A DNA stretch of 64,000 nucleotides from contig DATKPK010000189.1 in assembly GCA_035524095.1 (NCBI GenBank), positions 2,334-66,333 on the forward strand, read 5' to 3'. The notes under the pieces were generated by a model, which saw nothing but the letters and a program-made list of their open reading frames with translations, was not told the DNA's origin and searched no databases. Origin of the DNA: Candidatus Binataceae bacterium. GTDB lineage: Bacteria > Desulfobacterota > Binatia > Binatales > Binataceae. Position numbers and translations under genes: made by a program. Below are positions 1-64,000 of the stretch, one piece after another (the first letter of the stretch is position 1; each line of letters starts with the position of its first letter).

Positions 1-63
1 GGGCGTACTTGCAACGTATCGCCGGCGCGATTATAGCCAAAGGCGCTGACCCTCTCCAAGATA

Positions 64-627
64 GTGACCGGTGAGTCCAGAGGTAACGTGACGTTTCGTA
101 TTCTAAAGCTTGCTGCTGCTGCGATGATCGCGGTGGGCTTCGTAATTACGCTGTGGTGGCCGTCGGATCGGGTCAACGTATGGGCGCAACTGCCGGCGCC
201 TAATCCATTACTCGCACCAGTGCCACCGCCGGCCGCGCCGCCGCAGCTGGCGGCGCCGGTGACAGTCGAGGCGGCACCGTCATTGATCGCGGTGCCTACT
301 CCAGCGACCCCTGCGCCGACGCCTTCGGAACAGACGTTTAACTGCAGCTGCTTCGGACCCGGCATGCCGACGGCGTGGATGGGACAGGTCGTGAGCTCAA
401 GCTATTTCAACGCGCAACAAGCGGCCGAAGGGGCCTGCGTGGCCTACAATGAGCGAGCGCCCTCGCAGCCAGCGATTCCCTCGATTGCGGAGCAAGGTGC
501 GCTACCATCGCTGCCTGAGAGTGCATTGCCGGTTGATGCGGCGAGCGATCAGGGTCAGCAATTGCCGAACACGATATTTTCATCGCAGAACGCGGTGACG
601 TCGTGCCAGCGGTGTTCGTGCAGCTGA
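64..627 (+). CDS. hypothetical membrane-anchored or secreted Pro/Ala-rich protein with Cys-containing C-terminal part
   Basis: 187-aa ORF with a non-ATG start per the track. N-terminal hydrophobic helix LKLAAAAMIAVGFVITLWW, then a PAPNPLLAPVPPPAAPP linker, then 6 Cys (FNCSCF, GACVAY, SCQRCSCS). No family recognised. Confidence 0.45.
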   Translation: MTGESRGNVTFRILKLAAAAMIAVGFVITLWWPSDRVNVWAQLPAPNPLLAPVPPPAAPPQLAAPVTVEAAPSLIAVPTPATPAPTPSEQTFNCSCFGPGMPTAWMGQVVSSSYFNAQQAAEGACVAYNERAPSQPAIPSIAEQGALPSLPESALPVDAASDQGQQLPNTIFSSQNAVTSCQRCSCS

Positions 628-666
628 AGACGGCGATATGACTGCGCGAAATCGAGCGGCGCGCTG

Positions 667-1263
667 ATGGCCAAGCGCGGCAGGCTGATTCTCGTCAGAC
701 ACGGCGAGAGCGAAGGGAATCGCGATCGCCGATTTACGATCTCGTCTGAAGTTGAACTGACTGAGAAGGGAATCCAGCAGGCGCACGAGGTTGCGCAGCG
801 AATCAAGGCACGCTTTCAGCCGGAGTTAATCATTTCCAGTTCGTTCCGGCGCGCTTGGCAGACCAGCGCGATAATCGCAGACGAATTGAATTTGCCGATC
901 GAGGTCGTTGAGGACATTCACGAGCGTGACCTTGGCACACTGCGTGGAGAATCGTACGACCGGCTGCGCGAATTGGTAAAGCTGGCACCGGACTTCGATC
1001 CCAAGCAAGGATGGCTATGGCGGCCGGAGGGCGGCGAAAGCTATGAGGACGTGCGGCTTCGCGTTACGGCGGCGTTCGATAAGCTACGCGGGCGCTTCCC
1101 TGAGCATGAGGTGGTGATAGTCAGTCATGGCGGGGTGATGCTCTCGATGTGGGCACATATCACGGGCAAGTGGGAAGGGTCGCACCTGCCGCCGAATTGC
1201 GGGATCGTGCTGGTGGAGCACGACGGCGAGCGCTTCGACATGCCGCAGATTATCACAGACTAG
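667..1263 (+). CDS. histidine phosphatase family protein (phosphoglycerate mutase-like)
   Basis: N-terminal catalytic RHGE motif (LILVRHGESEGN) and a later SHGG motif (VIVSHGGVM), typical of the cofactor-dependent PGM/histidine phosphatase superfamily. 198 aa. Confidence 0.85.
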   Translation: MAKRGRLILVRHGESEGNRDRRFTISSEVELTEKGIQQAHEVAQRIKARFQPELIISSSFRRAWQTSAIIADELNLPIEVVEDIHERDLGTLRGESYDRLRELVKLAPDFDPKQGWLWRPEGGESYEDVRLRVTAAFDKLRGRFPEHEVVIVSHGGVMLSMWAHITGKWEGSHLPPNCGIVLVEHDGERFDMPQIITD

Positions 1264-1300
1264 CAATCGCCGGATCGGCGCCAGCCAGACGACGAATGCG

Positions 1301-1489
1301 TCAACGATTCAGGTTGCGCGGGATCGCGCCGATACGCTTCTCGCGATCATAGACGACGCGCCAGGAGCCGGGAGATTTGGCCTGGCATTCCCGGCAGAGA
1401 CCCATCGAAGACATATGCGGGTTCGGCGAAGGGATAGCTTCGCCGCAGGCGATACATTTGCAGCGGACGACTTTGGATGAATAGTTCAT
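1301..1489 (-). CDS. small zinc-ribbon-like hypothetical protein
   Basis: 62-aa ORF with CKCIACG...CRECQ (two CxxC pairs). It occupies the gap downstream of recO on the same strand. No family recognised. Confidence 0.4.
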   Translation of the reverse strand: MNYSSKVVRCKCIACGEAIPSPNPHMSSMGLCRECQAKSPGSWRVVYDREKRIGAIPRNLNR

Positions 1490-1631
1490 CGGTGTGCGGC
1501 AAGGGTATGGCCCTAATGTTATAGGCCGATTGCGGCAGATTTAGCGCTCGATGAAACATGGTCCTCGTCGATGAGGACATGACATCGCGAGGCGGTATGA
1601 ACTGCCCTTAAGATCCCGCATGAGCTAGTGG

Positions 1632-2387
1632 TTAGAGCAGTGTGTCGAGGAAGGCGGCGGAGCGCAGGCGGCGATCGAGGATCGATGCGAGAAAGCGGGC
1701 GAGAGCCTGCGCGCCGTCGGGGCCGCCATCGTCGAGGCTGGAGTGAGCGGTCAGGGGAGCATCGTTGAGACGGGCCATCGCGGCGACGATCGCTGGGTTG
1801 AGACGAACGGCGGTTTCGGGCGCTGCGGGACGGCATCGTGGGCATATGACACCGCCGCGCGAGGGGATGAAGTAAGCAGCCTTGAGGTGATCTTCATCGA
1901 GAGTGCCGCATGCACGGCAGCGCGAGAATTCGAGGCCGAAGCCGCTCGCGCGCAAAATCGCCAGTTCGAATCCTTGACGGATGGCAAGACTGGCCGTGGC
2001 CGTGACGAGGAGGCGGAGCGCGTCGGCGAGAATACGATAGGCGGCGGCGGCCTCGGCTTCTTCGGAGGTGAGCGCCTCGGTCAATTCGAGCATATAGGTG
2101 CCGAGCGCGAAGCGGGCGAGATCGTCTTCGGCAGTGAGAGGCGGCAAGTCGCCAGCTTCGGCGCGCGTGATGAAAACCAGTTGGCCGTGCGGGCGGCGGC
2201 GAAAGAACAGAGTGACATGCGAGAAGGGTTCGAGCTTGCGCTCGAAGCGGCGGCGCGAGGCCTTGGCGCCTTTGGCGATACCGCTGAGCTTGCCGAAATC
2301 GCGCGTTAGTAGCGTGACGATACGATCCGACTCGGCGTAGTCGCGGGCGCGGAGCACAATCGCAGGAGTGGATTCCTCAGCAGGCAT
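1632..2387 (-). CDS. recO: DNA repair protein RecO
   Basis: 251 aa. N-terminal OB-fold-like AIVLRARDYAESDRIVTLLTRDFGKLSGIAKGAKASRRRF and a C-terminal zinc motif CRACG...CPRC, as in RecO. Confidence 0.85.
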   Translation of the reverse strand: MPAEESTPAIVLRARDYAESDRIVTLLTRDFGKLSGIAKGAKASRRRFERKLEPFSHVTLFFRRRPHGQLVFITRAEAGDLPPLTAEDDLARFALGTYMLELTEALTSEEAEAAAAYRILADALRLLVTATASLAIRQGFELAILRASGFGLEFSRCRACGTLDEDHLKAAYFIPSRGGVICPRCRPAAPETAVRLNPAIVAAMARLNDAPLTAHSSLDDGGPDGAQALARFLASILDRRLRSAAFLDTLL

Positions 2388-2413
2388 AGCAGGTCAGCCA
2401 TCTGCATGGCGGC

Positions 2414-3559
2414 CTAGACGGAGAACCGCAACATCGACTGCTGGATCGCTTTGACCTTGGTGCGCATCGCCTCGATACTGCCTGTTTCGCGGCCGTTGCC
2501 GGAAGCCTCGCGCATCAGATTTTCGAATTTGACGAGGATATTGGCGAGCTTGGTATGGGCCTCGATGACGGCGCGCTTGCGTAGCTCGTCGCTTTCCCAT
2601 CCGCGGCGGGCATATTCGTCGAGCTCCTGGCCCTGAATCAGAAGCTCGCGGGCCTCATCTTCGTAGCCTTTGACGAGACGGCGGATGGCGTCGCGGACCT
2701 TGGGCAACTCCTCAGGATCTTTCCACAGAACGTGTTCGAGGAATGGAAGATCGTCCTCGCTGACGTGCGGGCGTCCACAGAGCATCGCATGGGCACGCAG
2801 GATCGCCAGCGCATTACGCCAACGGCGATCGGAGGCGATGATTTGTTGCGTGGCGAGGGTGCGGCGCAGTTCGGCTATTGATCGAAGTATTGGAGGCGGG
2901 AGCGGAATCGCGGCGGCTTGCGCGCGCAAGTCGTCGAGTTCGGCGAAGGTCAGTGTAGTGCGAGCGCCGGGTGCGATCCCTTCCAGCATCTTGAGGAAGC
3001 GGAAATCTTCGCTGATGTAATCGGTGAGGAAGCGGAGCATGAAGCGATCGTAGAGGGCAGTCAGTTCGTCTTCGTCGGGCAATTCATTAGAGGCGCCGAA
3101 CAGCGTAATCAGCGGGACGGTGAAGCGTTCGCGGCCATTGTGAAAGAGGCGTTCGTTGACCAGCGTCAGGAGCGCATTGAGGATCGAGGAATTGGCCTTA
3201 AAGATCTCGTCGAGGAAGGCGATATGGGCCTCGGGCAGCTTGTGGTCGGTGACGCGGCGATAGTCGTCCTGCTCCAGGCCCTTCAGACTGACCGCGCCGA
3301 AAATTTCCTCCGGCGTGCTGAATTTGGTCAGTAGCCATTGGAAGTAGTTCGCACCCTCGATGCGGCTGCAGAGCTCGTCGGCGAGCATCGATTTGGCAGT
3401 GCCGGGCGGCCCGATCACCAATACGTGACTGGCGGAGAGCAATGCGGCGAGCGAACCATCGATCAGGTCCGCACGCTCGAGGAAGAGATGATTCAGTTCG
3501 TCCCGGATAGCGGAAAGTTTGTTGAGCGCGGATGACATGGAAATCGCGGGTAGCTCCAA
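2414..3559 (-). CDS. AAA+ ATPase, MoxR/RavA-like
   Basis: Walker A VIGPPGTAKS and Walker B AFLDEIFKA. KFSTPEEIFG and ALLTLVNERLFHNG blocks closely resemble E. coli RavA as I recall it. TTG start at 3559; alternative ATG at 3538. Confidence 0.85.
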   Translation of the reverse strand: MELPAISMSSALNKLSAIRDELNHLFLERADLIDGSLAALLSASHVLVIGPPGTAKSMLADELCSRIEGANYFQWLLTKFSTPEEIFGAVSLKGLEQDDYRRVTDHKLPEAHIAFLDEIFKANSSILNALLTLVNERLFHNGRERFTVPLITLFGASNELPDEDELTALYDRFMLRFLTDYISEDFRFLKMLEGIAPGARTTLTFAELDDLRAQAAAIPLPPPILRSIAELRRTLATQQIIASDRRWRNALAILRAHAMLCGRPHVSEDDLPFLEHVLWKDPEELPKVRDAIRRLVKGYEDEARELLIQGQELDEYARRGWESDELRKRAVIEAHTKLANILVKFENLMREASGNGRETGSIEAMRTKVKAIQQSMLRFSV

Positions 3560-3795
3560 CTTAAATCTAGCAAAGCGCGGGCAGGGGATTAAGTAGAGGC
3601 TGTGCTTGCACGGGCGCGCGGATGCGAGTCTGCGAGCCTTTTGTCCAACAATCCGAAATGCCCACTCATAGCAGTGCCGATCAGCATTGCCTTGCCGGAA
3701 GGGTGGTTAGGCGCTACAACCAAGGCAAATCGTCGGCGACAAAGATGACTTGCGCGGCGCGCTCAGGTGGGTGGGCTGCGGCCGAGAGGAGAGCC

Positions 3796-4995
3796 ATGGA
3801 AAAAGCACTGGCGGGTGTGAAGATTCTAGATTTGACCCAATTTGAAGCCGGCACGTCCTGCACTGAGATGCTGGCGTGGCTCGGCGCGGACGTGATCAAA
3901 GTCGAGTCGCCGAAGATGGGCGAGCAGGGACGCTGGATGCTGACGGAACAGCCAGGCGTCGACTCGCACTACTTCATGTTGCTCAATGCGAACAAGCGGA
4001 GTATCACGCTCAACCTCAAGTCCGAGCGCGGCAAGGAAATCTTTATCCAGCTGATCAAGCAGGTCGATATCCTGTCGGAAAACTACTCGCTTGGGACGCT
4101 CGAAGGGCTCGGACTCGGCTATGACAAGCTGCGCGAGATTAATCCGAAATTGATCTATTTGACGATCAAGGGCTTCGGAACGTTTGGTCCATACAGCAAG
4201 TACAAAAGCTTCGATATGATCGCGCAGGCGGCGGGCGGCGCGATGTCGCTGACGGGGTTCCCTGGGTCGCCACCGCTCAAGCCGGGTCCGACGATTGGGG
4301 ATACCGGCACGGGAATCCATGCCGCGTGCGGGGTACTGGCGGCGTATATCCAGCGGCAGGCGACCGGCAAGGGGCAGAAGGTCGAAGTCGCGATGCAGGA
4401 AGCAATCTTCAATTTCGTGCGCGTGCCAATGATGGAGACCTACCTCACGAAGCAGCCGACGCCGCGGCGCGGGAATCGGCTGGGCGCGGGAGTGATCGGC
4501 GATATTTTCAAATGCGCGCCTGGTGGCGACAACGACTACGTCTATATGCTGTGCACCACACCCGAGATGTGGAACGCGATCTGGAACACGGTGGGCAGGC
4601 CGGATGTGATCAATGATCCGCGCTACAGCGACCGCAAGGAACGGGCGAAAAATATCGACGAGTTGCTCGCGATAATCGAAGCGTGGACCGGGCAGCGCAG
4701 CAAGCATGAAGTGATGAAGTTAATGGGCGAGGCGGGGGTACCGTGCGGCGCGATCCTCGATAGCGTCGAGCTGCTCAACGATCCGCATATGCGCGAGCGC
4801 GGCATGGTGGTGACGGTGGACCATCCGGCGCGCGGCAAGTTCACCATGCCTGGCTGTCCGATACGACTGGAAGATTCACCGGTCGATGTGAAAGCGGCGC
4901 CATTGCTGGGGCAGCACAACAATGAGATCTATGGCCAGCTGCTTGGCATGACGGCAGGCGATTTGGAACAGCTGAAAGAGCAGGGTGTGGTTTAA
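3796..4995 (+). CDS. family III CoA-transferase (CaiB/BaiF; formyl-CoA transferase-like)
   Basis: GVKILDLTQFEAGTSCTEMLAWLGADVIKVESP N-terminus. The C-terminal APLLGQHNNEIY...LKEQGVV resembles the Frc C-terminus. ATG at 3796 is preceded by GAGAGGAGAG; the track ORF extends to 3622 but that extension looks non-coding. Confidence 0.85.
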   Translation: MEKALAGVKILDLTQFEAGTSCTEMLAWLGADVIKVESPKMGEQGRWMLTEQPGVDSHYFMLLNANKRSITLNLKSERGKEIFIQLIKQVDILSENYSLGTLEGLGLGYDKLREINPKLIYLTIKGFGTFGPYSKYKSFDMIAQAAGGAMSLTGFPGSPPLKPGPTIGDTGTGIHAACGVLAAYIQRQATGKGQKVEVAMQEAIFNFVRVPMMETYLTKQPTPRRGNRLGAGVIGDIFKCAPGGDNDYVYMLCTTPEMWNAIWNTVGRPDVINDPRYSDRKERAKNIDELLAIIEAWTGQRSKHEVMKLMGEAGVPCGAILDSVELLNDPHMRERGMVVTVDHPARGKFTMPGCPIRLEDSPVDVKAAPLLGQHNNEIYGQLLGMTAGDLEQLKEQGVV

Positions 4996-5037
4996 GCAGA
5001 GGTTGCCATTGCGGGCGCAGGGTTTAAGTAAGAAGCG

Positions 5038-6621
5038 ATGGCGGCGCGCGACATTCTGGACTCAGTCGAATTCCTGAAGCGGTCGGGCGAGGCGGAATTG
5101 CTTCGCTTCGTGCGCGGCCATCGCGGAACAGTCTACGCCGAGATGCGTTTTGAGGCGGTGTTCCATCGATCAGCTGCGGCCAATGATGGTGAGCCGCGCG
5201 ACAGTACGGAGGCTGAGACAGCGGCGCTTGGATTGGCGGTCCATTATGGCGAGCGCGGGGGCGTGATAGGACGCGGGCTGACGGGCGTCGAAGTAGGACG
5301 GTTGGCGCTCAACCGAACGAAGCTCATCGCGGCGTTACGGCAAGCCCTTGAAGAGGCGCTGGTGCGGGCGCGATACGATGCGAAGCACAAACTCGCATTG
5401 TTGAAGGAACTTGGCGACGCGGCTTCGTCGCTGACGACCGGGGCGGCGTACGAGCCGTCGACGGCACGTGACACGCTTGAGGCGGTTTACCGACGGGATC
5501 CACGCGGACTTCAGCCGATGGAGTTGCGCGATATCTGTTGCGAAGCGTCGAAGGCAATCAGTGGGCTCGGCAGTGAAATTGCCTTCAACGTCGTAGCGGC
5601 GACAAGCGAGTTGCGTCACGAACTATTTGTAAATTCTGCAGGTGCACTGATCGGTCAGGCGTTCGCGTTTGCGCAGGGCGATTGTTACGTAGTCGCCCAA
5701 ACCGAACATGGCCATCAAGAAACCTACGACACGATCGGGCAGCAGCGCGGCTTCGAATGCCTCGCCGAAGGTTATCGATCGGAACTGATGCCGAATCCAG
5801 ACCTGCAAACCTTCGCACTTGAGTTGGCGAAGGAAGCGCGTGAGCTTGCAGCCTCACCGGCACTCAAGCCGACCGATCACGAAGTCGTGGTGGTGACGGA
5901 TCCGCATTTCAATGGACTGGTGTCGCATGAAATCGTGGGTCATCCGTGCGAAGCCGATCGCGCTCTCAAGATGGAAGCGGCCTATGCGGGTCGGAGCTGG
6001 CTGTTGCGATCACTGGCGGAGAATGAGATTGGGCAGAGGATCGGATCGGAGCTGTTATCGGCGTGCTCGGACCCGTCGCTCGACGGTTATGGCTATTACC
6101 GCTACGACCATGAAGGGACTGAGGGCCGGCGCGTTCAGCATATCGAAAATGGAATCTTTCGCGGCTTTATAAATTCGCGCGCTACGGCTGCGGCACTTGG
6201 AGTTGAGCCGAACGGGTCGGCGCGTGCGAGTGAGGCGTGGCATACACCGCTAATCCGCATGTCGAATACGTTTTTCATGCCGGGAGTGAGTGACCCGCAA
6301 AAGATTATCGGAGAGGTTGAGCACGGCTATTACATCTGCGGCAACCTGATACCGTCGATCGCGGAGTCGCGCGAGAATTTTCGTATATCGGCGCGCAAAG
6401 TCTACGAGATCAATCACGGACAGCTCGGGCAGCTCTATCGGTCGGGCAGCGTAATCGCGGATTCGAAGAGTTTTTTCATGCATGTGGACGCGGTTGGTAA
6501 TGACCTGCGGCTGATCGCAATTCCGAATTGCGGCAAGGGCCAGCCGATGCAAGCTAAGCGGATGTCGAACGGCGGACCGACGCTGCGGTCGCGGGCGCGG
6601 CTCGGCGGCGGCCAAGCCTGA
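5038..6621 (+). CDS. tldD: TldD-like metalloprotease (TldD/PmbA family)
   Basis: 527 aa. HExxxH zinc motif HEIVGH as in TldD. C-terminal GGPTLRS-type TldD/PmbA family ending. Stop overlaps the next start (TGATG). Confidence 0.8.
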   Translation: MAARDILDSVEFLKRSGEAELLRFVRGHRGTVYAEMRFEAVFHRSAAANDGEPRDSTEAETAALGLAVHYGERGGVIGRGLTGVEVGRLALNRTKLIAALRQALEEALVRARYDAKHKLALLKELGDAASSLTTGAAYEPSTARDTLEAVYRRDPRGLQPMELRDICCEASKAISGLGSEIAFNVVAATSELRHELFVNSAGALIGQAFAFAQGDCYVVAQTEHGHQETYDTIGQQRGFECLAEGYRSELMPNPDLQTFALELAKEARELAASPALKPTDHEVVVVTDPHFNGLVSHEIVGHPCEADRALKMEAAYAGRSWLLRSLAENEIGQRIGSELLSACSDPSLDGYGYYRYDHEGTEGRRVQHIENGIFRGFINSRATAAALGVEPNGSARASEAWHTPLIRMSNTFFMPGVSDPQKIIGEVEHGYYICGNLIPSIAESRENFRISARKVYEINHGQLGQLYRSGSVIADSKSFFMHVDAVGNDLRLIAIPNCGKGQPMQAKRMSNGGPTLRSRARLGGGQA

Positions 6622-8153
6622 TGCTGCCGCGGGCTGAACTCAAGAATTTTGTACGCGAGGCGCGAGTACTGATTGCGCGGGAACGCGACCTCAGCGCTTT
6701 CGAAATTTACGCGTCCGCCAGCGAGGATCGCGTCGCGCGGATAAACTACACGTCTGACATTCCGTCGCGCGGGGTTGAAGAGTTCAAGTCACTGAATGCT
6801 GAGGGCTTTGCGCTTCGGATCGTAATGAAGCGTGATGCGCACGAGACGGGGACGGCGGCGATCGCGGGTGACCTGGGTCTCGAAGCGGTACGCGATGCAT
6901 TGAAGCGTGCGCGCAATGCAGTAGTGGTTGATCCGCACTTCAATGGTTTGCCGGCGGAGCCATCCAAGCTCCGAGCGGGAGAAGCGGCGAGTGCGAATGA
7001 TTTGATGCGGGCGAACGATGGTTTGCTAGCGTCGGCGGCATGGCAAGTGATCGGCGGAGCAATTAAGACTTTCAGAACCAAGGGGCCAAGCGGACTCGAC
7101 CGGCCTGGACTGATTGTCGGCGGAGATCTTTCCATAATCCGAGATCGGATCGCAGTAACGAATTCAAACTATCGCGATATCAGAACGGATGAGAATGCGC
7201 GCTTCGCCTCATCCATTACCGTGTTGGGCGAGGCGCTTGACGCTAAAGGAACGGCTAGTGCGGTCGGCGGATCGGTTGCTGAGGTAACGCGGTCGGCGGC
7301 GCGGCTCGGGCGTCAGGCGGTGTTGAAGGCGCTCGCACTGCAACACGGAGAGCGTCCGCCCCCGGGGCCATATCGGGTGGTTCTCGGAGCGCAACCGCTG
7401 GCTGAGATCGTCAACTACATGGTGCTTCCGTCGCTGACGACGGGAGCGTTTCACGCATCGAACTCGGCTTATCATGGACGTTTCGGGATGCGCGTGATGG
7501 ATAAACGGATCAGCCTAATTGACGATCCGCTGACGACTGGCGGCCCGGTGAAGCGGCGGATTACGTGCGAAGGATTGCCAACCGCAAAGACCGATTTGAT
7601 CAAATCAGGTGAACTGGTCGGGCTGCTATCGAACTTTTACGACGCTAGGCGGCTGATCAACGATCGGCATCGCGCGGAAAAGCTCGGCCCCGCGGGGGAT
7701 AGAGTGACTATGTTTCCTGTATGCAGCGGATATCGGCTGGGTGACGGAGCGGCGCGGCGCTTTGATGCACATCCGGGGGCGAGCGGCACTAACGTGATAA
7801 TGCGCGCGCGCGATGGTATCAGCGACGAGGAGTTGATCGAGCAAGCGGGCGAGGGAATTTACGTCGGCCGCGTATGGTACACCTATCCAATCAACGGCCA
7901 GCGAAACGGTGATTTCACCTGCACGATCAGCGGCGATTCGTACGTGATTCGCGGCGGGAAACTCGTGAAACCGTTGGCGCCCAACTGTTTGCGCATTAAC
8001 GCGAATATCGAAGATGTGTTCACGCATCCAGTTGCGGTGGGGCGGCGCGCCCAGGCAGCGTCGGTATGGGGATCGCCGGAGGCGTATTTCATGCCTGCGC
8101 TGCTAGCGGACGGAATCACGCTCGCGGCGGTTGGCGCAGCAGATTCGGATTGA
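6621..8153 (+). CDS. PmbA/TldE-like protein (TldD/PmbA family, no HExxxH)
   Basis: 510 aa with family-like blocks (GIYVGRVWYTYPIN, GDFTCTISGDSYVIRGGKL) but no HExxxH. This matches the non-catalytic partner of a TldD/TldE heterodimer. Translationally coupled to the upstream TldD. Confidence 0.75.
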   Translation: MLPRAELKNFVREARVLIARERDLSAFEIYASASEDRVARINYTSDIPSRGVEEFKSLNAEGFALRIVMKRDAHETGTAAIAGDLGLEAVRDALKRARNAVVVDPHFNGLPAEPSKLRAGEAASANDLMRANDGLLASAAWQVIGGAIKTFRTKGPSGLDRPGLIVGGDLSIIRDRIAVTNSNYRDIRTDENARFASSITVLGEALDAKGTASAVGGSVAEVTRSAARLGRQAVLKALALQHGERPPPGPYRVVLGAQPLAEIVNYMVLPSLTTGAFHASNSAYHGRFGMRVMDKRISLIDDPLTTGGPVKRRITCEGLPTAKTDLIKSGELVGLLSNFYDARRLINDRHRAEKLGPAGDRVTMFPVCSGYRLGDGAARRFDAHPGASGTNVIMRARDGISDEELIEQAGEGIYVGRVWYTYPINGQRNGDFTCTISGDSYVIRGGKLVKPLAPNCLRINANIEDVFTHPVAVGRRAQAASVWGSPEAYFMPALLADGITLAAVGAADSD

Positions 8154-8156
8154 GCG

Positions 8157-9212
8157 TTGCCGTCGGGTCCACGCAAATCAGCTTCGGTTGCGAAAGCTCT
8201 CTCGCCGGATTCACCAATCGCGCGGATGACGGCGCGCGGAATCGTCGTCGCTGCGAACCCAGAGGATTGGCGGCGCATCCGTACGTCCTTCAAGCTCGAA
8301 AACCATCTGCGGATACCGGGATTTATTGAACCTGAACTGCTCGAAGTGATGCGCAAATACCTGCGGCGGGCGCGTTTCGAGGAGAGCGAATACGGTACGG
8401 TTGGGCGCGATCTGGCGCTGTGGGACAGTCCGGTGGCGGGCGCACTCCATCTGCTGATGAACGATCCAGCGTTGCTCGATTTCGCACGGCGAATCAGCGG
8501 ATGCGGACCGATCGGGAGCTTTACCGGCCGGCTATACCGGATGGTCACGACGCCCGGGATGGACTTCGATTGGCATAGCGATTTGAAGGAAGGCGATTTA
8601 CGAGTCGGGTTGGCGATGACGGTCAATCTCGGAACCAGGCCATATCATGGCGGGATGCTGGAGATGAAGCGCGTCGATGAGGACGCCATCACCGAGATTC
8701 CGAACGTTGGGCCGGGCGATGCGATCATCTTTCGCCTCGCGCGGAATTTACGTCATCGTGTGACGCCGGTCGAAGGGAAGGTGCCTAAGACGGCGTTTAC
8801 CGGATGGTTCATGCTGGCGCCGAATTTCGCTCAGCTCCGCCGTGAATGGCTGGCTGGGCAATATGAGGTGAATGGAGCTGTCCCACGCCGAAGGCGCAAG
8901 CCGGTGATGCCGTCGCCTACGGATGCTTTCTCGATCTCACCGACGGTGGTGACGCTCGGGACGAGCGATGAGACGATTATCGCGAGCATCGCCACAGGGC
9001 GGTTCCATGGGTTGAACGAGACAGCGGTGCGAATGTGGGAGTTGATGGGGCGGGGGCAATCGCTGCATCGTTCCGCGCTAGCGCTGGCGCGGGAATACGG
9101 AGTGGGCGTGGCGGTAGTCGAGCGTGACCTAACCGAGCTGGCCGCGAACCTGGCGGCGCGTCAATTGATCACGCTCGGAATCGGAAACGAGAAGCCCGCT
9201 CACAACTGTTAG
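8157..9212 (+). CDS. 2OG-Fe(II) oxygenase fused to a C-terminal PqqD-like (RRE) domain
   Basis: HxD...H facial triad candidates DWHSD and LRHRVTPV in a P4H-like core. The C-terminal ~85 aa (GRFHGLNETAVRMWELMGRGQSLHRSALALAREYGVGVAVVERDLTELAANLAARQLI) match the PqqD pattern. TTG start 3 nt after the PmbA stop; alternative ATG at 8226. Confidence 0.75.
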   Translation: MPSGPRKSASVAKALSPDSPIARMTARGIVVAANPEDWRRIRTSFKLENHLRIPGFIEPELLEVMRKYLRRARFEESEYGTVGRDLALWDSPVAGALHLLMNDPALLDFARRISGCGPIGSFTGRLYRMVTTPGMDFDWHSDLKEGDLRVGLAMTVNLGTRPYHGGMLEMKRVDEDAITEIPNVGPGDAIIFRLARNLRHRVTPVEGKVPKTAFTGWFMLAPNFAQLRREWLAGQYEVNGAVPRRRRKPVMPSPTDAFSISPTVVTLGTSDETIIASIATGRFHGLNETAVRMWELMGRGQSLHRSALALAREYGVGVAVVERDLTELAANLAARQLITLGIGNEKPAHNC

Positions 9213-9673
9213 TGGACGAGGTGATCGTCGCGGTAGGTTTCCTGTTTGCTCGTGTAGCCAGTGGGATCCCAGCGGGTCCATACGCCTTCGCGCTTGCCCA
9301 TGCGATACTCGCCCTCGATTGACTTGACGCCGTTGAAATACCAACTGGTGTGGAGTCCATCTTGGAGACCATTGTGGAAATGGTCAACGGCTGAGCGTTG
9401 GCCGTTGGCGTACCAGGTGGTCCATTCCCCTTCCTGAACGCCATCGCGGTAGCTGCCTTGGATTAGCTTGTCGTTGCCTTCGCCGTAAACGATGAAAGGG
9501 CCCTCCTTGACTGGCTTGCCATTGACGATTTTCTGACACCAGACTTCTTCACCCTTAGGTGGTGGAGCGCCCATCAGGGTGTCGCCGGGCGGACAGGTGA
9601 AGGTGGCCGTGTGATGGCAGGCGGCGAGACTCAGCGTCGCCAAAATGATACTGGCGAAGAACGGAGACCGCAT
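9209..9673 (-). CDS. MORN-variant (YwqK-like) repeat lipoprotein
   Basis: Lipobox in the signal peptide MRSPFFASIILATLSLAAC. Repeated G-x-W-x-x-W/Y-x-N-G units (GEWTTWYANGQ, GLHTSWYFNGV, GVWTRWDPTGY). Start chosen at ATG 9673; the track ORF runs to 9733. Confidence 0.7.
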   Translation of the reverse strand: MRSPFFASIILATLSLAACHHTATFTCPPGDTLMGAPPPKGEEVWCQKIVNGKPVKEGPFIVYGEGNDKLIQGSYRDGVQEGEWTTWYANGQRSAVDHFHNGLQDGLHTSWYFNGVKSIEGEYRMGKREGVWTRWDPTGYTSKQETYRDDHLVH

Positions 9674-9765
9674 CAGCGAATTGGAAATCGAAGCGGGCGG
9701 TACGCGCCAATCACGCGTTACTGCCCGCTCCATTGAGAGATCAGCCCCGAAGGGCCGACAGTTGC

Positions 9766-11457
9766 CTAGTTTGCGCCGGTCGAACCGAGCAGGTTGCCGC
9801 CCAACGTCGGGTGGCCGACCGTCTTGTCGCCGATGATGTTGACCATCGCGGGCTTGCCGGACTTAAAGGCGCGTTCAAGCGCGGGAACGATTTCGTCAGG
9901 ATCGGTAACGTTCTCGCCATGACAGCCCATCTCGGCAAAGGCCCGATCGTAACGAATGTCCTGCAGCATGTTGAACGGCTCAGTGCGATCTTTGAGCATC
10001 GGCATCGACTCGAAACTTGGACCCCACGAGCTGTTGTTGTAGAGCACACAGACGATCGGCAGTTTGTAGCGCGCGGCAGTTTCCATATCGAAACCGCCGA
10101 TGCCGAGCCCGCCGTCGCCCATAATCAGCGCGACCTGTGAGCCGGGACGTGCGACCTGCACACCGATGCCCATTCCGAAGCCGTGGCCCACTGGGGCGAG
10201 CGGTCCCGCGTCGATGACCTGGCCGGGGAAGCGGGCGGTGAAGCCCTGGCTCATCCAACCCGACATAGTGAAGCTGTCGATAACGACCGTGGCGTTCTTA
10301 TCGAGCACGGTGACGAGGTCCTTGGTCAGGCGCGCGGGATGAATGGGCTTGTTGGTGTGGAACTTCTTTTCGTTCTCGCCGACGACGCGGTCGAAATTGG
10401 CGCGTACCTCGCCCAATTCCTTGACCCATCCAGAGGAGCGATTCTTCGAGAAGTCGAGCTTCAACTCCTTGATACGGTTGATCATCTGGCGCAGCACCAG
10501 CTTCGGATCACCGACCATCGGAACTTCAGCCGGCACCTGCCATCCGATGCGCGATGGCGTCGGATCAACCTGGATATACTTGGCCTTGTCGTTCCATGTC
10601 GGTGGGCGGCCGAAATGCTCGCCGCTCCAGAAGCGAAAGCCGAGGGTCAGAACCACGTCGGCGCGTCCGGTGAAGGGTTTTTTGAAGGCGCCGCGAATTG
10701 CCAGCGGATGCTCTTCGGAAACTGAGCCTTGGCCGGCGCGGCGGGCATAAACCGGAATCGAGGTAAGCTCGACGAACTCGCGCAATTCGGGCCCAGCCTG
10801 CGACCAGAAGAGGCCGTCACCGCCCGCGATCAAGGGACGTTCGGCGGCGTGCAGTAATTCTATCGCGCGATCAATCTTGGCCGGGTCGCCAGCGGAACGG
10901 ACATCGTCGGGCGTAAAACGCATCCCGCCGCCTTTTTGACGGGCGTCGTCGTCCTTGGCGTAGAGAATATTCTGGGGGATCTCGACCAGGGCGACACCCT
11001 GCGGCGGCGCGAGCGCTTCGCGATAGGCCAGGCGCATATCGAATTCAATCGTGCTCCAATCCGTGACGCGCTTGGTGTACTTGGCGAAGCTGCGCAGCAT
11101 GTCCGAGCCATAGGCTTCCTGGAAGGAGCCTTGATGGTCCTCGGTGTTGGGATGCTGGCCGGAGACACAGACGACGGCGCTGTTGGTCATCGCGGCGAGA
11201 CAGAGGCCGGTCATCGCGTTGGTCAGGCCGCATCCAGCGGTAACCATGCACAATCCGGCTTCGCCGGTCATGCGCGCATAGGCATCAGCGGCATAGGCGG
11301 TGGCCTGCTCATGGCGCATATGGATCAACTTGATCTCGTGGTTGCGCAACTGGGCCAGGATTGGAAAAAGGTGACCACCATTGATTGCGAAACAATAGCG
11401 CGAACGGTTTTCGCGCATTATGCGCGCGACCAGTTCGCCCCCGTCAGCTTTGGCCAT
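9766..11457 (-). CDS. thiamine-pyrophosphate-dependent enzyme (acetolactate synthase / oxalyl-CoA decarboxylase superfamily)
   Basis: 564 aa from ATG 11457, which is preceded by AAGGAGGA. N-terminal Pyr domain (HEQATAYAADAYARMTG...TAGCGLTNA). TPP-binding GDG...NN motif (MGDGGLGIGGFDMETAARYKLPIVCVLYNN). Confidence 0.85.
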   Translation of the reverse strand: MAKADGGELVARIMRENRSRYCFAINGGHLFPILAQLRNHEIKLIHMRHEQATAYAADAYARMTGEAGLCMVTAGCGLTNAMTGLCLAAMTNSAVVCVSGQHPNTEDHQGSFQEAYGSDMLRSFAKYTKRVTDWSTIEFDMRLAYREALAPPQGVALVEIPQNILYAKDDDARQKGGGMRFTPDDVRSAGDPAKIDRAIELLHAAERPLIAGGDGLFWSQAGPELREFVELTSIPVYARRAGQGSVSEEHPLAIRGAFKKPFTGRADVVLTLGFRFWSGEHFGRPPTWNDKAKYIQVDPTPSRIGWQVPAEVPMVGDPKLVLRQMINRIKELKLDFSKNRSSGWVKELGEVRANFDRVVGENEKKFHTNKPIHPARLTKDLVTVLDKNATVVIDSFTMSGWMSQGFTARFPGQVIDAGPLAPVGHGFGMGIGVQVARPGSQVALIMGDGGLGIGGFDMETAARYKLPIVCVLYNNSSWGPSFESMPMLKDRTEPFNMLQDIRYDRAFAEMGCHGENVTDPDEIVPALERAFKSGKPAMVNIIGDKTVGHPTLGGNLLGSTGAN

Positions 11458-11728
11458 CTGCAGATCCTCCTTGATTAGTTCCGGCTTGGTTAGTCCCGGG
11501 CCGGCGGGCTGCGGACCGTGTAGCGGCTGAAAGACCACTATGGCCGGAGCGGGCTGGTGCACACGGGCTGGTAACTATCATCGAAACGAATCCTTGCACA
11601 TTTTAGGGGTGAGCGAAAACCGCAGGCGCCGAAGAAAGCCGCTGGAGATATTGATAGCGTCCGCAAAGTTGATCGAGAGCGCAAAGACTGTAAATGTTGG
11701 GGACCGTTAGTGGTTTGGGGAGGTTCGG

Positions 11729-13120
11729 TTGCGCGGACAACTTGCAAAGCGAATTTTGACGGTCGTGATCGGATTGGCTGGTGCGATATTTACCGGACTT
11801 GCGGTTTCGAATGCGTATGGCGCTTCGACGATTCCGCTGTCGGCTCCCGAGCCTTCAACTTCACCTGCCGTTTCGAATGCTGGTTCGGCAACACCTGCAA
11901 GGCCCGTCACAGCTGCGAATGCCGCACCATTTGACTGGATGCAGCCAAAGACCTGGCCGTCACCATTCAACCCGTACTTGTGGCCATTCAATCTCTTCCC
12001 CGTGCCTGAAGTAGCGACCAATCCCAATGGCGGAGTGACCTATGGCATCCTGCTGGCCTTTCTATTCAAGGATCAGGATGGTCACATCAACAGTATCTTT
12101 GCGCCGGATGTTAACGAGAACAGCGAACTTGGACCGGGCGGATCGTTGAAGTATTTCGCCTACCCGTCAGAGGATACGCAATGGTCAGCGATTGGCGCAG
12201 CGCAGGAAAACATCGCGCGAACGGTCGATTTGAACTACGAAACCGGACGGACGCATGAAAATTGGTGGTCGGCAGAGGGCGAGTTGTTCTTTGAAAGGGA
12301 TCCAACTGAGCGATTCTACGGTATAGGCAACACAACCGACGAGGGCAACGAGACTAATTATACGACCGAGCAACTCTATTTCAGGGCCTTGCTGGGTTGG
12401 AATATAACTCATGACCTGCAGCTAGCCTTCGTGACCAAGCCGCGCTACGTGCGGATTCAGGAAGGAGCATTCACCACGCTGCCGCAGATTTTCACGCTAT
12501 TCCCTAACGTTAAGGGGATTAATGGCGGGAGCGAATTCTACAATGAGTTACGTCTAACCTATGACACGCGGGATTCGATTGAGATGCCCCGCAGTGGTGG
12601 CTTGGGTGTGCTTTACGGCGGCAACGCTGACCGGGCTTTGGCGAGCTCGGTTTCGTATAATCGAATCGGTGGCGAACTCGCCCGCTACTATTCGTTTGGC
12701 AAACGCTTTACGCTGGCGATGCACGGCTATATGCAATACATGCCCGCGGGTGACGAAACGCCGTTTTGGTCGATGGGGTGGTTAGGCGGTGAACCCAGTG
12801 AGTTGTATTACCGAGAAACGCTGCGGGGATTTGGTGCGGGCCGCTTTATCGACAACAATATGACGGACCTCAACATTGAGTTGCGCACACGGGTACTCGA
12901 AGCATCGGTGATGGGCAATAAGGGAGTCCTCGAGGTGGCGCCGTTCCTTGACGCCGGGCAGGTCTTTCACAACGTATCGTACAATCCGGTGGCGGCGCTC
13001 CATCCCGCTGGTGGAATTGGGCTGCGGGCCTTGGCTGAGCCGTTCGTCGTCGCGTACCTGGATGTCGGATGGGGCGGTGAGGGCACGGCGATCTTTACCG
13101 GGATCGATTATCCATTCTAA
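11729..13120 (+). CDS. Omp85/BamA-family outer-membrane beta-barrel protein without recognisable POTRA domains
   Basis: Signal peptide (ILTVVIGLAGAIFTGLAVSNAYG). Loop-6 type motif LRGFGAGRF. Alternating beta-strand pattern and a C-terminal aromatic residue (GIDYPF). TTG start preceded by GGGGAGG. Confidence 0.7.
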   Translation: MRGQLAKRILTVVIGLAGAIFTGLAVSNAYGASTIPLSAPEPSTSPAVSNAGSATPARPVTAANAAPFDWMQPKTWPSPFNPYLWPFNLFPVPEVATNPNGGVTYGILLAFLFKDQDGHINSIFAPDVNENSELGPGGSLKYFAYPSEDTQWSAIGAAQENIARTVDLNYETGRTHENWWSAEGELFFERDPTERFYGIGNTTDEGNETNYTTEQLYFRALLGWNITHDLQLAFVTKPRYVRIQEGAFTTLPQIFTLFPNVKGINGGSEFYNELRLTYDTRDSIEMPRSGGLGVLYGGNADRALASSVSYNRIGGELARYYSFGKRFTLAMHGYMQYMPAGDETPFWSMGWLGGEPSELYYRETLRGFGAGRFIDNNMTDLNIELRTRVLEASVMGNKGVLEVAPFLDAGQVFHNVSYNPVAALHPAGGIGLRALAEPFVVAYLDVGWGGEGTAIFTGIDYPF

Positions 13121-13176
13121 GGCTGTTTCCTACGGCCAGCGCATTAGTCAAGGGGCAGCTAGACAGGGGAGATTTG

Positions 13177-14073
13177 CTAGACGTTTCGGATGAAGGGAGT
13201 CAGCTTCAGGTGTGCGATCAAATCGCGCATCATCGAGGCTGAAAGATCAGCGGCAGTTTGCTTGGCCTGCGGACCCATCCGGGTCAAGCGAAGAAGGTTG
13301 CGCCGCGACGAGAGTGCGCTTTTAAGCGCCTCCGCGCCCATGGGATCGAAGCGGCAACAGGCGGCGGCGCCATGCTGTTCGAGGACGCCGGAAATCGCTT
13401 CCTGAGAGGCGCGGGCGAACATCTCGGCTTCGGCCCGATCGATCCGCTGCGCGCCACCAGTCGCGCGAATCACGCGATGCCATTGTTTGATACGGCGGAG
13501 GCCGCCTTCAAAGATGATGCGATGAGTAGAGAAACCGCCGAGCGGGCGGTCGATTGAACGCTTCAGCATCGCATCCAACGCGCTGAAATCGATTGCGAGA
13601 AGCTTGAGCAGCAACTCACGGTAATCGCGTTCGTAGAGACTGTCGAAACAAGCCTCGTTGTAGATGTGGCTGGGCAGGCCCTTGTCGAAATGGCCAATGA
13701 AACGGACGGGCAAAAAGAAATTGTGTGCGACGACGTCGGCAGCGAGATGGGCTAGGTAACCGAGCACGAAAGCTTGTTCGCGCTCGCTACGCGCGGATTG
13801 CATAAGGCCGAGACCGGTCGTCCAATTGTGGGAATGGCGCCTGAGACGGCTTTGGAAACGCCGTCCCTGCACAATATCGGGGGCGAGGCCGCCATAGAGA
13901 AAGACCTCGGGGAGGTTGACCAGGGCGGCTTGAAGCGGGGTCGAGGGGGTGATAACCGTCGCGAGTACTTGGACGCCCAAGGCGATATGGGTGACAGGGC
14001 CCCATGCGAAGGCCGGCGCAGGAGCGAGCACGACCCACGCGATCACCAGGCCGAATAGAGTCCCTAAGAACAT
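13177..14073 (-). CDS. zinc-dependent phospholipase C family protein
   Basis: Signal-like N-terminus followed by AFAWGPVTHIALG, the W-x-x-x-T-H start typical of the Zn-dependent PLC family, then HLAADVVAHN. ATG at 14073 chosen; the ORF extends to TTG 14112. Confidence 0.65.
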   Translation of the reverse strand: MFLGTLFGLVIAWVVLAPAPAFAWGPVTHIALGVQVLATVITPSTPLQAALVNLPEVFLYGGLAPDIVQGRRFQSRLRRHSHNWTTGLGLMQSARSEREQAFVLGYLAHLAADVVAHNFFLPVRFIGHFDKGLPSHIYNEACFDSLYERDYRELLLKLLAIDFSALDAMLKRSIDRPLGGFSTHRIIFEGGLRRIKQWHRVIRATGGAQRIDRAEAEMFARASQEAISGVLEQHGAAACCRFDPMGAEALKSALSSRRNLLRLTRMGPQAKQTAADLSASMMRDLIAHLKLTPFIRNV

Positions 14074-14125
14074 TGGATAAAGTACACCGCTTCGATCACT
14101 CCAACCCAGCAATTGATTACATAAT

Positions 14126-15112
14126 ATGAGCAGTTCGATTTTACCGCCAGACAGTCGGCTCGACGCACGAACGGTCCTCGACTCGTTGCGCGACTATCTC
14201 GAACAGCTGCGCGAGGAGGGGATCGAAGGACTGCCGGGGACGTTGAAGCCGGTGCGAGCGGAGGGCAAGCCTCTGCCACTCAGTGCGGCGCGCCCCCAGA
14301 AGGTTGCGGAAGCGCCGGAGCGCCGGCTGACGTTGCAGCGGGAGAGCGCGGAGCATCGTGTCGCGATTGGAGCGGGGATTGTACCGGTGCGAGAGAAGAC
14401 GGCGAGTGAGATAGGAGCACGGACAGAGTCCGGAGATGATAAGAAGGCGGCTGATGCGCCAATCGTCGCGGAAAGCGTAGGCGCTGCGGGCGCGAGTCCG
14501 GCGGAATTGTTCTATCGCTATCCGGGACTGGAGAAGACGGCCAACCTTGACGAATTACGCACGTTTATCGGCGAGTGTACGCGATGCAAGCTCGCACCGA
14601 TGCGCACCAATCTGGTTTTCGGCGTTGGGAATCTAAATGCTGATCTGATGTTCGTCGGCGAAGCGCCGGGAGCCGATGAGGACGCGCGCGGTGAGCCGTT
14701 TGTCGGGCGTGCCGGGCAACTACTCACCGATATAATTGAGCGCGGGATGGGGCTGACACGGGCAGACGTGTATATCTGCAACGTGATCAAGTGCCGGCCG
14801 CCCGGTAATCGCAACCCTGAAAATGATGAAGTCGCGTCGTGTGAGCCGTTCCTGTTCCGGCAGATCGATTTGGTGAAGCCGCGAGCGATCGTTGGCTTGG
14901 GAACCTTCGCGGTGCAAGCGCTGCTCAAGGTCAAGACGCCGATCTCAAAGCTGCGCGGCAACTGGCATGAAGTGCGCGGGGTCAAACTGATGCCGACGTT
15001 TCATCCCGCGTATCTGTTACGGAATCCGGGTGATAAGCGGCTGGTATGGGCCGATATCCAGTTGGTGATGAAAATGCTCGGGATGCCGATCACGAATCGC
15101 GGACGTACCTGA
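14126..15112 (+). CDS. family 4 uracil-DNA glycosylase with ~140-aa N-terminal extension
   Basis: [40 protein letters not shown] and HPAYLLRNP blocks typical of Fe-S family 4 UDG in the C-terminal ~190 aa. Confidence 0.85.
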
Positions 15113-15140
15113 GGAGCCGAGGCAAGTCGGACAAGTCTTA

Positions 15141-16526
15141 ATGCGGCGCGGGACGCATCGAATGAGAGTCACCAGACGCGTGAGCGTGCGCAATATTGGG
15201 AGCCTGGCCGGGCTCATCATTGCGATAGGGCTAGCGCTCACCAGCCGCGCGAGATTGTATGCCGAGCCGTCACCGGCCATGAGCCAGCATCCGATGGTCG
15301 AAGTTATCGACCTCGATGGGGTGATCAATCCGGCGGCGGCGGACTTTATCAATGATGCGATCGGACGAGCGGTCACGAACGGCGCCAGCGCGCTCGTCAT
15401 CGAGCTAGATACGCCGGGCGGGCTGTTGACTTCTGCGCGGACGATCGTCAAAGCACTGCTCAATGCGCCGGTCCCGATAATCGTCTACGTCGCGCCAGCT
15501 GGGGCCAGTGCGGTGTCGGCGGGAACGTTCGTTACCGAGGCGGCCAATATTGCAGCGATGGCCCCGGGTACGACGATCGGCGCGGCTCATCCGGTGGACG
15601 TCAATGGTGGCGATGTCCAAGGTGAGATGGGGACGAAGGTCGAGAATTTCACCGCCTCGTGGGCAAAAGCGATCGCGGAGCAGCGTGGGCGTAATCAGGA
15701 TTGGGCCGAACAGGCGGTGCGGAACAGCGCTTCGATCAGCTCGAGCGAGGCGCTCAAGCTCCATGTAGTCGATATCATCGCACCTGACCTTTCCAGCCTG
15801 CTGCAGCAGGCATCAGGGCGGATCGTGACGGTCGCAGGTGGACGTGCGATCAGGCTCGAACTGGCTGACGCTGAGATCGAACGGATCGAGATGCGGTTCG
15901 GCGAGAGCGTACTTAACCGGCTGGCCGATCCGAACCTGATGTACTTGCTGATGATCGCCGGGATCATTGGGATTTATCTGGAGTTCGCACATCCGGGAGC
16001 GTACCTGCCGGGGGTTGCGGGTGGAATCTGCTTGTTACTAGCGCTGGCGTCTTTCCAGGTTATTCCGATCAATCTCGCGGGGCTGGCACTGATTCTTTTC
16101 GGGGCCGTCATGATTCTGACCGAACTGTTTATCACCAGTTACGGCGTGCTCGGCTTGGGCGGGATGTTCGCGTTCATTCTCGGGTCACTATTCCTAGTGG
16201 ATACTTCGGAAACCAATCTGGCTGTGAATCGAGGTTTGATCGCGGGGGCAGGCGTGGCCTTTGGCGCGATCGTGCTGGCGATCGGTTATGTAGTAGTGCG
16301 CGAAAGGCGCGAGCGGCCGACGACCGGCAGCGAAGGGCTGATCGGCGAGATAGGTGTGATACGCATGCCGATAACACCCGGCGTCCCAGGACGGATTTTT
16401 GTGCATGGCGAGACCTGGCGGGCGCGCAGTGGAGAGCCAATGGACGCGGGGACTCAAGCGCGCGTGATGGCGGTGCGCGGCCTAGAAGTCGAAGTCGAAC
16501 CGGTTGCAGGCAAAGCCTCGAACTAG
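15141..16526 (+). CDS. NfeD-family membrane-bound serine protease
   Basis: ClpP-like periplasmic domain, central multi-TM region and a C-terminal OB-like NfeD tail (GRIFVHGETWRARS). Lies immediately upstream of an SPFH gene, the classic pairing. Confidence 0.85.
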   Translation: MRRGTHRMRVTRRVSVRNIGSLAGLIIAIGLALTSRARLYAEPSPAMSQHPMVEVIDLDGVINPAAADFINDAIGRAVTNGASALVIELDTPGGLLTSARTIVKALLNAPVPIIVYVAPAGASAVSAGTFVTEAANIAAMAPGTTIGAAHPVDVNGGDVQGEMGTKVENFTASWAKAIAEQRGRNQDWAEQAVRNSASISSSEALKLHVVDIIAPDLSSLLQQASGRIVTVAGGRAIRLELADAEIERIEMRFGESVLNRLADPNLMYLLMIAGIIGIYLEFAHPGAYLPGVAGGICLLLALASFQVIPINLAGLALILFGAVMILTELFITSYGVLGLGGMFAFILGSLFLVDTSETNLAVNRGLIAGAGVAFGAIVLAIGYVVVRERRERPTTGSEGLIGEIGVIRMPITPGVPGRIFVHGETWRARSGEPMDAGTQARVMAVRGLEVEVEPVAGKASN

Positions 16527-16626
16527 AGCATCACACTGATGAGGGTAATCGCCAGGCAAGGGAAAGTGGAAGCTGCGCGAGAGGATCACGCGATTTGATG
16601 ATCGAGCGGCGGATTCGGAGGGGCAG

Positions 16627-17445
16627 ATGATATCAGGCGTCGGAGTGGTGATTCTGGTGGCGATCGTGATCGTATTGAGCGGGCTCAAGGTGCTCAACGA
16701 ATACGAGCGCGCGGTGGTTTTCCGGCTCGGACGCTTGTTGCCGTATCGTGGTCCCGGTGTGATCTTTGTAATCCCGTTTCTCGAGCGGCAGGTGCGGATC
16801 GACCTGCGGACGGTCACGCTCGAAATTCCGGCGCAGGACGTGATCACGCATGATAACGTCACGGTCAAAGTGAGCGCGGTGCTTTATCTGCGTGTGCTCG
16901 ATCCTTCGAAAGCGGTAACGGAGGTACGCGACTATCTCTACAGCACACTGCAGTTATCGCAGACCACGCTGCGCTCGGTCGGAGGCCAGACGGAACTCGA
17001 TGATTTGCTTAGCCAGCGCGAGAAACTGAACACGCAAATCCAGGAAGTGATCGACGCGAATACTGAACCGTGGGGAGTGAAAGTGGTGCTGGTCGAGTTG
17101 AAAAACATCGACCTGCCTCAGGATATGCAGCGTGCGATTGCGGCGCAGGCCGAGGCTGAACGCGAGCGGCGCGCCAAGGTAATTGCGGCCGAGGGCGAAT
17201 TTCAATCAGCGCAGCGTTTAGCGGATGCGGCTCAGATCATGAGCCACAGTCCGATAACGTTGCAGTTGCGTTATTTGCAGACGTTGGCGGAAATCGCTAC
17301 CGAGCATAACTCGACGACCGTATTCCCGATTCCGCTCGATCTCTTCGAGCCGTTCATGCAATTGCGGCAGATGGCCGCGTCTGCTCGGAGCTCGTCGGTG
17401 GCGAACGCCGAAGCGCCGGCCGCCAAGTCCCCGGATAAGCCTTGA
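16627..17445 (+). CDS. SPFH/band-7 (stomatin-like) protein
   Basis: N-terminal TM, then YERAVVFRLGRLL...GPGVIFVIPF and a coiled AQAEAERERRAKVIAAEGE segment. ATG preceded by GGAGGGG. Confidence 0.9.
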   Translation: MISGVGVVILVAIVIVLSGLKVLNEYERAVVFRLGRLLPYRGPGVIFVIPFLERQVRIDLRTVTLEIPAQDVITHDNVTVKVSAVLYLRVLDPSKAVTEVRDYLYSTLQLSQTTLRSVGGQTELDDLLSQREKLNTQIQEVIDANTEPWGVKVVLVELKNIDLPQDMQRAIAAQAEAERERRAKVIAAEGEFQSAQRLADAAQIMSHSPITLQLRYLQTLAEIATEHNSTTVFPIPLDLFEPFMQLRQMAASARSSSVANAEAPAAKSPDKP

Positions 17446-17447
17446 AG

Positions 17448-20222
17448 CTATGCCTGAAGCAGCGAGCGGACGACGTAAGGGAGGACGCCGCCGTGACGGA
17501 TATAGGCAACGTCTTCGGGTGTATCGATACGCGCCAATACGTCAAACTCTTTCACGCTACCATTCTCCTCCGCCTTAACTTTGAGGAATTGGCGAGGCTT
17601 CAAGCCGGCGGCGAGGCCGGCAATCGAATAGCTCTCGCGTCCGCTGAGACCGAGGCTTTGGCGGCTCTGGCCGTTCACAAATTCCAGCGCCAATACGCCC
17701 ATCCCGACCAGATTGCTGCGATGGATACGCTCGAAGCTTTCGGCGATGACCGCCCGTACGCCGAGAAGTTGCGTGCCCTTGGCAGCCCAATCACGTGAAG
17801 AACCGGAGCCGTACTCTTTGCCGGCGATAACAATCAAGGGAACTTTGTCTTTCTGATAAGCCTCTGACGCCTCGAAAATGGTGGTGCGCTGGCCATCGGG
17901 GAGATGAACTGTGAAGCCGCCCTCGACGCCGGGAACGAGGAGATTCTTGAGCCGGATATTGGCGAAGGTCCCGCGCACCATCACCTCGTGATTACCGCGT
18001 CGGGCACCGTAGGAGTTGAAGTCCTTGGGCTGCACGCTATTGGCGATCAGGTAGCGGCCGGCGGGACTGTCGGCGGGAATCGAGCCTGCCGGAGAGATAT
18101 GGTCGGTAGTGACGCTATCGGTGAGCATCGCGAGCACGCGGGCGCCGGTGATATCGGTGACGGGGGCGACAGCGGGCGTAATTTCGTCGAGGAAGGGCGG
18201 CGCCTTGACGTAAGAGGACTGGCGATCCCATTGAAAGAGGTCGCCCGCAGGAATCTTTAAGCCGCGCCAGCGCTCGTCGCCCTCAAAGACCTGACCATAC
18301 TCCTCGCGAAACATCGCGGAGTTGACCGAATCGCCCATAGCCTCGTTGATTTCGCCGGTAGTCGGCCAGATATCACGCAAGTAGACGGGCTTGCCGTCTT
18401 TGCCCCGCCCGAGCGGTTCAACGTCGGGATCGATATCCATGGTACCGACGAGGGCGTAGGCGACCACGAGCGGCGGCGACGCTAGATAGTTGAAGCGGAC
18501 CACAGGATTGATACGGCCTTCGAAATTACGATTGCCGCTGAGAATCGCGCATGCGACGAGGTTGCCATTTTTCACTGCGCCCGCGATGGGCTCGGCGACC
18601 GGGCCGCTGTTGCCGATACAGGTCGTGCACCCGTAACCAACCAGATTGAAGCGCAACTGATCGAGATAGGGCATGAGGCCGGCGCGCTTCAAGTATTGGG
18701 TCACGACCTTGGAACCGGGGGCAAGACTGGTCTTGACCCAGGGCTTGGTACTGAGGCCACGTTCAACGGCTTTTTTCGCCAGCAGGCCAGCGGCGATCAA
18801 TACGGAAGGGTTCGAGGTGTTGGTGCAACTGGTGATCGCGGCAATCACCAGTGAGCCGTGATGAATCGGGAACGAAGTTGAGTCATGGGTGACGGTTTGA
18901 AAGCGGGTGATCGCGCCCAGGTCCTCGGGCGGAGCAACGCGCTCGTCGGGGGCGACGTCTGGGTCACCGCCTTCGCCGAGCCATCGCTCGATCGCTTTGG
19001 GGTCGGCACCTGAGCCGTTATGGCCTACGACTTCTTTCACTAACTCTTTGCGGAACTCACGCTTGGCCGCACTGAGCAGAACGCGGTCGTGTGGGCGGCG
19101 TGGACCGGCCAAGCTGGGACGTACTTCACCTAGGTCAAGTTGGAGCGTATCAGTGAAAATCGGATCGGGCGAGGCTTGCTCGCGGAAGAGTCCTTGCGCC
19201 TTGCAATAAGCCTCGATCAGATCGATCTGATGCTCGGCGCGGCCAGTCAACCGCAGGTAGGCGAGCGTTTGAGCGTCGACCGGGAAGAAGCCGATGGTCG
19301 CGCCATATTCCGGCGCCATATTGCCGATGGTTGCGCGATCGGCAACGGTCAGGCTGCCGAGGCCGTCGCCATAGAATTCAACGAACTTGTTGACTACGCC
19401 CTTGCGCCGCAACATCTGAGTGACGGTGAGGACGAGGTCAGTCGCAGTCGCGCCGGGCGGGAGGCTGCCGCTCAGCCGAAAGCCGATAACTTCGGGAATC
19501 AGGAGCGGACTCGAGCGGCCGAGCATCGCGACCTCAGCCTCGATACCGCCGACGCCCCATCCCACGACGCCGAGACCATTGACCATCGTGGTGTGAGAGT
19601 CGGTGCCGAAGACGCTATCTGGATAGGCTTCGTTTGAGGGCGAGACGAAGACCACTGGCGCGAGATATTCGATATTAACTTGATGGACGATACCGGTATC
19701 GGGTGGGACCACGCGGAAATTGGCGAAGGCGCCCTGGCCCCAGCGCAGAAATTGATAGCGCTCTTGGTTGCGCTCGAATTCGAGTTCGGCGTTGATGGCG
19801 AAAGAGTTGGGCAGGCCCGAAGAATCGACCTGCACTGAATGGTCGATCACCAGATCGACAGGTTGGAACGGATTGATCTTACCGGCATCACCACCCAGGC
19901 GTTTGATCGCCTCGCGGATCGCGGCAAGGTCAGCGACCACGGGTACGCCCGTGAAGTCCTGCAGCAGCACCCGCGCCGGCATGAAGGAGAACTCGCGCTC
20001 CGCACCCTTGCCGCCATTCCATTTGGCCAACGCCTCGATATGATCGGCGGTGATGAGTTCGCCATCTTCGCGGCGCAGCACATTTTCGAGCATCACCTTG
20101 ATGGAGAATGGCAGGCGGCTAATGTCGAAACCACGTTTCGCGAGGGCCGCTAGTGCATAAATGGTGTAATTCTTATCTCCAACGGCGAGCGTGGTGCGTG
20201 CGCCAAAACTGTCCTTGCTCAT
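17448..20222 (-). CDS. acnA: aconitate hydratase A
   Basis: 924 aa. Fe-S ligand and active-site blocks DSHTTMVNGLGVVGWGVGGIEAE, SCTNTSNP, CTTCIGNSG and the C-terminal swivel domain GKEYGSGSSRDWAAKG. Confidence 0.95.
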   Translation of the reverse strand: MSKDSFGARTTLAVGDKNYTIYALAALAKRGFDISRLPFSIKVMLENVLRREDGELITADHIEALAKWNGGKGAEREFSFMPARVLLQDFTGVPVVADLAAIREAIKRLGGDAGKINPFQPVDLVIDHSVQVDSSGLPNSFAINAELEFERNQERYQFLRWGQGAFANFRVVPPDTGIVHQVNIEYLAPVVFVSPSNEAYPDSVFGTDSHTTMVNGLGVVGWGVGGIEAEVAMLGRSSPLLIPEVIGFRLSGSLPPGATATDLVLTVTQMLRRKGVVNKFVEFYGDGLGSLTVADRATIGNMAPEYGATIGFFPVDAQTLAYLRLTGRAEHQIDLIEAYCKAQGLFREQASPDPIFTDTLQLDLGEVRPSLAGPRRPHDRVLLSAAKREFRKELVKEVVGHNGSGADPKAIERWLGEGGDPDVAPDERVAPPEDLGAITRFQTVTHDSTSFPIHHGSLVIAAITSCTNTSNPSVLIAAGLLAKKAVERGLSTKPWVKTSLAPGSKVVTQYLKRAGLMPYLDQLRFNLVGYGCTTCIGNSGPVAEPIAGAVKNGNLVACAILSGNRNFEGRINPVVRFNYLASPPLVVAYALVGTMDIDPDVEPLGRGKDGKPVYLRDIWPTTGEINEAMGDSVNSAMFREEYGQVFEGDERWRGLKIPAGDLFQWDRQSSYVKAPPFLDEITPAVAPVTDITGARVLAMLTDSVTTDHISPAGSIPADSPAGRYLIANSVQPKDFNSYGARRGNHEVMVRGTFANIRLKNLLVPGVEGGFTVHLPDGQRTTIFEASEAYQKDKVPLIVIAGKEYGSGSSRDWAAKGTQLLGVRAVIAESFERIHRSNLVGMGVLALEFVNGQSRQSLGLSGRESYSIAGLAAGLKPRQFLKVKAEENGSVKEFDVLARIDTPEDVAYIRHGGVLPYVVRSLLQA

Positions 20223-20446
20223 TGCTTGTGCTTTCTCCGGCTAGCGGCAATCAAGATTATCGGATCTCAGCGATCCGGCGATAAACTATCGCGTCGATTA
20301 ACCATCAAGATAGCGCGGGCGGACAGATGGGGAAACGATAGGCCCGAGAGGACGAGGACGCGCTCGTCTGAGTCTGCGAATGGACCTAAGAATCTGTGGT
20401 GCGACGACCTGCGTTAACTCGACCAACGGGCTCCTTGCCACATTGG

Positions 20447-20914
20447 TCATGGCAATTCGCGGAGGAGCCGGCCGCTGCTCTCGTAAAAATCTAAAGCCGC
20501 ATCGCCGTCGGAATCGACGCCGAGAAGGGTGCGCGGACGCGAATGGCTGTCGTAGAGCCGCAACGCCGGAACCTCGTCTGAGCTGACGTCGATCGCGACG
20601 CGCAAGGCGCCGTTCCGATCGGCCATCCGCAGCGCGACTTCATCCTGGCCGACGAAGCCGATACCGATTCGTGCCTTTCCGGCATGGTCCATCATCTCAA
20701 ACACAGGTTGGGCGTCGTCGTTGAGGTGAAGCACGGCGCGCTCGCCGCCCGCGGAATCAACCAGGACAATCTCCTGGGCCGCGATTCGCTTCGTTGGAGT
20801 TTCGGTTGCCGATGCGGGACTTGCATGAACACGGCTGGAGATGGAGCCGCCGAGGATTCCGCCGATGAGCGCGACCGCGAGATAGAGCCATTCTTTGCCC
20901 GTGATCCTGATCAT
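20447..20914 (-). CDS. hypothetical membrane-anchored protein with short internal repeats
   Basis: 155 aa. TM helix WLYLAVALIGGILGGSI, then about five degenerate ~20-aa units of the type L-x-D-x-x-G-x-x-R-x-x-L. No family recognised. Confidence 0.5.
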   Translation of the reverse strand: MIRITGKEWLYLAVALIGGILGGSISSRVHASPASATETPTKRIAAQEIVLVDSAGGERAVLHLNDDAQPVFEMMDHAGKARIGIGFVGQDEVALRMADRNGALRVAIDVSSDEVPALRLYDSHSRPRTLLGVDSDGDAALDFYESSGRLLRELP

Positions 20915-21014
20915 AGACCATTAGCACCTCACTTTAGAGCGTACCGTCGAGGCCGATCAGACAAAAGGCGCGCTGTGTGCCTAAGAAATTCCGGTTCGAA
21001 GACGGGAAAGTGAA

Positions 21015-21500
21015 TCACGCGGAGGGCGGGCGCATCGCGTAGATACGGGTGAGTGTGACCTCAATCGCGACGACGTTGCGTGGCTTGCCGCTGCGACCGG
21101 GACGTGCGGGACGCATGCTGTCCGGGATTTCGCGGGCGTGGCCGTAGACGATGGCAGCGGCGCCGTCGGCGCGCCAAGTCGTGAAGGCGACGTGGGGATT
21201 GCGAGCGATATCGATCCGGCGCACGGTGTTGTCGTAGATGACCAGGCGGAGCGTGGTGCCTTCGAGCGTCGCGTGGACAGGTGCGATATGCGGAAGCCCG
21301 CCGGCCCCGGTCGTCGCCATCGCGACCAGGCGTACACTTTGCCAGAACTCCACGAATTCGGCAGCCTTCATCTGGCGTTCGGGGTAAGCAACAGAATCTG
21401 CGACAGATGGCGTCGCGGTCGCGACACTGCGGTCGATCAATTCCTGGAGGGCGGTGAGGTCTGGCGCGTTGGAATGATTTTCGTTGATCGGTTGAGCCAT
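21015..21500 (-). CDS. pyridoxamine 5'-phosphate oxidase-like (split-barrel FMN-binding) family protein
   Basis: 161 aa. VRLVAMATTGAGGLPHIAPV...LRLVIYDNTVRRIDIARNPHVAF pattern typical of PNPOx-like proteins. ATG preceded by GAGGAT. Confidence 0.6.
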   Translation of the reverse strand: MAQPINENHSNAPDLTALQELIDRSVATATPSVADSVAYPERQMKAAEFVEFWQSVRLVAMATTGAGGLPHIAPVHATLEGTTLRLVIYDNTVRRIDIARNPHVAFTTWRADGAAAIVYGHAREIPDSMRPARPGRSGKPRNVVAIEVTLTRIYAMRPPSA

Positions 21501-21607
21501 AATATCCTCGCGTCATGCGATCATGCTCGCGGTCCAAGCGCCGCGCAATTCACTGTCCCTGAGATGGAATACTGCCAACTAAAGTGGCTCGCGGCCCATG
21601 CGATAAG

Positions 21608-22657
21608 TCAGGCGTGGCCGCGATACGGTTCGGTAGGGCTCGTGTGACGGCGGCGTTCGGGATGAGATTTGAAAACCCGGATCAAGTAGCGGTAGGACGG
21701 CAACAGAATCACCGAACCGGCGGCTAAAGCGCCTGCCAAAAGTTCCATAGTGATAGGTGGCGAGACGGAGTTGTAGATCGTGTTGTTCGTCGGAACGATG
21801 TAGGGAAATTGTGCAAAAGCCCAGCCCCACAGAATCATACCGACGTGGGCGGCAGCGAGTACGCGCGCGGCGTTGAAAAAGCGGCGCCAAAGACAATAGA
21901 TGGCGCCGACCCCAGCCAAGCCGTTGGCCCACATCAGAGGCCAAGTCCACTCGCGTCGAGTGAGACCCTCCCAGATGAGCGGGGCTTGGACCCTCGCCAG
22001 CAATAGAACAATCCCAGCGACGAGGCCGGCAAGAAATCCCGAAACGATACCGCGCCGGCGGAAATCGTCGCGCAACGCCTTGTCCGTGGTTTCCAATGGA
22101 GCGTAGCAGGCCGCTAGATACGCGAACAGGACGACAGTGAAGAGGCCGACCGACAGACCAAAAGGCGTCAACCACGGGAGAAAGAAGTCAGCAAGGTGCG
22201 ACGGATGGGACGGGACACGTGCGCCCGCGATAGCGCCGACGATGACGCCCAGCAATAACGGCGTAACTAAGCTGGCGACAGCGAAGAGGCGACCCCATTC
22301 GCGCTCGGCGAGATCGCCACCACCGCCGTAGCTGCGGAAGCTGAAAGCCGAGCCGCGCATCACGATTCCGACGAGTACCAAGGTCAGCGGGACGTGCAGG
22401 CCGATCATGATCCGGCTGAATGCAGGCGGGAAGGCGGTAAACAAAATCACGATGACCAGAATTAGCCATACATGATCGGCTTCCCAGATGGGGCCGATGG
22501 CCTCTTCGATGAGGTTACGCTGAAGATACGCGCGGGGGCCGGTGGCAAGAAGGTCCCAGACACCGCCGCCGTAATCAGCGCCCGCGGTCAGGACGTAAAT
22601 CGTCAGTGAGACGAGCAGCACACCAGATACAAAATAGGTCGCTAACGAGGAAATCAC
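21608..22657 (-). CDS. cydB: cytochrome bd ubiquinol oxidase subunit II
   Basis: Polytopic membrane protein directly after cydA. A GTG at 22657 overlaps the cydA stop (GTGA). The track ORF continues to 22729, but that extension overlaps cydA. ADYGGGVWDL near the N-terminus is typical of CydB. Confidence 0.85.
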   Translation of the reverse strand: MISSLATYFVSGVLLVSLTIYVLTAGADYGGGVWDLLATGPRAYLQRNLIEEAIGPIWEADHVWLILVIVILFTAFPPAFSRIMIGLHVPLTLVLVGIVMRGSAFSFRSYGGGGDLAEREWGRLFAVASLVTPLLLGVIVGAIAGARVPSHPSHLADFFLPWLTPFGLSVGLFTVVLFAYLAACYAPLETTDKALRDDFRRRGIVSGFLAGLVAGIVLLLARVQAPLIWEGLTRREWTWPLMWANGLAGVGAIYCLWRRFFNAARVLAAAHVGMILWGWAFAQFPYIVPTNNTIYNSVSPPITMELLAGALAAGSVILLPSYRYLIRVFKSHPERRRHTSPTEPYRGHA

Positions 22658-24003
22658 GCGACGAGAGCCCTCCGGCGCAGCATACGCGCGACTTCCTCGC
22701 TGTCTGGACTGCGCATCACGTGGCGCCACATCAGGCGCAGCACAGTAATCCCGAGGAAAATATAGAGCGAGGTGAAGAGGAACAGTTGGACCTCGAGGCC
22801 TGGCATCGGCGTGACGGCGTCACGCGTGAGCATGACGCGGTAGATAATCCAAGGCTGGCGGCCGACTTCGGTAACGACCCATCCGGCCTCGACCGCAATC
22901 AGGCCGAGCGGAGTGGCGGCGACCAAGGTTCGGAGAAACCAGGCTGAATCGAAAATCGTGTTTCGACGCCATAGCAACCATAGCGACCAGAGCGAAAGGG
23001 CGGCGAGTGCCATACCAGCGCCAACCATCACTTGAAAGGCCGCGTGGACCGCGAAAAGAGGCTGTGGCCAATCCTGCTGCGGGAAAGAGTCGAGTCCGGT
23101 CACGACCGCGTGGGGATCGTGGTAGGTCATAAGGCTCAGAAGATAAGGCAGCTCGATAGCGTAATCGAGGTGACGGGTTTCGGCATTGGGGATGCCGAGG
23201 ATAGCCAGCGGGGCCCCGGGCTGGGTCTCGAACAGGCCCTCGAAGGCGGCGAGCTTGAGCGGCTGGAGCCGCGCAACCGCACGGGCTGCAATGTCGCCGG
23301 AAAGCGGCTGCATCAATGAAGCAACGGCGCCCATGATAAGGGATATTTTGACCGCGCGCTGATGGAACGGGTTGCCACGGTCACGCAGAAGCATAAAGGA
23401 ATGGACCCCGGCCACGGCGAAGCCGGTCGCAGCGTAGGCGGCGATCGTCATATGCATGACTTCATGGAAGGCGGCAGGATTGGTGAGCGCGGCAATCGGA
23501 TTGATGTCGTATGGATGGCCGCGGCTATCGAGCTTGAAACCGACCGGAGTGTTCATCCAAGCGTTCGCCATCACGACGAAGACGCCGGAAATCATGCCGC
23601 TGAACGAGACGATATAACCGGCGGCGAGGTGGGCGCGCGCCGAGACGCGATCCCATCCGTACATGTAAAGACCGAGGAAAATCGCCTCTGTGAAGAAGGC
23701 GAAGCCTTCGAGCGAAAAGGGCATGCCGATGATCGCCCCAGCCCAATCCATGAAGTGAGGCCAGAGTAATCCAAGTTCGAAGCTGAGCACCGTTCCCGAG
23801 ACGGCGCCGACGGCGAAAAGGATCGCGGTGCCGGTCGCCCATCGGCGAGCGAGCAGGAGATAGACTTCGTCGCGCGTGCGGAGGTGGATCGTTTCCGCGA
23901 GAACCATCAGAAGCGGCATCGCGATACCCATGCACGAAAAGATGATGTGGAAGGCAAGCGAGATGCCCATCTGCGAGCGTGCGGCAATAATATTCGGCAG
24001 CAT
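22654..24003 (-). CDS. cydA: cytochrome bd ubiquinol oxidase subunit I
   Basis: 449 aa. AARSQMGISLAFHIIF N-terminus and GWVVTEVGRQPW near the C-terminus, both hallmark CydA blocks. Confidence 0.92.
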   Translation of the reverse strand: MLPNIIAARSQMGISLAFHIIFSCMGIAMPLLMVLAETIHLRTRDEVYLLLARRWATGTAILFAVGAVSGTVLSFELGLLWPHFMDWAGAIIGMPFSLEGFAFFTEAIFLGLYMYGWDRVSARAHLAAGYIVSFSGMISGVFVVMANAWMNTPVGFKLDSRGHPYDINPIAALTNPAAFHEVMHMTIAAYAATGFAVAGVHSFMLLRDRGNPFHQRAVKISLIMGAVASLMQPLSGDIAARAVARLQPLKLAAFEGLFETQPGAPLAILGIPNAETRHLDYAIELPYLLSLMTYHDPHAVVTGLDSFPQQDWPQPLFAVHAAFQVMVGAGMALAALSLWSLWLLWRRNTIFDSAWFLRTLVAATPLGLIAVEAGWVVTEVGRQPWIIYRVMLTRDAVTPMPGLEVQLFLFTSLYIFLGITVLRLMWRHVMRSPDSEEVARMLRRRALVA

Positions 24004-24036
24004 GCGGGATCCCCTAGAGGGAACGACGAAGCGGGG

Positions 24037-25290
24037 TCAGGTGACGGCGGAAGAGGCCAACAGGTTGGCCGCGGCGCGCGCGATATAAAGTTCTTCGTTG
24101 AGGGGGATGACCCAAAGGGCGATCGCTGAGCCGTCGGCGCTGAAGCAGCGCTCGCCAGAGTCAGGTGCTGTGTTACGCACTGGGTCAAAGTGGACGCCGA
24201 GCGCTTCGAGGCCAATACAGATACGCGCGCGCATCGGCGCCGAATGCTCGCCAATGCCACCGCCGAAGATGATCGCGTCAGCACGTCCAAGCGCTGCCAG
24301 ATAAGCGCCGATATACTTGCGCGCACGATAGCTGAACATCGTGAGGGCGAGTTCAGCAGCTTGGTCGGTGGAGGCCGCCTGCTCGAGCTCCCGCATGTCT
24401 TTCGAGCGTCCGGAGACGCCGAGGAGCCCCGACTCGAAGTTGAGCAACCGCTCGACCTGATCAGGATTCAGATGCTCGGCGCGGCCCAGGTAGCTAAGGA
24501 TCGCCGGATCAAGATCGCCGGAACGGGTTGCCATCATCAGGCCTTCGAGCGGCGTCAGCCCCATCGAAGTGTCCACCGAAACGCCTGCGCGGATCGCGGC
24601 GACTGAGCATCCGGCGCCTAGCTGCAGAGTGATCAGATTGATGGATGACGACGGCCGGCAACTTAATGCGGCGTAGCGCTCGAGCATCCAGGCATGACCG
24701 GGGCCGTGGAAACCGAAGCGGTGGATCCCGTGGCGCGTAGCCATTTCGCGGGGAATCGCATAGGTGCTGGCGTGCAAAGGGATGGTTCGGTGGAAGCTGG
24801 TGTCGGCGTAGACGATCGTCGGCAGATTGGGAAAAAGTTGCTGCACCGCGCGCAGCGTCTTGAGCGCGGGAGGATTGTGCAGCGGTGCGAAGCGGCTGGC
24901 GTCGTCGAGGGCCTCGAGTACGTCAGCGCTGGCGAAAGTGGGTCCGGTGACACGATCACCGCCATGCACGATTCGATGGGCGACGGCATCGAGAGCGAGA
25001 CTGTCGTCAGCGAGAGCGTCGAGGATTAAACGAGCAGCCTTGGCGTGGTCAGCGATGGACTCATCGCTATCGATCAGGGGCCTGCCGCGACGTTTAATGG
25101 TCAGGTGGGCGTTGGGTCCAAGGCGATCAGCGATCCCGTGAGCTATTGCCTGCCCATCGTGATGGCCGACCTCAAGTCTGATCAACTCAAACTTGAGCGA
25201 TGAGCTACCGCAATTGAAGACGAGGATGCGCAAACCGTGGCCTGATTTAATCCTTGCTGCCTTACACGGTAGCTGAGCGGGACCCGCCAA
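24037..25290 (-). CDS. ackA: acetate kinase
   Basis: ILVFNCGSSSLKFEL N-terminal ASKHA phosphate motif and FHGPGHAWM. Start uncertain (TTG at 25290 or TTG at 25233). Confidence 0.9.
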   Translation of the reverse strand: MAGPAQLPCKAARIKSGHGLRILVFNCGSSSLKFELIRLEVGHHDGQAIAHGIADRLGPNAHLTIKRRGRPLIDSDESIADHAKAARLILDALADDSLALDAVAHRIVHGGDRVTGPTFASADVLEALDDASRFAPLHNPPALKTLRAVQQLFPNLPTIVYADTSFHRTIPLHASTYAIPREMATRHGIHRFGFHGPGHAWMLERYAALSCRPSSSINLITLQLGAGCSVAAIRAGVSVDTSMGLTPLEGLMMATRSGDLDPAILSYLGRAEHLNPDQVERLLNFESGLLGVSGRSKDMRELEQAASTDQAAELALTMFSYRARKYIGAYLAALGRADAIIFGGGIGEHSAPMRARICIGLEALGVHFDPVRNTAPDSGERCFSADGSAIALWVIPLNEELYIARAAANLLASSAVT

Positions 25291-25629
25291 GCTAAGGGGA
25301 TCAGGAAATTGAGGTCGGCTAGCTTGAGGGGCTCGGGCGGGAGTTTAACGTGGCGTTCAGGTTCGCGAGACTTGCGAATATATCATCACATTTTGCTAGA
25401 CGCGCAATTGAAAGAGTGGTAGACACTAAGAAACACAGGTTAGATAGTTTCGACTAATTACGGGAAGCTCATCGGCGCTGTAGCTAAATAAAGGTGAGAT
25501 TGAAAGTATCGAATCAATCAAGCTTTCCCAAAACCCGATGCCGCCAAGTCCAGTTTTCAGCGGCAGCCAATCCGGGCAGCTAATTCTCGGTGCGTCGCAC
25601 GCACGGGAGTGAGCGGAATTAGCTGGCGA

Positions 25630-25664
25630 GGGCGGCGGCAACAGGTCCGCCGCCCTTGTATTTT
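25630..25664 (+). terminator. orphan rho-independent terminator-like hairpin (plus-strand orientation)
   Basis: Perfect 9-bp GC stem GGGCGGCGG (25630-25638) / CCGCCGCCC (25647-25655) with an 8-nt loop, followed by TTGTATTTT. On the minus strand no T-run follows. There is no plus-strand CDS upstream. Confidence 0.5.
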
Positions 25665-25732
25665 GACAAGACGATTCTCGGGGCTTTTGCCGTTCTGGCG
25701 TCGGGGCAGCTTGATTCGGCAAGGGATAGACG

Positions 25733-26629
25733 CTAGCGCTGGCCGCTCCAATCAGGACGAGAGACCGCGCGCCAACGCCGGCGAATCGCATCGAAATCGG
25801 CGGTCGGCAACCGTCCTGCGGTCAGCAAGGCGGCGTTTTGTTCCCATCGGTAAGGTCTGGTAGTGCCAACGATCGCGGTATGGACCCCGGGCACGCTTAA
25901 AGTGAAGCGGAGCGCGGTACCAACGGCTGTGGGAGATTCATCGCGCAGGAACGGATATTTCAGCTTGCGCAGGCGCTCCCAGTAAGGGCGCTCATAGGAG
26001 CCAATGCCCGATCGTGAGTAGATCCATGCGGCGTTCGCAAGTGGTCGCTTCGCGATGATGCCCATGTCGTGCGCGATTGCCAGCGGCAAAACAGAGTCCA
26101 AGGCATCCTGGTCAGCCACACTGATGGAGATTTGCAGTGTGTCGAAAATCCCCAATCCGACCGCATAAGCTGCGTTCTCACCGTCACCGCTGAAGCCGAT
26201 AAAGCGAGTATGGCCGCGGTCGCGAGCGGTGACCAAGGCCGCGATCAGATCGTCATTACGCATCGTGCCGGCGTCACATGAATGAAATTGGACGACGTCG
26301 AGATAATCAGTGCGAAGGCGGTGAAGGCTTTGTTCGATGCTGCGGGGGATGAGTTCCGGCGTCCATTCAAGGAATGGCAAGCCGGCGGAATGGCCGCACT
26401 TGGTCATCAGGTAGTATTCGGTCCGGCGTCCGCCGATCGCAGCGCCAATTAGTTCTTCGCTGTTGGCGTAACAAGCGGCTGTATCGACCAGGTTGAGACC
26501 GGCATCGAGGGCGGAGTTGAGTAACCGTGCAACAGTAGGAAGCGCAACGTTCTGATAGCCGATTTCGGACGCGCCGAAACCCAGCAGGGTCACTTCGAGG
26601 CCGGTTCGGCCGAGACGCCGCTTTTCCAT
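25733..26629 (-). CDS. aldo/keto reductase
   Basis: MEKRRLGRTGLEVTLLGFGA start and DTAACYANSEE block typical of AKRs. ATG at 26629 preferred over TTG at 26635. Confidence 0.88.
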   Translation of the reverse strand: MEKRRLGRTGLEVTLLGFGASEIGYQNVALPTVARLLNSALDAGLNLVDTAACYANSEELIGAAIGGRRTEYYLMTKCGHSAGLPFLEWTPELIPRSIEQSLHRLRTDYLDVVQFHSCDAGTMRNDDLIAALVTARDRGHTRFIGFSGDGENAAYAVGLGIFDTLQISISVADQDALDSVLPLAIAHDMGIIAKRPLANAAWIYSRSGIGSYERPYWERLRKLKYPFLRDESPTAVGTALRFTLSVPGVHTAIVGTTRPYRWEQNAALLTAGRLPTADFDAIRRRWRAVSRPDWSGQR

Positions 26630-26790
26630 TCGCAAAATTTAGCGCAAATTAGCCGGAGGCATCTATCGGAGTCGGAGAGGAGTATAGGAAGCCTGTCGCC
26701 ATTTGAGATCTAGCAAGAAGATTTTGCGGTTTTGGTGAAGATTTGCCATCAGAATCGTGTGTCAAAGACCAATTAAAACTGCTATAAAGC

Positions 26791-27510
26791 ATGGCACTTG
26801 CACAATTGGTAAGAAAGTCGGAGACGCATACGTTGAGCACGTTAAAGCATATTAGGATGGCACTGATGGTTTCTAAATCTAAAAGAGCTAGCGGAAACAC
26901 CCTCGATCGGTCTGTGCACGGATCGATTTCTCTCAAACCGATTTTCAGTATCGCGGCCGCCGCATTGATGGCGATCGCGATGCTATCAGCATCGCCGCTG
27001 GTGCGGACGGCCGCGGCGCAGTCGGCGAACGATTATTTCTACACGCACTTTTTCGACACCAGCACCTCGGCGACCTACTCGATGAGAGTGCTCAATTCGC
27101 AGAGAACCACTAATCCGCTGTGCGCGATGGTCTACGTGTTCGACAGCACGCAGACGTTGCAGGAGTGCTGCGGCTGCCCTGTGCGCAGTGATCAGCTCGT
27201 GACTTTCAGCTTGGATAACCTGACTGGCAACTCATTCAGCCCACCGCCGGTCAGCACTGGATCGATCTACGTGGTTGCGACAGCGATCAATCATGGCACT
27301 AGCGCGGCAGCGAACGGAGGATGCGACCCGACGGCAACATTCAACCCAACACCGTCGTTGCGCGTGTGGTTTTCGAACAACAGCCAGGGCGTGAGCGATC
27401 CGTTCCTAGGTACCACGCTCGACACGCCGGAAAAAAATCGCTTGCCAACGGTATGCGCGAGCAGCGTTCGAATCGGGGCTCCGGCCGCGGTCTGCGCGTG
27501 CGGGCAGTAA
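26791..27510 (+). CDS. hypothetical secreted Cys-rich protein
   Basis: Signal-like segment IFSIAAAALMAIAMLSASPLVRTAAAQ. The mature part has 9 Cys, including ECCGCP and a C-terminal CACGQ. Alternative starts at 26857 and 26866 (the latter with AGGA 8 nt upstream). No family recognised. Confidence 0.55.
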   Translation: MALAQLVRKSETHTLSTLKHIRMALMVSKSKRASGNTLDRSVHGSISLKPIFSIAAAALMAIAMLSASPLVRTAAAQSANDYFYTHFFDTSTSATYSMRVLNSQRTTNPLCAMVYVFDSTQTLQECCGCPVRSDQLVTFSLDNLTGNSFSPPPVSTGSIYVVATAINHGTSAAANGGCDPTATFNPTPSLRVWFSNNSQGVSDPFLGTTLDTPEKNRLPTVCASSVRIGAPAAVCACGQ

Positions 27511-27577
27511 TAGGGATCTGGGGTTAGTTCGGGCCCGCAGCGCCAGCAGTGCTGGCAGGAGAACCGCGTCTCAAGGC

Positions 27578-28204
27578 TCAGGCGGTGCAACCGCCAATGA
27601 AAATGCCCACAAGAAGTGGAACCGCGGCCTCGGGAGTTGTGTATTCGCGGCAATAGCGGTTTATCCCACGCAGCATTCCGAGCAGAGCTTCGGCGGCGAT
27701 GCGGGTGTCGAGATCAGAGCGGAGCGATCCACGTTCGATGCCCCCGCGCAGGACCGCGCCAATGAGTTCAGTGAATTCCTGACGCTGGGCGTGGTAGAGC
27801 CGTTCCTGCCGCCGAGGCAACGCCTTGGGATCGTGGAGCAGCGCGAAAAACTGGCGGCGGCTCCAGAAATAGGCAAGTGAATGCTGGACGATTGTGGCGA
27901 CCTGATCGCGCACGGTACCAGCACCGGCCAACGCTGCGCGGATTTCTCTTTGTAACTGCGCAAAACCTTCGATCACGACGGCGGCGTAAAGTTCTTCCTT
28001 GGAACTGAACTGGCGATAGACGCTGCCTTTGCCGACCCCGGCGCGCGCCGCAATCTCGTCGATCAGGACACGATCATATTCCTTTTGTGCGAATAAGACG
28101 GCGGCGCTGCGGAGAATGCGCTCGCGCAAAAATGGCGTCGATGGGCGACCACGATGGTCCTTAGAGAGGCCGACCGATGAAGCGGAATCAATCCTGACGT
28201 TCAC
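27578..28204 (-). CDS. TetR/AcrR family transcriptional regulator
   Basis: N-terminal HTH: ILRSAAVLFAQKEYDRVLIDEIAARAGVGKGSVYRQFSSKEELY. 208 aa, GTG start. Confidence 0.9.
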   Translation of the reverse strand: MNVRIDSASSVGLSKDHRGRPSTPFLRERILRSAAVLFAQKEYDRVLIDEIAARAGVGKGSVYRQFSSKEELYAAVVIEGFAQLQREIRAALAGAGTVRDQVATIVQHSLAYFWSRRQFFALLHDPKALPRRQERLYHAQRQEFTELIGAVLRGGIERGSLRSDLDTRIAAEALLGMLRGINRYCREYTTPEAAVPLLVGIFIGGCTA

Positions 28205-28649
28205 GCCTTATTCCCGATAACCCAGTTGACGGATCTGGCGATAATAAGAAGTCAAATAAGCGTGCCGATACACTTGTTCGGCTGCGATTCAGAATACATA
28301 GCTTTGAAATCCGGCGAAACCAAGTATTGAGTCAACCAACATACGCTAGTCTTATCGAAGCGGAGCCGCGCCGAATTACATGGTTCGGGCGGGGTTCCGC
28401 TTATTGCTTGATGCGGCCTGGTATCAGGCTGATGCAGCCAGCGCCAAACTGGCTGGTGTCCTTTTGCAATCGATCTGCCGTGAGCGTTTTCACTGATGTG
28501 AAGCGGCTGTTGATGGTTGCTCCAATTAACTTGAGACAAGCGGCAATCGAAGACGCGTTTACCCGGCTGTTTCGACGGTAAAGAATTGCCGAGCAACGCA
28601 TGCCGAATAAACGGGAAGGCGGCTTGCGGTCAGTGGGGGGCGAAAGTCC

Positions 28650-30374
28650 ATGTACATACTGGGTATCAACGCGTATCACGCAGGGGCAGCGGCTTGCTTG
28701 ATCAAGGACGGGGATTTAGTGGCTGCGGCGGAAGAGGAACGCTTCAACCGGGTCAAATATTGCGCCGACTTTCCGATCAAGGCCATCAACTACTGCCTGA
28801 GCGAGGCTGGAATCACGCCTTATGATTTGGATCATATCGGCTTCTCAAAAGACCCGGCGGCGAACCTGCGGAAAAAGTTAGTCTTCACGATGCTCCGGCG
28901 CCCGAGCCTGCGCCTGATTCAGGAAAGGCTCGCGCACATGAGCGCAGTGCGCGACGGACGCCGGACTTTTGCCGCCTTAATGGGGGCTGAGCCGGGGGCG
29001 CTGCGGGCTCAGTTCCATCACGTCGAGCACCATCGTGCCCATCTAGCGAGCGCGTTTTTGGTCTCGCCGTTCAAGGAGGCGGCGCTGCTTTCTATCGACG
29101 GCTTTGGTGATTTCGTCAGCACCATGACGGGTGTGGGGCGTGAAAATCGAATCGAGCTGCTCAGCAGCGTCAACTATCCTCATTCGCTCGGAATCTTTTT
29201 CACCGCCGTTACGCAGTGGCTAGGCTTCACGAAGTTTGGCGATGAGGGAAAAATTCAAGGCTTGGCCGGATACGGAAAGCCGATCTTTGCTGATCGGCTG
29301 CGGCGGCTGGTGAGACTGCAGGCGGACGGCAGCTTCGAACTGGACCTTGACTATTTTATTCATTGGGCTGAAGGCGTGGAGATGACATGGGCGGGCGGTA
29401 CGCCGTCGCTCGGGACAATCTATTCGCAGCAATTCGTTGACCATTTCGGGCCGCCGCGAATGCCGGGCACCGAACTGACACCCCTTTACGTCAATATGGC
29501 GGCGTCACTGCAAACGGTGTTGGAAGAGGCCGAGATGCACATCGTACGGCGACTCCATCAGAGTACCGGGCAACAGGCGCTATGCATGGCTGGTGGTGTC
29601 GCACTCAACAGCAGCTTCAATGGGAAGATTCTGCTGCAGAGTGGTTTTACCGACGTATTCATTCAACCAGCGGCCAACGATGCGGGTACGGCGCTGGGAG
29701 TTGCGTATTACATCTACAATCAGATCCTTGATCGGCCGCGCGAGTTTGTGATGCGTGATGCGTACACCGGGCCGTCCTTCGACAACGGTGTGATAGAGCG
29801 TACGCTGAAAAGTTGTGCCGCAACTTATGAAATGGTCGATGATGATGTCCTTGCGCGGCGAGCAGCGGAGTTGGTAGCCGAGGGTAAGGTCGTCGGATGG
29901 TTCCAAGGCCGGATGGAATGGGGGCCGCGGGCTTTGGGGAATCGAAGTATTGTTGCCGATCCACGGCGGCCGGATATGAAGGATGTGCTGAACGCGAGGA
30001 TTAAGTATCGCGAGCCGTTCCGGCCTTTTGCCCCGTCGGTCCTCGCCGAATCAGTGGGAGATTATTTCGAGCAGAGCTATCCCGATCCGTTTATGACCAA
30101 GGTCTACGCAGTGCGCGCGAATCAGCGTGAAGGGCTTGCTGCGGTCACGCACGTGGACGGAACCGGGCGGCTACAAACGGTCGAGCAGAAAGCCAATCCG
30201 CGCTACTGGCAGCTAATCAACGAGTTCAAAGAGCTGACCGGGACCGGAGTGGTGCTCAACACCTCGTTTAACGAAAACGAGCCGATTGTATGCCGTCCAG
30301 AGGAGGCGATCAGTTGTTTTCAGCGGACGCGAATGGATGCGCTAGTGATTGGCAACTATCTACTAAGCAAATGA
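28650..30374 (+). CDS. carbamoyltransferase (NodU/CmcH family)
   Basis: MYILGINAYHAGAAACLIKDGDLVAAAEEERFNRVK N-terminus and C-terminal NTSFNENEPIV block typical of the family. 574 aa. Confidence 0.9.
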   Translation: MYILGINAYHAGAAACLIKDGDLVAAAEEERFNRVKYCADFPIKAINYCLSEAGITPYDLDHIGFSKDPAANLRKKLVFTMLRRPSLRLIQERLAHMSAVRDGRRTFAALMGAEPGALRAQFHHVEHHRAHLASAFLVSPFKEAALLSIDGFGDFVSTMTGVGRENRIELLSSVNYPHSLGIFFTAVTQWLGFTKFGDEGKIQGLAGYGKPIFADRLRRLVRLQADGSFELDLDYFIHWAEGVEMTWAGGTPSLGTIYSQQFVDHFGPPRMPGTELTPLYVNMAASLQTVLEEAEMHIVRRLHQSTGQQALCMAGGVALNSSFNGKILLQSGFTDVFIQPAANDAGTALGVAYYIYNQILDRPREFVMRDAYTGPSFDNGVIERTLKSCAATYEMVDDDVLARRAAELVAEGKVVGWFQGRMEWGPRALGNRSIVADPRRPDMKDVLNARIKYREPFRPFAPSVLAESVGDYFEQSYPDPFMTKVYAVRANQREGLAAVTHVDGTGRLQTVEQKANPRYWQLINEFKELTGTGVVLNTSFNENEPIVCRPEEAISCFQRTRMDALVIGNYLLSK

Positions 30375-30379
30375 CGGCG

Positions 30380-32455
30380 TTAGTCGGGCGGGAGACGGGT
30401 CGAAGCCTCTGCCTCGCATAGGACGCGGGCGGCGTCGAGGGCGTCGCGGTTTCCGACCAACGCGAGCGTATCACCAGGGCGCAGTACTTCGCTTTCCTCG
30501 GGAATGATCACAGCACCGTCGCGTGAAAGCGCTACTACGGCGGCGCCCGGTGGCAGATTCAAATCGGCGAGGCGCTTGCCAATAATGCTGGCGTTTGCGG
30601 GCACGCGAACCGGTGTGAGCGGCGAACGCGATTGAGTGGGCGCTGAAGCAGAATGAGCACCGATCGCGTCAGATGTTCCGCGCAGTGTTAGGTCAGCCGA
30701 TCCGTCCTGGATTTTGGGGAGCCGCATCGCGGTTAGGTTACGTGAGACTTCTTCGAGATGATGTTGAATGGCGCGGGCGCTGCGCCAGATCATCGTGGCA
30801 ATAATCGCGACGGCCGTTAAAAGCATCGCGAGGGTCTCAGCAGGCTGCACGAATGGAACGATCGCGGCGAGAAGCAGAAGGACAGTTGCAAAGATAATCG
30901 CTAGTTCCAGAACGTGAGTGAGAACATAGGTTGCGCTGGCGCCATCAGCAAAGTGATTACTCATTGCGAACTCGGGGGCGACCGCTTGTGAAATACGGCG
31001 CGCACCGCGCCAGATTCCGATGCCGGGGAGAATCGACATCGTGATTGCCAAGGCGCGTACAACAATTGCCGCAGCCGGTTTGCTGAGACCGATGTCGGCT
31101 GCGGCAAGCAGGTCGAGACGAACCCAGGTGAATTCATAAATCGCAGTGATAGCGACTGCGCTTGCGAAGCTGACGGAAATCAAGGCGACTCCAAATCCCA
31201 GTCGGGCGCGCCAAGGCCGCGCTCGCGCGCGTTCAATCCAGGCTGCGTAAAGGGATTGGGTCAGAAGTAGTGGCCGTGGCTGGTGCGCCTCGACGAAACG
31301 GCCGAAGCGATCAGAGGCGCGAATCAAGAAAGGCGTCATGAAGGTGGTGATGGCGGCGACGCCGATGGCGAGCGAATAGAGATAGTCATGGGTGGCGCCA
31401 CGGGTGAGGCCGACGCCTGCGATGATGAAGGAGAACTCACCAATTTGCGCCATCGCGAGGCCAGCGCGCACGGCGGTGCGCGTATCGGTGCCGCTCAAGA
31501 TCGCACCAGCGGCAACGCCAATCAGTTTGCCGATGAGCACTGCGGCGATGAGGGCGAGCAGCGCAGGCCATAGGGTCAAGAGCACTTTCGGGTCAAGCAT
31601 CATGCCGACCGAGACGAAGAAGACCGCGCCGAAAATATCACGCAATGGTGCAACAAGTTCTTCGATCTCGTGGGCATGGCCGGACTCTGCGACCAGCACG
31701 CCGGCCAAGAAGGCGCCCAGTGCAACCGAATAGCCCGCCATCTCATCGATCATGGCGAAGGCGAAGCATATGCCGACGCTGGCGACGACGAGAGTCTCTT
31801 TACGTTTGAATCGCGAAATCAGGCGAATCACGCGTGGGACGATCAGGAAGCCCCCGGCAGTCGTCGCGACGAGAAACAGAGTGAGTTCGCCGACGGTGAT
31901 TTCGATCGTCCTGGCAGACAGTCCGGCACCGGTCGCGATCGCAGTCAGGATGGCAAGCAGGATAACGGCGACGAGGTCTTCAAAAAGCGCAACGCCGAAG
32001 ACCAAGTCGCTGAGCCGCTTATCGACCTGCTCCTCGGCAAAGGCTTTGGCGATAATTGTGGTACTGGAGATGGCGATCATCGCTCCGGCGAAGAGGCTTT
32101 CGATCACGCTCCAGCCGAATGCCTGGCCCACGACAAAGCCGAGCCAAATCAGGAGACCTACCTGGACCACCGTGATAAAGCCGGCGGTGGGCAAGAGCCG
32201 GATGAGCGATCGGAGGCGGAATTCAAGCCCGATCGCGAACATCAGGAGGATGACGCCGAGACCTGAAAGCTGTTCGATGCGATCGTGGCTGACAAAAATC
32301 GGAATCGGCAGATGCGGGCCAACGATCATCCCGGCAACGAGATAGCCGACGACTACCGGCTGACGTAGGGCCTGGAATATCACCGTGGTGACCGCGGCGA
32401 CGCATAGCACTAACGCCAAATCGTCGAGAAAATTATTGCTGACAAGAGCAGTCAT
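30380..32455 (-). CDS. cation:proton antiporter (CPA2-like) with extra membrane segment and C-terminal TrkA-C/RCK_C domain
   Basis: N-terminal Na/H-exchanger-type polytopic core (GYLVAGMIVGP, GLEF). C-terminal IIGKRLADLNLPPGAAVVALSRDGAVIIPEESEVLRPGDTLALVG matches the TrkA-C fold pattern. Confidence 0.85.
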   Translation of the reverse strand: MTALVSNNFLDDLALVLCVAAVTTVIFQALRQPVVVGYLVAGMIVGPHLPIPIFVSHDRIEQLSGLGVILLMFAIGLEFRLRSLIRLLPTAGFITVVQVGLLIWLGFVVGQAFGWSVIESLFAGAMIAISSTTIIAKAFAEEQVDKRLSDLVFGVALFEDLVAVILLAILTAIATGAGLSARTIEITVGELTLFLVATTAGGFLIVPRVIRLISRFKRKETLVVASVGICFAFAMIDEMAGYSVALGAFLAGVLVAESGHAHEIEELVAPLRDIFGAVFFVSVGMMLDPKVLLTLWPALLALIAAVLIGKLIGVAAGAILSGTDTRTAVRAGLAMAQIGEFSFIIAGVGLTRGATHDYLYSLAIGVAAITTFMTPFLIRASDRFGRFVEAHQPRPLLLTQSLYAAWIERARARPWRARLGFGVALISVSFASAVAITAIYEFTWVRLDLLAAADIGLSKPAAAIVVRALAITMSILPGIGIWRGARRISQAVAPEFAMSNHFADGASATYVLTHVLELAIIFATVLLLLAAIVPFVQPAETLAMLLTAVAIIATMIWRSARAIQHHLEEVSRNLTAMRLPKIQDGSADLTLRGTSDAIGAHSASAPTQSRSPLTPVRVPANASIIGKRLADLNLPPGAAVVALSRDGAVIIPEESEVLRPGDTLALVGNRDALDAARVLCEAEASTRLPPD

Positions 32456-32488
32456 GAGAGATGAAACATGAAAATCACGGAGCGGTGT

Positions 32489-33361
32489 TCACAGAATAGC
32501 TCCGCTGAGTGAACGCGGATCGCGAATGGTCCAGCGGCCGGACTCAACCTGGTGGAAGAAATCGTCAAGGAACTGATGGAACAGATCAGGCTCCTCGAGA
32601 TTGACCGCATGCCCGGTGCGCGGCAGCACGACCAGCGCCGAGGTTGGGATCGTGCGTTTGAGCATCAGCGTTGGCTCGAGGCAAGGCTCGTCCTCGTCAC
32701 CGGTCATCAGCAACACCGGCAGCGTCATTTGCTTGAGGGCGTCTCTGAGATCGTAGAGAGAGGGACGGCGCTTCTGGACGCCGCGCAACGTCAGCGCGGA
32801 ACCAAACGCGGAATGTTCGGCGAGCATCGTTTGGAACTCGTTCCATCCGCGCGGATCCTTGTTCTGCAATTGCACGCGAGTACTGCCGAGGGCATAGCGT
32901 TCGGCGGCTTGCGCCATCGGGGTGGTGGTGAAGCGCTCGGCCGCTGCCGCCGATTCGCTTTGGAACTGCTCACGCCGGGCAGGTTCGGCGCCATAGCCGC
33001 AACCGGCCACTACTAGTGAACGCACCTCTGTGGGATAGGCCAGACCGTAATGGAGCGTAGCAAAGGCGCCCATCGAGATACCGACTACGTGTGGGCGATC
33101 GAGCTTCAAGGCAGCGGCGATGGCGCGGATATCGTCGCGGGCGCGAGCTTGTGAATACTTTTCGGGATCGTCTGGAACGTCCGATGGCGGGTAGCCCCGG
33201 GCGTTGAACGCGACGCATTGGTAGCGCCGCGAGAAATAGCGAAGCTGAGCTTCATAGCTGCGCGCGTCCCCGGCAAATTCGTGAACGAAAATTATCGGCT
33301 GGCCGACGCCGGCCTCTTCGTAGTGAAGCTTTACGCCATCGTCGGTAGTGATATGCGGCAT
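32489..33361 (-). CDS. alpha/beta hydrolase
   Basis: HEFAGD oxyanion region, nucleophile elbow VVGISMGAF and C-terminal GHAVNLEEP. ATG preceded by GAGGAA. Confidence 0.85.
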   Translation of the reverse strand: MPHITTDDGVKLHYEEAGVGQPIIFVHEFAGDARSYEAQLRYFSRRYQCVAFNARGYPPSDVPDDPEKYSQARARDDIRAIAAALKLDRPHVVGISMGAFATLHYGLAYPTEVRSLVVAGCGYGAEPARREQFQSESAAAAERFTTTPMAQAAERYALGSTRVQLQNKDPRGWNEFQTMLAEHSAFGSALTLRGVQKRRPSLYDLRDALKQMTLPVLLMTGDEDEPCLEPTLMLKRTIPTSALVVLPRTGHAVNLEEPDLFHQFLDDFFHQVESGRWTIRDPRSLSGAIL

Positions 33362-33452
33362 GTATTTCCTCGATAAGCCGAATCGTCATGGCGGATCCGA
33401 GTTTATAGTGCAGACGAGTCCAAAACGGCCTATTTAGTATCGCGTTTGTAAG

Positions 33453-35816
33453 CTACGGGGAAATGAGGGCGGAGCGGCCTTTGCTCCCCATCCGGACACC
33501 GATCTTTTTCAGAAAGCCGGCGGGCAGTTCGGCTCCGATTAGGGCGAAGATCAATTCGTTGGCGAGTTCGATCGGAGTACTGAGGAGCGGACCAGTGGCG
33601 CGCGCACCTGAAGCCAGTTGAACTGGCGACAGAACCACTTTGTCTGGGCGAATCGCTGTCAGGGCCGTCGCCGGATACATGGTTATACGATGAGCTCGCT
33701 GCAACTCGACGATCTTTTCAACGTTTTCCCGCGAGACGTTGGTGAGCACGGGCGAGCGGAACGAATAAGTCACGCGATTGCCGAGCCGTGGATCGGCGAG
33801 AGCTTGGGCGACTTCGGCGCCAGCGTTGCCGCCACCGACGACGAGAATTTCGCGGCCGTGGTACTCGTCGGCGTCGATCAGCATGTAATGAACGCGGCCG
33901 GGTTCGTCGCCTGGGATGTTCAGATGGCGCGGGTTGCCGCGCACACCAATCGCGAGCACCACGCAGCGGGCCTTGAAGACGTCGCGGCGCGCGGTGACCA
34001 GGCGAAAGAGATCAGGTTCGCGAGCGATGTCGGCCACCTCCTGGCGGTCGTTGATAGTGAGCTTGAGCTGGGCGATGATCCGTTCCCATTCGCGGATAAG
34101 TTCTTCGCGAGAATTGTCACCTTCGAGAAAGAAGGTGCCGTATTCCTCGATATCAATCGGCGTGGCCTGCACGAATTTCGCGCGCGGATAAGCGCGAAGG
34201 GTGCTAGCGGGAGTCATTTTCTCAAGAGTGACGTACTTAAGCCCCATCACTTGAGCGGTAGCGGTGGCGCCGAGGCCTGCGGGACCACAGCCGACAATCG
34301 CGACGTCATAAACATCGGGCTGGACGGGGAGGCGGAGCTGTTTCAGTTCGGCGGCGATCGCTTCAATCACCTGACGTCCCGAGCGCATCGCGAGGTTGAT
34401 TGATGCGGTGCCGGCCGCCTCGCCGATGAGATAAAGACGCCTGACACTGGTCTGGTAGGTGTCGTCAATTAGCGGGACTTCATGGGCAGGCTGTGGCGCG
34501 ACTTCGATCATCACTTCGCCAGCCGCGACTTTAGACGGTACCAGCATCGGAAGGACGAGAAAGCCGAGGCTCGCGGCGAACACGCCGATGGTCCCGAGCC
34601 ACCAGGGTGACATCCGAACAGGCGAAAAATGGAGTCTGCTATTGGAACTGAGTGAGGGCCAGTAGAGGGTCAAATGGAGGTTGCGCGGCTGATTCGGCGG
34701 AAACTTTGGGGCTGGAACGTGGAAGTCGTTGGCGAGGACAACGCCGTGGTGATGGAAGGGATGGCAATCCCCGCAGGCGACAACGCGATCGTCGCCGGGC
34801 GCGGAAGATATGTCAGTGGCGAGAGCATTGCCTACGGCGAGCCATCCGACGAATGCGTGATCGTCAACTAGTGCGGCGGACGTCAGAACGGCAGACTGAA
34901 TCGCGCCGCGGAACGATGACGAATTGAACAATGCTTGAGTCGAACGGTTCGCCGCTGGCGGCGGACTCTGGTGGGCGTGGCAGGTGAAACATTGCGCGAC
35001 GCTCAGGGAAGCGTCGTCGTCGGGTGCGATGCTAGCTGGGATCGTCGCATGACAAGTAATGCATTGCGACGCGAGATGGCCCGGTGAATGGACGAAGACT
35101 GCGTTAATATGAAAAACACGTGCGGAATAGGGCAGAATAACTGGATCAGTTCCGACCGACGCGGGGAGTTTGAGGAACGAATCCTGCGGCGCGATATGGC
35201 ATCCCGCGCCCGTGCATGAACTCCACCGAAAACTCATCGAGTCCTTCTGTGGCGGCGTCACAGCATTGACGATATGGCACGAGGTGCAGGCAAAGCCTCC
35301 TGGCCGTGCCGGATAATGGCTTTCGATCAGTGCCTTATGCAGCTTGTGATTAAACGGCTCGGTGAAGTTATTGGCGGGAGGATCGGGCCGCGTTACGGAT
35401 GCGGCCACATGTTCGTCGACGGCCCGGATCGAGGGATGATGATGGCACCAGGTGCAGGCGAAGGAGGCCGCGGCTGAGATATCGACGATCCGTCCCTGAT
35501 GTTCGCTGTGGCAGCTAAGGCAGGCGAGGTAGTTATTTTTGTCGAGCATCAATTGTCGGCCAGGCGGGACGGACGTCAGCTCGTCACTCATATCCATTGC
35601 GCCGTGCGGATTGACGTCGCTGATATCGCCGTGACAGACGATGCATCGCTGACTGACAGGGCCGTGCCATGCGCGATGGCATGAGCCACATTCACCTTCG
35701 AGCTGCGCATGGGCTGCGATTACGCGGCCAGGCTGATAACTGGTGCGCGGTGCGAGCATCAATGCCGTGAAGAGGATCGCGGCGACGCCGATTATCCAGC
35801 CAAGCCGCCGCATCAT
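33453..35816 (-). CDS. multiheme cytochrome c (8 CxxCH + 1 CxxxxCH) fused via a TM helix to an FAD/NAD(P)-binding oxidoreductase domain
   Basis: N-terminal signal anchor. CxxCH at residues 43, 58, 99, 121, 177, 252, 276 and 348, plus CTGAGCH at 201. Hydrophobic helix at ~404-426. Then DVAIVGCGPAGLGA and ILVVGGGNAGAEVA dinucleotide folds. The start overlaps the upstream stop (ATGA). Confidence 0.8.
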   Translation of the reverse strand: MMRRLGWIIGVAAILFTALMLAPRTSYQPGRVIAAHAQLEGECGSCHRAWHGPVSQRCIVCHGDISDVNPHGAMDMSDELTSVPPGRQLMLDKNNYLACLSCHSEHQGRIVDISAAASFACTWCHHHPSIRAVDEHVAASVTRPDPPANNFTEPFNHKLHKALIESHYPARPGGFACTSCHIVNAVTPPQKDSMSFRWSSCTGAGCHIAPQDSFLKLPASVGTDPVILPYSARVFHINAVFVHSPGHLASQCITCHATIPASIAPDDDASLSVAQCFTCHAHQSPPPAANRSTQALFNSSSFRGAIQSAVLTSAALVDDHAFVGWLAVGNALATDISSAPGDDRVVACGDCHPFHHHGVVLANDFHVPAPKFPPNQPRNLHLTLYWPSLSSNSRLHFSPVRMSPWWLGTIGVFAASLGFLVLPMLVPSKVAAGEVMIEVAPQPAHEVPLIDDTYQTSVRRLYLIGEAAGTASINLAMRSGRQVIEAIAAELKQLRLPVQPDVYDVAIVGCGPAGLGATATAQVMGLKYVTLEKMTPASTLRAYPRAKFVQATPIDIEEYGTFFLEGDNSREELIREWERIIAQLKLTINDRQEVADIAREPDLFRLVTARRDVFKARCVVLAIGVRGNPRHLNIPGDEPGRVHYMLIDADEYHGREILVVGGGNAGAEVAQALADPRLGNRVTYSFRSPVLTNVSRENVEKIVELQRAHRITMYPATALTAIRPDKVVLSPVQLASGARATGPLLSTPIELANELIFALIGAELPAGFLKKIGVRMGSKGRSALISP

Positions 35817-36712
35817 ACACCCGCGAAATAGAGCACGCCGGCGACGTGGCAGATGACCATCACAGAGACGATCATGAAAAGCCCGATATGGAAGCGTAGC
35901 CAGCTTTTGCCGAAACGAAGATTGAATCGATTTTGCTCGAGACGGATCTTGCGCTGGGCGATATCAAGCAGGGCGTCATAGGCCGGCTGATCGGGACCTA
36001 GCACTGACCCTGCCTGCCGTGCGGCCATTGCCAGAGATAGGGCTGGATCGGTCCGCATGAAAGTGCCAAAGAAAAATCGATAGCCTGGATGGGCGCGAGT
36101 GAGCAGCGGACGGATATTGGCAAGATAGGCACGAACCAACGTCTCGGAATGGCCAAGCACGGATTCCTCGGCCTCAACGTAGAGCTGGCGCATCCGCTGG
36201 TCGATGTCCTGCTGGCGGACTTCCTGAGCGCCGCGCAGGAGCATTTCGTGAGGCAAGATGGTTTGAAGGGTCAACCCGAGGGCGCCGGTTGCGACCAAGA
36301 GGAGAAGCGCGGCCTTCAAGACGCTTTCCAGCGGCGTGGAGGGACCCGCCTCTGAATGCCACCAGAACGGCAGCAGCATCAATGCGCCAGCCGTAACGTG
36401 GACGACGCGCCAGCTTTCAAGCCGATCTAAGTTCACGAGACGGCACGCAATTGCTTGAGGCATCAGTGCGGCGGCACGAAGCCACCGAGCGGAGATCCAT
36501 AGATTACGTTTGCGGACGTAATAGAGGAGGGCGATCAGCATTACGACGAGGGTCGCGATGCCGGTGCGGTACGAGCCGAAGCGGGCTGGGAAGTCAGGGG
36601 TTAGCTCGTGGACGATGAATACGACCAAGCCGGCCAGTGTCGCCGACATCGTCGCTGAGCCGAGCGGTGTGGCATGCCGCCGGTCAGCGGCCTCGCCGAG
36701 TTGATCCCTCAC
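35813..36712 (-). CDS. hypothetical 5-TM membrane protein with intramembrane histidines
   Basis: Predicted helices contain His (FIVHEL, WRVVHVTAGAL, PFWWH, RFHIGLFMIVSVMVICHVAG) and there is a ~115-aa soluble helical insert. GTG at 36712 or ATG at 36649. Translationally coupled to the multiheme gene. Confidence 0.65.
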   Translation of the reverse strand: MRDQLGEAADRRHATPLGSATMSATLAGLVVFIVHELTPDFPARFGSYRTGIATLVVMLIALLYYVRKRNLWISARWLRAAALMPQAIACRLVNLDRLESWRVVHVTAGALMLLPFWWHSEAGPSTPLESVLKAALLLLVATGALGLTLQTILPHEMLLRGAQEVRQQDIDQRMRQLYVEAEESVLGHSETLVRAYLANIRPLLTRAHPGYRFFFGTFMRTDPALSLAMAARQAGSVLGPDQPAYDALLDIAQRKIRLEQNRFNLRFGKSWLRFHIGLFMIVSVMVICHVAGVLYFAGV

Positions 36713-36757
36713 TCGTCGTGTTCTTCTAATCCGGCCGCCGTGATCCTTGCGGGTTAT

Positions 36758-38377
36758 TTAGTCGCTGCCGCCGCGAGCCTTACGCACGCGGGAACCTTCA
36801 CTAATCGCGCCGGTTTGTTGAAACAGCTTTGCCGGGTCGATGCGTATAGCGGCTCCAGTAGGACAATTATGCACACATCCCATGAACGGCAGGCCGTCGC
36901 AAAGGTCGCATTTGATCGGAAAGGCGGCGGGAGTGTGTTGTTCCGTCCCGGCTGGCATTGTGAGTGACTTTTGGCTGGCTGGCCGGCCGCCGAAAAGTCG
37001 TTGCCACCATGACGTATCGGTATCGTGTCCGGCGATTGGATAAGGCCGGAAAAAATTTGGATCGCCCATAACGTGAGCCTTGCGCGCCTGGGCCTGGTCG
37101 AAGGTCGGCGAGTCTATCATTGCGATGTTGTCGTAAGGACAGGCAATAGCGCAATTGCCACATCCGATACACATATCGTAGTCGAAATAGATTTCACCTT
37201 CGGGGCGCCGCTTGATCGAACCCGTGGGGCAACTGTTCATGCATTTCGGATCGTCGCAATGGCGGCAGGCGCTCGGTATTAGATATTTACCAATCTGGAT
37301 GCCGTTGCGAATCAGGCGGCTCTTGCCATGCAGTGATTCGCAGGCCTGGACACACTGATCGCACTTGATACAGAGATCAAGGTCCATGACAAGCAGGGCG
37401 TCGGCCTGGATTACGCCAAGCTGGCCGCTGCGCTCAAGTTCGGCCGAGAGTTCGGGCGTGATGCGCCTTTCCTGTTCATGGCGTTGATCGATAACCTTGC
37501 GCACCTGCTTGAGGATTTGTGGGTATTCGCGGCAAAGCTCATAGAAATCATCGCGCTTGATTCTGATTAACTCGCATTTGCCGGCGGTCAATACAGTTGC
37601 CCAGCGGACGCCCGTTTCGAAGAGCGCCATCTCGCCGAAATACTCGCCTGCGCGGAGATAAGCCAGCACGCGATGGGAGCCGTCGTCGTTTTCGCGAATT
37701 ACTTGGACAAAGCCGTCGCGAACAATATACAGTGCGTCGCCCGGCTCACCTTGAGTGACTAAAGGCACCCCGCGAAGCTCGTGGCGGATCACTTCGCATT
37801 TGGGTGCGAGCTGATTCACGAAGTTGGTTGGGACACCGCGGAAGAGTTCGAGATTGATCGCAGTGGCCTTCACCGCCAAATCGCGATAACGATCGGCGAT
37901 TAGGGTGCGAGCCTCGGGATTGATCTCAATATACTTGAGGGCGTAGCGCGGGACGTAAAAGATTTCGGCAGAGCCACGCGCGACCACATCCACTGACCGA
38001 GGCAGGCCGCCGATCGCACCAAGCTCACCGTAGAAATCACCCTGCTGGAGCTGGAGCAAAACGCCGCGCCCGAGTGCTTCGACCTCGTCGACGAGATTGA
38101 CACCTCCGCTTAGTACGAAACAGAGGTCGAGTTCATATTCACCTTTGCGGCAGATAGTTTCGGCATCGTTGAACGTGCGGACACAGAGTCCCGGTTCGCG
38201 CTCGTAGGCGGCTAGAAATGAGTCGCGCTGTTCATCCGTAAAGGTGCGAAAGACAGCAAGCGGATGGAGCCGCTGCCAAAGAATCCACGGGGGCAATTTG
38301 TCGTTGGCGGGTTCCTCCGGCACAAAGTTAGTAGGCCTTGCCGTGTGCAGTATGTCAATCGGCGACGCTGTAGACAT
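36758..38377 (-). CDS. protein with two cyclic-nucleotide-binding domains and a four-cluster 4Fe-4S ferredoxin module
   Basis: Two cNMP-like barrels (GDFYGELGAIGGLPRSVDVVA; GEYFGEMALFETGVRWATVLT). Cys motifs CIKCDQCVQAC, CRHCDDPKCMNSCP, CIGCGNCAIACP and CDLCDG...CVHNCP, as in DmsB/NrfC-type subunits. No signal or Tat motif. Confidence 0.8.
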   Translation of the reverse strand: MSTASPIDILHTARPTNFVPEEPANDKLPPWILWQRLHPLAVFRTFTDEQRDSFLAAYEREPGLCVRTFNDAETICRKGEYELDLCFVLSGGVNLVDEVEALGRGVLLQLQQGDFYGELGAIGGLPRSVDVVARGSAEIFYVPRYALKYIEINPEARTLIADRYRDLAVKATAINLELFRGVPTNFVNQLAPKCEVIRHELRGVPLVTQGEPGDALYIVRDGFVQVIRENDDGSHRVLAYLRAGEYFGEMALFETGVRWATVLTAGKCELIRIKRDDFYELCREYPQILKQVRKVIDQRHEQERRITPELSAELERSGQLGVIQADALLVMDLDLCIKCDQCVQACESLHGKSRLIRNGIQIGKYLIPSACRHCDDPKCMNSCPTGSIKRRPEGEIYFDYDMCIGCGNCAIACPYDNIAMIDSPTFDQAQARKAHVMGDPNFFRPYPIAGHDTDTSWWQRLFGGRPASQKSLTMPAGTEQHTPAAFPIKCDLCDGLPFMGCVHNCPTGAAIRIDPAKLFQQTGAISEGSRVRKARGGSD

Positions 38378-38491
38378 TTGATAAGGTTAGGCTTAGATTT
38401 GAAAATGAAACTGTCCGGACGCAGTCTCAGCTTTAACCCGCAGGGTTTTTCTGTCTCGCGCGCTTCCCGGAAAATCGAAGGAGGGGCTTTG

Positions 38492-38866
38492 ATGCCCACT
38501 AAATTGTACGTAGGTAATTTGGCCTACTCGGTTACCAATGAGGACCTGGAAGGTTTGTTCTCCCAGGCCGGCAAGGTCGACAGTGCCGTCGTGGTAGTCG
38601 ACAAGTTCTCGGGTCAGTCGCGCGGGTTCGGTTTCGTCGAAATGGCAGACTCCAATGACGCTGCCAGAGCGATCGAAGAATTCAACGATACTGAGCTGAA
38701 GGGGCGGAATATTCGCGTCAATGAGGCACGTCCGCGTGAAGGCGGCGGCGGTGGCGGTCCTCGAGGCGGCGGTGGAGGGGGCGGCGGTCGTGATCGTCGC
38801 GGTGGCGGCCGCAATGGTGGTGGCAGTGGCGGCGGTGGAGGGGGCGGCGGCAATCGCCGCTGGTAG
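38492..38866 (+). CDS. RRM-type RNA-binding protein with Gly/Arg-rich tail
   Basis: RNP2 LYVGNL and RNP1 RGFGFVEM. The C-terminal ~40 aa are almost only G/R. ATG at 38492 is preceded by GAAGGAGG; the track ORF start at 38264 is rejected. Confidence 0.9.
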   Translation: MPTKLYVGNLAYSVTNEDLEGLFSQAGKVDSAVVVVDKFSGQSRGFGFVEMADSNDAARAIEEFNDTELKGRNIRVNEARPREGGGGGGPRGGGGGGGGRDRRGGGRNGGGSGGGGGGGGNRRW

Positions 38867-38888
38867 TTTAACCAAGCGGAATTTAGAG

Positions 38889-38920
38889 GGCGGACGCGTG
38901 AAAGCATCCGCCTTTTTCAT
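38889..38920 (+). terminator. rho-independent terminator of the RRM gene
   Basis: GGCGGA (38889-38894) / TCCGCC (38907-38912) stem followed by TTTTTCATTTT. Confidence 0.7.
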
Positions 38921-39022
38921 TTTCGGCGGCTGTCCGTGGCCGGTCATATATCAACGCATGCGGGCGAACCAAGAGCGAGCTAAATTATCAAGCCCGCGTG
39001 ATCGATCCGGACTCGCTAGTCC

Positions 39023-40093
39023 ATGAATGTATCTTCGACAACGGCCTCGACCGATCAGGGGACAGTTTACGGCGGCGACTTTTATGCCGCAATGCGGTTG
39101 CCGCAATTTCAAACGCTTTGCTATAGCTGGAATCCGGCTGTTATCCGATGCAGCGAGACAGACCAGGAGAATTGCGTAGTGTTAAGCCCGACTGAACAGA
39201 TTGAACATCTCAAACTAGCCGCGAGTTTTGCCGGTCTCGAAATGGCGGAACCGGTGCTGCCGGAGTCCCATCATACAGTGGTGGGTAAGATGCGCTTTCA
39301 TTACCTCGATTGGGGTAATGCGATTCGCCCGCCGATTTTGTTCCTGCATGGCGGCGGCCTAAACGCTCATACGTGGGACCTGGTCTGCCTGATGCTTCGC
39401 GATAGTTTCCACTGCGTCGCGCTCGATCAACGCGGGCACGGCGATAGCGAATGGGAGCCGACGGCGAACTATAGTTTCGAGTCGCAGGTTCAGGACGTGG
39501 CGGGATTCGTCGAGAAGCTGAAGCTTCATCGGCCACTGGTCGTGGGTCATTCGATGGGCGGCTTCGCGGCGATGGGTTACTCGATTGAGCATGCGCCGAC
39601 GATGGCGGGGCTGGTGCTGGTAGATATCGCACCGGAGCTAGAGTTCACGGGATCGTCGCGCATCCGGCAGTTCATCACGCAGGATCGCGAACTCGATTCT
39701 GTCGATGCGTTTATCGAGAAGGCGATGAGCTTCAATCCGCGGCGTAACCGGGAGCTCTTGCGGCGGAGCTTGATGCACAATCTGCGGCAACTACCTAGCG
39801 GACGATGGACTTGGAAACACGATCCCAATCGCATGTCGGGCGATTTCGAGAAAGAGCGCAAGGCCCGTGTGGAACATATCAATAGCAGCGCTGGGAAGAT
39901 CACTTGTCCCGTCTTGGTGCTGCGCGGTGACCGCAGTGATGTATTGACGGACGCAGCAGCGCAACAGTTCGCGTCGGCAGTGCCAAACGGTCGGTGGCTA
40001 AGGGTACCGAACGCTGGTCACACGATTCAGGGTGATAATCCGCGTGGATTGCTCGAAGCGCTGTGGCCATTCATTCGCGAAGTTGGGCTGTAA
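39023..40093 (+). CDS. alpha/beta hydrolase with ~80-aa N-terminal extension
   Basis: ILFLHGGG, nucleophile elbow VVGHSMGGF and C-terminal NAGHTIQGDNP. Confidence 0.85.
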   Translation: MNVSSTTASTDQGTVYGGDFYAAMRLPQFQTLCYSWNPAVIRCSETDQENCVVLSPTEQIEHLKLAASFAGLEMAEPVLPESHHTVVGKMRFHYLDWGNAIRPPILFLHGGGLNAHTWDLVCLMLRDSFHCVALDQRGHGDSEWEPTANYSFESQVQDVAGFVEKLKLHRPLVVGHSMGGFAAMGYSIEHAPTMAGLVLVDIAPELEFTGSSRIRQFITQDRELDSVDAFIEKAMSFNPRRNRELLRRSLMHNLRQLPSGRWTWKHDPNRMSGDFEKERKARVEHINSSAGKITCPVLVLRGDRSDVLTDAAAQQFASAVPNGRWLRVPNAGHTIQGDNPRGLLEALWPFIREVGL

Positions 40094-40119
40094 AGCGATT
40101 GCTCGACTGAGTAATGCCC

Positions 40120-40151
40120 GGGCGCCGGAGCGATAATTCACTCCGGCGCCC
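40120..40151. terminator. strong hairpin between convergent genes (putative bidirectional terminator)
   Basis: Perfect 11-bp stem GGGCGCCGGAG / CTCCGGCGCCC with a 10-nt loop, located between the stop codons at 40093 (+) and 40188 (-). Confidence 0.6.
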
Positions 40152-40187
40152 GATCATTTCAGCAATGCGTTAGCGATTAAATGATGA

Positions 40188-41414
40188 TCAATATGGTGCG
40201 TTGTGCAGCACGCCCTGACTTTCGAGATCGCGGACGCGACCGGTGGAATAACCAAGAAACTTTGTTAGTACCTCTTCGTTGTGCTCACCGAGCATCGGCG
40301 CTTCGAGAGTGAGGCGTTCGGGAAACTCCGAGAAACGCAGCGCGAACCCGGGCACGTCAAAATCGCCGAGGATGCGGTCATGGACGGTGCGAATCGTACC
40401 ACGTCCACGCAGATGGGGATGCTGCCGCGCCTCGGCTACGGAAAGGATCGGTGCACATGGCACGCGATATTCGCGAATCGGCGCCATGACGGCTTCGTCA
40501 TTAGGCTGGGCCTGCAACCACGATTCAATTTCACTGACTAATTCCTTGAGATTCTTTAAACGATCACCGTTGGTGACAAAGCGAGGGTCTTGCGCGAGCT
40601 CCGCCTTGCCCATCGCCTTGCATAGATTCGCGAAATGATGTTGCAAGGCGGCGATGATCACAAAGTCGCGCTTGTTGCCACGAAAGACACCGCATGGAAC
40701 CGCGTACCACGAATGTGCCCCGGAACGAGTCGGATTGATCTTGCCATTACTGAGGCTATTCATCTGCACGCCAGCCTCGTGATAATGAGCGTAAGTATCG
40801 AGTAGCGAAATATCGAGATGCTGACCGCGTCCGGTGCGCTGGCAGTAGAGCAGAGCGGCGCAGATCGCACCCATCGCATGCGCTCCTGTGCTGACGTCGC
40901 CGATCGCGATCATTGGAATCTGCGGCGGACCGTCAGACTCACCGCCCATCGAAGTGATACCGGCGTAGGCCGCGCCGAGATAATCGAAGCCGGGTTCATT
41001 CGCGAGAGGACCGGTTTGGCCGAATGCTGAAATTGAGCACATCACGATTTTCGGATTGATTGCGCTGACGGTTGCGTAATCGAGCCCGAGCCGAGCAATC
41101 ACGCCGGGCGCGTAGTTCTGAACCAGCACATCGATATGCGGTAGCAGTCCCTTGATAATCGCGAGGCCCTCGGGATGTTTCACATCGAGGCAAATATCTC
41201 TCTTGCCGCGATTGTGCTGAACGAAATAACCACTGCGGCCCTTGACCAATACACCACCGAGACGCGCGGGATCGCCGGCGGGCGGAAGCTCAACTTTGAT
41301 AACATCAGCGCCCATTTCCGCGAGCATCAGCGTAGTCGTTGGTCCCGCAACGACCTGGCTGAAATCCAGTACGCGATAGCCGTCGAGCACGTGTTTGAGA
41401 TTGTCCCCAGACAT
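40188..41414 (-). CDS. family III CoA-transferase (CaiB/BaiF)
   Basis: YRVLDFSQVVAGPTTTLMLAEMGADVIKVELP N-terminus and C-terminal PMLGEHNEEVL. ATG at 41414 with GGAGG 8 nt upstream; the track ORF extends to TTG 41441. Confidence 0.88.
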   Translation of the reverse strand: MSGDNLKHVLDGYRVLDFSQVVAGPTTTLMLAEMGADVIKVELPPAGDPARLGGVLVKGRSGYFVQHNRGKRDICLDVKHPEGLAIIKGLLPHIDVLVQNYAPGVIARLGLDYATVSAINPKIVMCSISAFGQTGPLANEPGFDYLGAAYAGITSMGGESDGPPQIPMIAIGDVSTGAHAMGAICAALLYCQRTGRGQHLDISLLDTYAHYHEAGVQMNSLSNGKINPTRSGAHSWYAVPCGVFRGNKRDFVIIAALQHHFANLCKAMGKAELAQDPRFVTNGDRLKNLKELVSEIESWLQAQPNDEAVMAPIREYRVPCAPILSVAEARQHPHLRGRGTIRTVHDRILGDFDVPGFALRFSEFPERLTLEAPMLGEHNEEVLTKFLGYSTGRVRDLESQGVLHNAPY

Positions 41415-41575
41415 GCAATTTGACCTCCATAAAGAGGGCAAGAACTGACGCCCACACGGTCTCTATAGCACTGTCTGCCACGAAGCGGTTGCACCCGTGC
41501 ATGGTTTGCTGAGGGCGGGCGAGAAAAGATCACCCGACGCCCGATTGCGAGCCCTGGGACCGGCGTGCCGGACAG

Positions 41576-42772
41576 TTAGAGGAGGGCGTCGCCGGGGCGG
41601 GGATCGAGGCCCATCAGGACGCGACCAGCAGTCTCGTAGATTTTCGGGGAATTCATCGTGTGCTGATTGATCGTATGGAGATCGCGCAGTGCGCGATCGA
41701 GCGGACCCGACGCATATACGGCCGCGCCACCGTAGGCCTTGTAGAGTAGCTCTACAGCCGACAGGCAGTTTGCGTGTCCCTGCAAAACCGCCAGTCGGTA
41801 ACGCGCGCGCTGTTGAATGGTCAAACGATCACCAGCGACGAGCGTATTCCAGATATCATCGAGACGATCGTAGATGTAGGTGCGGGCGCCTGCGACCAAC
41901 GCTTCAGCCTGTCCGACCGCGGATTGGACGTGCGGCTCATCACAGAGCAAGGTTTTGCGTCCGGTGAGCATCCCGGAGGTTACGAGCTTTTTGCGCGCTA
42001 ATTCCATAAACGAATCGATAGCGGCGCGGGCGATACCAATCGTGATGCCGGGCAACTTGTAACCGAAGAGCATTGGGAAAGCGTAGAGCGGACCGGGGCG
42101 GCGAATCTGTCGGGGCGGAAAATCCGACACGCGCTCGGCGGGAACGAAGACGTCTGACGCCGCGAAATCGTTGCTGCCGCTGCCCCGTAGGCCGGTGGTA
42201 TGCCAAGTGTCGAGGATTTCGCCGGAGCTAATCGGGAGCATGCACATCAGATGCTGCTGACGATCGCGCTCGTCGAGAATAGGATTGCCCGCACTGTCAG
42301 ACAGTGCGCAGGTAAGACCGATCCATTCGCAATGCTGGCAACCGCTGGCGAACGGCCAGCGGCCAGTCACGCGATAGCCGCCATCAACTTTAACAGCGCG
42401 GCCGGTGAAGATGAGGCTTGCGGCGGTGGGCGCGTCGAGGTCCTGATACATTTCGTGCGCGACGTCCTGATCAATGAAGGCGCCGAGGTAGCCGCCGTCG
42501 ATGTTGATCATCGCACACCATCCGACGGAGCCGTCGGCGTAGGCGAGTTCTTCGATCACGCGCACCTGGTCGGGCAAGGAGAGTTCGGGGCCGCCCCAGG
42601 AGCGTGGATGGGCCATGCGAAAGATGCCAGCTTCCTTCATCGCATGAACGATCGCGGGTGTCAGGCGGCGGCCTTGTTCGATCGCGTTCGCAGCCGCGCG
42701 GATCTGTGGCGCCAATGCTTTGGCAGCGACCAGAGTGCGTGCCGCCTCGTCCTCGCTACTGTCGATGCTCAT
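41576..42772 (-). CDS. acyl-CoA dehydrogenase family protein (possibly flavin-dependent monooxygenase type)
   Basis: 398 aa with ACAD-like N, middle and C domain pattern (WCAMINIDG, HTTGLRGSGSNDF). Divergent from canonical ACADs. Confidence 0.7.
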   Translation of the reverse strand: MSIDSSEDEAARTLVAAKALAPQIRAAANAIEQGRRLTPAIVHAMKEAGIFRMAHPRSWGGPELSLPDQVRVIEELAYADGSVGWCAMINIDGGYLGAFIDQDVAHEMYQDLDAPTAASLIFTGRAVKVDGGYRVTGRWPFASGCQHCEWIGLTCALSDSAGNPILDERDRQQHLMCMLPISSGEILDTWHTTGLRGSGSNDFAASDVFVPAERVSDFPPRQIRRPGPLYAFPMLFGYKLPGITIGIARAAIDSFMELARKKLVTSGMLTGRKTLLCDEPHVQSAVGQAEALVAGARTYIYDRLDDIWNTLVAGDRLTIQQRARYRLAVLQGHANCLSAVELLYKAYGGAAVYASGPLDRALRDLHTINQHTMNSPKIYETAGRVLMGLDPRPGDALL

Positions 42773-42835
42773 GCCGTTTCCTCCACGTGAGGAGATCAGG
42801 GATTCGTGATCGCGCTGCGAGCCGCGCTTTGGCGG

Positions 42836-44071
42836 TTACGACTCAATCGCGCGTAACGCGGTGGGCGTTCTGCGCGCTTCGCGCAACGCGACGATACGGT
42901 CGAGGATCAGATCGGCGACTTCGTCTTTAAGGAGCTTAGGCGTGGTCTCGATTCGTCCATCGGTCGTCAGAATCGTTACGATATTGGTATCGACGGCGAA
43001 TCCCGCGTCGGAGCGCGAAACGTCATTGCCGACGATCATATCGAGCTTTTTGCGATGAAGCTTGTCGAGAGCGTTGACTTCGAGGTCTTCGGTCTCGGCG
43101 GCGAAACCGATCATCAGGCGGTCGCCCTTCCGTTCAGCGAGATGGGGCAATTCGTCGGTGATGGGGGCCAAGTTGAGCTGCATGCCCTGATGATTTTTCT
43201 TAAGCTTATGCCCCGCCGGATGGCGCGGGCGAAAATCGGCGACGGCAGCCGCCATAATCAAAGCTGAGCACCAGGGGAAATGGCTGGCAGTAGTGTTAAG
43301 CATATCGGCTGCGCTGATGGTGCCGAAATGTTCGACGCCGTGTGGGGTCGCCACGGATGACGGTCCAGCGATCAGCTTGACCGACGCGCCGCGGCGCCAT
43401 GCCGCTCGTGCGATTGCGAACCCCATCTTGCCGGTCGAGCGATTAGAGACGAAGCGGACTGGGTCGATAGGTTCTTGCGTAGGTCCCGCCGTAATCAGGA
43501 TTCGTTCACCGGCCAAGTCTTGCGGCGTCAGCAGCCGTTCGAGTTCGTTGATGATGATCGGAGGATCGGCCAAACGGCCTTTACCCTCGTAGCCGCAAGC
43601 GAGGGCCCCATCGCCTGGTTCGATAATCGTGATGCCGCGCGAACGCAGCCGCGCGAGATTTTCGACGACGGTCGGATGGGCGTACATATGGACGTTCATC
43701 GCGGGCGCGAAAGCGATCGGGCATTGAGCGGCCAGCAAAACGGTTGTGACAATGTCGTCGGCAAGGCCATACGTGGCTTTGGCAATAACGTTGGCACTAG
43801 CCGGCGCGATCACGATTGCATCGGCGGTGTCGGCGAGCCGGATATGGCCGATTTCGGATTCCTGGGTGAGGCTGAAGGTATCGGTCGCAACCGGACTCAG
43901 GCTCAGCGTCTGGAGTGTCAAGGGTGTGATGAATTCAGTCGCATTGCGCGTCATCATCACCCGGACGCGGGCACCGCACGTAGTCAGGAGCCGCACCAGT
44001 TCAGCGGCTTTGTAGGCGGCGATACCGCCGCTGACGCCGACTACGATCGTTTTATCTTTTAGCGCAGCCAT
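42836..44071 (-). CDS. coaBC: bifunctional phosphopantothenoylcysteine decarboxylase / phosphopantothenate-cysteine ligase
   Basis: KTIVVGVSGGIAAYKAAELVRLL flavoprotein N-terminus, PAMNVHMY, and C-terminal CoaB blocks (ITAGPTQEPIDPVRFVSNRSTGKMG, AAAVADFRP). Confidence 0.92.
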   Translation of the reverse strand: MAALKDKTIVVGVSGGIAAYKAAELVRLLTTCGARVRVMMTRNATEFITPLTLQTLSLSPVATDTFSLTQESEIGHIRLADTADAIVIAPASANVIAKATYGLADDIVTTVLLAAQCPIAFAPAMNVHMYAHPTVVENLARLRSRGITIIEPGDGALACGYEGKGRLADPPIIINELERLLTPQDLAGERILITAGPTQEPIDPVRFVSNRSTGKMGFAIARAAWRRGASVKLIAGPSSVATPHGVEHFGTISAADMLNTTASHFPWCSALIMAAAVADFRPRHPAGHKLKKNHQGMQLNLAPITDELPHLAERKGDRLMIGFAAETEDLEVNALDKLHRKKLDMIVGNDVSRSDAGFAVDTNIVTILTTDGRIETTPKLLKDEVADLILDRIVALREARRTPTALRAIES

Positions 44072-44099
44072 CGCAACCCGATTGTAGCGAGCGTCGCGT

Positions 44100-44160
44100 A
44101 AAAAAAGGAAGCGCTTCCTGAAACGCCAACCTCAGCTCTGAGGCTTAGTCAGAGCTGAGG
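44100..44160 (-). terminator. terminator region downstream of the inositol-3-phosphate synthase gene
   Basis: Read on the minus strand: a perfect 12-bp hairpin (44130-44141 / 44149-44160), then the GGAAGCGCTTCC palindrome (44107-44118), then a run of 7 T (A-run 44100-44106 on the plus strand). Confidence 0.65.
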
Positions 44161-44182
44161 CAGCAAGACTGGCCGTTCGGCC

Positions 44183-45286
44183 TCAGCGTTCGATCTCGCC
44201 AGAGATGAACTTTTCGACCCGATCGCGCGCGATGTCGTCGGCGATTTGACGGGGCGGATGCTTCATCGTATAGGCGGCAATCGAATACAACGGTCCGCCG
44301 ATCTTGCGGTCACGCGCCAGTTTGAGGCATCGAATCGCATCGATAACGACACCGCCAGAGTTAGGTGAATCCTGTACCGACATACGCAATTCCAGTTCGA
44401 TCGGAATGCCGGCGAAGCCCTCACCCTCGATGCGCAGAAAGCAGACTTTGTTGTCGTTTTGCCATGGGACGTAATCGGAGGGTCCGATATGCACGTCAAT
44501 ATCGGGCATCCGCTCGGGCAAGACGCTTTGCACCGCTTCGGTCTTAGATTTGCGTTTCGATCCGAGGCGCGAGCGATCGAGCATATTTAGAAAGTCAGTG
44601 TTGCCGCCGGTGTTAAGCTGATAAGTGTGGCGCAGCTTGATCCCACGATCGGCGAAGAGCTTCATGATGGTGCGGTGAAGAATGGTCGAGCCGAGCTGTG
44701 ACTTGACGTCATCCCCCACCGCCGGAATACCGCGAGCGGTGAACTCGGCAGCCCATTTCTCGTCCGAGACGATAAAAACCGGCATACAGTTGAGCAGGCT
44801 GACGCCGGTCTCTAGGCAGGCGCGAGCATAGCGCTCGACGGCCTTCTGGCTGCCGACCGGCAGATAGCACAGCATCACCTCGGCGCCACTCTCGCGTAGG
44901 CGACGCTCGATGTCGACGGGCTTGTCCTTTGCCGCGATAAAGGTGCGTTCTGGTGGGTAAGAGGCCATGTGGGGCGCGATACCGTCATGGACTTCGCCCA
45001 TATCGACGGTGACGCCATAGTCGGGCAGGTCGCGATAGATCGTGTGGGTGTTGTTGGGAAACGCGAAGCAGGCGTCTTCCACCGGCCGGCCCACCTTGCG
45101 AGCGTCGATATCGAAGGCGCAAGCGACTTCGATATCGTTAGGCAGATAGCCGCCAAGGTTATAATGCATTAGCCCGACCGGCTTTTGCTGATGGTCGACC
45201 GGTGCGCGCTTATAGAATTCAAGACCCTGGAGAATTGAGGAAGCGCAATTCCCTACCCCGACTATTGCAACCCGGATCTTCGACAT
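44183..45286 (-). CDS. inositol-3-phosphate synthase (myo-inositol-1-phosphate synthase)
   Basis: MSKIRVAIVGVGNCASSILQGLEFYK Rossmann N-terminus typical of bacterial/archaeal MIPS. ATG at 45286 is preceded by GGGAGGA; the track ORF extension to 45385 is rejected. Confidence 0.85.
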   Translation of the reverse strand: MSKIRVAIVGVGNCASSILQGLEFYKRAPVDHQQKPVGLMHYNLGGYLPNDIEVACAFDIDARKVGRPVEDACFAFPNNTHTIYRDLPDYGVTVDMGEVHDGIAPHMASYPPERTFIAAKDKPVDIERRLRESGAEVMLCYLPVGSQKAVERYARACLETGVSLLNCMPVFIVSDEKWAAEFTARGIPAVGDDVKSQLGSTILHRTIMKLFADRGIKLRHTYQLNTGGNTDFLNMLDRSRLGSKRKSKTEAVQSVLPERMPDIDVHIGPSDYVPWQNDNKVCFLRIEGEGFAGIPIELELRMSVQDSPNSGGVVIDAIRCLKLARDRKIGGPLYSIAAYTMKHPPRQIADDIARDRVEKFISGEIER

Positions 45287-45553
45287 GGTCCTCCCGATTT
45301 CAAGCGCAGCGGCTTGCCGATTTGCCTGCGCACGGCCGCCAAGCTCGGCCTTGTCCGTGAGCCTCTTTCCCGATTGCGGCGCCAACCATAGCCTGCTTAA
45401 TTCAGCCGGATAAAGATCACTCGGACGCTAAGCTTTTATAGGAGCGGGGGGCGGAAGTAAATTAGACACCGAGTCGTAAACCCCGGTTAATCTTGCCTGA
45501 GGCCGGATATTAGGCCTGCTTCAATGACTTATCCACAGGCGCCGTCTAGGGGC

Positions 45554-46630
45554 TCACATATGTTCGATCACTTCGCGCGAGAAATCGTCGACGTATTCCT
45601 CGAAGCCATCTAGCGGTGGATTGAGGAAGACACCGCTCAAACCTGCCCGTTTGAGAGAGCGCAGGCGTTCGAGTACCTCCTCGCGTGGCGCGACCAGGGT
45701 GGTTGCAGCGATCGTCGCAGCGTTGACGAAGCGCTTCTCGCGTTCAGGGACAAAGGTGCAATGGCCATTATGGAGTTCGAGATAGCGCTCCTCAGGCGGT
45801 CCAGGAAGTTTCGCTATATATTCGGCGTAGGCGTCATAAACCTGGCGGGCGGCTGGAGGTAATGAGCGCGGTTTCGCATAACCGGCAGCGATGGCATGGA
45901 GGCAGGTGATCACCCACGGTCCGACCATTTGGACCACGCGCGGCGAATCGATTTTCTCGCCGGGCTTCAGCACGCAGATATGGCTCAGCGAAATGCAAGG
46001 CAATTTATTCGTGGGGGTACGTCCGGCCATCCGCGCGCCCTCCTCGGCATGGCGGAAAACTGCGGCGAGCCGTTCAGGCGTAAACACGCCTGTAGTGATA
46101 ATGCCGTCGCCGAACTCACCGGCGAGTCCTAATGTCTTGGGTCCGTTGGCCGCAACATAGAGCGGGATTGGGTCGTCGAGGTTGATGAAGCGCAGGTCGC
46201 GATGAAGGTAGCGGATTTTACGGGTTAGCCCCTCCGTGCTGTAAAGCGCTTCGCCGCTTTTCAGCAAATCCCGGATGACCCGAGTCTGTTCGCGAAAGTC
46301 TGCGAACTTGACCGGCGGCAGGCCCATTACGCGCCGTCCGGTATGGCCGGTGCCGAAGCCAAGCATCACGCGGCCGGGAGCGATTTCATTGATGGTGGCG
46401 ATAGAATGGACGGTGACGGGTGCTATGCGATTAGACGCGACCGATATACCCGTCGCCACCTGAATCTTGCTGGTGTTGACCGCTCCCAGAGCCATGCAGG
46501 CGTAGACGTCGCCCCAAATCATCTGCGAGTCTGGAAACCATGCGCGTTGGTAGCCACGCGCCTCAAGGCGTTTGGTATCGCTGATTGCGCGCTGCGGCTT
46601 GGTGAAAATGAGCGTACCGAATTCCATCAA
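45554..46630 (-). CDS. LLM-class (luciferase-like) flavin/F420-dependent oxidoreductase
   Basis: 358 aa with TIM-barrel LLM pattern (AWFPDSQMIWGDVYA, MLGFGTGHTGRRVMG). Confidence 0.8.
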   Translation of the reverse strand: MMEFGTLIFTKPQRAISDTKRLEARGYQRAWFPDSQMIWGDVYACMALGAVNTSKIQVATGISVASNRIAPVTVHSIATINEIAPGRVMLGFGTGHTGRRVMGLPPVKFADFREQTRVIRDLLKSGEALYSTEGLTRKIRYLHRDLRFINLDDPIPLYVAANGPKTLGLAGEFGDGIITTGVFTPERLAAVFRHAEEGARMAGRTPTNKLPCISLSHICVLKPGEKIDSPRVVQMVGPWVITCLHAIAAGYAKPRSLPPAARQVYDAYAEYIAKLPGPPEERYLELHNGHCTFVPEREKRFVNAATIAATTLVAPREEVLERLRSLKRAGLSGVFLNPPLDGFEEYVDDFSREVIEHM

Positions 46631-46730
46631 TCACTCCTGAGTAGCGGCCAGCGATCTACTGCGCGAGCTCGCATCTTCGAGGAATGCGATAGCTGTGCGC
46701 GAGACCAGCGTCCCGCGCACTATAGCCGAA

Positions 46731-47675
46731 TCAAACTGGGCGGCGGTAACGTACGGGCTGGGGTTGGGGTGTCCCGCGTGTCGCAGTGACCGGGCGCCGA
46801 TCGGCGTGGCGGGTGCGGCGGTGGGCGCGGGGACGCCGGTGCTCGCCGTCACGCATCAGATGCGTCGCTAGGCGGAGCAATGCAGGAGCAAGCCGGGGCC
46901 GCGGTAGTGATGGGTCAAAAGTGGCCATCCGGCGATCGAACTCGCCGATACCGATTTCGACGAAGCGCCGGAAGCTAATGGCATTGCCGAGCAGCCGCGA
47001 CGGCGCCCAGATCACGAAGTCATTCGCAGGCTCTACGAATGGGCGGCTGAGCGCAATGCGCACGCCGGTACGCATGTGGCCGAATGTACTCAGGCCCAAC
47101 CCGGCGATGCGGCGGACCATAACCAGCGGTTGCTGATGGAAGGGCGCGCGGCGCATCCGCAAGATCGTCCAATTGTGGAAGAAGATGACGTGGCGGGCTT
47201 CCTCAATCATCAGGTCTTCGAAGAGGGCGATTAGCGCGGCGGGCAGATATTGCGCTTGTGCGCCAATGCGGAACAGACCGAACGCAAGTAGCATGTTGTA
47301 AAGCTCACTGAAGCCGTTCCACATGTAACCCCATTCGGGACCGCGGCGGCGCTCGCCACGGAAGCGCTGAACTTTGATACCGTAACGTTGCATCAGGCTC
47401 TCGATCAGGCTGGCGGCCCGGCCTTTTTCATAAGCAAGCAGGGCGAGGGCTTCGCGGAGCGCATGATCGGCTTCGGCCTCCGCCATCCGGCGGGCGCGAT
47501 CGGCGGCAATCTGTTCAGCGCGCAGCGCGTCGTTCCAGAACGGCATCGCGCGGATGCGGCTCGCGCTGACGCGATCGAGCTCAGGCCACTGGACGTCGCT
47601 GACCTCATAGCATTTGAAGCTATTGATGAAATGACGGCAGACTAGATCACGATGTTCGACACTTCCGTAACGCAC
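46731..47675 (-). CDS. hypothetical protein, possibly ferritin-like di-iron
   Basis: 314-aa ORF with GTG start. Helical, with one clear E-x-x-H candidate (MIEEARHVIFFHNW). The Arg/Pro-rich C-terminal ~50 aa look poorly coding, so the true stop or frame is uncertain. Confidence 0.45.
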   Translation of the reverse strand: MRYGSVEHRDLVCRHFINSFKCYEVSDVQWPELDRVSASRIRAMPFWNDALRAEQIAADRARRMAEAEADHALREALALLAYEKGRAASLIESLMQRYGIKVQRFRGERRRGPEWGYMWNGFSELYNMLLAFGLFRIGAQAQYLPAALIALFEDLMIEEARHVIFFHNWTILRMRRAPFHQQPLVMVRRIAGLGLSTFGHMRTGVRIALSRPFVEPANDFVIWAPSRLLGNAISFRRFVEIGIGEFDRRMATFDPSLPRPRLAPALLRLATHLMRDGEHRRPRAHRRTRHADRRPVTATRGTPQPQPVRYRRPV

Positions 47676-47850
47676 TTCCAGCCCCCCACACCCGTATCGA
47701 ATTGCCTCGCCGGTGGACGCGGCCGCCGCCGAGTGGATGGGATTTTTGCGAATAGCCGCGTGATGCGCCAGCCGATTTCTGCGGACACTGAATCAAAGGC
47801 GATACGGTCGATGGCTTGACGTCAGACGTGGCGGATGGCCAGATCGACGC

Positions 47851-49197
47851 GTGGCGGTTAATCCCTCGCGCAATGGCGCGCAGATGCTCACGGCGGGTGA
47901 GGCTGCGGCTGAACTCGGCGTCAAACTAGGGACTCTCTATGCTTACGTAAGCCGGGGTTGGCTCAAGAGCTATCGCCGCAAAGTTGGCCGTCAAGCGCTT
48001 TATCGCCGGTCGGAGGTCGAGGCTCTGCGCGGAGTCGGGACACCGGAGCGCGGTTTGCGGGCCCACAGCCTGCCCGATGCGTCGTCATGGGTTACGATCG
48101 CTCAGCCGCCGACCGATGGGTCGCCGTCGGGCGTAATCGTGGCAGAATCAGCGGTGAGTTCCATAGCGGACGGTGCGCTGGCCTATCGCGGCTATCTGAT
48201 TGAGGAGCTGGTTGGCCGCGCCTCCTTCGAGGAGATTTGCTTGCTGCTGTGGAATGGCGAGCGGCCAGCGCCTGCCGAAGTCGAGCGTTTCAATGCCGAG
48301 ATCGCTGCCATGACACTCCCGCCGGCTGCGGCTGCGGCACTAGCGGCGGTAGGTGAGGACGCATCGGCATTGCCGCGGCTCGAAGTGATGATTACGGCGA
48401 TCGCGGCCGAGGAGCGCAAGCGTCAACAGCGCTCGCGGATTGATCAGGCGCAAGTGATCATTGGCTGTTTGCCCCTGGCGTTCGCGAGTGGCGCTGCGTC
48501 TCAGGTAGAAACTGCCACCCGGATTGGGCGCAACGGCAGACGCCATTATGGCGGAGTTGCCGCGCGAATGCTCGATGCGGTCCAGCGCGGGGATTACGCC
48601 GAAGTTGATCGCGAGGCGCTGGATCAGGTGCTGGTAGCATGCGCGGAGCATGAGCTTAACGCCTCAACATTTGCGGCGCGGGTGGTCGCGAGTACGGGCG
48701 CAGACCTCTACGCATGCGTAGTCGCGGGCCTGTGCTCACTTTCGGGTCCGATACATGGCGGCGCGTGTGATCGGATCGAGGAGATGTTAGCGAGCATCGA
48801 GGCCGGAGTGCGGGTCGAGCGCTGCGTCGCGGCGTTTCAAGAAAAGGAATCGCTGCCGCCTGGCTTTGGTCACGGTATCTATCCAAACGGTGATCCGCGC
48901 GCGGCGCTGCTCAAGAAAGTAGCGGTCGCTACCGCGCGCCGCCGCGGGCGCAGAATCTTCGAGATGGCGGTCAAGATTGAAGAGGCAGTGTGGAAGCGGC
49001 AACGGCTGCGCCCCAACCTCGATTTCTACCTGACCGTGTGTGTGCGTATGCTCGGGCTGCCGCATGGGATGCCTGCAGCGATCTTTGCACTGGGACGCTG
49101 TGCCGGATGGATCGCGCACAGCCTCGAGCAATACGCGGACAATCGCCTGATTCGACCACGGATGCGCTATCGCGGTTCCTCGATTCGCCATTGGTAG
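47851..49197 (+). CDS. citrate synthase-like protein with N-terminal MerR/excisionase-type HTH
   Basis: N-terminal LTAGEAAAELGVKLGTLYAYVSRGWLKSYR. The citrate synthase fold has SGPIHGGACDRIEEM, GFGHGIYPNGDPRA and NLDFYLTV. His, His and Asp are retained; the Arg of the usual GHRVY is Gly. Confidence 0.8.
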   Translation: MAVNPSRNGAQMLTAGEAAAELGVKLGTLYAYVSRGWLKSYRRKVGRQALYRRSEVEALRGVGTPERGLRAHSLPDASSWVTIAQPPTDGSPSGVIVAESAVSSIADGALAYRGYLIEELVGRASFEEICLLLWNGERPAPAEVERFNAEIAAMTLPPAAAAALAAVGEDASALPRLEVMITAIAAEERKRQQRSRIDQAQVIIGCLPLAFASGAASQVETATRIGRNGRRHYGGVAARMLDAVQRGDYAEVDREALDQVLVACAEHELNASTFAARVVASTGADLYACVVAGLCSLSGPIHGGACDRIEEMLASIEAGVRVERCVAAFQEKESLPPGFGHGIYPNGDPRAALLKKVAVATARRRGRRIFEMAVKIEEAVWKRQRLRPNLDFYLTVCVRMLGLPHGMPAAIFALGRCAGWIAHSLEQYADNRLIRPRMRYRGSSIRHW

Positions 49198-49283
49198 GGC
49201 GGAACATGGGAGACCGTGGTAGAGCTGACCGGCGGAGCCAGTCGCCTCGGAGTCAGGCGAGACCACGCCATTGAATCACACGG

Positions 49284-50144
49284 CTAAGCTGGAAGCGCGG
49301 CCTCGTACACCGGATCGCCGGCGATGCGGCTGTGCCACATCACCCGCGGCTCGTTCATGTCCCATGGCGTAGCGCGATGGAGCAAACAGCGGTTGTCCCA
49401 TACCACCGCGTCACCCGGCTTCCAGTCATGGTAATAGATGCGAGGCGGCTGGCACGCTAGCGTCACCAATTCCCCGAGGAATTGCTCGGATTCGGCCTTA
49501 TCCATACCAGGGATGTTGTGGGCATGGCGACCGATCACCAGCGATTTGCGGCCCGTCTCAGGATGAATTTTCACCAATGGCCGCAATGGTACCGGGCCGT
49601 TATGGAAACCGTAGCCATTGTAATCACTGCCCTGTTTCGGCTGATGGCCAAGCTTTGATTGGCTGTAGTACAACGAGTGATACGCGGCGAGTTTGTCCAC
49701 TTTTTCGCGAGTGACCTGATCGAGAGCGTCGTAGGCAGCGCGCATATCGGCCCATCCGGTCTGGCCACCCGAGGCCGGTACAACGTCAGCTCTGAAGACC
49801 GCTCCTTTGGCCTGTACGGGCATGTAGGTACTGTCGCAATGCCAACCCATATTGCCCTTGAGGACTTTCATCATATCGCTGTTGTCGTCCTCAGTGATGA
49901 CTGTGCCGTCGGCTCGGACGTTACTAAGCGCCGCCATCTCGAACTCAAGCGGGCCGAAGCGTTTGGCGAAGGCAATTTGCTCCCCGCGGTTCAGATACTG
50001 GCCCGGGAAGATCAATAAGGCGTAATTCAGCCAGGCCTTGTGGAGATCCGGCCACGTATCATCACCAAGCTCGGCTAGTCTCACTCCAGTTACCACTGCG
50101 CCGAAAGTCGCTCCGAGGGGTTCAATCGCGAGTACGGATCTCAT
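49284..50144 (-). CDS. TauD/TfdA family Fe(II)/2OG dioxygenase
   Basis: WHCDSTY HxD motif and distal LLHRATP. ATG at 50144 with GGAGGG upstream; the track ORF extends to GTG 50159. Confidence 0.85.
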   Translation of the reverse strand: MRSVLAIEPLGATFGAVVTGVRLAELGDDTWPDLHKAWLNYALLIFPGQYLNRGEQIAFAKRFGPLEFEMAALSNVRADGTVITEDDNSDMMKVLKGNMGWHCDSTYMPVQAKGAVFRADVVPASGGQTGWADMRAAYDALDQVTREKVDKLAAYHSLYYSQSKLGHQPKQGSDYNGYGFHNGPVPLRPLVKIHPETGRKSLVIGRHAHNIPGMDKAESEQFLGELVTLACQPPRIYYHDWKPGDAVVWDNRCLLHRATPWDMNEPRVMWHSRIAGDPVYEAALPA

Positions 50145-50350
50145 GGTGCAGCCCTCCACGAATCAATCACATGCGGCTAAAGCTAAACTTATCGAGAGCG
50201 CAGCGATCGCGTCAAATTGGCGTCTGGCCGCCGAGGATGGTGATTCTCGCGTTTGGCCAGTGTTAGCATGATGTCCAGCATCGCATGTCAGGGCCTCTGC
50301 TTTTGACGACAAGGGCGCAACAGTCGTAATAAAGTGGGGGAGGCAGACGA

Positions 50351-51367
50351 ATGAAGGCGATTGCCAAAACACGGCCCGAGCTGGGTATCGAGATTGTTGA
50401 TGTTCCTGTGCCCAAACCGGGTACGGGTGAATTACTGGTAAAAGTCGCTGCATGCGGAATCTGTGGCTCCGATCTGCATATCTATTTGTGGGAACTAGGT
50501 GCCGAACGCGCGGTCGCGCGGATGCCCTCCGTGATCGGGCATGAGCCGGCGGGCGAAGTGGTTGAAGTAGGCGCGGGTGTCAAGGATTTCAAGGTTGGCG
50601 ATCATGTCGCGCTCGATCCGTTTGGACCATGCGGACAATGCTCATCGTGCCTCGCAGGTCGTTTTAACTTTTGCGCGAGTCCGGGACGTCTCGGCGGTGC
50701 GTTCGCCGAATATGCAATCGCGCCGGTGCAGAATTCGTGGAAAGTGCCGAAGACGATGGACCTCGAAGTGGCTGCACTGCTCGAACCCTTCGCGACGGGA
50801 CTGCATGCGGTCGAAGAATCATCGCTGAAGGCTGGCGACAGTGCCGTTATCGAAGGACCGGGACCGATAGGCTTATGCACCGCGATCGCCGCTCGGCAGG
50901 CCGGCTTGACGGATATCATCGTAACGGGTTTGGCGGCGGACCATGAGCGGCTCGCGCTCGCACGGAGTATGGGTTTCAAGACGGTATGCGCATCGGATCG
51001 CGACTGGATCGATCAGGTGCGCTCGATATTGCCGGACGGCGCCGATACGGTTTTCGATGCGGCCGGCTTCCTCGATTCGGTACGTCATTTAGTGAAACGC
51101 GGTGGTGAAGTCGTCGAGCTTGGATGGCCGGCCCGCGATATACCGAATACGGAAATGCGGTCGCTGTTTTTCCACGGCGTGAGAATTATCCCGTCGCGGG
51201 TGCGCGTGCCCGAGACCTGGCGCCGGGCGATTGCGATGGCGGCCGCGGACGCAATCGACTTAATGCCAATGGTGACGCATCGCTTTGATCTTGATCATGG
51301 AATCGAGGCGTTCGAGCTTCTGCGTAACAAGCAGGGTGTGAAGGCTCTGATTATGCCGCAACTCTGA
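50351..51367 (+). CDS. zinc-binding medium-chain alcohol dehydrogenase (threonine/sorbitol dehydrogenase-like)
   Basis: CGICGSDLH, GHEPAGEVVEVG, structural-zinc Cys cluster CGQCSSCLAGRFNFC and GPGPIG NAD fold. Confidence 0.88.
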   Translation: MKAIAKTRPELGIEIVDVPVPKPGTGELLVKVAACGICGSDLHIYLWELGAERAVARMPSVIGHEPAGEVVEVGAGVKDFKVGDHVALDPFGPCGQCSSCLAGRFNFCASPGRLGGAFAEYAIAPVQNSWKVPKTMDLEVAALLEPFATGLHAVEESSLKAGDSAVIEGPGPIGLCTAIAARQAGLTDIIVTGLAADHERLALARSMGFKTVCASDRDWIDQVRSILPDGADTVFDAAGFLDSVRHLVKRGGEVVELGWPARDIPNTEMRSLFFHGVRIIPSRVRVPETWRRAIAMAAADAIDLMPMVTHRFDLDHGIEAFELLRNKQGVKALIMPQL

Positions 51368-51420
51368 TTCGGCCCAGGAAATAGACGCGACCGTACAGAA
51401 GTAATCTATAATTGAGGAGC

Positions 51421-51450
51421 GCCGCCATAGGCGGCTTTCATAAATTTATT
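51421..51450 (+). terminator. possible rho-independent terminator after the ADH gene
   Basis: GCCGCC-ATA-GGCGGC hairpin followed by TTTCATAAATTTATT. Short stem and tight 3-nt loop. Confidence 0.45.
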
Positions 51451-51467
51451 CGTGAGGTGAAAGCGCG

Positions 51468-52586
51468 ATGCGCAACGGATTTAAAATCGTCGATACCGAT
51501 TGCCATATGATGGAGCCGGAGTGGCTATGGGAGCGCTATATCGAAGACAGCTTCAAGGCGCAGGCGCCCAAGGTCGGACGAGCACCTGAATCGAACCGCC
51601 GAACGTTCCTCGTCGAGGGTGAATCGTTCGTGCGGGAGAAGGGCAAGTATCCGATGGCGGCGCCAGCGTTTTTCCGCGCGGTAGCGAAAGCAATGGAACG
51701 CTTCAATCGTGCGAAGGAATCCGGCTACAGTGCGCAGAGCCGCCTGCAAGACATGGACGAATTAGGCGTCGATGTCCAGGTTCTCTATCCCACTGTCGCG
51801 GGGCAAATGCTTGGGCGCCAGTTCCGCGACGAGAAGCTGCTAGCAGCCTGCTGCCGAGCTTATAACGATTGGGCGGCGGATTATACGTCGGCGGCGCCGG
51901 ATCGCCTGAAATGGGCCGGTATCCTCCCGATGCAGAGCGTCGAAGAGGCGGTCAAAGAAGCCCAGCGGGCGGCGACCAAAGGATGTGTCAGTTACTACAT
52001 GAGGCCGAATCCTGTGAGTGGCCGCACGTTGTGGCATGACGACTACCTGCCGCTGTGGAACGAGATAGAGCTTCTGGGCAAGCCTATCTCGACGCATGAC
52101 TCGGCGTCATCGTCGGTGCCGTCATTCGGCGATCGTATGGATACTCACGTCAGTGGGCACATATTGTCGCACCCGTTTGAGGCGATGGCGGCGATGGCGG
52201 GCCTGATCTGGTACGGCATCTTCGAGAAATTCCCCGACCTCAAAGTCGTACACGTCGAGGCCGACGGTGGCTGGGTACCCTACTGGTTGCAGCGGATGGA
52301 GCAACATTGGGATTTCAGTGGCAACTCGGAGCATGAGTACCTGACCAAACGTCCTACTGAGTATTTCAAACACAACATTTGTGTGGCCTTCCGTGGCGAC
52401 GAACCGACAATGAAGGCAGCGGTCGACCTGGTGGGTGATAACAACTTCACCTGGGATACTGATTATCCGCATCCGGATGGGACCTTCCCCTGGGGTATCG
52501 AGGCGATGATCAAGCAGCCGATCGCAGATGAGGCGAAGCGCAAGATTTTCTACGATAACGCAGCGCGCATGTTTAATTTGAATTGA
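51468..52586 (+). CDS. amidohydrolase-2 family protein (ACMSD-like metal-dependent hydrolase/decarboxylase)
   Basis: IVDTDCHMMEP N-terminal metal motif, STHDS, and C-terminal WDTDYPHPDG typical of the family. Confidence 0.8.
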   Translation: MRNGFKIVDTDCHMMEPEWLWERYIEDSFKAQAPKVGRAPESNRRTFLVEGESFVREKGKYPMAAPAFFRAVAKAMERFNRAKESGYSAQSRLQDMDELGVDVQVLYPTVAGQMLGRQFRDEKLLAACCRAYNDWAADYTSAAPDRLKWAGILPMQSVEEAVKEAQRAATKGCVSYYMRPNPVSGRTLWHDDYLPLWNEIELLGKPISTHDSASSSVPSFGDRMDTHVSGHILSHPFEAMAAMAGLIWYGIFEKFPDLKVVHVEADGGWVPYWLQRMEQHWDFSGNSEHEYLTKRPTEYFKHNICVAFRGDEPTMKAAVDLVGDNNFTWDTDYPHPDGTFPWGIEAMIKQPIADEAKRKIFYDNAARMFNLN

Positions 52587-52642
52587 GGGCGAAATCGGCG
52601 GCAGAGCTGACGGTCTGAGCACGCGGCCGGTGAGGCTTAAAC

Positions 52643-53836
52643 ATGGATTTCGAATTTACGCCTGAGCAGGAGGCCTTTCGCGCGGAAGTTCGCGCGTGGC
52701 TGGCTGCGAATCTGCCGCCGGAGTTGTGTATCGACGATCCGATGGATGAGCGGATCGCGCCCAATCGCGAAGTCTTTGAAAAGCGCCGCGAGTGGCAGCA
52801 TAAGCTGGCCGACGCGGGATGGGTCGGGCTGTCGTGGCCGAAGGAATATGGCGGGCGCGAGTCGAGTTTGATGGAACAGGTCATCTTCGACGAGGAATAT
52901 TTCAGGGGGCGCGCACCGATCCTACCTGGATATTCGGGTGTCGGACTGCTGGGGCCGACCCTGATGCAATGGGGAACGCTCGAGCAAAAGCACAAATATC
53001 TGCCGCGAATCCTGCCGGCCGCTGATGTCTGGTGCCAAGGCTATTCGGAGCCGGGCGCGGGGTCGGATCTGGCGAGCTTGCAGACACACGCGGAATTGAA
53101 GGGCGACTATTTCGTTATTAACGGGCAGAAGGTCTGGACCTCGGGCGCGCAATACGCCGATCGGATGTTCTTGCTGGCGCGAACTGATCCCGATGCACCG
53201 AAGCATCGAGGTATCAGCTATCTGATTATTGACGACATGAAATCGCCGGGGGTCGAGGTGCGGCCGCTGGTTGTGATGAATGGGCATCACCACTTCAACG
53301 AAGTCTTTTTCGACAACGTCCAGATTCCGAAGGAGAATATCGTTGGGCCGCTGAACGAAGGTTGGAAAGTCACGATGACGACGCTGGCCTTCGAACGCGG
53401 GATGGCCGGCGGCGGTAGTCATTCCGCGCAAGTTCGGCGGCTCGCGGAAATTGCTCGAGACATCAAGATTGATGGGCGCCCGGCGTGGGATCATGAATGG
53501 GTTCGGCAGGAACTGGCCAATTTTACGATCGAATGCGAGGCAGCAAAGTACACGAGACTGCGTTCATTGACGCGCCGCTTGAAGGGTTTGCCGCCCGGTC
53601 CGGAAGGGTCGACCCTGAAGCTGGTCGGTTCCGAATTAGGCGTGCGGATCGCCCGTTTCGTCAGTGAATTGCTTGGACCGTATGCGATCCTAAACGAGTC
53701 GGCCGAGGCTGTGCCAGACGCGCCGCGATGGTCGAATCGGCTCCTGAGTTCACGCCAATACACGATCGCGGGCGGCACCAGCGAGATTCAGCGTAATATT
53801 CTAGGCGAGCGGCAACTCGGGTTGCCAAAAGGCTAG
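52643..53836 (+). CDS. acyl-CoA dehydrogenase
   Basis: MDFEFTPEQEAFRAEVRAWL, GYSEPGAGSDLASLQT and C-terminal TIAGGTSEIQRNILGERQLGLP. Confidence 0.9.
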   Translation: MDFEFTPEQEAFRAEVRAWLAANLPPELCIDDPMDERIAPNREVFEKRREWQHKLADAGWVGLSWPKEYGGRESSLMEQVIFDEEYFRGRAPILPGYSGVGLLGPTLMQWGTLEQKHKYLPRILPAADVWCQGYSEPGAGSDLASLQTHAELKGDYFVINGQKVWTSGAQYADRMFLLARTDPDAPKHRGISYLIIDDMKSPGVEVRPLVVMNGHHHFNEVFFDNVQIPKENIVGPLNEGWKVTMTTLAFERGMAGGGSHSAQVRRLAEIARDIKIDGRPAWDHEWVRQELANFTIECEAAKYTRLRSLTRRLKGLPPGPEGSTLKLVGSELGVRIARFVSELLGPYAILNESAEAVPDAPRWSNRLLSSRQYTIAGGTSEIQRNILGERQLGLPKG

Positions 53837-53967
53837 CCAGAGATCTGTAGAATGGCTGACTCCTAAAGGCTCACTTATGGCCTTATAGTGACTATTCGAT
53901 GCAGCGAAGTGTAGCCATCGGAAACAACAAGATTGCGAAAAGATCGTCCGCGACGCGATTCGATAGG

Positions 53968-55017
53968 CTACGGATCCGAGACCGGAGGGTCGCTGCTGCG
54001 CTCAAGATTCTTCCATGGCTGCGACTTTGCCTGTGAAATCAGTGGCTCGGCATCGGGCGATGCGGGGCGAACGGTGATCTCGCCCACCATGTTATCTAAT
54101 TCATGCGAGGCACAGAAATAGCGGTAGCGGCCTGGAACCGTGAAAGTATGCCGGTAAGTTCCGCCAGGCATGATACCGCCGGAACTGAAGGAATCAACAC
54201 CGCTGGGTATCAAAGAGTCGTCTGGTCTCGCTGCGCGCTTGGCGTCGTCGACGACGGAATGGCTGACTTGCCCGTTGTTGTGCCACTCGACCGTCTGACC
54301 AGCGGTAATCACAATACTGTCGGGCTGGTACATCGGCATATCATCGTTCATTTGGATGACTTTGACCGATCCTGAAGCCGGTTGAGTTATCGCGTTAGGT
54401 GGTTTGAGGAGGGTCTGCACTGAGATTGCCGCGATCTGGGCCTGTGTGGCGCTATCAGGTTCAGGAGTCCTCGGTGGTTGAGGCTTTGCTTCGGCAATCA
54501 GCGATCCGCCTGGCCCCGCGGGCAGCACGATAACCTGCCCGACCATGCCGTCCAATTCGTGAGACATGCAGAAATAGCGATAGCGGCCCGGAACAGTAAA
54601 AGTATGTTTAAAGCTAGCGCCGGGCATCACATTCCCTGAATTGAAGGTCGGGACGCCAGCGGGAATGAGCGCATCGCCCGGATTCGCCGCACGCTTGGCA
54701 TCATCGACGACGGAATGGCTGACTTGGCCGTTGTTGTGCCACTCGACCGTCTGACCAGCCGTGATCACAATACTACTCGGCTGATATTCGGGATCTTCGT
54801 CGTTCATTTGGACGATTTTTGCCGGCTCGGCATCCGGCGATGACATCGAGCCGGGAGAGGCTATAGATGCCTGCCGCCCTTCAGCCGTGGCTTGCGCGGA
54901 TGCCGTCTTGGCCAGCGGCAACAGGATCAGCAGAGCCGGGATGGCGCAGATAAGATGCGCTGCCCATCTCGTCGAAACCCCGGGTCCCCGTGCGGAGTTG
55001 ATCGCGAGCGTGAACAC
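53968..55017 (-). CDS. secreted two-domain cupredoxin (tandem plastocyanin/amicyanin-like type-1 copper domains)
   Basis: Signal peptide. Two ~100-aa copies each contain VEWHNNGQVSHSV and C-x2-H-x4-M (YFCMSHELDGM; YFCASHELDNM). GTG start. Confidence 0.8.
   Translation of the reverse strand: MFTLAINSARGPGVSTRWAAHLICAIPALLILLPLAKTASAQATAEGRQASIASPGSMSSPDAEPAKIVQMNDEDPEYQPSSIVITAGQTVEWHNNGQVSHSVVDDAKRAANPGDALIPAGVPTFNSGNVMPGASFKHTFTVPGRYRYFCMSHELDGMVGQVIVLPAGPGGSLIAEAKPQPPRTPEPDSATQAQIAAISVQTLLKPPNAITQPASGSVKVIQMNDDMPMYQPDSIVITAGQTVEWHNNGQVSHSVVDDAKRAARPDDSLIPSGVDSFSSGGIMPGGTYRHTFTVPGRYRYFCASHELDNMVGEITVRPASPDAEPLISQAKSQPWKNLERSSDPPVSDP
54064..54828. repeat. intragenic tandem duplication, period 456 bp (two cupredoxin domains)
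   Basis: For example, 54248-54319 versus 54704-54775 differ at about 3 of 72 nt by eye (TCGACGACGGAATGGCTGACTTG...CACAATACT). The flanks are less conserved. Confidence 0.8.
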
Positions 55018-55109
55018 TTCTGTCCCTAATATGCAAAATAAGCGCCTTCACCGCAATCGCTAAACCAGGCAGGTTTAACATCGGTAGTGATACGTTGAGA
55101 GCGGCGTAA

Positions 55110-55138
55110 GCGAAACGGCTCGCGAAAGGCCGTTTCGC
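55110..55138 (-). terminator. hairpin downstream of gatB (possible terminator)
   Basis: Perfect 10-bp stem GCGAAACGGC / GCCGTTTCGC with a 9-nt loop, 24 nt after the gatB stop. No clear U-tract. Confidence 0.45.
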
Positions 55139-55161
55139 GCCAGACTAGTGTTCGAAGGCGG

Positions 55162-56604
55162 TCAGCCGGCCAGCTTCGCGCGCAGGATTTCGTTAACCAG
55201 CTTGGGGTTGCCTTTACCGCCCATCGCCTTCATCACTTGACCGACGAAGAAGCCAAAGAGCTTGTCGCGGCCGCCACGGTATTCGGCGACTTTAGCTGAT
55301 TCCGAGGCGAGCACTTTATCGATAGTGGCGCCGATCGCGGCTTCGTCTGAGACCTGCGCGAGGCCGAGTTCGGCGATAGTGGCGGCGGCGCCTTTGCCCG
55401 ATTTATGCATTGCGCCGAAAGCGGTCTTGGCGGCGTTAAGGCTAATGGCAGCGGTTTCGACAGACTTCAGTAGGGTGCCGGTTTCCTCAGGGGATACGGT
55501 GAATTCGGTAATCGGTTTGCCGCTTTCGTTGACCAGGCGCAGCACCTCAGTCATTACCCAGTTAGCGGCAGCTCTGCGGTTGCTTAGTCCGGCTGCGAGC
55601 GTTCGCTCGAAATAAACAGCTAAATCTTTGTCCTCAGTCAGGACGTGAGCCTCATACTCATTCAGCCCGAAGTCGCGGAGATAATGTGTGCGCTTGGTAC
55701 TCGCCAATTCAGGCATTGAGGCTTTGATCGCTTCGATCAGGTCGGGCGGAATGCGAAGCGGCGGAAGATCAGGCTCCGGGAAATAGCGATAGTCGTTAGC
55801 GAATTCCTTGGAACGCATCGGCCGCGTGATTTCTTTCACCGGGTCCCACAAATGAGTCTCTTGCGGCACACGCCCACCCGATTCAATTACGTCGATCTGG
55901 CGTTTGACCTCGTAGTCAATTGCCTTTTCGACGAAACGAAAGGAATTGAGATTTTTGATTTCAGTCTTGGTGCCGTATGTCGTTGAGCCTTTCGGCCGAA
56001 CCGAGACGTTAACGTCGCAGCGCAAGCCACCCTCGGCCATCTTGGCGTCCGAGGCTTCGACATAACGAAGTGTCGAATGGAGTTCGCGCAGGTAGGCAAC
56101 GGCTTCTTCGGCCGAGCGGATGTCAGGTTCGCTGACAATCTCGACGAGCGGCACGCCGGAGCGATTGAAGTCGACGAGGCTAGCACCCTCGACATGGATA
56201 TTCTTGCCGGCGTCTTCTTCCATATGGATGCGCACCAGCCGGACACGCCGAGGCGAGCCATCTTCGCCCGGCGGTAGATCGATATAGCCACCTTTACACA
56301 GTGGCAATTCGTATTGACTAATCTGGTATGCCTTCGGCAGATCGGGATAGAAGTAACTCTTGCGATCGAAAATAGAATAAGGTGCGATTTCGCAATGCGC
56401 CGCTATACCCATCCGAATAGCCAATTCCACTGCGTGACGATTGAGGACGGGTAGCACACCCGGCATCGCCATACAGACCGGGCACACATTTTCATTGGGT
56501 CCCGCACCAAAAGCTGTGGAGCATCCACAGAAGAGCTTCGACTTGGTGAGCAGATGAGTATGGACTTCGAGTCCGATTACCGCTTCGTATGATTCAGCAG
56601 ACAT
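55162..56604 (-). CDS. gatB: Asp-tRNA(Asn)/Glu-tRNA(Gln) amidotransferase subunit B
   Basis: YEAVIGLEVHTHLLTKSKLFCGC N-terminus and C-terminal YqeY-like tail GKGNPKLVNEIL. Confidence 0.95.
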   Translation of the reverse strand: MSAESYEAVIGLEVHTHLLTKSKLFCGCSTAFGAGPNENVCPVCMAMPGVLPVLNRHAVELAIRMGIAAHCEIAPYSIFDRKSYFYPDLPKAYQISQYELPLCKGGYIDLPPGEDGSPRRVRLVRIHMEEDAGKNIHVEGASLVDFNRSGVPLVEIVSEPDIRSAEEAVAYLRELHSTLRYVEASDAKMAEGGLRCDVNVSVRPKGSTTYGTKTEIKNLNSFRFVEKAIDYEVKRQIDVIESGGRVPQETHLWDPVKEITRPMRSKEFANDYRYFPEPDLPPLRIPPDLIEAIKASMPELASTKRTHYLRDFGLNEYEAHVLTEDKDLAVYFERTLAAGLSNRRAAANWVMTEVLRLVNESGKPITEFTVSPEETGTLLKSVETAAISLNAAKTAFGAMHKSGKGAAATIAELGLAQVSDEAAIGATIDKVLASESAKVAEYRGGRDKLFGFFVGQVMKAMGGKGNPKLVNEILRAKLAG

Positions 56605-56617
56605 TGCCGCTTAACTC

Positions 56618-58078
56618 CTAGAGAATCGCCGCTTGGCGGGCGACTGCACCGGTTCGCTCGTAAGCATCGCCGGCCCGCAGGATAGCCTCTTCGTCGAAGG
56701 GCTGGCCGATTAACTGCAAGCCGATTGGCATACCCTTGGCGTCGCGGCCGCAGGGGATCGACATTCCTGGCAGACCTGCGAGATTAACTGAGATAGTCAG
56801 TATATCAGAAAGATACATCTGCAGCGGGTCGGAGAGCTTTTCCCCGAGTTTGAATGCGGTGGTTGGCGCGACTGGTGTGGCGATGATATCGCAGCTTTCA
56901 AAGGCTCGTTCGAAATCGCGCCGAATCAAGGTGCGTACTTTTTGGGCCTTCAAATAGTAAGCGTCGTAGTAGCCAGCTGAAAGTGCAAAAGTGCCGAGCA
57001 TGATCCGCCGTTTGACTTCGGCGCCGAAACCGCGATCGCGCGTGCGATTATACAAATCAAGGGTGTTGTCGCTATCGACGCGCAGGCCGTAGCGCATCCC
57101 GTCGAAGCGTGCGAGATTGGCGCTAGCCTCGGCGGTGGCGATTAAGTAGTAAGCCGCAACGGCATAACTGGTATGCGGGAGCGAAACTTCGACCGTATGC
57201 GCACCAAGCGCTTTATAAGATTCGAGGGCGGCGCGGACGGCACGTTCGATATCCGGTTCCATCCCTTCGACGAAGAATTCCTTCGGCACGCCGATGCGCA
57301 GACCTTCGACGTCGCCGGTCAGCGCAGCTTCGTAATTCGGCACAGGCTTAGCGGAACAGGTGGAATCGCGCGGATCCAGTCCTGCGAGATCCTGCAAAAG
57401 AATCGCGGTATCGCGGACGGTTTTGCTGAACGGTCCCACTTGATCGAGCGAAGAGGCGTAGGCGATGATGCCATAGCGGCTGATGCGGCTATAGGTCGGC
57501 TTGAGACCAACGACGCCACAATAGGACGCGGGCAGGCGAATTGAACCGCCGGTATCGGTACCGAGCGCGGCCAGGCATTCGTCGGCGGCAACGGCCGCTG
57601 CAGACCCGCCGGAAGACCCGCCGGGCACGCGCTCGACATCGTGAGGGTTATGGGTTGGGCCGTAGGCCGAGTTTTCAGTCGAAGATCCCATCGCGAACTC
57701 GTCCATGTTGGCCTTGCCGACGAACACGGCGCCGTTGGCGCGGAGCCGAGCGATAGTGGTCGCATCGAAAGGCGGAACGAAGTTGTCGAGGATGCGGGAG
57801 GCGCAGGTCGTGCGCACGTCTCTTGTCAGGTAGACATCCTTGACGGCGATCGGTATGCCGCACAATGACGGCGCGTCACCGGACGCCAGGCGCCGATCGG
57901 CCGTGGCCGCCTGCTCGTTCGCTTCACGATTACAAACCGTAATGAAGGCGTTGATTTTGGGATCGACCAAAGCGATCCGTTCGAGACAAGCGCGCGTTAG
58001 TTCTAGCGCGGAGATCTCGCGCCGACGCAACAGGTCGCGAGCCTCAGCGACAGTAAGCCGGTTCAATTCAGAGGTCAT
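56618..58078 (-). CDS. gatA: Asp-tRNA(Asn)/Glu-tRNA(Gln) amidotransferase subunit A
   Basis: Amidase signature [12 protein letters not shown]...[13 protein letters not shown]. 486 aa, directly upstream of gatB. Confidence 0.95.
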
Positions 58079-58172
58079 TTGGATCCAGTCGTGACAGGTA
58101 GTTTTCGGTATTCAGATCGGGAAGCCAAACGAACGGCTTATGTCGTTCAATATGAAAGCTCCATGTGCCATT

Positions 58173-58469
58173 TCATTCGATAATGCGCGGGACCTTGAAG
58201 AAATTGTTGACCCTTGCTGGCGCGTTACGCAGCATTTCCTCGGGGGCTGGACGATTCGTCACTTCATCGTTGCGCATCGGAGTGCCAGCCTCGCCGACCT
58301 GTGTGGTGGGTTCGACATTGGCGGTGTCCAGTTCGTTCAGCTTATCGACATACGCCAATATCTCGCTCATGTTCGTTTGGAGGCTGGTTTCCTCCTCGGG
58401 CGACAATTCGACCCGCGCAAGTCGGGCGACATGACGCACCTGTTCGATGGTTATTCTTGGTTCGGCCAT
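58173..58469 (-). CDS. gatC: Asp-tRNA(Asn)/Glu-tRNA(Gln) amidotransferase subunit C
   Basis: 98 aa. ITIEQVRHVARLARVELSPEE pattern. Upstream of gatA on the same strand. Confidence 0.9.
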   Translation of the reverse strand: MAEPRITIEQVRHVARLARVELSPEEETSLQTNMSEILAYVDKLNELDTANVEPTTQVGEAGTPMRNDEVTNRPAPEEMLRNAPARVNNFFKVPRIIE

Positions 58470-58624
58470 AGGCTTAAATTAGCAATCTCGCTGCCGCATG
58501 AACCATGAAAGCGTAACATTTACAAACCTCGATGTCAGGTTGTCGCTATCAATGACGGGCGACGCGGTCGTAAGTTATGCGGCGTTGGCTTGCCGTGACT
58601 GATAGCGCTGCCTAACCTAGCGTT

Positions 58625-59068
58625 GTGAACGACGGGATAGCGATCCAAGACCGCCTGCGCGGATGGCGGGCCAACCTGCTGGATCGGGCTGATCGCTGGC
58701 TGGAGCGACTGACATGGCGGGGCGAGCGATCGGCTGGGCAGCGGGGCGAAGACAGCGCGGCGCGTCACCTCATGATGCATGGATACCGCATCGTTCAGCG
58801 CAATTTCCGGGCGCCACGCGGCGAGATTGATCTAATCGCGAAGGATGGGACGACCCTTGTGTTTATCGAGGTCAAGGCGCGCGCCAGCGATTCGAAGGGT
58901 ACTCCGGCGGCGGCCGTCGACGAACGCAAACAGGAGCGGATTCGCCGCGCAGCCGAATTTTACTGCGCACGGCATCGCCTACAAGACCGCCGCGTGCGTT
59001 TCGATGTTGTAGCAATTAGCGGGATTGGCAAGTTGCGTAAGATCGAACTAATCAAGGATGCTTTTTGA
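58625..59068 (+). CDS. yraN: YraN family (UPF0102) endonuclease-like protein
   Basis: GEDSAARHLMMHGYRIVQRNFRAPRGEIDLIAKDGTTLVFIEVKAR core. GTG start is uncertain and may lie further downstream. Confidence 0.8.
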   Translation: MNDGIAIQDRLRGWRANLLDRADRWLERLTWRGERSAGQRGEDSAARHLMMHGYRIVQRNFRAPRGEIDLIAKDGTTLVFIEVKARASDSKGTPAAAVDERKQERIRRAAEFYCARHRLQDRRVRFDVVAISGIGKLRKIELIKDAF

Positions 59069-60346
59069 ATGCTGGATATCAAATTGATGCGCGAGCAGTC
59101 CGCGTTCGTGAAGACGGAACTGGCCAAGGCTGGCGTCGACGAGGCTGAGGTGGATCGCGTGCTGGCATCCGACGCGGAGCGCCGTCGGCTGCAATTCGAG
59201 TTGGACGAACTGCGTGCTCGCCGTACTCGCGAATCGAAGGAACTCGGCAAAATGGCGCCCGACGTGCGTGAGGTGAAGCGGGCCGAGATGCGGGAGTTGG
59301 GGGATCGCATCAGCGCGGGCGAACAGAAGCTCGGCGAGGTCGAGCGCACTTTCACCGATCTGATGATGAGCCTGCGCAACCTGCCGCGTCCGTACGTGCC
59401 GGTCGGACAAAGCGAAGCGGACAATAGAGTCGTCCGCAGCGAAGGCGAGCCTCGCCAATTCGACTTCAAGCCGCAACCTCATTGGGAGATCGGCGAGCGG
59501 CTCGGAATTATCGATTTCGAGCGCGGCGTGAAGCTGGCGGGGACTCGCTTTTACGTCCTGAAGGGCTTGGGGGCGCGGCTGGAACGAGCGCTGATCGCTT
59601 TTATGCTTGATCTGAAGACGCAGGAGCAGGGTTACCTCGAGGTGGCACCGCCGCTGATGGTCAACACGGCGACGGCGACTAGCACAGGCCATTTGCCGAA
59701 AAACGCAGACACGATGTACAGGGATATCGAGGAGGATTACTGGTTTATCCCGACCGCCGAATTGCCGCTTACCAGCCTCTACCGCGACGAAATCCTCGAC
59801 AATGCTACCTTGCCGCAATATTTGACGGCATATACGCCTTGTTTTCGCCGTGAGAAGATGTCGGCCGGCCGCGACGTTCGCGGGATTAAGCGCGGGCATC
59901 AGTTCGACAAGGTTGAGATGGTCAAGCTGGTTCGGCCGGAGTCCTCAGATGGGGAACTCGATAAACTGGTCAAGGATGCGTGCGAGATCTGCCGGCGTCT
60001 GGAGATCCCTTTTCGAGTATTGCAGCTATGTACGGGTGATTTGAGCTTCGCCAGTGCGGCGACCTACGATATCGAGATGTGGGCACCGGGACTCGGCGAA
60101 TGGCTCGAAGTCAGCTCGTGTTCGAACTGCACTGACTTTCAGATGCGCCGAGCCAATATCCGCTATCGGCCTGAAAAAGGCGGCAAGACCGAGTTCTTAC
60201 ATGCGTTGAACGGTTCAGGCCTCGGATTACCGCGGACCCTGATTGCGGTGCTCGAAAATTATCAACAGGCTGACGGGAGCGTGGTTATTCCCCGGGTCTT
60301 GCGGCCCTATATGGCTGGCGCCGAGATAATTCGAGAGTCCCGATAA
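59069..60346 (+). CDS. serS: serine--tRNA ligase
   Basis: MLDIKLMRE start, coiled-coil arm, class II motifs (FRREKMSAGRDVRGIKRGHQFDKVE, GSGLGLPRTLIAVLENYQ). Confidence 0.95.
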   Translation: MLDIKLMREQSAFVKTELAKAGVDEAEVDRVLASDAERRRLQFELDELRARRTRESKELGKMAPDVREVKRAEMRELGDRISAGEQKLGEVERTFTDLMMSLRNLPRPYVPVGQSEADNRVVRSEGEPRQFDFKPQPHWEIGERLGIIDFERGVKLAGTRFYVLKGLGARLERALIAFMLDLKTQEQGYLEVAPPLMVNTATATSTGHLPKNADTMYRDIEEDYWFIPTAELPLTSLYRDEILDNATLPQYLTAYTPCFRREKMSAGRDVRGIKRGHQFDKVEMVKLVRPESSDGELDKLVKDACEICRRLEIPFRVLQLCTGDLSFASAATYDIEMWAPGLGEWLEVSSCSNCTDFQMRRANIRYRPEKGGKTEFLHALNGSGLGLPRTLIAVLENYQQADGSVVIPRVLRPYMAGAEIIRESR

Positions 60347-60403
60347 AGCTTGCTTGGTCAAGCGTTCAATTAAAGCGACTGCTTCACCTTCTCTTCTCCT
60401 TCA

Positions 60404-60436
60404 TGTAACGAGACTGTAACAAACATGGGGTATGGT
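60404..60436 (+). promoter_or_regulatory. Pho-box-like direct repeat plus candidate -10 upstream of pstC
   Basis: TGTAAC at 60404-60409 and 60415-60420, an 11-bp period. ATGTAACGAGACTGTAAC matches 11 of 18 positions of the E. coli consensus CTGTCATAAATCTGTCAC. TATGGT follows 10 nt downstream, the spacing I recall for E. coli pstS. Confidence 0.5.
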
Positions 60437-60495
60437 TCACACGAGTGGTTGTGAGGCGGGTATTTCCCTGTTCGAGACGGTAAAGAGCATCTCAC

Positions 60496-61494
60496 TTGAG
60501 TCAATTATCTGAAACAGTAGCTGAGGGAATCCATCCCCGGACGAAATCCCGAACGATCCGGACACGCGAATTTGGACCGACTGGCGCGGGCGACAAGGTT
60601 TTCAACCTCACGACCCTGATGCTGGCAATTCTGATTCTCGCGATTCTGATTGGAATCACGATTCAGTTGATCATCGGCGCGATGCCATCGATCAAGGCGT
60701 TCGGATTCGGTTTTCTGGTGAGCACTGATTGGGATCCCTCGAACGATGTTTACGGTGCCCTGCCGTTCATTTATGGAACGGTGGTGTCATCGGCGCTGGC
60801 GCTTCTGATCGCAGTGCCGCTCAGCCTTGGCGTCGCACTGTGCCTCAGCGAGATGGCTCCCGACTGGCTCAGCCATAAGCTTGGATTCCTGGTCGAGTTG
60901 CTGGCGGCGATTCCGAGCGTGGTCTACGGCTTGTGGGGCATCTTTGTCGCCGGGCCCTGGTTGCGCGATCACGTCGACCCGCCGCTAGCAAAATACTTCG
61001 GCTTTCTGCCCTTATTTCAAGGACCGCATATCTCGGTCAGCATGCTGACCGCGTCGGTCGTACTGGCAATCATGGTATTGCCGTACATCTCGGCCGTCTG
61101 CACCGACGTCTTTCGTGTAGTGCCGCAGACGCAGCGTGAAGCAGCTTACGCCTTGGGCGCCACCAAGTGGGAGATGGTTAGGATGGCGGTGCTGCCCTTT
61201 GGCGTGTCCGGGGTGATTGGCGCGATTATCTTGGGACTGGCGCGGGCGCTCGGCGAAACGATCGCGGTCGCGATGGTAATCGGGAACCGGGCCGAAATCT
61301 CGGCGTCGCTGTTCATGCCGTCGTCGACGCTGGCGAGCGTGATCGCCAACGAGTTTGTTGAGGCTACGTCGGACCTGAATCTGGCCTCTCTGGTGGAGCT
61401 GGGCCTGGTGCTGCTGGTGCTGGGGCTAATTCTCAACATCGGCGCCCGGATGTTGGTAATTCGGGCGACACAGGGCCGTTACGAGAGGGCATAG
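60496..61494 (+). CDS. pstC: phosphate ABC transporter permease PstC
   Basis: Polytopic permease with EAA loop REAAYALGATKWEMV. TTG start (uncertain). Gene order is pstC-pstA-pstB-phoU. Confidence 0.9.
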   Translation: MSQLSETVAEGIHPRTKSRTIRTREFGPTGAGDKVFNLTTLMLAILILAILIGITIQLIIGAMPSIKAFGFGFLVSTDWDPSNDVYGALPFIYGTVVSSALALLIAVPLSLGVALCLSEMAPDWLSHKLGFLVELLAAIPSVVYGLWGIFVAGPWLRDHVDPPLAKYFGFLPLFQGPHISVSMLTASVVLAIMVLPYISAVCTDVFRVVPQTQREAAYALGATKWEMVRMAVLPFGVSGVIGAIILGLARALGETIAVAMVIGNRAEISASLFMPSSTLASVIANEFVEATSDLNLASLVELGLVLLVLGLILNIGARMLVIRATQGRYERA

Positions 61495-61496
61495 CG

Positions 61497-62363
61497 ATGG
61501 CTCGAACTAACGTATCGTTGCGCCGTGATCGTTACCGCCAGCTGAAGAGCAAGTTCATGGTCGGCCTCACGATTGGCGCTACCGTATTGGCCTTGATCCC
61601 ATTATTCCTCGTGCTCGGCTATCTACTCAGCAAAGGATTCACCAGCCTTAATTGGGATTTCTTTACCAAGATGCCGGCGCCAGTAGGTCAGAGCGGCGGC
61701 GGTATGGCCAATGCGATTCTCGGCACGTTTTGGCTGGTTGGAATCGCCGCCATGATGGGCGTTCCCGTAGGTGTCGCGTCTGGGATTTACATGGCCGAGA
61801 ATCGGGGCGGCTATCTTGCGACGGCCGTGCGTTTCGCCGCTGACGTTATGATGGGAATTCCAACAATCGTGGTCGGCATTTTCGTCTATGAGATCGTCGT
61901 CAGGCCATTCGGTGGATTCTCAACCCTGGCGGGGTCAATCGCGCTCGCGATTATCATGATTCCGCTGGTCGCGCGCACCAGCGAGGAGATGATCCTGCTG
62001 GTGCCACAAGAACTGCGCGAAGCGTCCCTGGCATTGGGCGTGCCGCGTTGGCGTACGACACTGATGGTCGTCACCCGCACGGCCATGAGCGGAATTGCAA
62101 CCGGAGTTATTCTGGCGGTCGCGCGGGTGGCAGGTGAAACCGCGCCGTTGTTGTTTACGGCGTTCGGCAATCGCTTCTGGTCGGCATCACTCTTTCGCCC
62201 GATCTCTTCGTTGACAGTGCAAGTCTATACTTACGCCATCTCACCGTTCGCGGACTGGCAGCGGCAGGCGTGGGCGGGAGCCCTGGTGCTCACGGCTATC
62301 GTACTGGCGCTGGAACTAGGCGTGCGATCGTTTACGCGCGGCAACGCGAGGGTGGCAAGATAG
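61497..62363 (+). CDS. pstA: phosphate ABC transporter permease PstA
   Basis: EAA loop [14 protein letters not shown]. 288 aa. Starts 2 nt after pstC. Confidence 0.9.
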
Positions 62364-62364
62364 T

Positions 62365-63126
62365 ATGCCCGGCAAGCTTGAAGTTCATAACCTGCGCGCT
62401 TTCTTTAACAAAAACGAGGTGATCCACGACGTCAGTCTGAACTTTGATGAGAACCGGGTGACGGCAATGATTGGCCCCTCCGGTTGCGGTAAATCGACGC
62501 TGGTTCGTTGCATAAATCGGATGCACGAGGTGGTACCTGGAGCGACTTGCACGGGTCAGGTGTTACTAGATGGGAACAATATCTATGGGCCGGACATCGA
62601 TCCGGTGCAGGTGCGCCGGCGCATCGGAATGGTTTTTCAGAAACCAACGCCCTTTCCCACGATGTCGATAGAAGACAACGTTGCGGCTGGATTGAAACTG
62701 AACGGTATCTCGGTGTCGCGGGCTGATCGTGAGCGGCTGGTTGAAAAGAGTCTGCGGCAGGCGGCCTTATGGGACGAGGTTAAGGACCATCTAAAGCGGC
62801 CTGGTGCGGGACTTTCTGGCGGACAACAGCAACGGCTGTGCGTCGCGCGAGCGATTGCGGTCGAGCCGGAAATCCTCCTGATGGATGAGCCATGCTCGGC
62901 GCTCGACCCGATATCCACAGCTCGTATCGAAGAGCTGCTGCTTGAGCTGAAATCGGACTATACAATCGTGATAGTCACGCACAATATGCAACAAGCGGCG
63001 CGATGCTCAGATTATACCGCATTTATGTACACGGGTAATCTAATCGAGTTTGGCGAAACCAAACAGATTTTCACTACGCCCACCAAACGCGAGACAGAAG
63101 ATTACATCACAGGACGGTTCGGCTAG
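62365..63126 (+). CDS. pstB: phosphate ABC transporter ATP-binding protein PstB
   Basis: Walker [10 protein letters not shown], signature LSGGQQQRL, Walker B LLMDEP. PstB-typical length of 253 aa. Confidence 0.95.
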
Positions 63127-63142
63127 GCGCCCGGAGTAGTAA

Positions 63143-63832
63143 ATGGAAAACTCGCAGAACCAGCACACCAACCGTCAATACGAAGAGGACTTGCGCGGGC
63201 TGCGTGCAGGTCTTTTGAGGATGGGCGGACTGGTAGAACGGCAGATCGTCGAGGCCGTGGAGTCATTGGTCAATCGGAATACTGAGCAGGCGCGCGAGAC
63301 GATCCAGCGTGACGTCGAAGTGAACCGGCTGGATACCGAGATGGATCAACGCTGTATCAATCTGCTGGCGCTTCATCAGCCGACCGCCAGCGATCTGCGC
63401 TTCATCACGACCGGCCTGAAAATCACGACAGACTTGGAGCGGATCGGGGACAACGCAGTCAATATCTGCGAGCGCGCGATCGAACTGAACGGCGAGCCTC
63501 AGCTCAAGCCCTATATCGATATTCCACGGATGGCGGACATTGCCCAGACTATGGTCAAGGACGCTCTCGACGCGTTCATGCGCGACGACATCGAGCTGGC
63601 CGGTGAAGTGGTTGCACGTGATGACGAGGTCGATCAGCTTAACTACCAGACCTATCGCGAGCTACTGAGCTATATGGTGGAGGATCCGCAAACGATTCCG
63701 CGCGCCACCAAAATCCTGTTCATCTCGAAGTATCTGGAACGCATTGCCGATCATGCGACCAATATTGCGGAGATGGTGGTCTATATGGTGAAGGGGAGGT
63801 CGATCAAACATATGGATAAGAACAAGGCATGA
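63143..63832 (+). CDS. phoU: phosphate signalling complex protein PhoU
   Basis: Two PhoU repeats with the D-x-x-x-D pattern (DLERIGDNAVNI; YLERIADHATNI). 229 aa. Confidence 0.92.
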   Translation: MENSQNQHTNRQYEEDLRGLRAGLLRMGGLVERQIVEAVESLVNRNTEQARETIQRDVEVNRLDTEMDQRCINLLALHQPTASDLRFITTGLKITTDLERIGDNAVNICERAIELNGEPQLKPYIDIPRMADIAQTMVKDALDAFMRDDIELAGEVVARDDEVDQLNYQTYRELLSYMVEDPQTIPRATKILFISKYLERIADHATNIAEMVVYMVKGRSIKHMDKNKA

Positions 63833-64000
63833 ATCAGGCAGTCGCTGAACCTAATCGCGAGCGGATTCGCCAGAAGGTCCTCGTGGTCGAGGATGAAGGC
63901 GATATTCGCGAATTGTTGCGCTACAACCTGGCGCAAGAGGGATTCGCGGTCGAAGAGGCGGCTGACGGCGCTGAAGCGCTCGATCGCATCGCGCGCCGGG
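63829..64000 (+). CDS. response regulator receiver domain, 5' fragment (PhoB-like by context), truncated by window end
   Basis: The ATG overlaps the phoU stop (ATGA). KVLVVEDEGDIRELLRYNLAQEGF is a typical OmpR/PhoB-type receiver start. Confidence 0.75.
   Translation, partial: MNQAVAEPNRERIRQKVLVVEDEGDIRELLRYNLAQEGFAVEEAADGAEALDRIARR

Follow-up and report, generated by a model that had tools for sequence, protein, structure and literature searches.

In the stretch of Candidatus Binataceae DNA analysed here (the window; 64,000 nucleotides), a pair of TldD/PmbA protease genes is followed by a gene encoding a 2OG-Fe(II) oxygenase fused to a C-terminal PqqD/RRE domain. This fusion is most likely a stand-alone RRE-guided peptide hydroxylase that would act on a substrate encoded elsewhere. 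An earlier note proposed that the three genes form a peptide-maturing trio; the domain calls are supported, as is the suggestion that an RRE-oxygenase points to peptide modification, but the partnership with TldD/PmbA is not. Altogether, we consider it reasonably probable that the locus combines a housekeeping TldD/PmbA block with an unrelated accessory gene for an RRE-guided oxygenase. The features concerned are as follows.

3796..4995, + strand: family III CoA-transferase (formyl-CoA-transferase-like), opening a conserved CoA-transferase–TldD–PmbA block
5038..6621, + strand: predicted catalytic TldD-like M103 metalloprotease subunit (Pfam, PDB match, HEIVGH)
6621..8153, + strand: predicted non-catalytic PmbA/TldE-like partner subunit (Pfam, PDB matches, without HExxxH)
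8226..9212, + strand: oxygenase-RRE fusion (mechanical ORF from TTG 8157; Pfam PF13640 and PF05402, AF2 model)
8541..8810, + strand: core of the 2OG-FeII_Oxy_3 domain (Pfam, motif residues, Foldseek)
8922..9170, + strand: PqqD/RRE domain (Pfam PqqD, TbiB1 match, DSSP)
9209..9733, - strand: MORN-repeat lipoprotein (Pfam MORN_2, E 5.8e-8)
9766..11562, - strand: thiamine-diphosphate enzyme (acetolactate-synthase / oxalyl-CoA-decarboxylase / 2-hydroxyacyl-CoA-lyase-like; Pfam TPP_enzyme_N/M/C)

Both domains of the fusion scored above their Pfam cut-offs in ORF 8157-9212. 2OG-FeII_Oxy_3 (PF13640) matched aa 129-218 (E 2.4e-8, 35.3 bits, cut-off 27), and the PqqD profile (PF05402) was matched over its full length (1-67) by aa 272-338 (E 5.9e-10, 39.8 bits, cut-off 23.4), confirming that the C-terminal domain is detected as PqqD/RRE. 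The oxygenase motif HxD...H was likewise confirmed: H117 and D119 (H117-x-D119 from nt 8574) and H177 (nt 8754-8756; all in 328-aa numbering) are invariant in 20 homologues, in which R178 is also invariant and K188 is conserved in at least 90%. An AF2 model of the fusion (pLDDT 82, pTM 0.81) consists of two domains. The best Foldseek matches of the N-terminal domain were Tpa1/OGFOD1, the Pseudomonas (P. putida) P4H and PHD2 (E 5e-9 to 2e-8, probability 1.00), and the modelled domain appears to adopt a prolyl-4-hydroxylase-like double-stranded beta-helix fold. In the C-terminal domain, the RRE-domain blocks of which have a pLDDT of 80-90, DSSP assigned strands to residues 233-263 and helices to residues 265-275, 280-291 and 295-311; in the model, the domain thus has the strands-then-three-helices layout of a winged-helix RRE. 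Moreover, the sole PDB sequence match of the fusion was the lasso leader-binding protein TbiB1 (5v1u, E 2.5e-8, aa 233-315), and its best NCBIfam matches were lasso PqqD chaperones, the cut-off of which it did not reach (28.4 vs 70 bits).

The fusion gene had been described as starting 3 nt after the PmbA stop and as translationally coupled to the protease genes. That distance holds only for the mechanically assigned start, TTG 8157; in the database, the gene (P0001, 328 aa) is called from ATG 8226, 72 nt past the PmbA stop, and the corresponding gaps at homologous loci are 33-76 nt. Based on this start and these gaps, co-transcription of the fusion gene with TldD/PmbA is plausible, while translational coupling of the third gene was not established; the overlap between TldD and PmbA, by contrast, was verified. 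The gap between PmbA and the fusion gene contains no terminator-like site.

Relatives of the fusion, both oxygenase-only and fused, are found inside canonical lasso-peptide clusters in Acidobacteria and Omnitrophota. In Pyrinomonadaceae and Blastocatellia, oxygenase homologues lie in clusters together with an Asn_synthase cyclase, Transglut_core3/B2, PqqD and an HPr-kinase-like gene; in these clusters NF033537 scored 69.5 bits (cut-off 33) and the precursors reached the NCBIfam lasso_leader_L3 cut-off. In the Omnitrophota locus L030, two fusions with this same domain layout stand in tandem directly ahead of the lasso cyclase, and an Asn-synthetase-like cyclase adjoins the relatives in L023-L034. 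Within Binatia, a lasso B2, NTP_transf_5, a kinase and a precursor lie within a few kb of the fusion in L015-L017; most Binatia fusions have housekeeping neighbours and no RiPP genes within 10 kb. In total, we conclude that the fusion is related to lasso-peptide tailoring enzymes and does not belong to a dedicated trio.

No precursor had been visible beside the three genes, and this holds even at an ORF cut-off of 20 aa. Searches of the 64-kb window by regex and profile found no lasso-type leader (YxxPxLxxxG...T; best E 1.2); as a positive control, 9 precursors were recovered in related loci. Similarly, the window gave no tblastn or HMM match to an Asn-synthetase-like lasso macrolactam cyclase (C) and no match to a transglutaminase-like leader protease (B2), and no conserved small peptide gene was specific to fusion loci. 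We propose that the substrate gene lies outside the window, elsewhere in the genome. The C-terminal RRE would bind a ribosomal peptide by its leader, which is most likely of the lasso type YxxPxLxxxG...T, and would present the peptide core to the N-terminal oxygenase, which may hydroxylate a side chain, with proline as the default guess from the fold.

It is unlikely that the RRE-like domain instead steers the hydroxylase to a cellular protein or a non-RiPP peptide, outside natural-product biosynthesis. Hydroxylation of cellular proteins is known for PPHD, which acts on EF-Tu, and for Tpa1/OGFOD1, which acts on the ribosomal protein uS12, and the best structural matches of the fusion are protein prolyl hydroxylases. 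Such a role would also be in line with the solitary position of the gene among housekeeping genes in most Binatia genomes and with its dN/dS of 0.11-0.28 across six lineages, which, over saturated dS, indicates continued purifying selection at the sequence level. However, the RRE is nearest to the lasso B1 protein TbiB1, relatives of the same architecture reside in lasso BGCs, and the distribution of the fusion is patchy even among near relatives. Moreover, several distant fusions are frameshifted or truncated (L007/L021, L008, L018, L022), which is contrary to a core cellular role and suggests that the function of the fusion may be dispensable or changing.

These pseudogenised copies, together with the lack of partner genes within 64 kb and the faster evolution of the fusion gene compared to its neighbours, would also fit a decaying, functionless remnant of a lost lasso-peptide cluster; the intact reading frame, the invariant catalytic residues and the purifying selection make this improbable.

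The protease pair itself was described correctly: the TldD-like protein contains HEIVGH (aa 297-302, nt 5926-5943), a motif scan of PmbA for HExxxH was negative, and the TldD stop and PmbA start overlap in TGATG at 6619-6623. PmbA_TldD_3rd (PF19289) was detected above its cut-off in both proteins (E 6e-37 in TldD, E 4e-31 in PmbA), and PDB matches were E. coli TldD 5nj5 for TldD (E 1.2e-25) and PmbA proteins for PmbA (E 8e-5 to 3e-4). H297, E298, H302 and C498 of TldD are invariant across 12 orthologues, and its C-terminal region has a conserved cysteine in NCGKGQ; we take C498 to be the third metal ligand, after the E. coli structure. The two proteins are predicted to form a heterodimeric M103 metalloprotease with TldD as the catalytic and PmbA as the non-catalytic subunit. 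TldD did not reach the NCBIfam equivalog cut-offs for orthology to characterised TldD (NF040952, 116 vs 635 bits; NF008006, 92.7 bits, cut-off 513) and, judged by sequence, the pair belongs to a divergent subfamily rather than being orthologous to the E. coli proteins.

PmbA is paired with TldD in every sufficiently long locus of an 80-locus set, and in most of these loci the CoA-transferase gene precedes TldD. The CoA-transferase was identified by Pfam CoA_transf_3 (E 7e-116, aa 63-433 of a 457-aa ORF) and NCBIfam NF003809 (442.2 bits, cut-off 442); its ORF was mechanically extended to 3622, with homology only from M59. We conclude that the CoA-transferase, TldD and PmbA genes form a conserved housekeeping block throughout Candidatus Binataceae. 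On the other side of the fusion gene, the convergent MORN lipoprotein gene, the stop of which overlaps that of the fusion gene by 4 nt, is a backbone gene that forms the far border of a variable junction, and in many loci without the fusion it directly follows PmbA. The thiamine-diphosphate enzyme gene, for which no NCBIfam match reached its cut-off, is also a backbone gene (91-97% identity in relatives, dN/dS ~0.03).

None of the 44 metagenomic loci that encode TldD/PmbA orthologues and could be assessed contains the fusion; they have the backbone CoA-transferase–TldD–PmbA followed, across the junction, by MORN–TPP-enzyme. L036, with 87% TldD identity, has other cargo instead, and in other genomes the PmbA/MORN junction is occupied by unrelated genes (VapBC, GNAT, Zn-ADH, HATPase or HTH). 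Conversely, none of 12 distinct Binatia fusion loci at 40-46% identity has TldD/PmbA within 10 kb, and in L009, a close fusion homologue (71%) nested inside the sub-clade, an Mla operon lies upstream instead. Moreover, the same kind of search recovered 43 homologues of the fusion and more than 2000 of TldD. Thus, synteny of the fusion with TldD/PmbA is limited to one shallow sub-clade, and the fusion gene is an accessory gene at the variable PmbA/MORN junction in that sub-clade only. Within it, the window shares its arrangement with L001, L002, L004/L005 and L006. Six distinct sequenced loci, window included, have the fusion gene a short distance behind PmbA and in the same orientation, so that a sub-clade-specific functional link is conceivable. 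However, the entire neighbourhood is conserved in the sub-clade, and the adjacency therefore carries no specific signal and looks positional, not functional.

It is accordingly highly improbable that the three genes are a dedicated RiPP module in which the fusion hydroxylates, TldD/E removes the leader and the precursor is encoded elsewhere: the shared strand, the short gaps and TldD/E maturation of microcin B17, klebsazolicin and a McC analogue, together with TldD/E-like genes in some pearlin BGCs (PMC10885120), speak for it, but the proposed team failed in synteny, co-occurrence and small-peptide-gene tests, the co-occurrence data have already largely refuted it, TldD/PmbA are far more conserved and widespread than the fusion, and the window holds no precursor. 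The fusion gene is probably a co-transcribed passenger behind TldD/PmbA. The two proteases are not dedicated to it, but TldD/E, as a generalist, might nonetheless trim any leader. In line with the earlier note, no characterised oxygenase-RRE fusion is known to be teamed with TldD/E.

Among known systems, E. coli TldD/TldE (PmbA) resembles the window pair in its overlapping stop and start, in the conserved Cys of TldD and in having HExxxH in TldD only; the C-terminal domain of the window TldD is homologous to 5nj5 (E ~1e-25), but only this domain aligns well, the window proteins exceed the E. coli ones in length (527 and 510 aa), and their genes form a conserved operon-like block together with that of a family III CoA-transferase. 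Both pairs appear to be housekeeping proteases tied to no particular BGC, and TldD/E are usually encoded outside BGCs and have other cellular roles (PMC10885120). CorC, a PF13640 oxygenase encoded in the corallotide graspetide BGC, shares its family and RiPP setting with the fusion, and when it was expressed together with the synthetase and a beta-lactamase, the products fitted an oxygenated precursor; by contrast to the fusion, CorC is not described as fused to an RRE, and its cluster is of the graspetide and not of the lasso type (PMC13097080).

The lasso B1 protein TbiB1 (5v1u, 5v1v) is similar to the fusion in sequence over 83 residues (E 2.5e-8) and shares the RRE layout of its C-terminal domain. 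However, TbiB1 stands alone as a protein of ~90 aa and passes the leader on to B2, whereas the fusion domain is the C terminus of an oxygenase, has no B2 or cyclase nearby in the window and stays below the NCBIfam lasso-PqqD cut-offs.

A further close parallel is the canucin pathway of Streptomyces canus, in which CanE hydroxylates the lasso precursor while it is linear and still bears its leader, an activity that CanB1 stimulates (PMC9266682). As in the fusion, an Fe(II)/2OG oxygenase is combined with a lasso-type PqqD/RRE module, and the lasso link is shared since relatives of the fusion sit in lasso BGCs. The oxygenase of the fusion, however, belongs to PF13640 and is prolyl-hydroxylase-like; moreover, the window gene lies outside any lasso BGC, while the product of CanE is beta-hydroxy-Asp. 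With oxygenase and RRE in one chain, the fusion would be the one-polypeptide counterpart of CanE working with CanB1.

Four co-directional ORFs occupy positions 3622-9212 on the forward strand of the window:

From ~3796 (homology from M59), + strand: family III CoA-transferase (Pfam CoA_transf_3, E 7e-116; NCBIfam formyl-CoA-transferase subfamily at cut-off).
5038-6621, + strand: TldD-like ORF (PmbA_TldD_3rd, E 6e-37; E. coli TldD 5nj5, E 1.2e-25) with HEIVGH at aa 297-302.
6621-8153, + strand: PmbA/TldE-like ORF (PF19289, E 4e-31; PmbA matches in the PDB) without HExxxH.
8157-9212, + strand: 2OG-Fe(II) oxygenase with a C-terminal PqqD/RRE domain, here the fusion (2OG-FeII_Oxy_3, E 2.4e-8; PqqD, E 5.9e-10).

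The earlier note had described a TldD with HEIVGH and a PmbA without HExxxH that overlap at TGATG, and the ORF, Pfam and PDB matches agree with this, the PmbA ATG overlapping the TldD stop at 6619-6623. The oxygenase-PqqD fusion was likewise recovered, with both domains above the Pfam gathering scores. By contrast, its placement 3 nt after the PmbA stop is correct only for the mechanically assigned TTG start; in the database, the gene is called from the ATG at 8226, 72 nt away, and the gap between PmbA and the fusion is 33-76 nt at homologous loci. The promoter scan gave no promoter-like sites, and terminator-like sites were no more numerous than in shuffles. The CoA-transferase ORF starts with 58 additional codons (3622-3795) that are probably untranslated: its Pfam/NCBIfam homology begins at ~residue 59-63, and in relatives the gene is called at 398 aa.

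A family III CoA-transferase (formyl-CoA-transferase-like) lies directly 5' of, and co-directional with, TldD-PmbA in most of ~80 Binataceae loci (L036-L114), and a TPP enzyme (oxalyl-CoA decarboxylase / 2-hydroxyacyl-CoA lyase / ALS-like) is encoded just past the block on the opposite strand. The conserved CoA-transferase link hints at a metabolic rather than a RiPP role for the divergent TldD/E pair. TldD/E is a widely distributed generalist protease that is mostly encoded outside RiPP clusters (PMC10885120).

The AlphaFold2 model of the fusion (pLDDT 82, pTM 0.81) contains two domains, i.e. an N-terminal jelly-roll and a C-terminal module in which strands (233-263) are followed by helices (265-311) in the RRE layout. 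The structures nearest to the N-terminal domain in Foldseek were the protein/peptide prolyl hydroxylases Tpa1/OGFOD1, Pseudomonas P4H and PHD2 (E 5e-9 to 2e-8). Moreover, among 20 homologues, H117, D119, H177 and R178 (numbered on the 328-aa gene call) do not vary, and K188 hardly varies. The sole solved protein with sequence similarity to the fusion is TbiB1 (5v1u, E 2.5e-8, aa 233-315), the B1 protein that binds the leader in a lasso-peptide pathway, and the best NCBIfam matches are lasso PqqD chaperones, under their cut-offs.

An exhaustive profile search gave 529 representatives at E ≤ 1e-30; among the best 150 of these, ~60 are full-length fusions and the remainder are oxygenase-only. In 50%-identity clusters, this amounts to at least several dozen with the fusion and hundreds with the oxygenase alone. 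Oxygenase-only homologues with 33-40% identity from Pyrinomonadaceae and Blastocatellia adjoin an Asn-synthase-type lasso cyclase, a Transglut_core3 B2 protease (NF033537, 69.5 bits vs a cut-off of 33), a discrete PqqD and an HPr-kinase-like gene. Within such clusters, small ORFs with a YxxPxLxxxG...T leader score 18.9-20.5 bits with the NCBIfam model lasso_leader_L3, three of four reaching its cut-off of 19; a profile built from five such precursors identified four more beside cyclase or kinase genes. In Omnitrophota (L030), two tandem PF13640-then-PF05402 genes, which have exactly the architecture of the window's fusion, lie directly upstream of a lasso cyclase. Finally, in three Binatia loci (L015-L017), a fusion lies a few kb from a lasso B2, NTP_transf_5, PhyH oxygenases, a kinase-like gene, a precursor and a discrete PqqD, and one Binatia leader, from L016/L017, reads KYVPPSLVDYGNVTKIT.

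Several of these clusters have further features. The Omnitrophota cluster (9986-13673 of L030, JAHFFN010000001.1) also encodes PMT_2 and GT2 glycosyltransferases, a B2 protease and a discrete PqqD, with a candidate precursor at 15169-15324; it is an uncharacterised and heavily tailored lasso cluster. L015 (7105-13381) and L017 (9965-15846), from Candidatus Binatus / uncultured delta proteobacterium MAGs, have two paralogous oxygenase-PqqD fusions around a ~560-580-aa polytopic membrane protein, followed by an NTP_transf_5 nucleotidyltransferase and the lasso B2 protease; a cyclase was not found within the fetched stretch. The Binatia lasso-like cluster of L016 (13984-20573) encodes two PhyH-type dioxygenases, a protein-arginine-methyltransferase-like gene, an HPr-kinase-like gene, a B2 protease and a discrete PqqD; its precursor ends ...TKITSAPKVITGPDAPGSVKKGSCL, and its cyclase presumably lies past the fetched end.

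In the window itself, neither tblastn nor HMM searches found a lasso cyclase, B2, kinase or NTP-transferase. A lasso-type leader was also absent by regular expression and by profile (best E 1.2 vs 1e-8 to 1e-26 for controls), and a scan for ORFs of 20-60 aa in 3560-3795, 4996-5037, 8154-8225 and 9674-9765 found none conserved specifically in fusion-bearing loci. These empty searches bear out the earlier observation that no precursor is visible beside the three genes. Two sets of candidates were rejected: a small ORF at 9645-9836 had matches, but overlaps the end of the TPP gene in antisense and is 'conserved' in fusion-less loci as well, and all conserved small-ORF clusters around the fusion (ORFs of at least 30 aa, all-vs-all) were shadow ORFs overlapping the fusion gene.

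Pfam annotation of the remaining window covered 17448-53836, and the lasso-specific searches also took in 53968-63832. The annotated part contains no RiPP genes and encodes core metabolism, including aconitase, cytochrome bd, acetate kinase, CoA-transferases and acyl-CoA dehydrogenases. The window further contains another family III CoA-transferase, two acyl-CoA-dehydrogenase-like genes and a TauD-family 2OG dioxygenase (40188-41441, 41576-42772, 49284-50159 and 52643-53836). Genes of acyl-CoA metabolism are abundant in the window, and further peptide-modification genes are absent. An unusual fusion on the reverse strand (33453-35816) encodes a 787-aa protein with multihaem cytochrome c3-type domains and a pyridine-nucleotide-disulfide oxidoreductase domain.

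The best reading of these observations is that the fusion acts as a stand-alone peptide hydroxylase guided by its RRE, and that it descends from lasso-peptide tailoring systems. Its RRE would bind a lasso-type leader on a substrate that may be encoded elsewhere in the genome, and the oxygenase would hydroxylate a side chain, perhaps that of a proline as its fold suggests. Exaptation to a cellular protein target has a lower probability. In that scenario, the fusion would stand alone without any RiPP cluster, and its RRE would have been co-opted to direct the hydroxylase to a motif in an ordinary cellular protein or to a distant small peptide; we regard it as unlikely. If true, it would represent RRE-guided protein modification outside natural-product biosynthesis.

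The earlier proposal that TldD, PmbA and the fusion form a peptide-maturing trio is not supported. The named homologues are from Candidatus Binataceae and Binatus MAGs, and fusion homologues with at least 62% identity share the whole neighbourhood, i.e. recO, MoxR, CoA-transferase, TldD, PmbA, fusion, MORN lipoprotein, TPP enzyme and Omp85. Because this entire neighbourhood is conserved in a shallow clade, adjacency there tells nothing on functional linkage. In the same kind of search, TldD had >2000 homologues at E ≤ 1e-10, with >120 clusters at ≥66% identity, and the fusion had 43 matches. A metagenome scan with the TldD alignment gave 80 loci with 65-99% identity, in which the arrangement, read by local tblastn, was MoxR, then CoA-transferase-TldD-PmbA, then MORN-TPP. 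The oxygenase was present in just one, the window's own sequence (L035, 99-100%). Among the 44 assessable loci, which have a complete PmbA and sufficient downstream DNA, the fusion was found in none; in 13, the MORN match starts 22-261 nt past the end of the PmbA match, and longer junctions carry unrelated cargo (for example, a VapBC-like pair, a GNAT acetyltransferase, a zinc-type dehydrogenase, an HATPase-like protein or an HTH protein). In L036, with a TldD 87% identical to that of the window, a luciferase-like gene on the opposite strand follows PmbA. Thus, the PmbA/MORN junction is a variable spot, and TldD/PmbA is a conserved backbone pair independent of the fusion. Cargo or nothing at this junction (8154-9208 in the window) was observed across L039, L049-L052, L054, L058, L060, L062 and L036.

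From the side of the fusion, a scan in which each GTDB species was represented by one genome gave 26 loci. No TldD/PmbA was detected within 10 kb of 12 distinct Binatia fusions with 40-46% identity (L010-L020, L022), and likewise of the fusion on metagenome contig L003. The neighbours of these fusions are a mod-like ABC transporter, prephenate dehydratase and accA/miaA (with the fusion between them), an ABC exporter and an SDR. Moreover, a 71%-identical copy (L009), placed by neighbour joining within the window's sub-clade, has kept MORN and TPP downstream, and an Mla lipid-transport operon replaces TldD/PmbA upstream. We conclude that the fusion lies at a variable junction 3' of a housekeeping TldD/PmbA pair, with which it is probably transcribed as a passenger; it is this position in a vertically conserved backbone that accounts for the adjacency. 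A link to TldD/PmbA specific to the window's sub-clade has a lower probability, and a variant in which TldD/PmbA would there substitute for the lasso B2 protease, giving a linear hydroxylated peptide, is less likely than exaptation.

The fusion gene is split, frameshifted or truncated in several further Binatia genomes, with the PqqD part in another frame (L007/L021, ~8001-9034; L008, 7893-8807; L018, 6778-8211; L022, 9491-10941), suggesting repeated decay. In the window's sub-clade, it is under purifying selection, with dN/dS of 0.11-0.28 vs 0.07-0.11 for TldD/PmbA and ~0.03 for the TPP enzyme, figures that are rough because dS is near saturation; that the window's copy is a decaying remnant has a lower probability.

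If the fusion is indeed an RRE-guided peptide hydroxylase, it would represent an uncharacterised family of single-chain RRE and prolyl-hydroxylase-like peptide-tailoring enzymes, and the members in Acidobacteria and Omnitrophota lasso clusters would point to a lasso modification undescribed for this oxygenase family. Given the orphan Binatia copies, one may ask whether tailoring enzymes with an RRE are able to modify distant precursors in trans, or else targets that are not RiPPs. For genome mining, the locus is a caution: tight same-strand adjacency to TldD/PmbA recurs in several related genomes, yet does not make a functional module.

Literature searches gave no account of lasso peptides from Binatia. 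RRE-Finder (PMC7470986) nowhere mentions oxygenases or hydroxylases, and term searches in a 2025 RRE survey (PMC12710340) gave no PF13640-RRE fusion; the survey catalogues RRE fusions to many enzyme classes, JmjC-type oxygenases among them. One characterised graspetide cluster includes a gene for a PF13640 oxygenase (PMC13097080), and hydroxylation of RiPP precursors by RRE-assisted 2OG enzymes is already known. Against this background, the fusion is no new system; what is new within the literature searched is the covalent PF13640-B1-type RRE fusion and its orphan distribution in Binatia. In the canucin lasso pathway, the Fe(II)/2OG hydroxylase CanE modifies the precursor in its linear form, and the B1 RRE stimulates this enzyme (PMC9266682); the fusion would be the functional equivalent of CanE and CanB1 in a single chain.

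Follow-up and report, generated by a model that had tools for sequence, protein, structure and literature searches.

A compact three-gene module of a soil Binataceae bacterium predicted to link NAD(P)H oxidation to electron acceptors in the periplasm

A locus of an uncultured soil Binataceae bacterium, analyzed within a 64-kb stretch of DNA (64,000 nucleotides; here called the window), raises the question of whether a cNMP-binding Fe-S protein, a five-helix membrane protein, and a multiheme c-type cytochrome fused to a flavoprotein act together in electron transfer across the inner membrane and, if so, in which direction. A preliminary description of the locus had read the three genes as a modular transmembrane electron conduit. 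The results presented here, on gene organization, motifs, conservation, homology, and topology, support this reading, in which the bound cofactors, the assembly and contacts of the subunits, the substrate, the regulatory ligand, and the way that electrons flow are predictions from sequence. The module is best interpreted as a cNMP-regulated path, probably independent of quinones, that leads from NAD(P)H to acceptors in the periplasm.

Gene organization and synteny

The three genes are co-directional on the minus strand. The 45-nt gap between genes 1 and 2 and the 4-nt ATGA stop/start overlap of genes 2 and 3 at 35813-35816 that were given in the preliminary description agree exactly with the ORF coordinates.

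36758..38377, minus strand: gene 1, cytoplasmic, putatively regulatory Fe-S subunit (PtdE homologue), 539 aa (ORF, Pfam, BLASTP, synteny)
36713..36757, minus strand: intergenic spacer between genes 1 and 2, 45 nt
35813..36712, minus strand: gene 2, five-TM predicted diheme b cytochrome (PtdF homologue), 299 aa (ORF, hydropathy, AF2, hhalign)
33453..35816, minus strand: gene 3, nonaheme cytochrome c-TM-flavoprotein fusion, 787 aa (ORF; start overlaps the stop of gene 2)

A gene-neighborhood survey for co-occurrence of the three families, proposed at the outset, revealed strict synteny: among 55 distinct related loci bearing gene 2, gene 1 lay next to it in all 55, and gene 3 was present in 54. 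The gene order was kept down to 34% identity, and the flanking genes differed between loci. The overlap of genes 2 and 3 was kept in at least 25 loci, indicating translational coupling. The spacer between genes 1 and 2 ranged from 17 to 480 nt in relatives and was missing from fused forms; the fusion proteins of genes 1 and 2 (P0246, P0248, P0249, P0363, and P0367) locate the Fe-S domain on the cytoplasmic side, at the N terminus of the gene 2 protein. The three genes are one conserved unit, and in distant loci multiheme partner genes adjoin it.

A nonaheme cytochrome c joined to a permuted flavoprotein

Gene 3 had been described as encoding a signal anchor, eight CxxCH motifs and one CxxxxCH motif, a second TM helix, and a flavoprotein with two GxGxxG motifs, and hydropathy, motif, and Pfam analyses bore out each of these parts.

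35748..35804, minus strand: signal-anchor TM1, aa 5-23 (hydropathy; AF2 helix 2-21; N terminus PtdG-like)
34617..35732, minus strand: periplasmic multiheme domain, aa 29-400 (motifs, Pfam, conservation)
34536..34604, minus strand: TM2, aa 405-427, sole membrane crossing between heme and flavin domains (hydropathy; AF2 helix 404-425)
34332..34487, minus strand: relocated C-terminal FAD-binding segment, aa 444-495, 'LYLIGEAAGTASINLAMRSGRQ', which marks a circular permutation
33456..34331, minus strand: cytoplasmic flavoprotein core, aa 496-787 (Pfam, PDB profile, Foldseek, AF2)

More than 170 full-length homologues were found. The nine heme motifs, which extend from aa 43 to 352, and 11 distal His were invariant in 60 homologues, and gene 3 alone has any CxxCH motif among the window's ORFs with 120 aa or more. 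The heme domain matched Cytochrom_c3_2 and Cytochrom_CIII in Pfam, with weak matches to NrfH and DmsE, and was modeled by AF2 with low confidence (pLDDT below 50). TM2 has invariant W405 and G408 residues. Because exactly one TM helix lies between the heme c and flavin domains, the latter must be on the cytoplasmic side, as the preliminary description had deduced.

The flavin domain, with an FAD motif at 509 (GCGPAG) and an NAD(P)H motif at 661 (GGGNAG), matched Pyr_redox_3 (E, 3e-28) and Pyr_redox_2 in Pfam and, in PDB profile searches, YpdA/Bdr (7a7b; 1e-22) and then TrxR and TrxR-type FNR. Its Foldseek match was 7a76 (4.5e-19), and the pLDDT of the core in the AF2 model was 85-94. The two-Rossmann FAD/NAD(P)H fold is common to YpdA/Bdr and the TrxR-type ferredoxin-NADP+ reductases (7a76, 7a7b, 3ab1, and 3lzw), the top matches by both sequence and fold, but the gene 3 domain is circularly permuted, is membrane tethered, and has neither the Cys of YpdA nor the CxxC of TrxR. 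When the segment of aa 444-495, which is invariant in homologues, was moved behind aa 787, the match to YpdA (TIGR04018) lengthened from positions 1-264 to 1-314 of 316 (120 to 131 bits) and that to Pyr_redox_2 from positions 1-256 to 1-290 of 291 (76 to 87 bits). The flavoprotein is of the YpdA/TrxR type and is circularly permuted. The domain has only two Cys in all and no CxxC, which fits a one-electron, FNR-like role.

YpdA/Bdr being the closest relative also bears on the direction of flow. Electrons might flow inward: the heme wire would take them from Fe(II), humics, or cytochromes reduced by H2 or formate, and they would pass via the gene 2 and gene 1 proteins to the flavoprotein for reduction of NAD(P)+ or, as in YpdA/Bdr, of a cytoplasmic disulfide. 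Tmc and Hmc of sulfate reducers provide a precedent for inward electron transport, and bis-His multiheme wires work in both directions. However, the YpdA profile score of the gene 3 domain (116-131 bits) is far below the family cut-off of 339.9 bits, the Cys of the YpdA motif GGGPCG is replaced by Ala, and the domain, with its two Cys, lacks a CxxC. From bioenergetic considerations, reduction of NADP+ (-320 mV) against the membrane potential would demand a donor of very low potential. Furthermore, a cytochrome bd oxidase is encoded within the window, and neither a periplasmic hydrogenase nor a formate dehydrogenase is encoded beside the module. We regard inward flow as quite unlikely and prefer outward flow because the membrane potential would assist export and oppose inward NADP+ reduction.

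A putative diheme b cytochrome

Gene 2 had been described as a five-TM protein with His in at least three helices.

36350..36415, minus strand: TM3, with H105-x13-H119 (invariant in 31-, 40-, and 87-sequence alignments)
35825..35899, minus strand: TM5, with H275-x13-H289 (invariant in 31-, 40-, and 87-sequence alignments)

Hydropathy and the AF2 model (pLDDT 82) gave five TM helices, and His residues are found in or at TM1 (H35), TM3 (H105 and H119), the end of TM4 (H155), and TM5 (H275 and H289), but the conserved His are on two helices only, TM3 and TM5. Across 87 aligned relatives with 14-48% identity to the gene 2 protein, the sole invariant residues were H105, H119, G143, H275, and H289. 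The conservation anticipated for the His of this protein and the heme c motifs of gene 3 thus holds for four His and all nine motifs. The helices bearing the two HX13H pairs run in the same orientation.

The gene 2 protein itself had no match in Pfam, NCBIfam, or PDB sequences, and a Foldseek search of its AF2 model against the PDB returned nothing below an E value of 0.5. Weak family matches were found among its relatives, to DUF4405 (20/87), Ni_hydr_CYTB (7/87), and Ferric_reduct (4/87), and the distant ones weakly resemble DUF4405/Ferric_reduct/cytochrome b561-type diheme proteins. Heme b binding has been shown for a DUF4405 protein (PMC11334425). Because of the invariant His pairs and these matches of its relatives, the gene 2 protein is probably a diheme b cytochrome.

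This remote relationship agrees with the NOX/MsrQ-like logic suggested earlier. In NOX, MsrQ/YedZ, and DUF4405 proteins, as proposed here, a cytoplasmic NAD(P)H-flavin module feeds two stacked b hemes for outward export, and in the NOX/MsrQ superfamily, too, the His pairs sit on TM helices 3 and 5. Unlike NOX and the ferric reductases, the gene 2 protein has no PF01794 match and matched no structure of NOX or MsrQ in Foldseek; it is predicted to have five TM helices instead of six and contains a helical insert of 115 aa on the cytoplasmic side. A separate polypeptide, of another fold, provides the dehydrogenase, and four predicted Fe-S clusters upstream and nine c hemes downstream are further differences from NOX.

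A predicted cNMP-binding Fe-S protein

The two cNMP-binding barrels, four DmsB-like Cys motifs, and lack of a signal peptide attributed to gene 1 were confirmed by Pfam matches (cNMP_binding twice, PF00027, E of 3e-34; Fer4_11/Fer4_7), by the motifs, and by an N terminus with no signal or Tat motif.

37883..38245, minus strand: cNMP-binding domain A, about aa 45-165 (Pfam, PDB sequence search, conserved cassette)
37478..37855, minus strand: cNMP-binding domain B, about aa 175-300 (Pfam; degenerate cassette)
36818..37396, minus strand: four-cluster ferredoxin domain, DmsB/HycB/DsrO-like, 16 Cys, aa 328-520 (motifs, NCBIfam, PDB)

The ferredoxin domain (C336/339/342/346, C371/374/379/383, C403/406/409/413, and C490/493/501/505) had sub-threshold NCBIfam matches to DsrO, DmsB, and HydN and PDB sequence matches to HycB3/4 (7qv7) and HycB (7z0s). 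All 30 homologues aligned keep its 16 Cys, apart from a single substitution at C406; this conservation and that of the gene 3 heme motifs are far beyond chance. The CISM pairs (NarH/NarI, FdnH/FdnI, and HycB) also have a 16-Cys DmsB/HycB-type domain, which in gene 1 is likewise predicted to dock on a diheme membrane cytochrome. In contrast to CISM enzymes, there is no molybdopterin catalytic subunit here, and gene 1 bears two cNMP-binding domains; a relation of gene 2 to NarI or FdnI was not detectable by sequence.

The phosphate-binding cassette of domain A, [FY]GELGA..G.PR[ST], is conserved, with its Glu and Arg-Ser/Thr lost only in the two most distant homologues, and is the one feature that suggests cyclic-nucleotide gating. 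The cassette of domain B is degenerate (R-W/Y), and one subclade lacks the Arg. Five extra conserved Cys lie within the cNMP domains.

Regulatory domains recur across the family (two cNMP domains; FHA in L088, L091, and L098), and a PP2C phosphatase adjoins L091 and a nucleotide cyclase L092. These features, and the extra Cys, would suit a redox and cNMP sensor in which the cofactor chain signals the periplasmic redox state to the cytoplasm rather than acting as a bulk conduit. We consider a sensor very improbable: Pfam and NCBIfam revealed no DNA-binding, kinase, or cyclase output domain in the three proteins, and at least 15 predicted redox centers plus a dehydrogenase far exceed the needs of sensing.

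Relation to the ptd operon

The architecture had not been recognized as a characterized complex, and no characterized complex matches it, but one preprint has given the name ptdABCDEFG to a related operon, which it describes by bioinformatics only and whose function it calls 'completely unknown' (bioRxiv 10.1101/2023.11.21.568154). Gene 1 is homologous to PtdE (cNMP plus Fe-S), with 29% identity across 351 aa to that of L092 (BLASTP E, 3e-36), and gene 2 is homologous to PtdF ('ferric reductase-like'; hhalign against a PtdF-like profile, probability 99.5%, E of 2.5e-22). Gene 3 resembles PtdG in its N terminus and first hemes (aa 29-182; E, 2e-5). In both systems, the core is accompanied by multiheme cytochromes in the periplasm and by a cytoplasmic NAD(P)H flavoprotein that is tethered to the membrane. 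However, PtdC, with FNR-type FAD_binding_6/NAD_binding_1 and 2Fe-2S domains, is unrelated to the TrxR/YpdA-type, permuted flavin domain of gene 3, which unlike that of ptd is joined by a TM helix to a multiheme protein. There are three genes here versus seven in ptd, and the pentaheme PtdA, the porin PtdB, and the tetraheme PtdD have no counterpart near the module; no outer-membrane porin or acceptor is encoded near it within the window. The host is a soil bacterium, whereas ptd is from marine taxa. By homology, the module appears to be a compact variant of the ptd operon in which the flavoprotein has been swapped and fused to the cytochrome.

In other phyla, the PtdE/PtdF pair lies between multiheme cytochromes and a membrane-anchored NAD(P)H flavoprotein of unrelated type with 2Fe-2S. 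In L088 and L091, TM2 is followed by a ferredoxin domain and then by the permuted flavoprotein. That one core is combined with an NAD(P)H flavoprotein in three different ways argues for NAD(P)H coupling as the function.

The known inner-membrane gateways for extracellular electron transfer, CbcL, ImcH, and CymA, and the CISM enzymes use quinones. By analogy, gene 2 might encode a cytochrome b comparable to NarI, FdnI, or the CbcL b domain that oxidizes quinol or reduces quinone and links the quinone pool to the nonaheme domain, with gene 1 and the flavin domain as a second input or regulatory branch. The weak matches of some gene 2 relatives to Ni_hydr_CYTB (the FdnI/HydC family) point this way, as does an Acidobacteriota locus (L089) in which genes 1 and 2 and multiheme genes are present with no flavoprotein found within 7 kb. 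We nevertheless consider such a quinone-coupled module unlikely. An NAD(P)H flavoprotein is fused or adjacent in nearly all lineages, with three unrelated forms recruited; a cytoplasmic four-cluster wire would be purposeless in a simple quinol:cytochrome c oxidoreductase; and no quinone-site motif was identified in gene 2, although its product may have such a site.

Proposed electron path

We consider it fairly probable that the three proteins assemble into a single complex of the inner membrane, through which electrons cross with no need of the quinone pool. NAD(P)H would reduce FAD in the cytoplasmic TrxR/FNR-like domain of gene 3, tethered by TM2, and single electrons would pass from FAD to the four [4Fe-4S] clusters of the gene 1 protein, docked on the cytoplasmic face of the gene 2 protein. 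The membrane would be crossed over two b hemes, an inner one ligated by H105/H275 and an outer one by H119/H289, with exit via nine bis-His c hemes of the periplasmic domain. The recipient would be a partner cytochrome or an acceptor that is either soluble or extracellular. Throughput may depend on a cyclic nucleotide or related ligand via the two cNMP-binding domains.

Other systems have parts of this layout. In Tmc and Hmc of Desulfovibrio, a periplasmic c3-type multiheme domain leads to a membrane cytochrome b and on to cytoplasmic Fe-S proteins, and the cytoplasmic subunits of Tmc, Hmc, and Nhc are HdrD-like CCG proteins. In CbcL of Geobacter, a nine-heme periplasmic domain is fused to a diheme b domain, and there is no cytoplasmic module. 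To our knowledge, none of these has a flavoprotein or cNMP domains, and NCBIfam and PDB profile searches detected no sequence relation of the module to Tmc/Hmc/Nhc or CbcL. The likeness to Tmc and Hmc is in a periplasmic multiheme domain wired via a membrane cytochrome b to Fe-S proteins, and that to CbcL is in the pairing of nine periplasmic hemes with a predicted diheme b cytochrome, here encoded by genes 3 and 2.

A conserved three-gene module

Three adjacent genes, designated g1, g2 and g3, are transcribed in the same direction.

36758-38377, minus strand: g1, 539 aa, cNMP-binding 4x[4Fe-4S] protein
35813-36712, minus strand: g2, 299 aa, five-transmembrane (TM) protein
33453-35816, minus strand: g3, 787 aa, nonahaem cytochrome c-TM-flavoprotein fusion

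Between g1 and g2 there is a spacer of 45 nt, and g2 and g3 are joined by an ATGA overlap. Open reading frame, motif and profile analysis showed that the gene coordinates, spacer, overlap and domain content in the preliminary description were correct throughout. The check that it suggested, whether the three families are found together in other genomes, gave a positive answer: among 55 distinct g2-bearing loci from two scans of species-representative genomes, g1 was immediately upstream of g2 in every case and g3 immediately downstream in 54, the sole exception being a fragmentary contig. This synteny persisted down to 34% g3 identity, including one metagenome-assembled genome (MAG) labelled Myxococcota, and the overlap of the g2 stop with the g3 start was present in at least 25 loci. 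In the nearest locus, L001, protein identity across the trio was 81-88%.

The flanking RRM protein, hydrolases and antiporter were common to close relatives only, and no fourth gene family was present in more than 13 of the 38 loci first compared. The three genes make up the unit, because synteny is strict, the flanks vary and no fourth family is widely shared. Chance co-location of g1, g2 and g3 was rejected on the basis of the synteny and of gene fusions. On these results, the trio is a genuine module, uncharacterised but under strong conservation. No description of it was found in literature on Binatia, multihaem fusions or DUF4405, and a scan for promoters and terminators gave background-level, uninformative signal.

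More than 170 clusters of full-length g3 homologues and approximately 180 clusters of g2 homologues were found. The g3 homologues, mostly from Candidatus Binataceae MAGs, are annotated merely as "NAD(P)-binding domain-containing protein" or "thioredoxin reductase". MAG MFD02416.bin.1.126 has two divergent copies of the whole module on separate contigs (L011/L066 and L061). MAG SMAG_U9397 has one locus (L017/L072) and a second contig of 4.3 kb (L074) that shows a g1 homologue only.

g1 resembles a four-cluster ferredoxin with cNMP-binding domains

There are two cNMP_binding stretches in g1 (PF00027; E 3e-34; 117 bits versus a cut-off of 27.5). The phosphate-binding cassette of domain A, [FY]GELGA..G.PR[ST] (Gly-Glu ... 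Arg-Ser/Thr), is intact and conserved; domain B has a degenerate cassette. Next come four DmsB/HycB-type Cys groups in the order CxxCxxCxxxC, CxxCx4CxxxCP, CxxCxxCxxxCP and CxxCxnCxxxCP, the arrangement of the DmsB/NarH/HycB four-cluster ferredoxins (PF13247). The 16 Cys are kept in all 30 homologues aligned, apart from a single substitution at one position. The Fer4_11 profile matched g1 with an E value of 2.9e-10, and matches to DsrO, DmsB and HydN were sub-threshold. No export signal is present in g1.

The possibility that g1 is the remnant of a CISM enzyme was rejected because there is no catalytic subunit: a gene for a Mo-bisPGD or hydrogenase catalytic partner was absent from the module and its flanks in every locus. 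Five further Cys inside the cNMP domains (C76, C86, C194, C268 and C282; within 37478-38245) are kept in 26-30 of 30 homologues and could form a further metal or redox-sensing site.

g2 is a candidate di-haem membrane cytochrome b

g2 has five hydrophobic helices and gave no match in Pfam (E values up to 0.1), NCBIfam or PDB sequences (E values up to 10). The AF2 model was fairly confident (pLDDT 82, pTM 0.73), and a Foldseek search of PDB with this model returned only meaningless helical matches (best E 0.56). An exhaustive profile search recovered 457 family clusters, counted at 50% identity, with E values below 1e-3, 24 of them below 1e-30. In an alignment of 87 relatives with 14-48% identity to g2, the only invariant columns were H105, H119, G143, H275 and H289. 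The His residues make up two HX13H pairs, H105-x13-H119 on the third helix and H275-x13-H289 on the fifth, which run in the same direction. Two His pairs on parallel TM helices with 12-14-residue spacing are the pattern common to PF01794, PF14358 and PF01292.

No significant match of g2 itself to a ferric reductase/di-haem family profile or solved structure was detected, and distant relatives gave sub-threshold matches only. Weak matches among the 87 relatives were to DUF4405 (20), prokaryotic cytochrome b561 (7), Ferric_reduct (4) and DUF4079 (2), all families of the Pfam di-haem cytochrome clan. Work on a purified DUF4405 protein showed that it binds haem b, and its four conserved His are arranged like those of MsrQ (PMC11334425). 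g2 is therefore best regarded as a divergent and so far unmodelled cytochrome b of the di-haem membrane kind, with haem binding predicted. It defines a family of membrane cytochrome candidates for which Pfam has no model.

Fusion proteins of 770-870 aa in five clusters (P0246, P0248, P0249, P0363 and P0367) combine two cNMP domains, a ferredoxin domain and a C-terminal g2 domain. These fusions indicate that g1 and g2 are physically linked and that the N terminus of g2 is cytoplasmic. With this topology, H105 and H275 are close to the cytoplasmic side of the membrane and H119 and H289 close to the periplasmic side. g1 and g2 were also a single open reading frame in L033, L039 and L051, all loci from nanopore-based MAGs, in which the fusions could be frameshift artefacts or genuine. 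At least some g1-g2 fusions are real, as P0248, P0249, P0363 and P0367 are independent fusion clusters.

g3 fuses a nonahaem cytochrome c to a permuted flavoprotein

From the N terminus, g3 consists of a membrane anchor (aa 5-23), eight CxxCH motifs and one CxxxxCH motif (within aa 43-352), a second TM helix (TM2, aa 405-427) and a two-Rossmann flavoprotein. The nine haem motifs, 11 further His, W405 and G408 of TM2, and large parts of the flavin domain were invariant in alignments of 22 and 60 sequences. The 11 further His are candidate distal haem ligands. The haem domain has the features of multihaem c-type cytochromes (c3/NrfH-like) and matched Cytochrom_c3_2 with 33 bits versus a cut-off of 25. 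An AF2 model of full-length g3 was confident in the flavin domain only, with pLDDT below 50 in the haem domain.

The flavin domain is of the Pyr_redox_2/3 type (Pyr_redox_3, E 3e-28), and its best sequence and fold matches were YpdA/Bdr (7a7b, 7a76), followed by thioredoxin reductase (TrxR) and TrxR-type ferredoxin-NADP+ reductases. In this domain, a circular permutation has put the FAD-binding motif segment that is usually C-terminal (aa 444-495) ahead of the first GxGxxG.

34332-34487, minus strand: relocated FAD-binding segment of g3, directly after TM2
33456-34331, minus strand: flavoprotein core of g3

When this segment was moved to the C terminus, the match to the YpdA model TIGR04018 lengthened from positions 1-264 to 1-314 of 316 and rose from 120 to 131 bits, and the match to Pyr_redox_2 covered 1-290 of 291 positions instead of 1-256, with 87 bits rather than 76. 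A phmmer search of PDB with the de-permuted domain did not extend the alignment into the moved segment, whereas the profile HMM test did. The permutation is kept in all g3 homologues and in the variants in L037, L088 and L091. A circularly permuted, membrane-tethered flavoprotein of the TrxR fold is of interest for protein evolution and for the engineering of transmembrane electron conduits. In L037, from an uncultured bacterium, the permuted flavoprotein (7632-10217, plus strand) is fused at its C terminus not to a multihaem domain but to a multi-TM domain like the NapH/CcoG polyferredoxins, which contains two 4Fe-4S motifs as well as CxxxCP-like ones.

A YpdA-type bacillithiol disulfide reductase was rejected because the native domain scored 116 bits, and 131 bits with the permutation reversed, against a curated TIGR04018 cut-off of 339.9, and the motif is GCGPAG versus GGGPCG, with Ala at the position of the YpdA Cys and a Cys elsewhere. 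Thioredoxin reductase (TIGR01292) was rejected because the score was 56 bits versus a cut-off of 343 and the CxxC of the NADPH domain is missing, the only Cys being C510 and C618. With neither the TrxR CxxC nor the YpdA Cys, an FNR-like role in single-electron transfer to Fe-S clusters would fit this domain better than disulfide reduction. The residues Y684-S-F-R687 lead to the prediction that NADPH is its preferred nucleotide.

Relationship to the Ptd system

The ptdABCDEFG operon (Ptd) is widespread, occurring in Planctomycetota, Verrucomicrobiota, Poribacteria, Nitrospirales and Proteobacteria. The preprint that names it states that its function remains "completely unknown" and lists PtdA (pentahaem protein), PtdB (porin), PtdC (FAD/NAD(P) oxidoreductase), PtdD (tetrahaem protein), PtdE (cNMP-binding 4Fe-4S protein), PtdF (ferric-reductase-like membrane protein) and PtdG (decahaem protein) (10.1101/2023.11.21.568154). 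No follow-up work on ptd was found in the literature.

Distant relatives of g2 led to loci with the exact ptd gene order (L092-L098), some of them labelled Verrucomicrobiota, Poribacteria or Rhodospirillaceae. g1 aligned with PtdE (L092:8292-10016) over 351 aa with 29% identity (E 3e-36) and the same domain order. Profile comparison of g2 with PtdF, the membrane protein of ~274 aa encoded directly after PtdE, gave a probability of 99.5% and an E value of 2.5e-22 over 230 columns, with the same four His (hhalign of alignments A2 and A5). Residues 29-182 of g3 aligned with the N terminus of PtdG (E 2e-5, 25% identity).

The flavin domain of g3 is unlike PtdC (best E 0.24), which is of the FNR type, contains a 2Fe-2S domain and is anchored by an N-terminal TM helix; the domains are Pyr_redox_2/3 in g3 versus FAD_binding_6/NAD_binding_1/Fer2 in PtdC. 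There is no separate PtdD-like gene near the module in the window, nor one for a PtdA pentahaem protein or PtdB porin; a porin may be encoded elsewhere in the genome. The flanks of the module encode hydrolases, an antiporter and the RRM protein. Among open reading frames of at least 120 aa in the 64-kb window, none besides g3 contained CxxCH.

A third arrangement was found in L088 and L091, in which one protein consists of FHA domains, a TM helix, a multihaem domain, a second TM helix, a 2x[4Fe-4S] ferredoxin and the permuted flavoprotein, and adjoins a fused cNMP-Fe-S-cytochrome b gene. Thus, NAD(P)H flavoproteins are attached in three different arrangements to one conserved core of cNMP-Fe-S protein, cytochrome b and multihaem c, and of the comparative evidence this argues most strongly for NAD(P)H coupling as the function. 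In L089, an Acidobacteriota relative, there was no flavoprotein gene within 7 kb. The trio is best filed as a compact, porin-less Ptd variant with a non-homologous, permuted flavoprotein fused across the membrane, and it gives the orphan ptd operon a testable mechanism.

The multihaem-ferredoxin-flavoprotein fusion bears three FHA domains at its N terminus, and a PtdE homologue bears one.

L091 5925-9479, minus strand: genes of the locus with FHA domains and a PP2C-type phosphatase
L091 9590-10798, minus strand: genes of the locus with FHA domains and a PP2C-type phosphatase
L088 ~9300-12525, plus strand: FHA-bearing relative
L098 6806-9016: FHA-bearing relative

A gene for a PP2C-type phosphatase adjoins the module in L091. 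The FHA domains and this gene suggest control by Ser/Thr phosphorylation in addition to cNMP. A class III nucleotide cyclase (Guanylate_cyc + AAA_16; L092 1-1288, plus strand) is encoded upstream of a complete ptd operon, at a distance of a few kb, and connects it anecdotally with control by cyclic nucleotides.

Proposed path of electrons

The preliminary description interpreted the trio as a modular transmembrane electron conduit, and this interpretation is supported by the profiles, synteny, fusions, conserved motifs and the single TM helix between the haem and flavin domains. As c-haem is attached in the periplasm, NAD(P)H is found in the cytoplasm and just one TM helix intervenes, the flavin domain of g3 must be cytoplasmic and its haem domain periplasmic. 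Electrons would pass from NAD(P)H to FAD in the cytoplasmic domain of g3, through the four [4Fe-4S] clusters of g1 to the two b haems of g2, and from there to the nine periplasmic c haems of g3 and an external acceptor, with the cNMP domains of g1 regulating throughput. We infer that the flow is outward, since the membrane potential would assist it and would oppose inward reduction of NADP+. Export of electrons from NAD(P)H would be energy-dissipating, and this would account for the presence of regulatory domains, cNMP here and FHA in relatives.

We tentatively propose, as a possibility somewhat short of an even chance, that g1-g2-g3 is a self-contained, quinone-independent exporter of NAD(P)H electrons, functionally a multi-subunit bacterial counterpart of NADPH oxidase whose output is a multihaem wire. 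Such a complex would be opened by a cyclic-nucleotide switch, and the driving force added by the membrane potential would allow delivery of unusually low-potential electrons to periplasmic or extracellular acceptors such as minerals, humics or partner cytochromes. In g3, a single polypeptide would hold covalent c haems outside the membrane and FAD inside, an arrangement for which we know of no characterised precedent. To our knowledge, known bacterial export routes for respiratory electrons start at the quinone pool. If the proposal is true, a route that starts at NAD(P)H, with a second messenger as its switch, would couple the cytoplasmic redox state to the outside in a different way. Binatia, which are uncultured, abound in soils, and little is known of their redox ecology.

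No acceptor or porin gene was found near the module in the window. Distant loci have a gene for an octahaem or tetrahaem cytochrome beside the module. The octahaem cytochrome, which is secreted, adjoins the most divergent modules and is absent from the window.

L034 10151-11899, plus strand: octahaem cytochrome
L031 7126-8937, minus strand: octahaem cytochrome
L032 10123-12333, minus strand: octahaem cytochrome
L036 2280-4025, minus strand: octahaem cytochrome

The N-terminal domain of this cytochrome is SH3-like and is followed by a c554-like tetrahaem domain; a long linker rich in Ala, Glu and Lys then leads to a c3-like tetrahaem domain at the C terminus. The protein is a candidate periplasmic or extracellular partner.

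Two other features of the window are near the module.

21608-25290, minus strand: cytochrome bd oxidase subunits I and II and acetate kinase, ~10 kb from the module
38489-38866, plus strand: RRM-type RNA-binding protein with a Gly-rich tail, divergent from g1

The cytochrome bd oxidase genes indicate a (micro)aerobic respiratory lifestyle. The RRM protein is unusually conserved compared to its neighbours, with 92-100% identity across Binataceae loci in which g3 is only ~55% identical.
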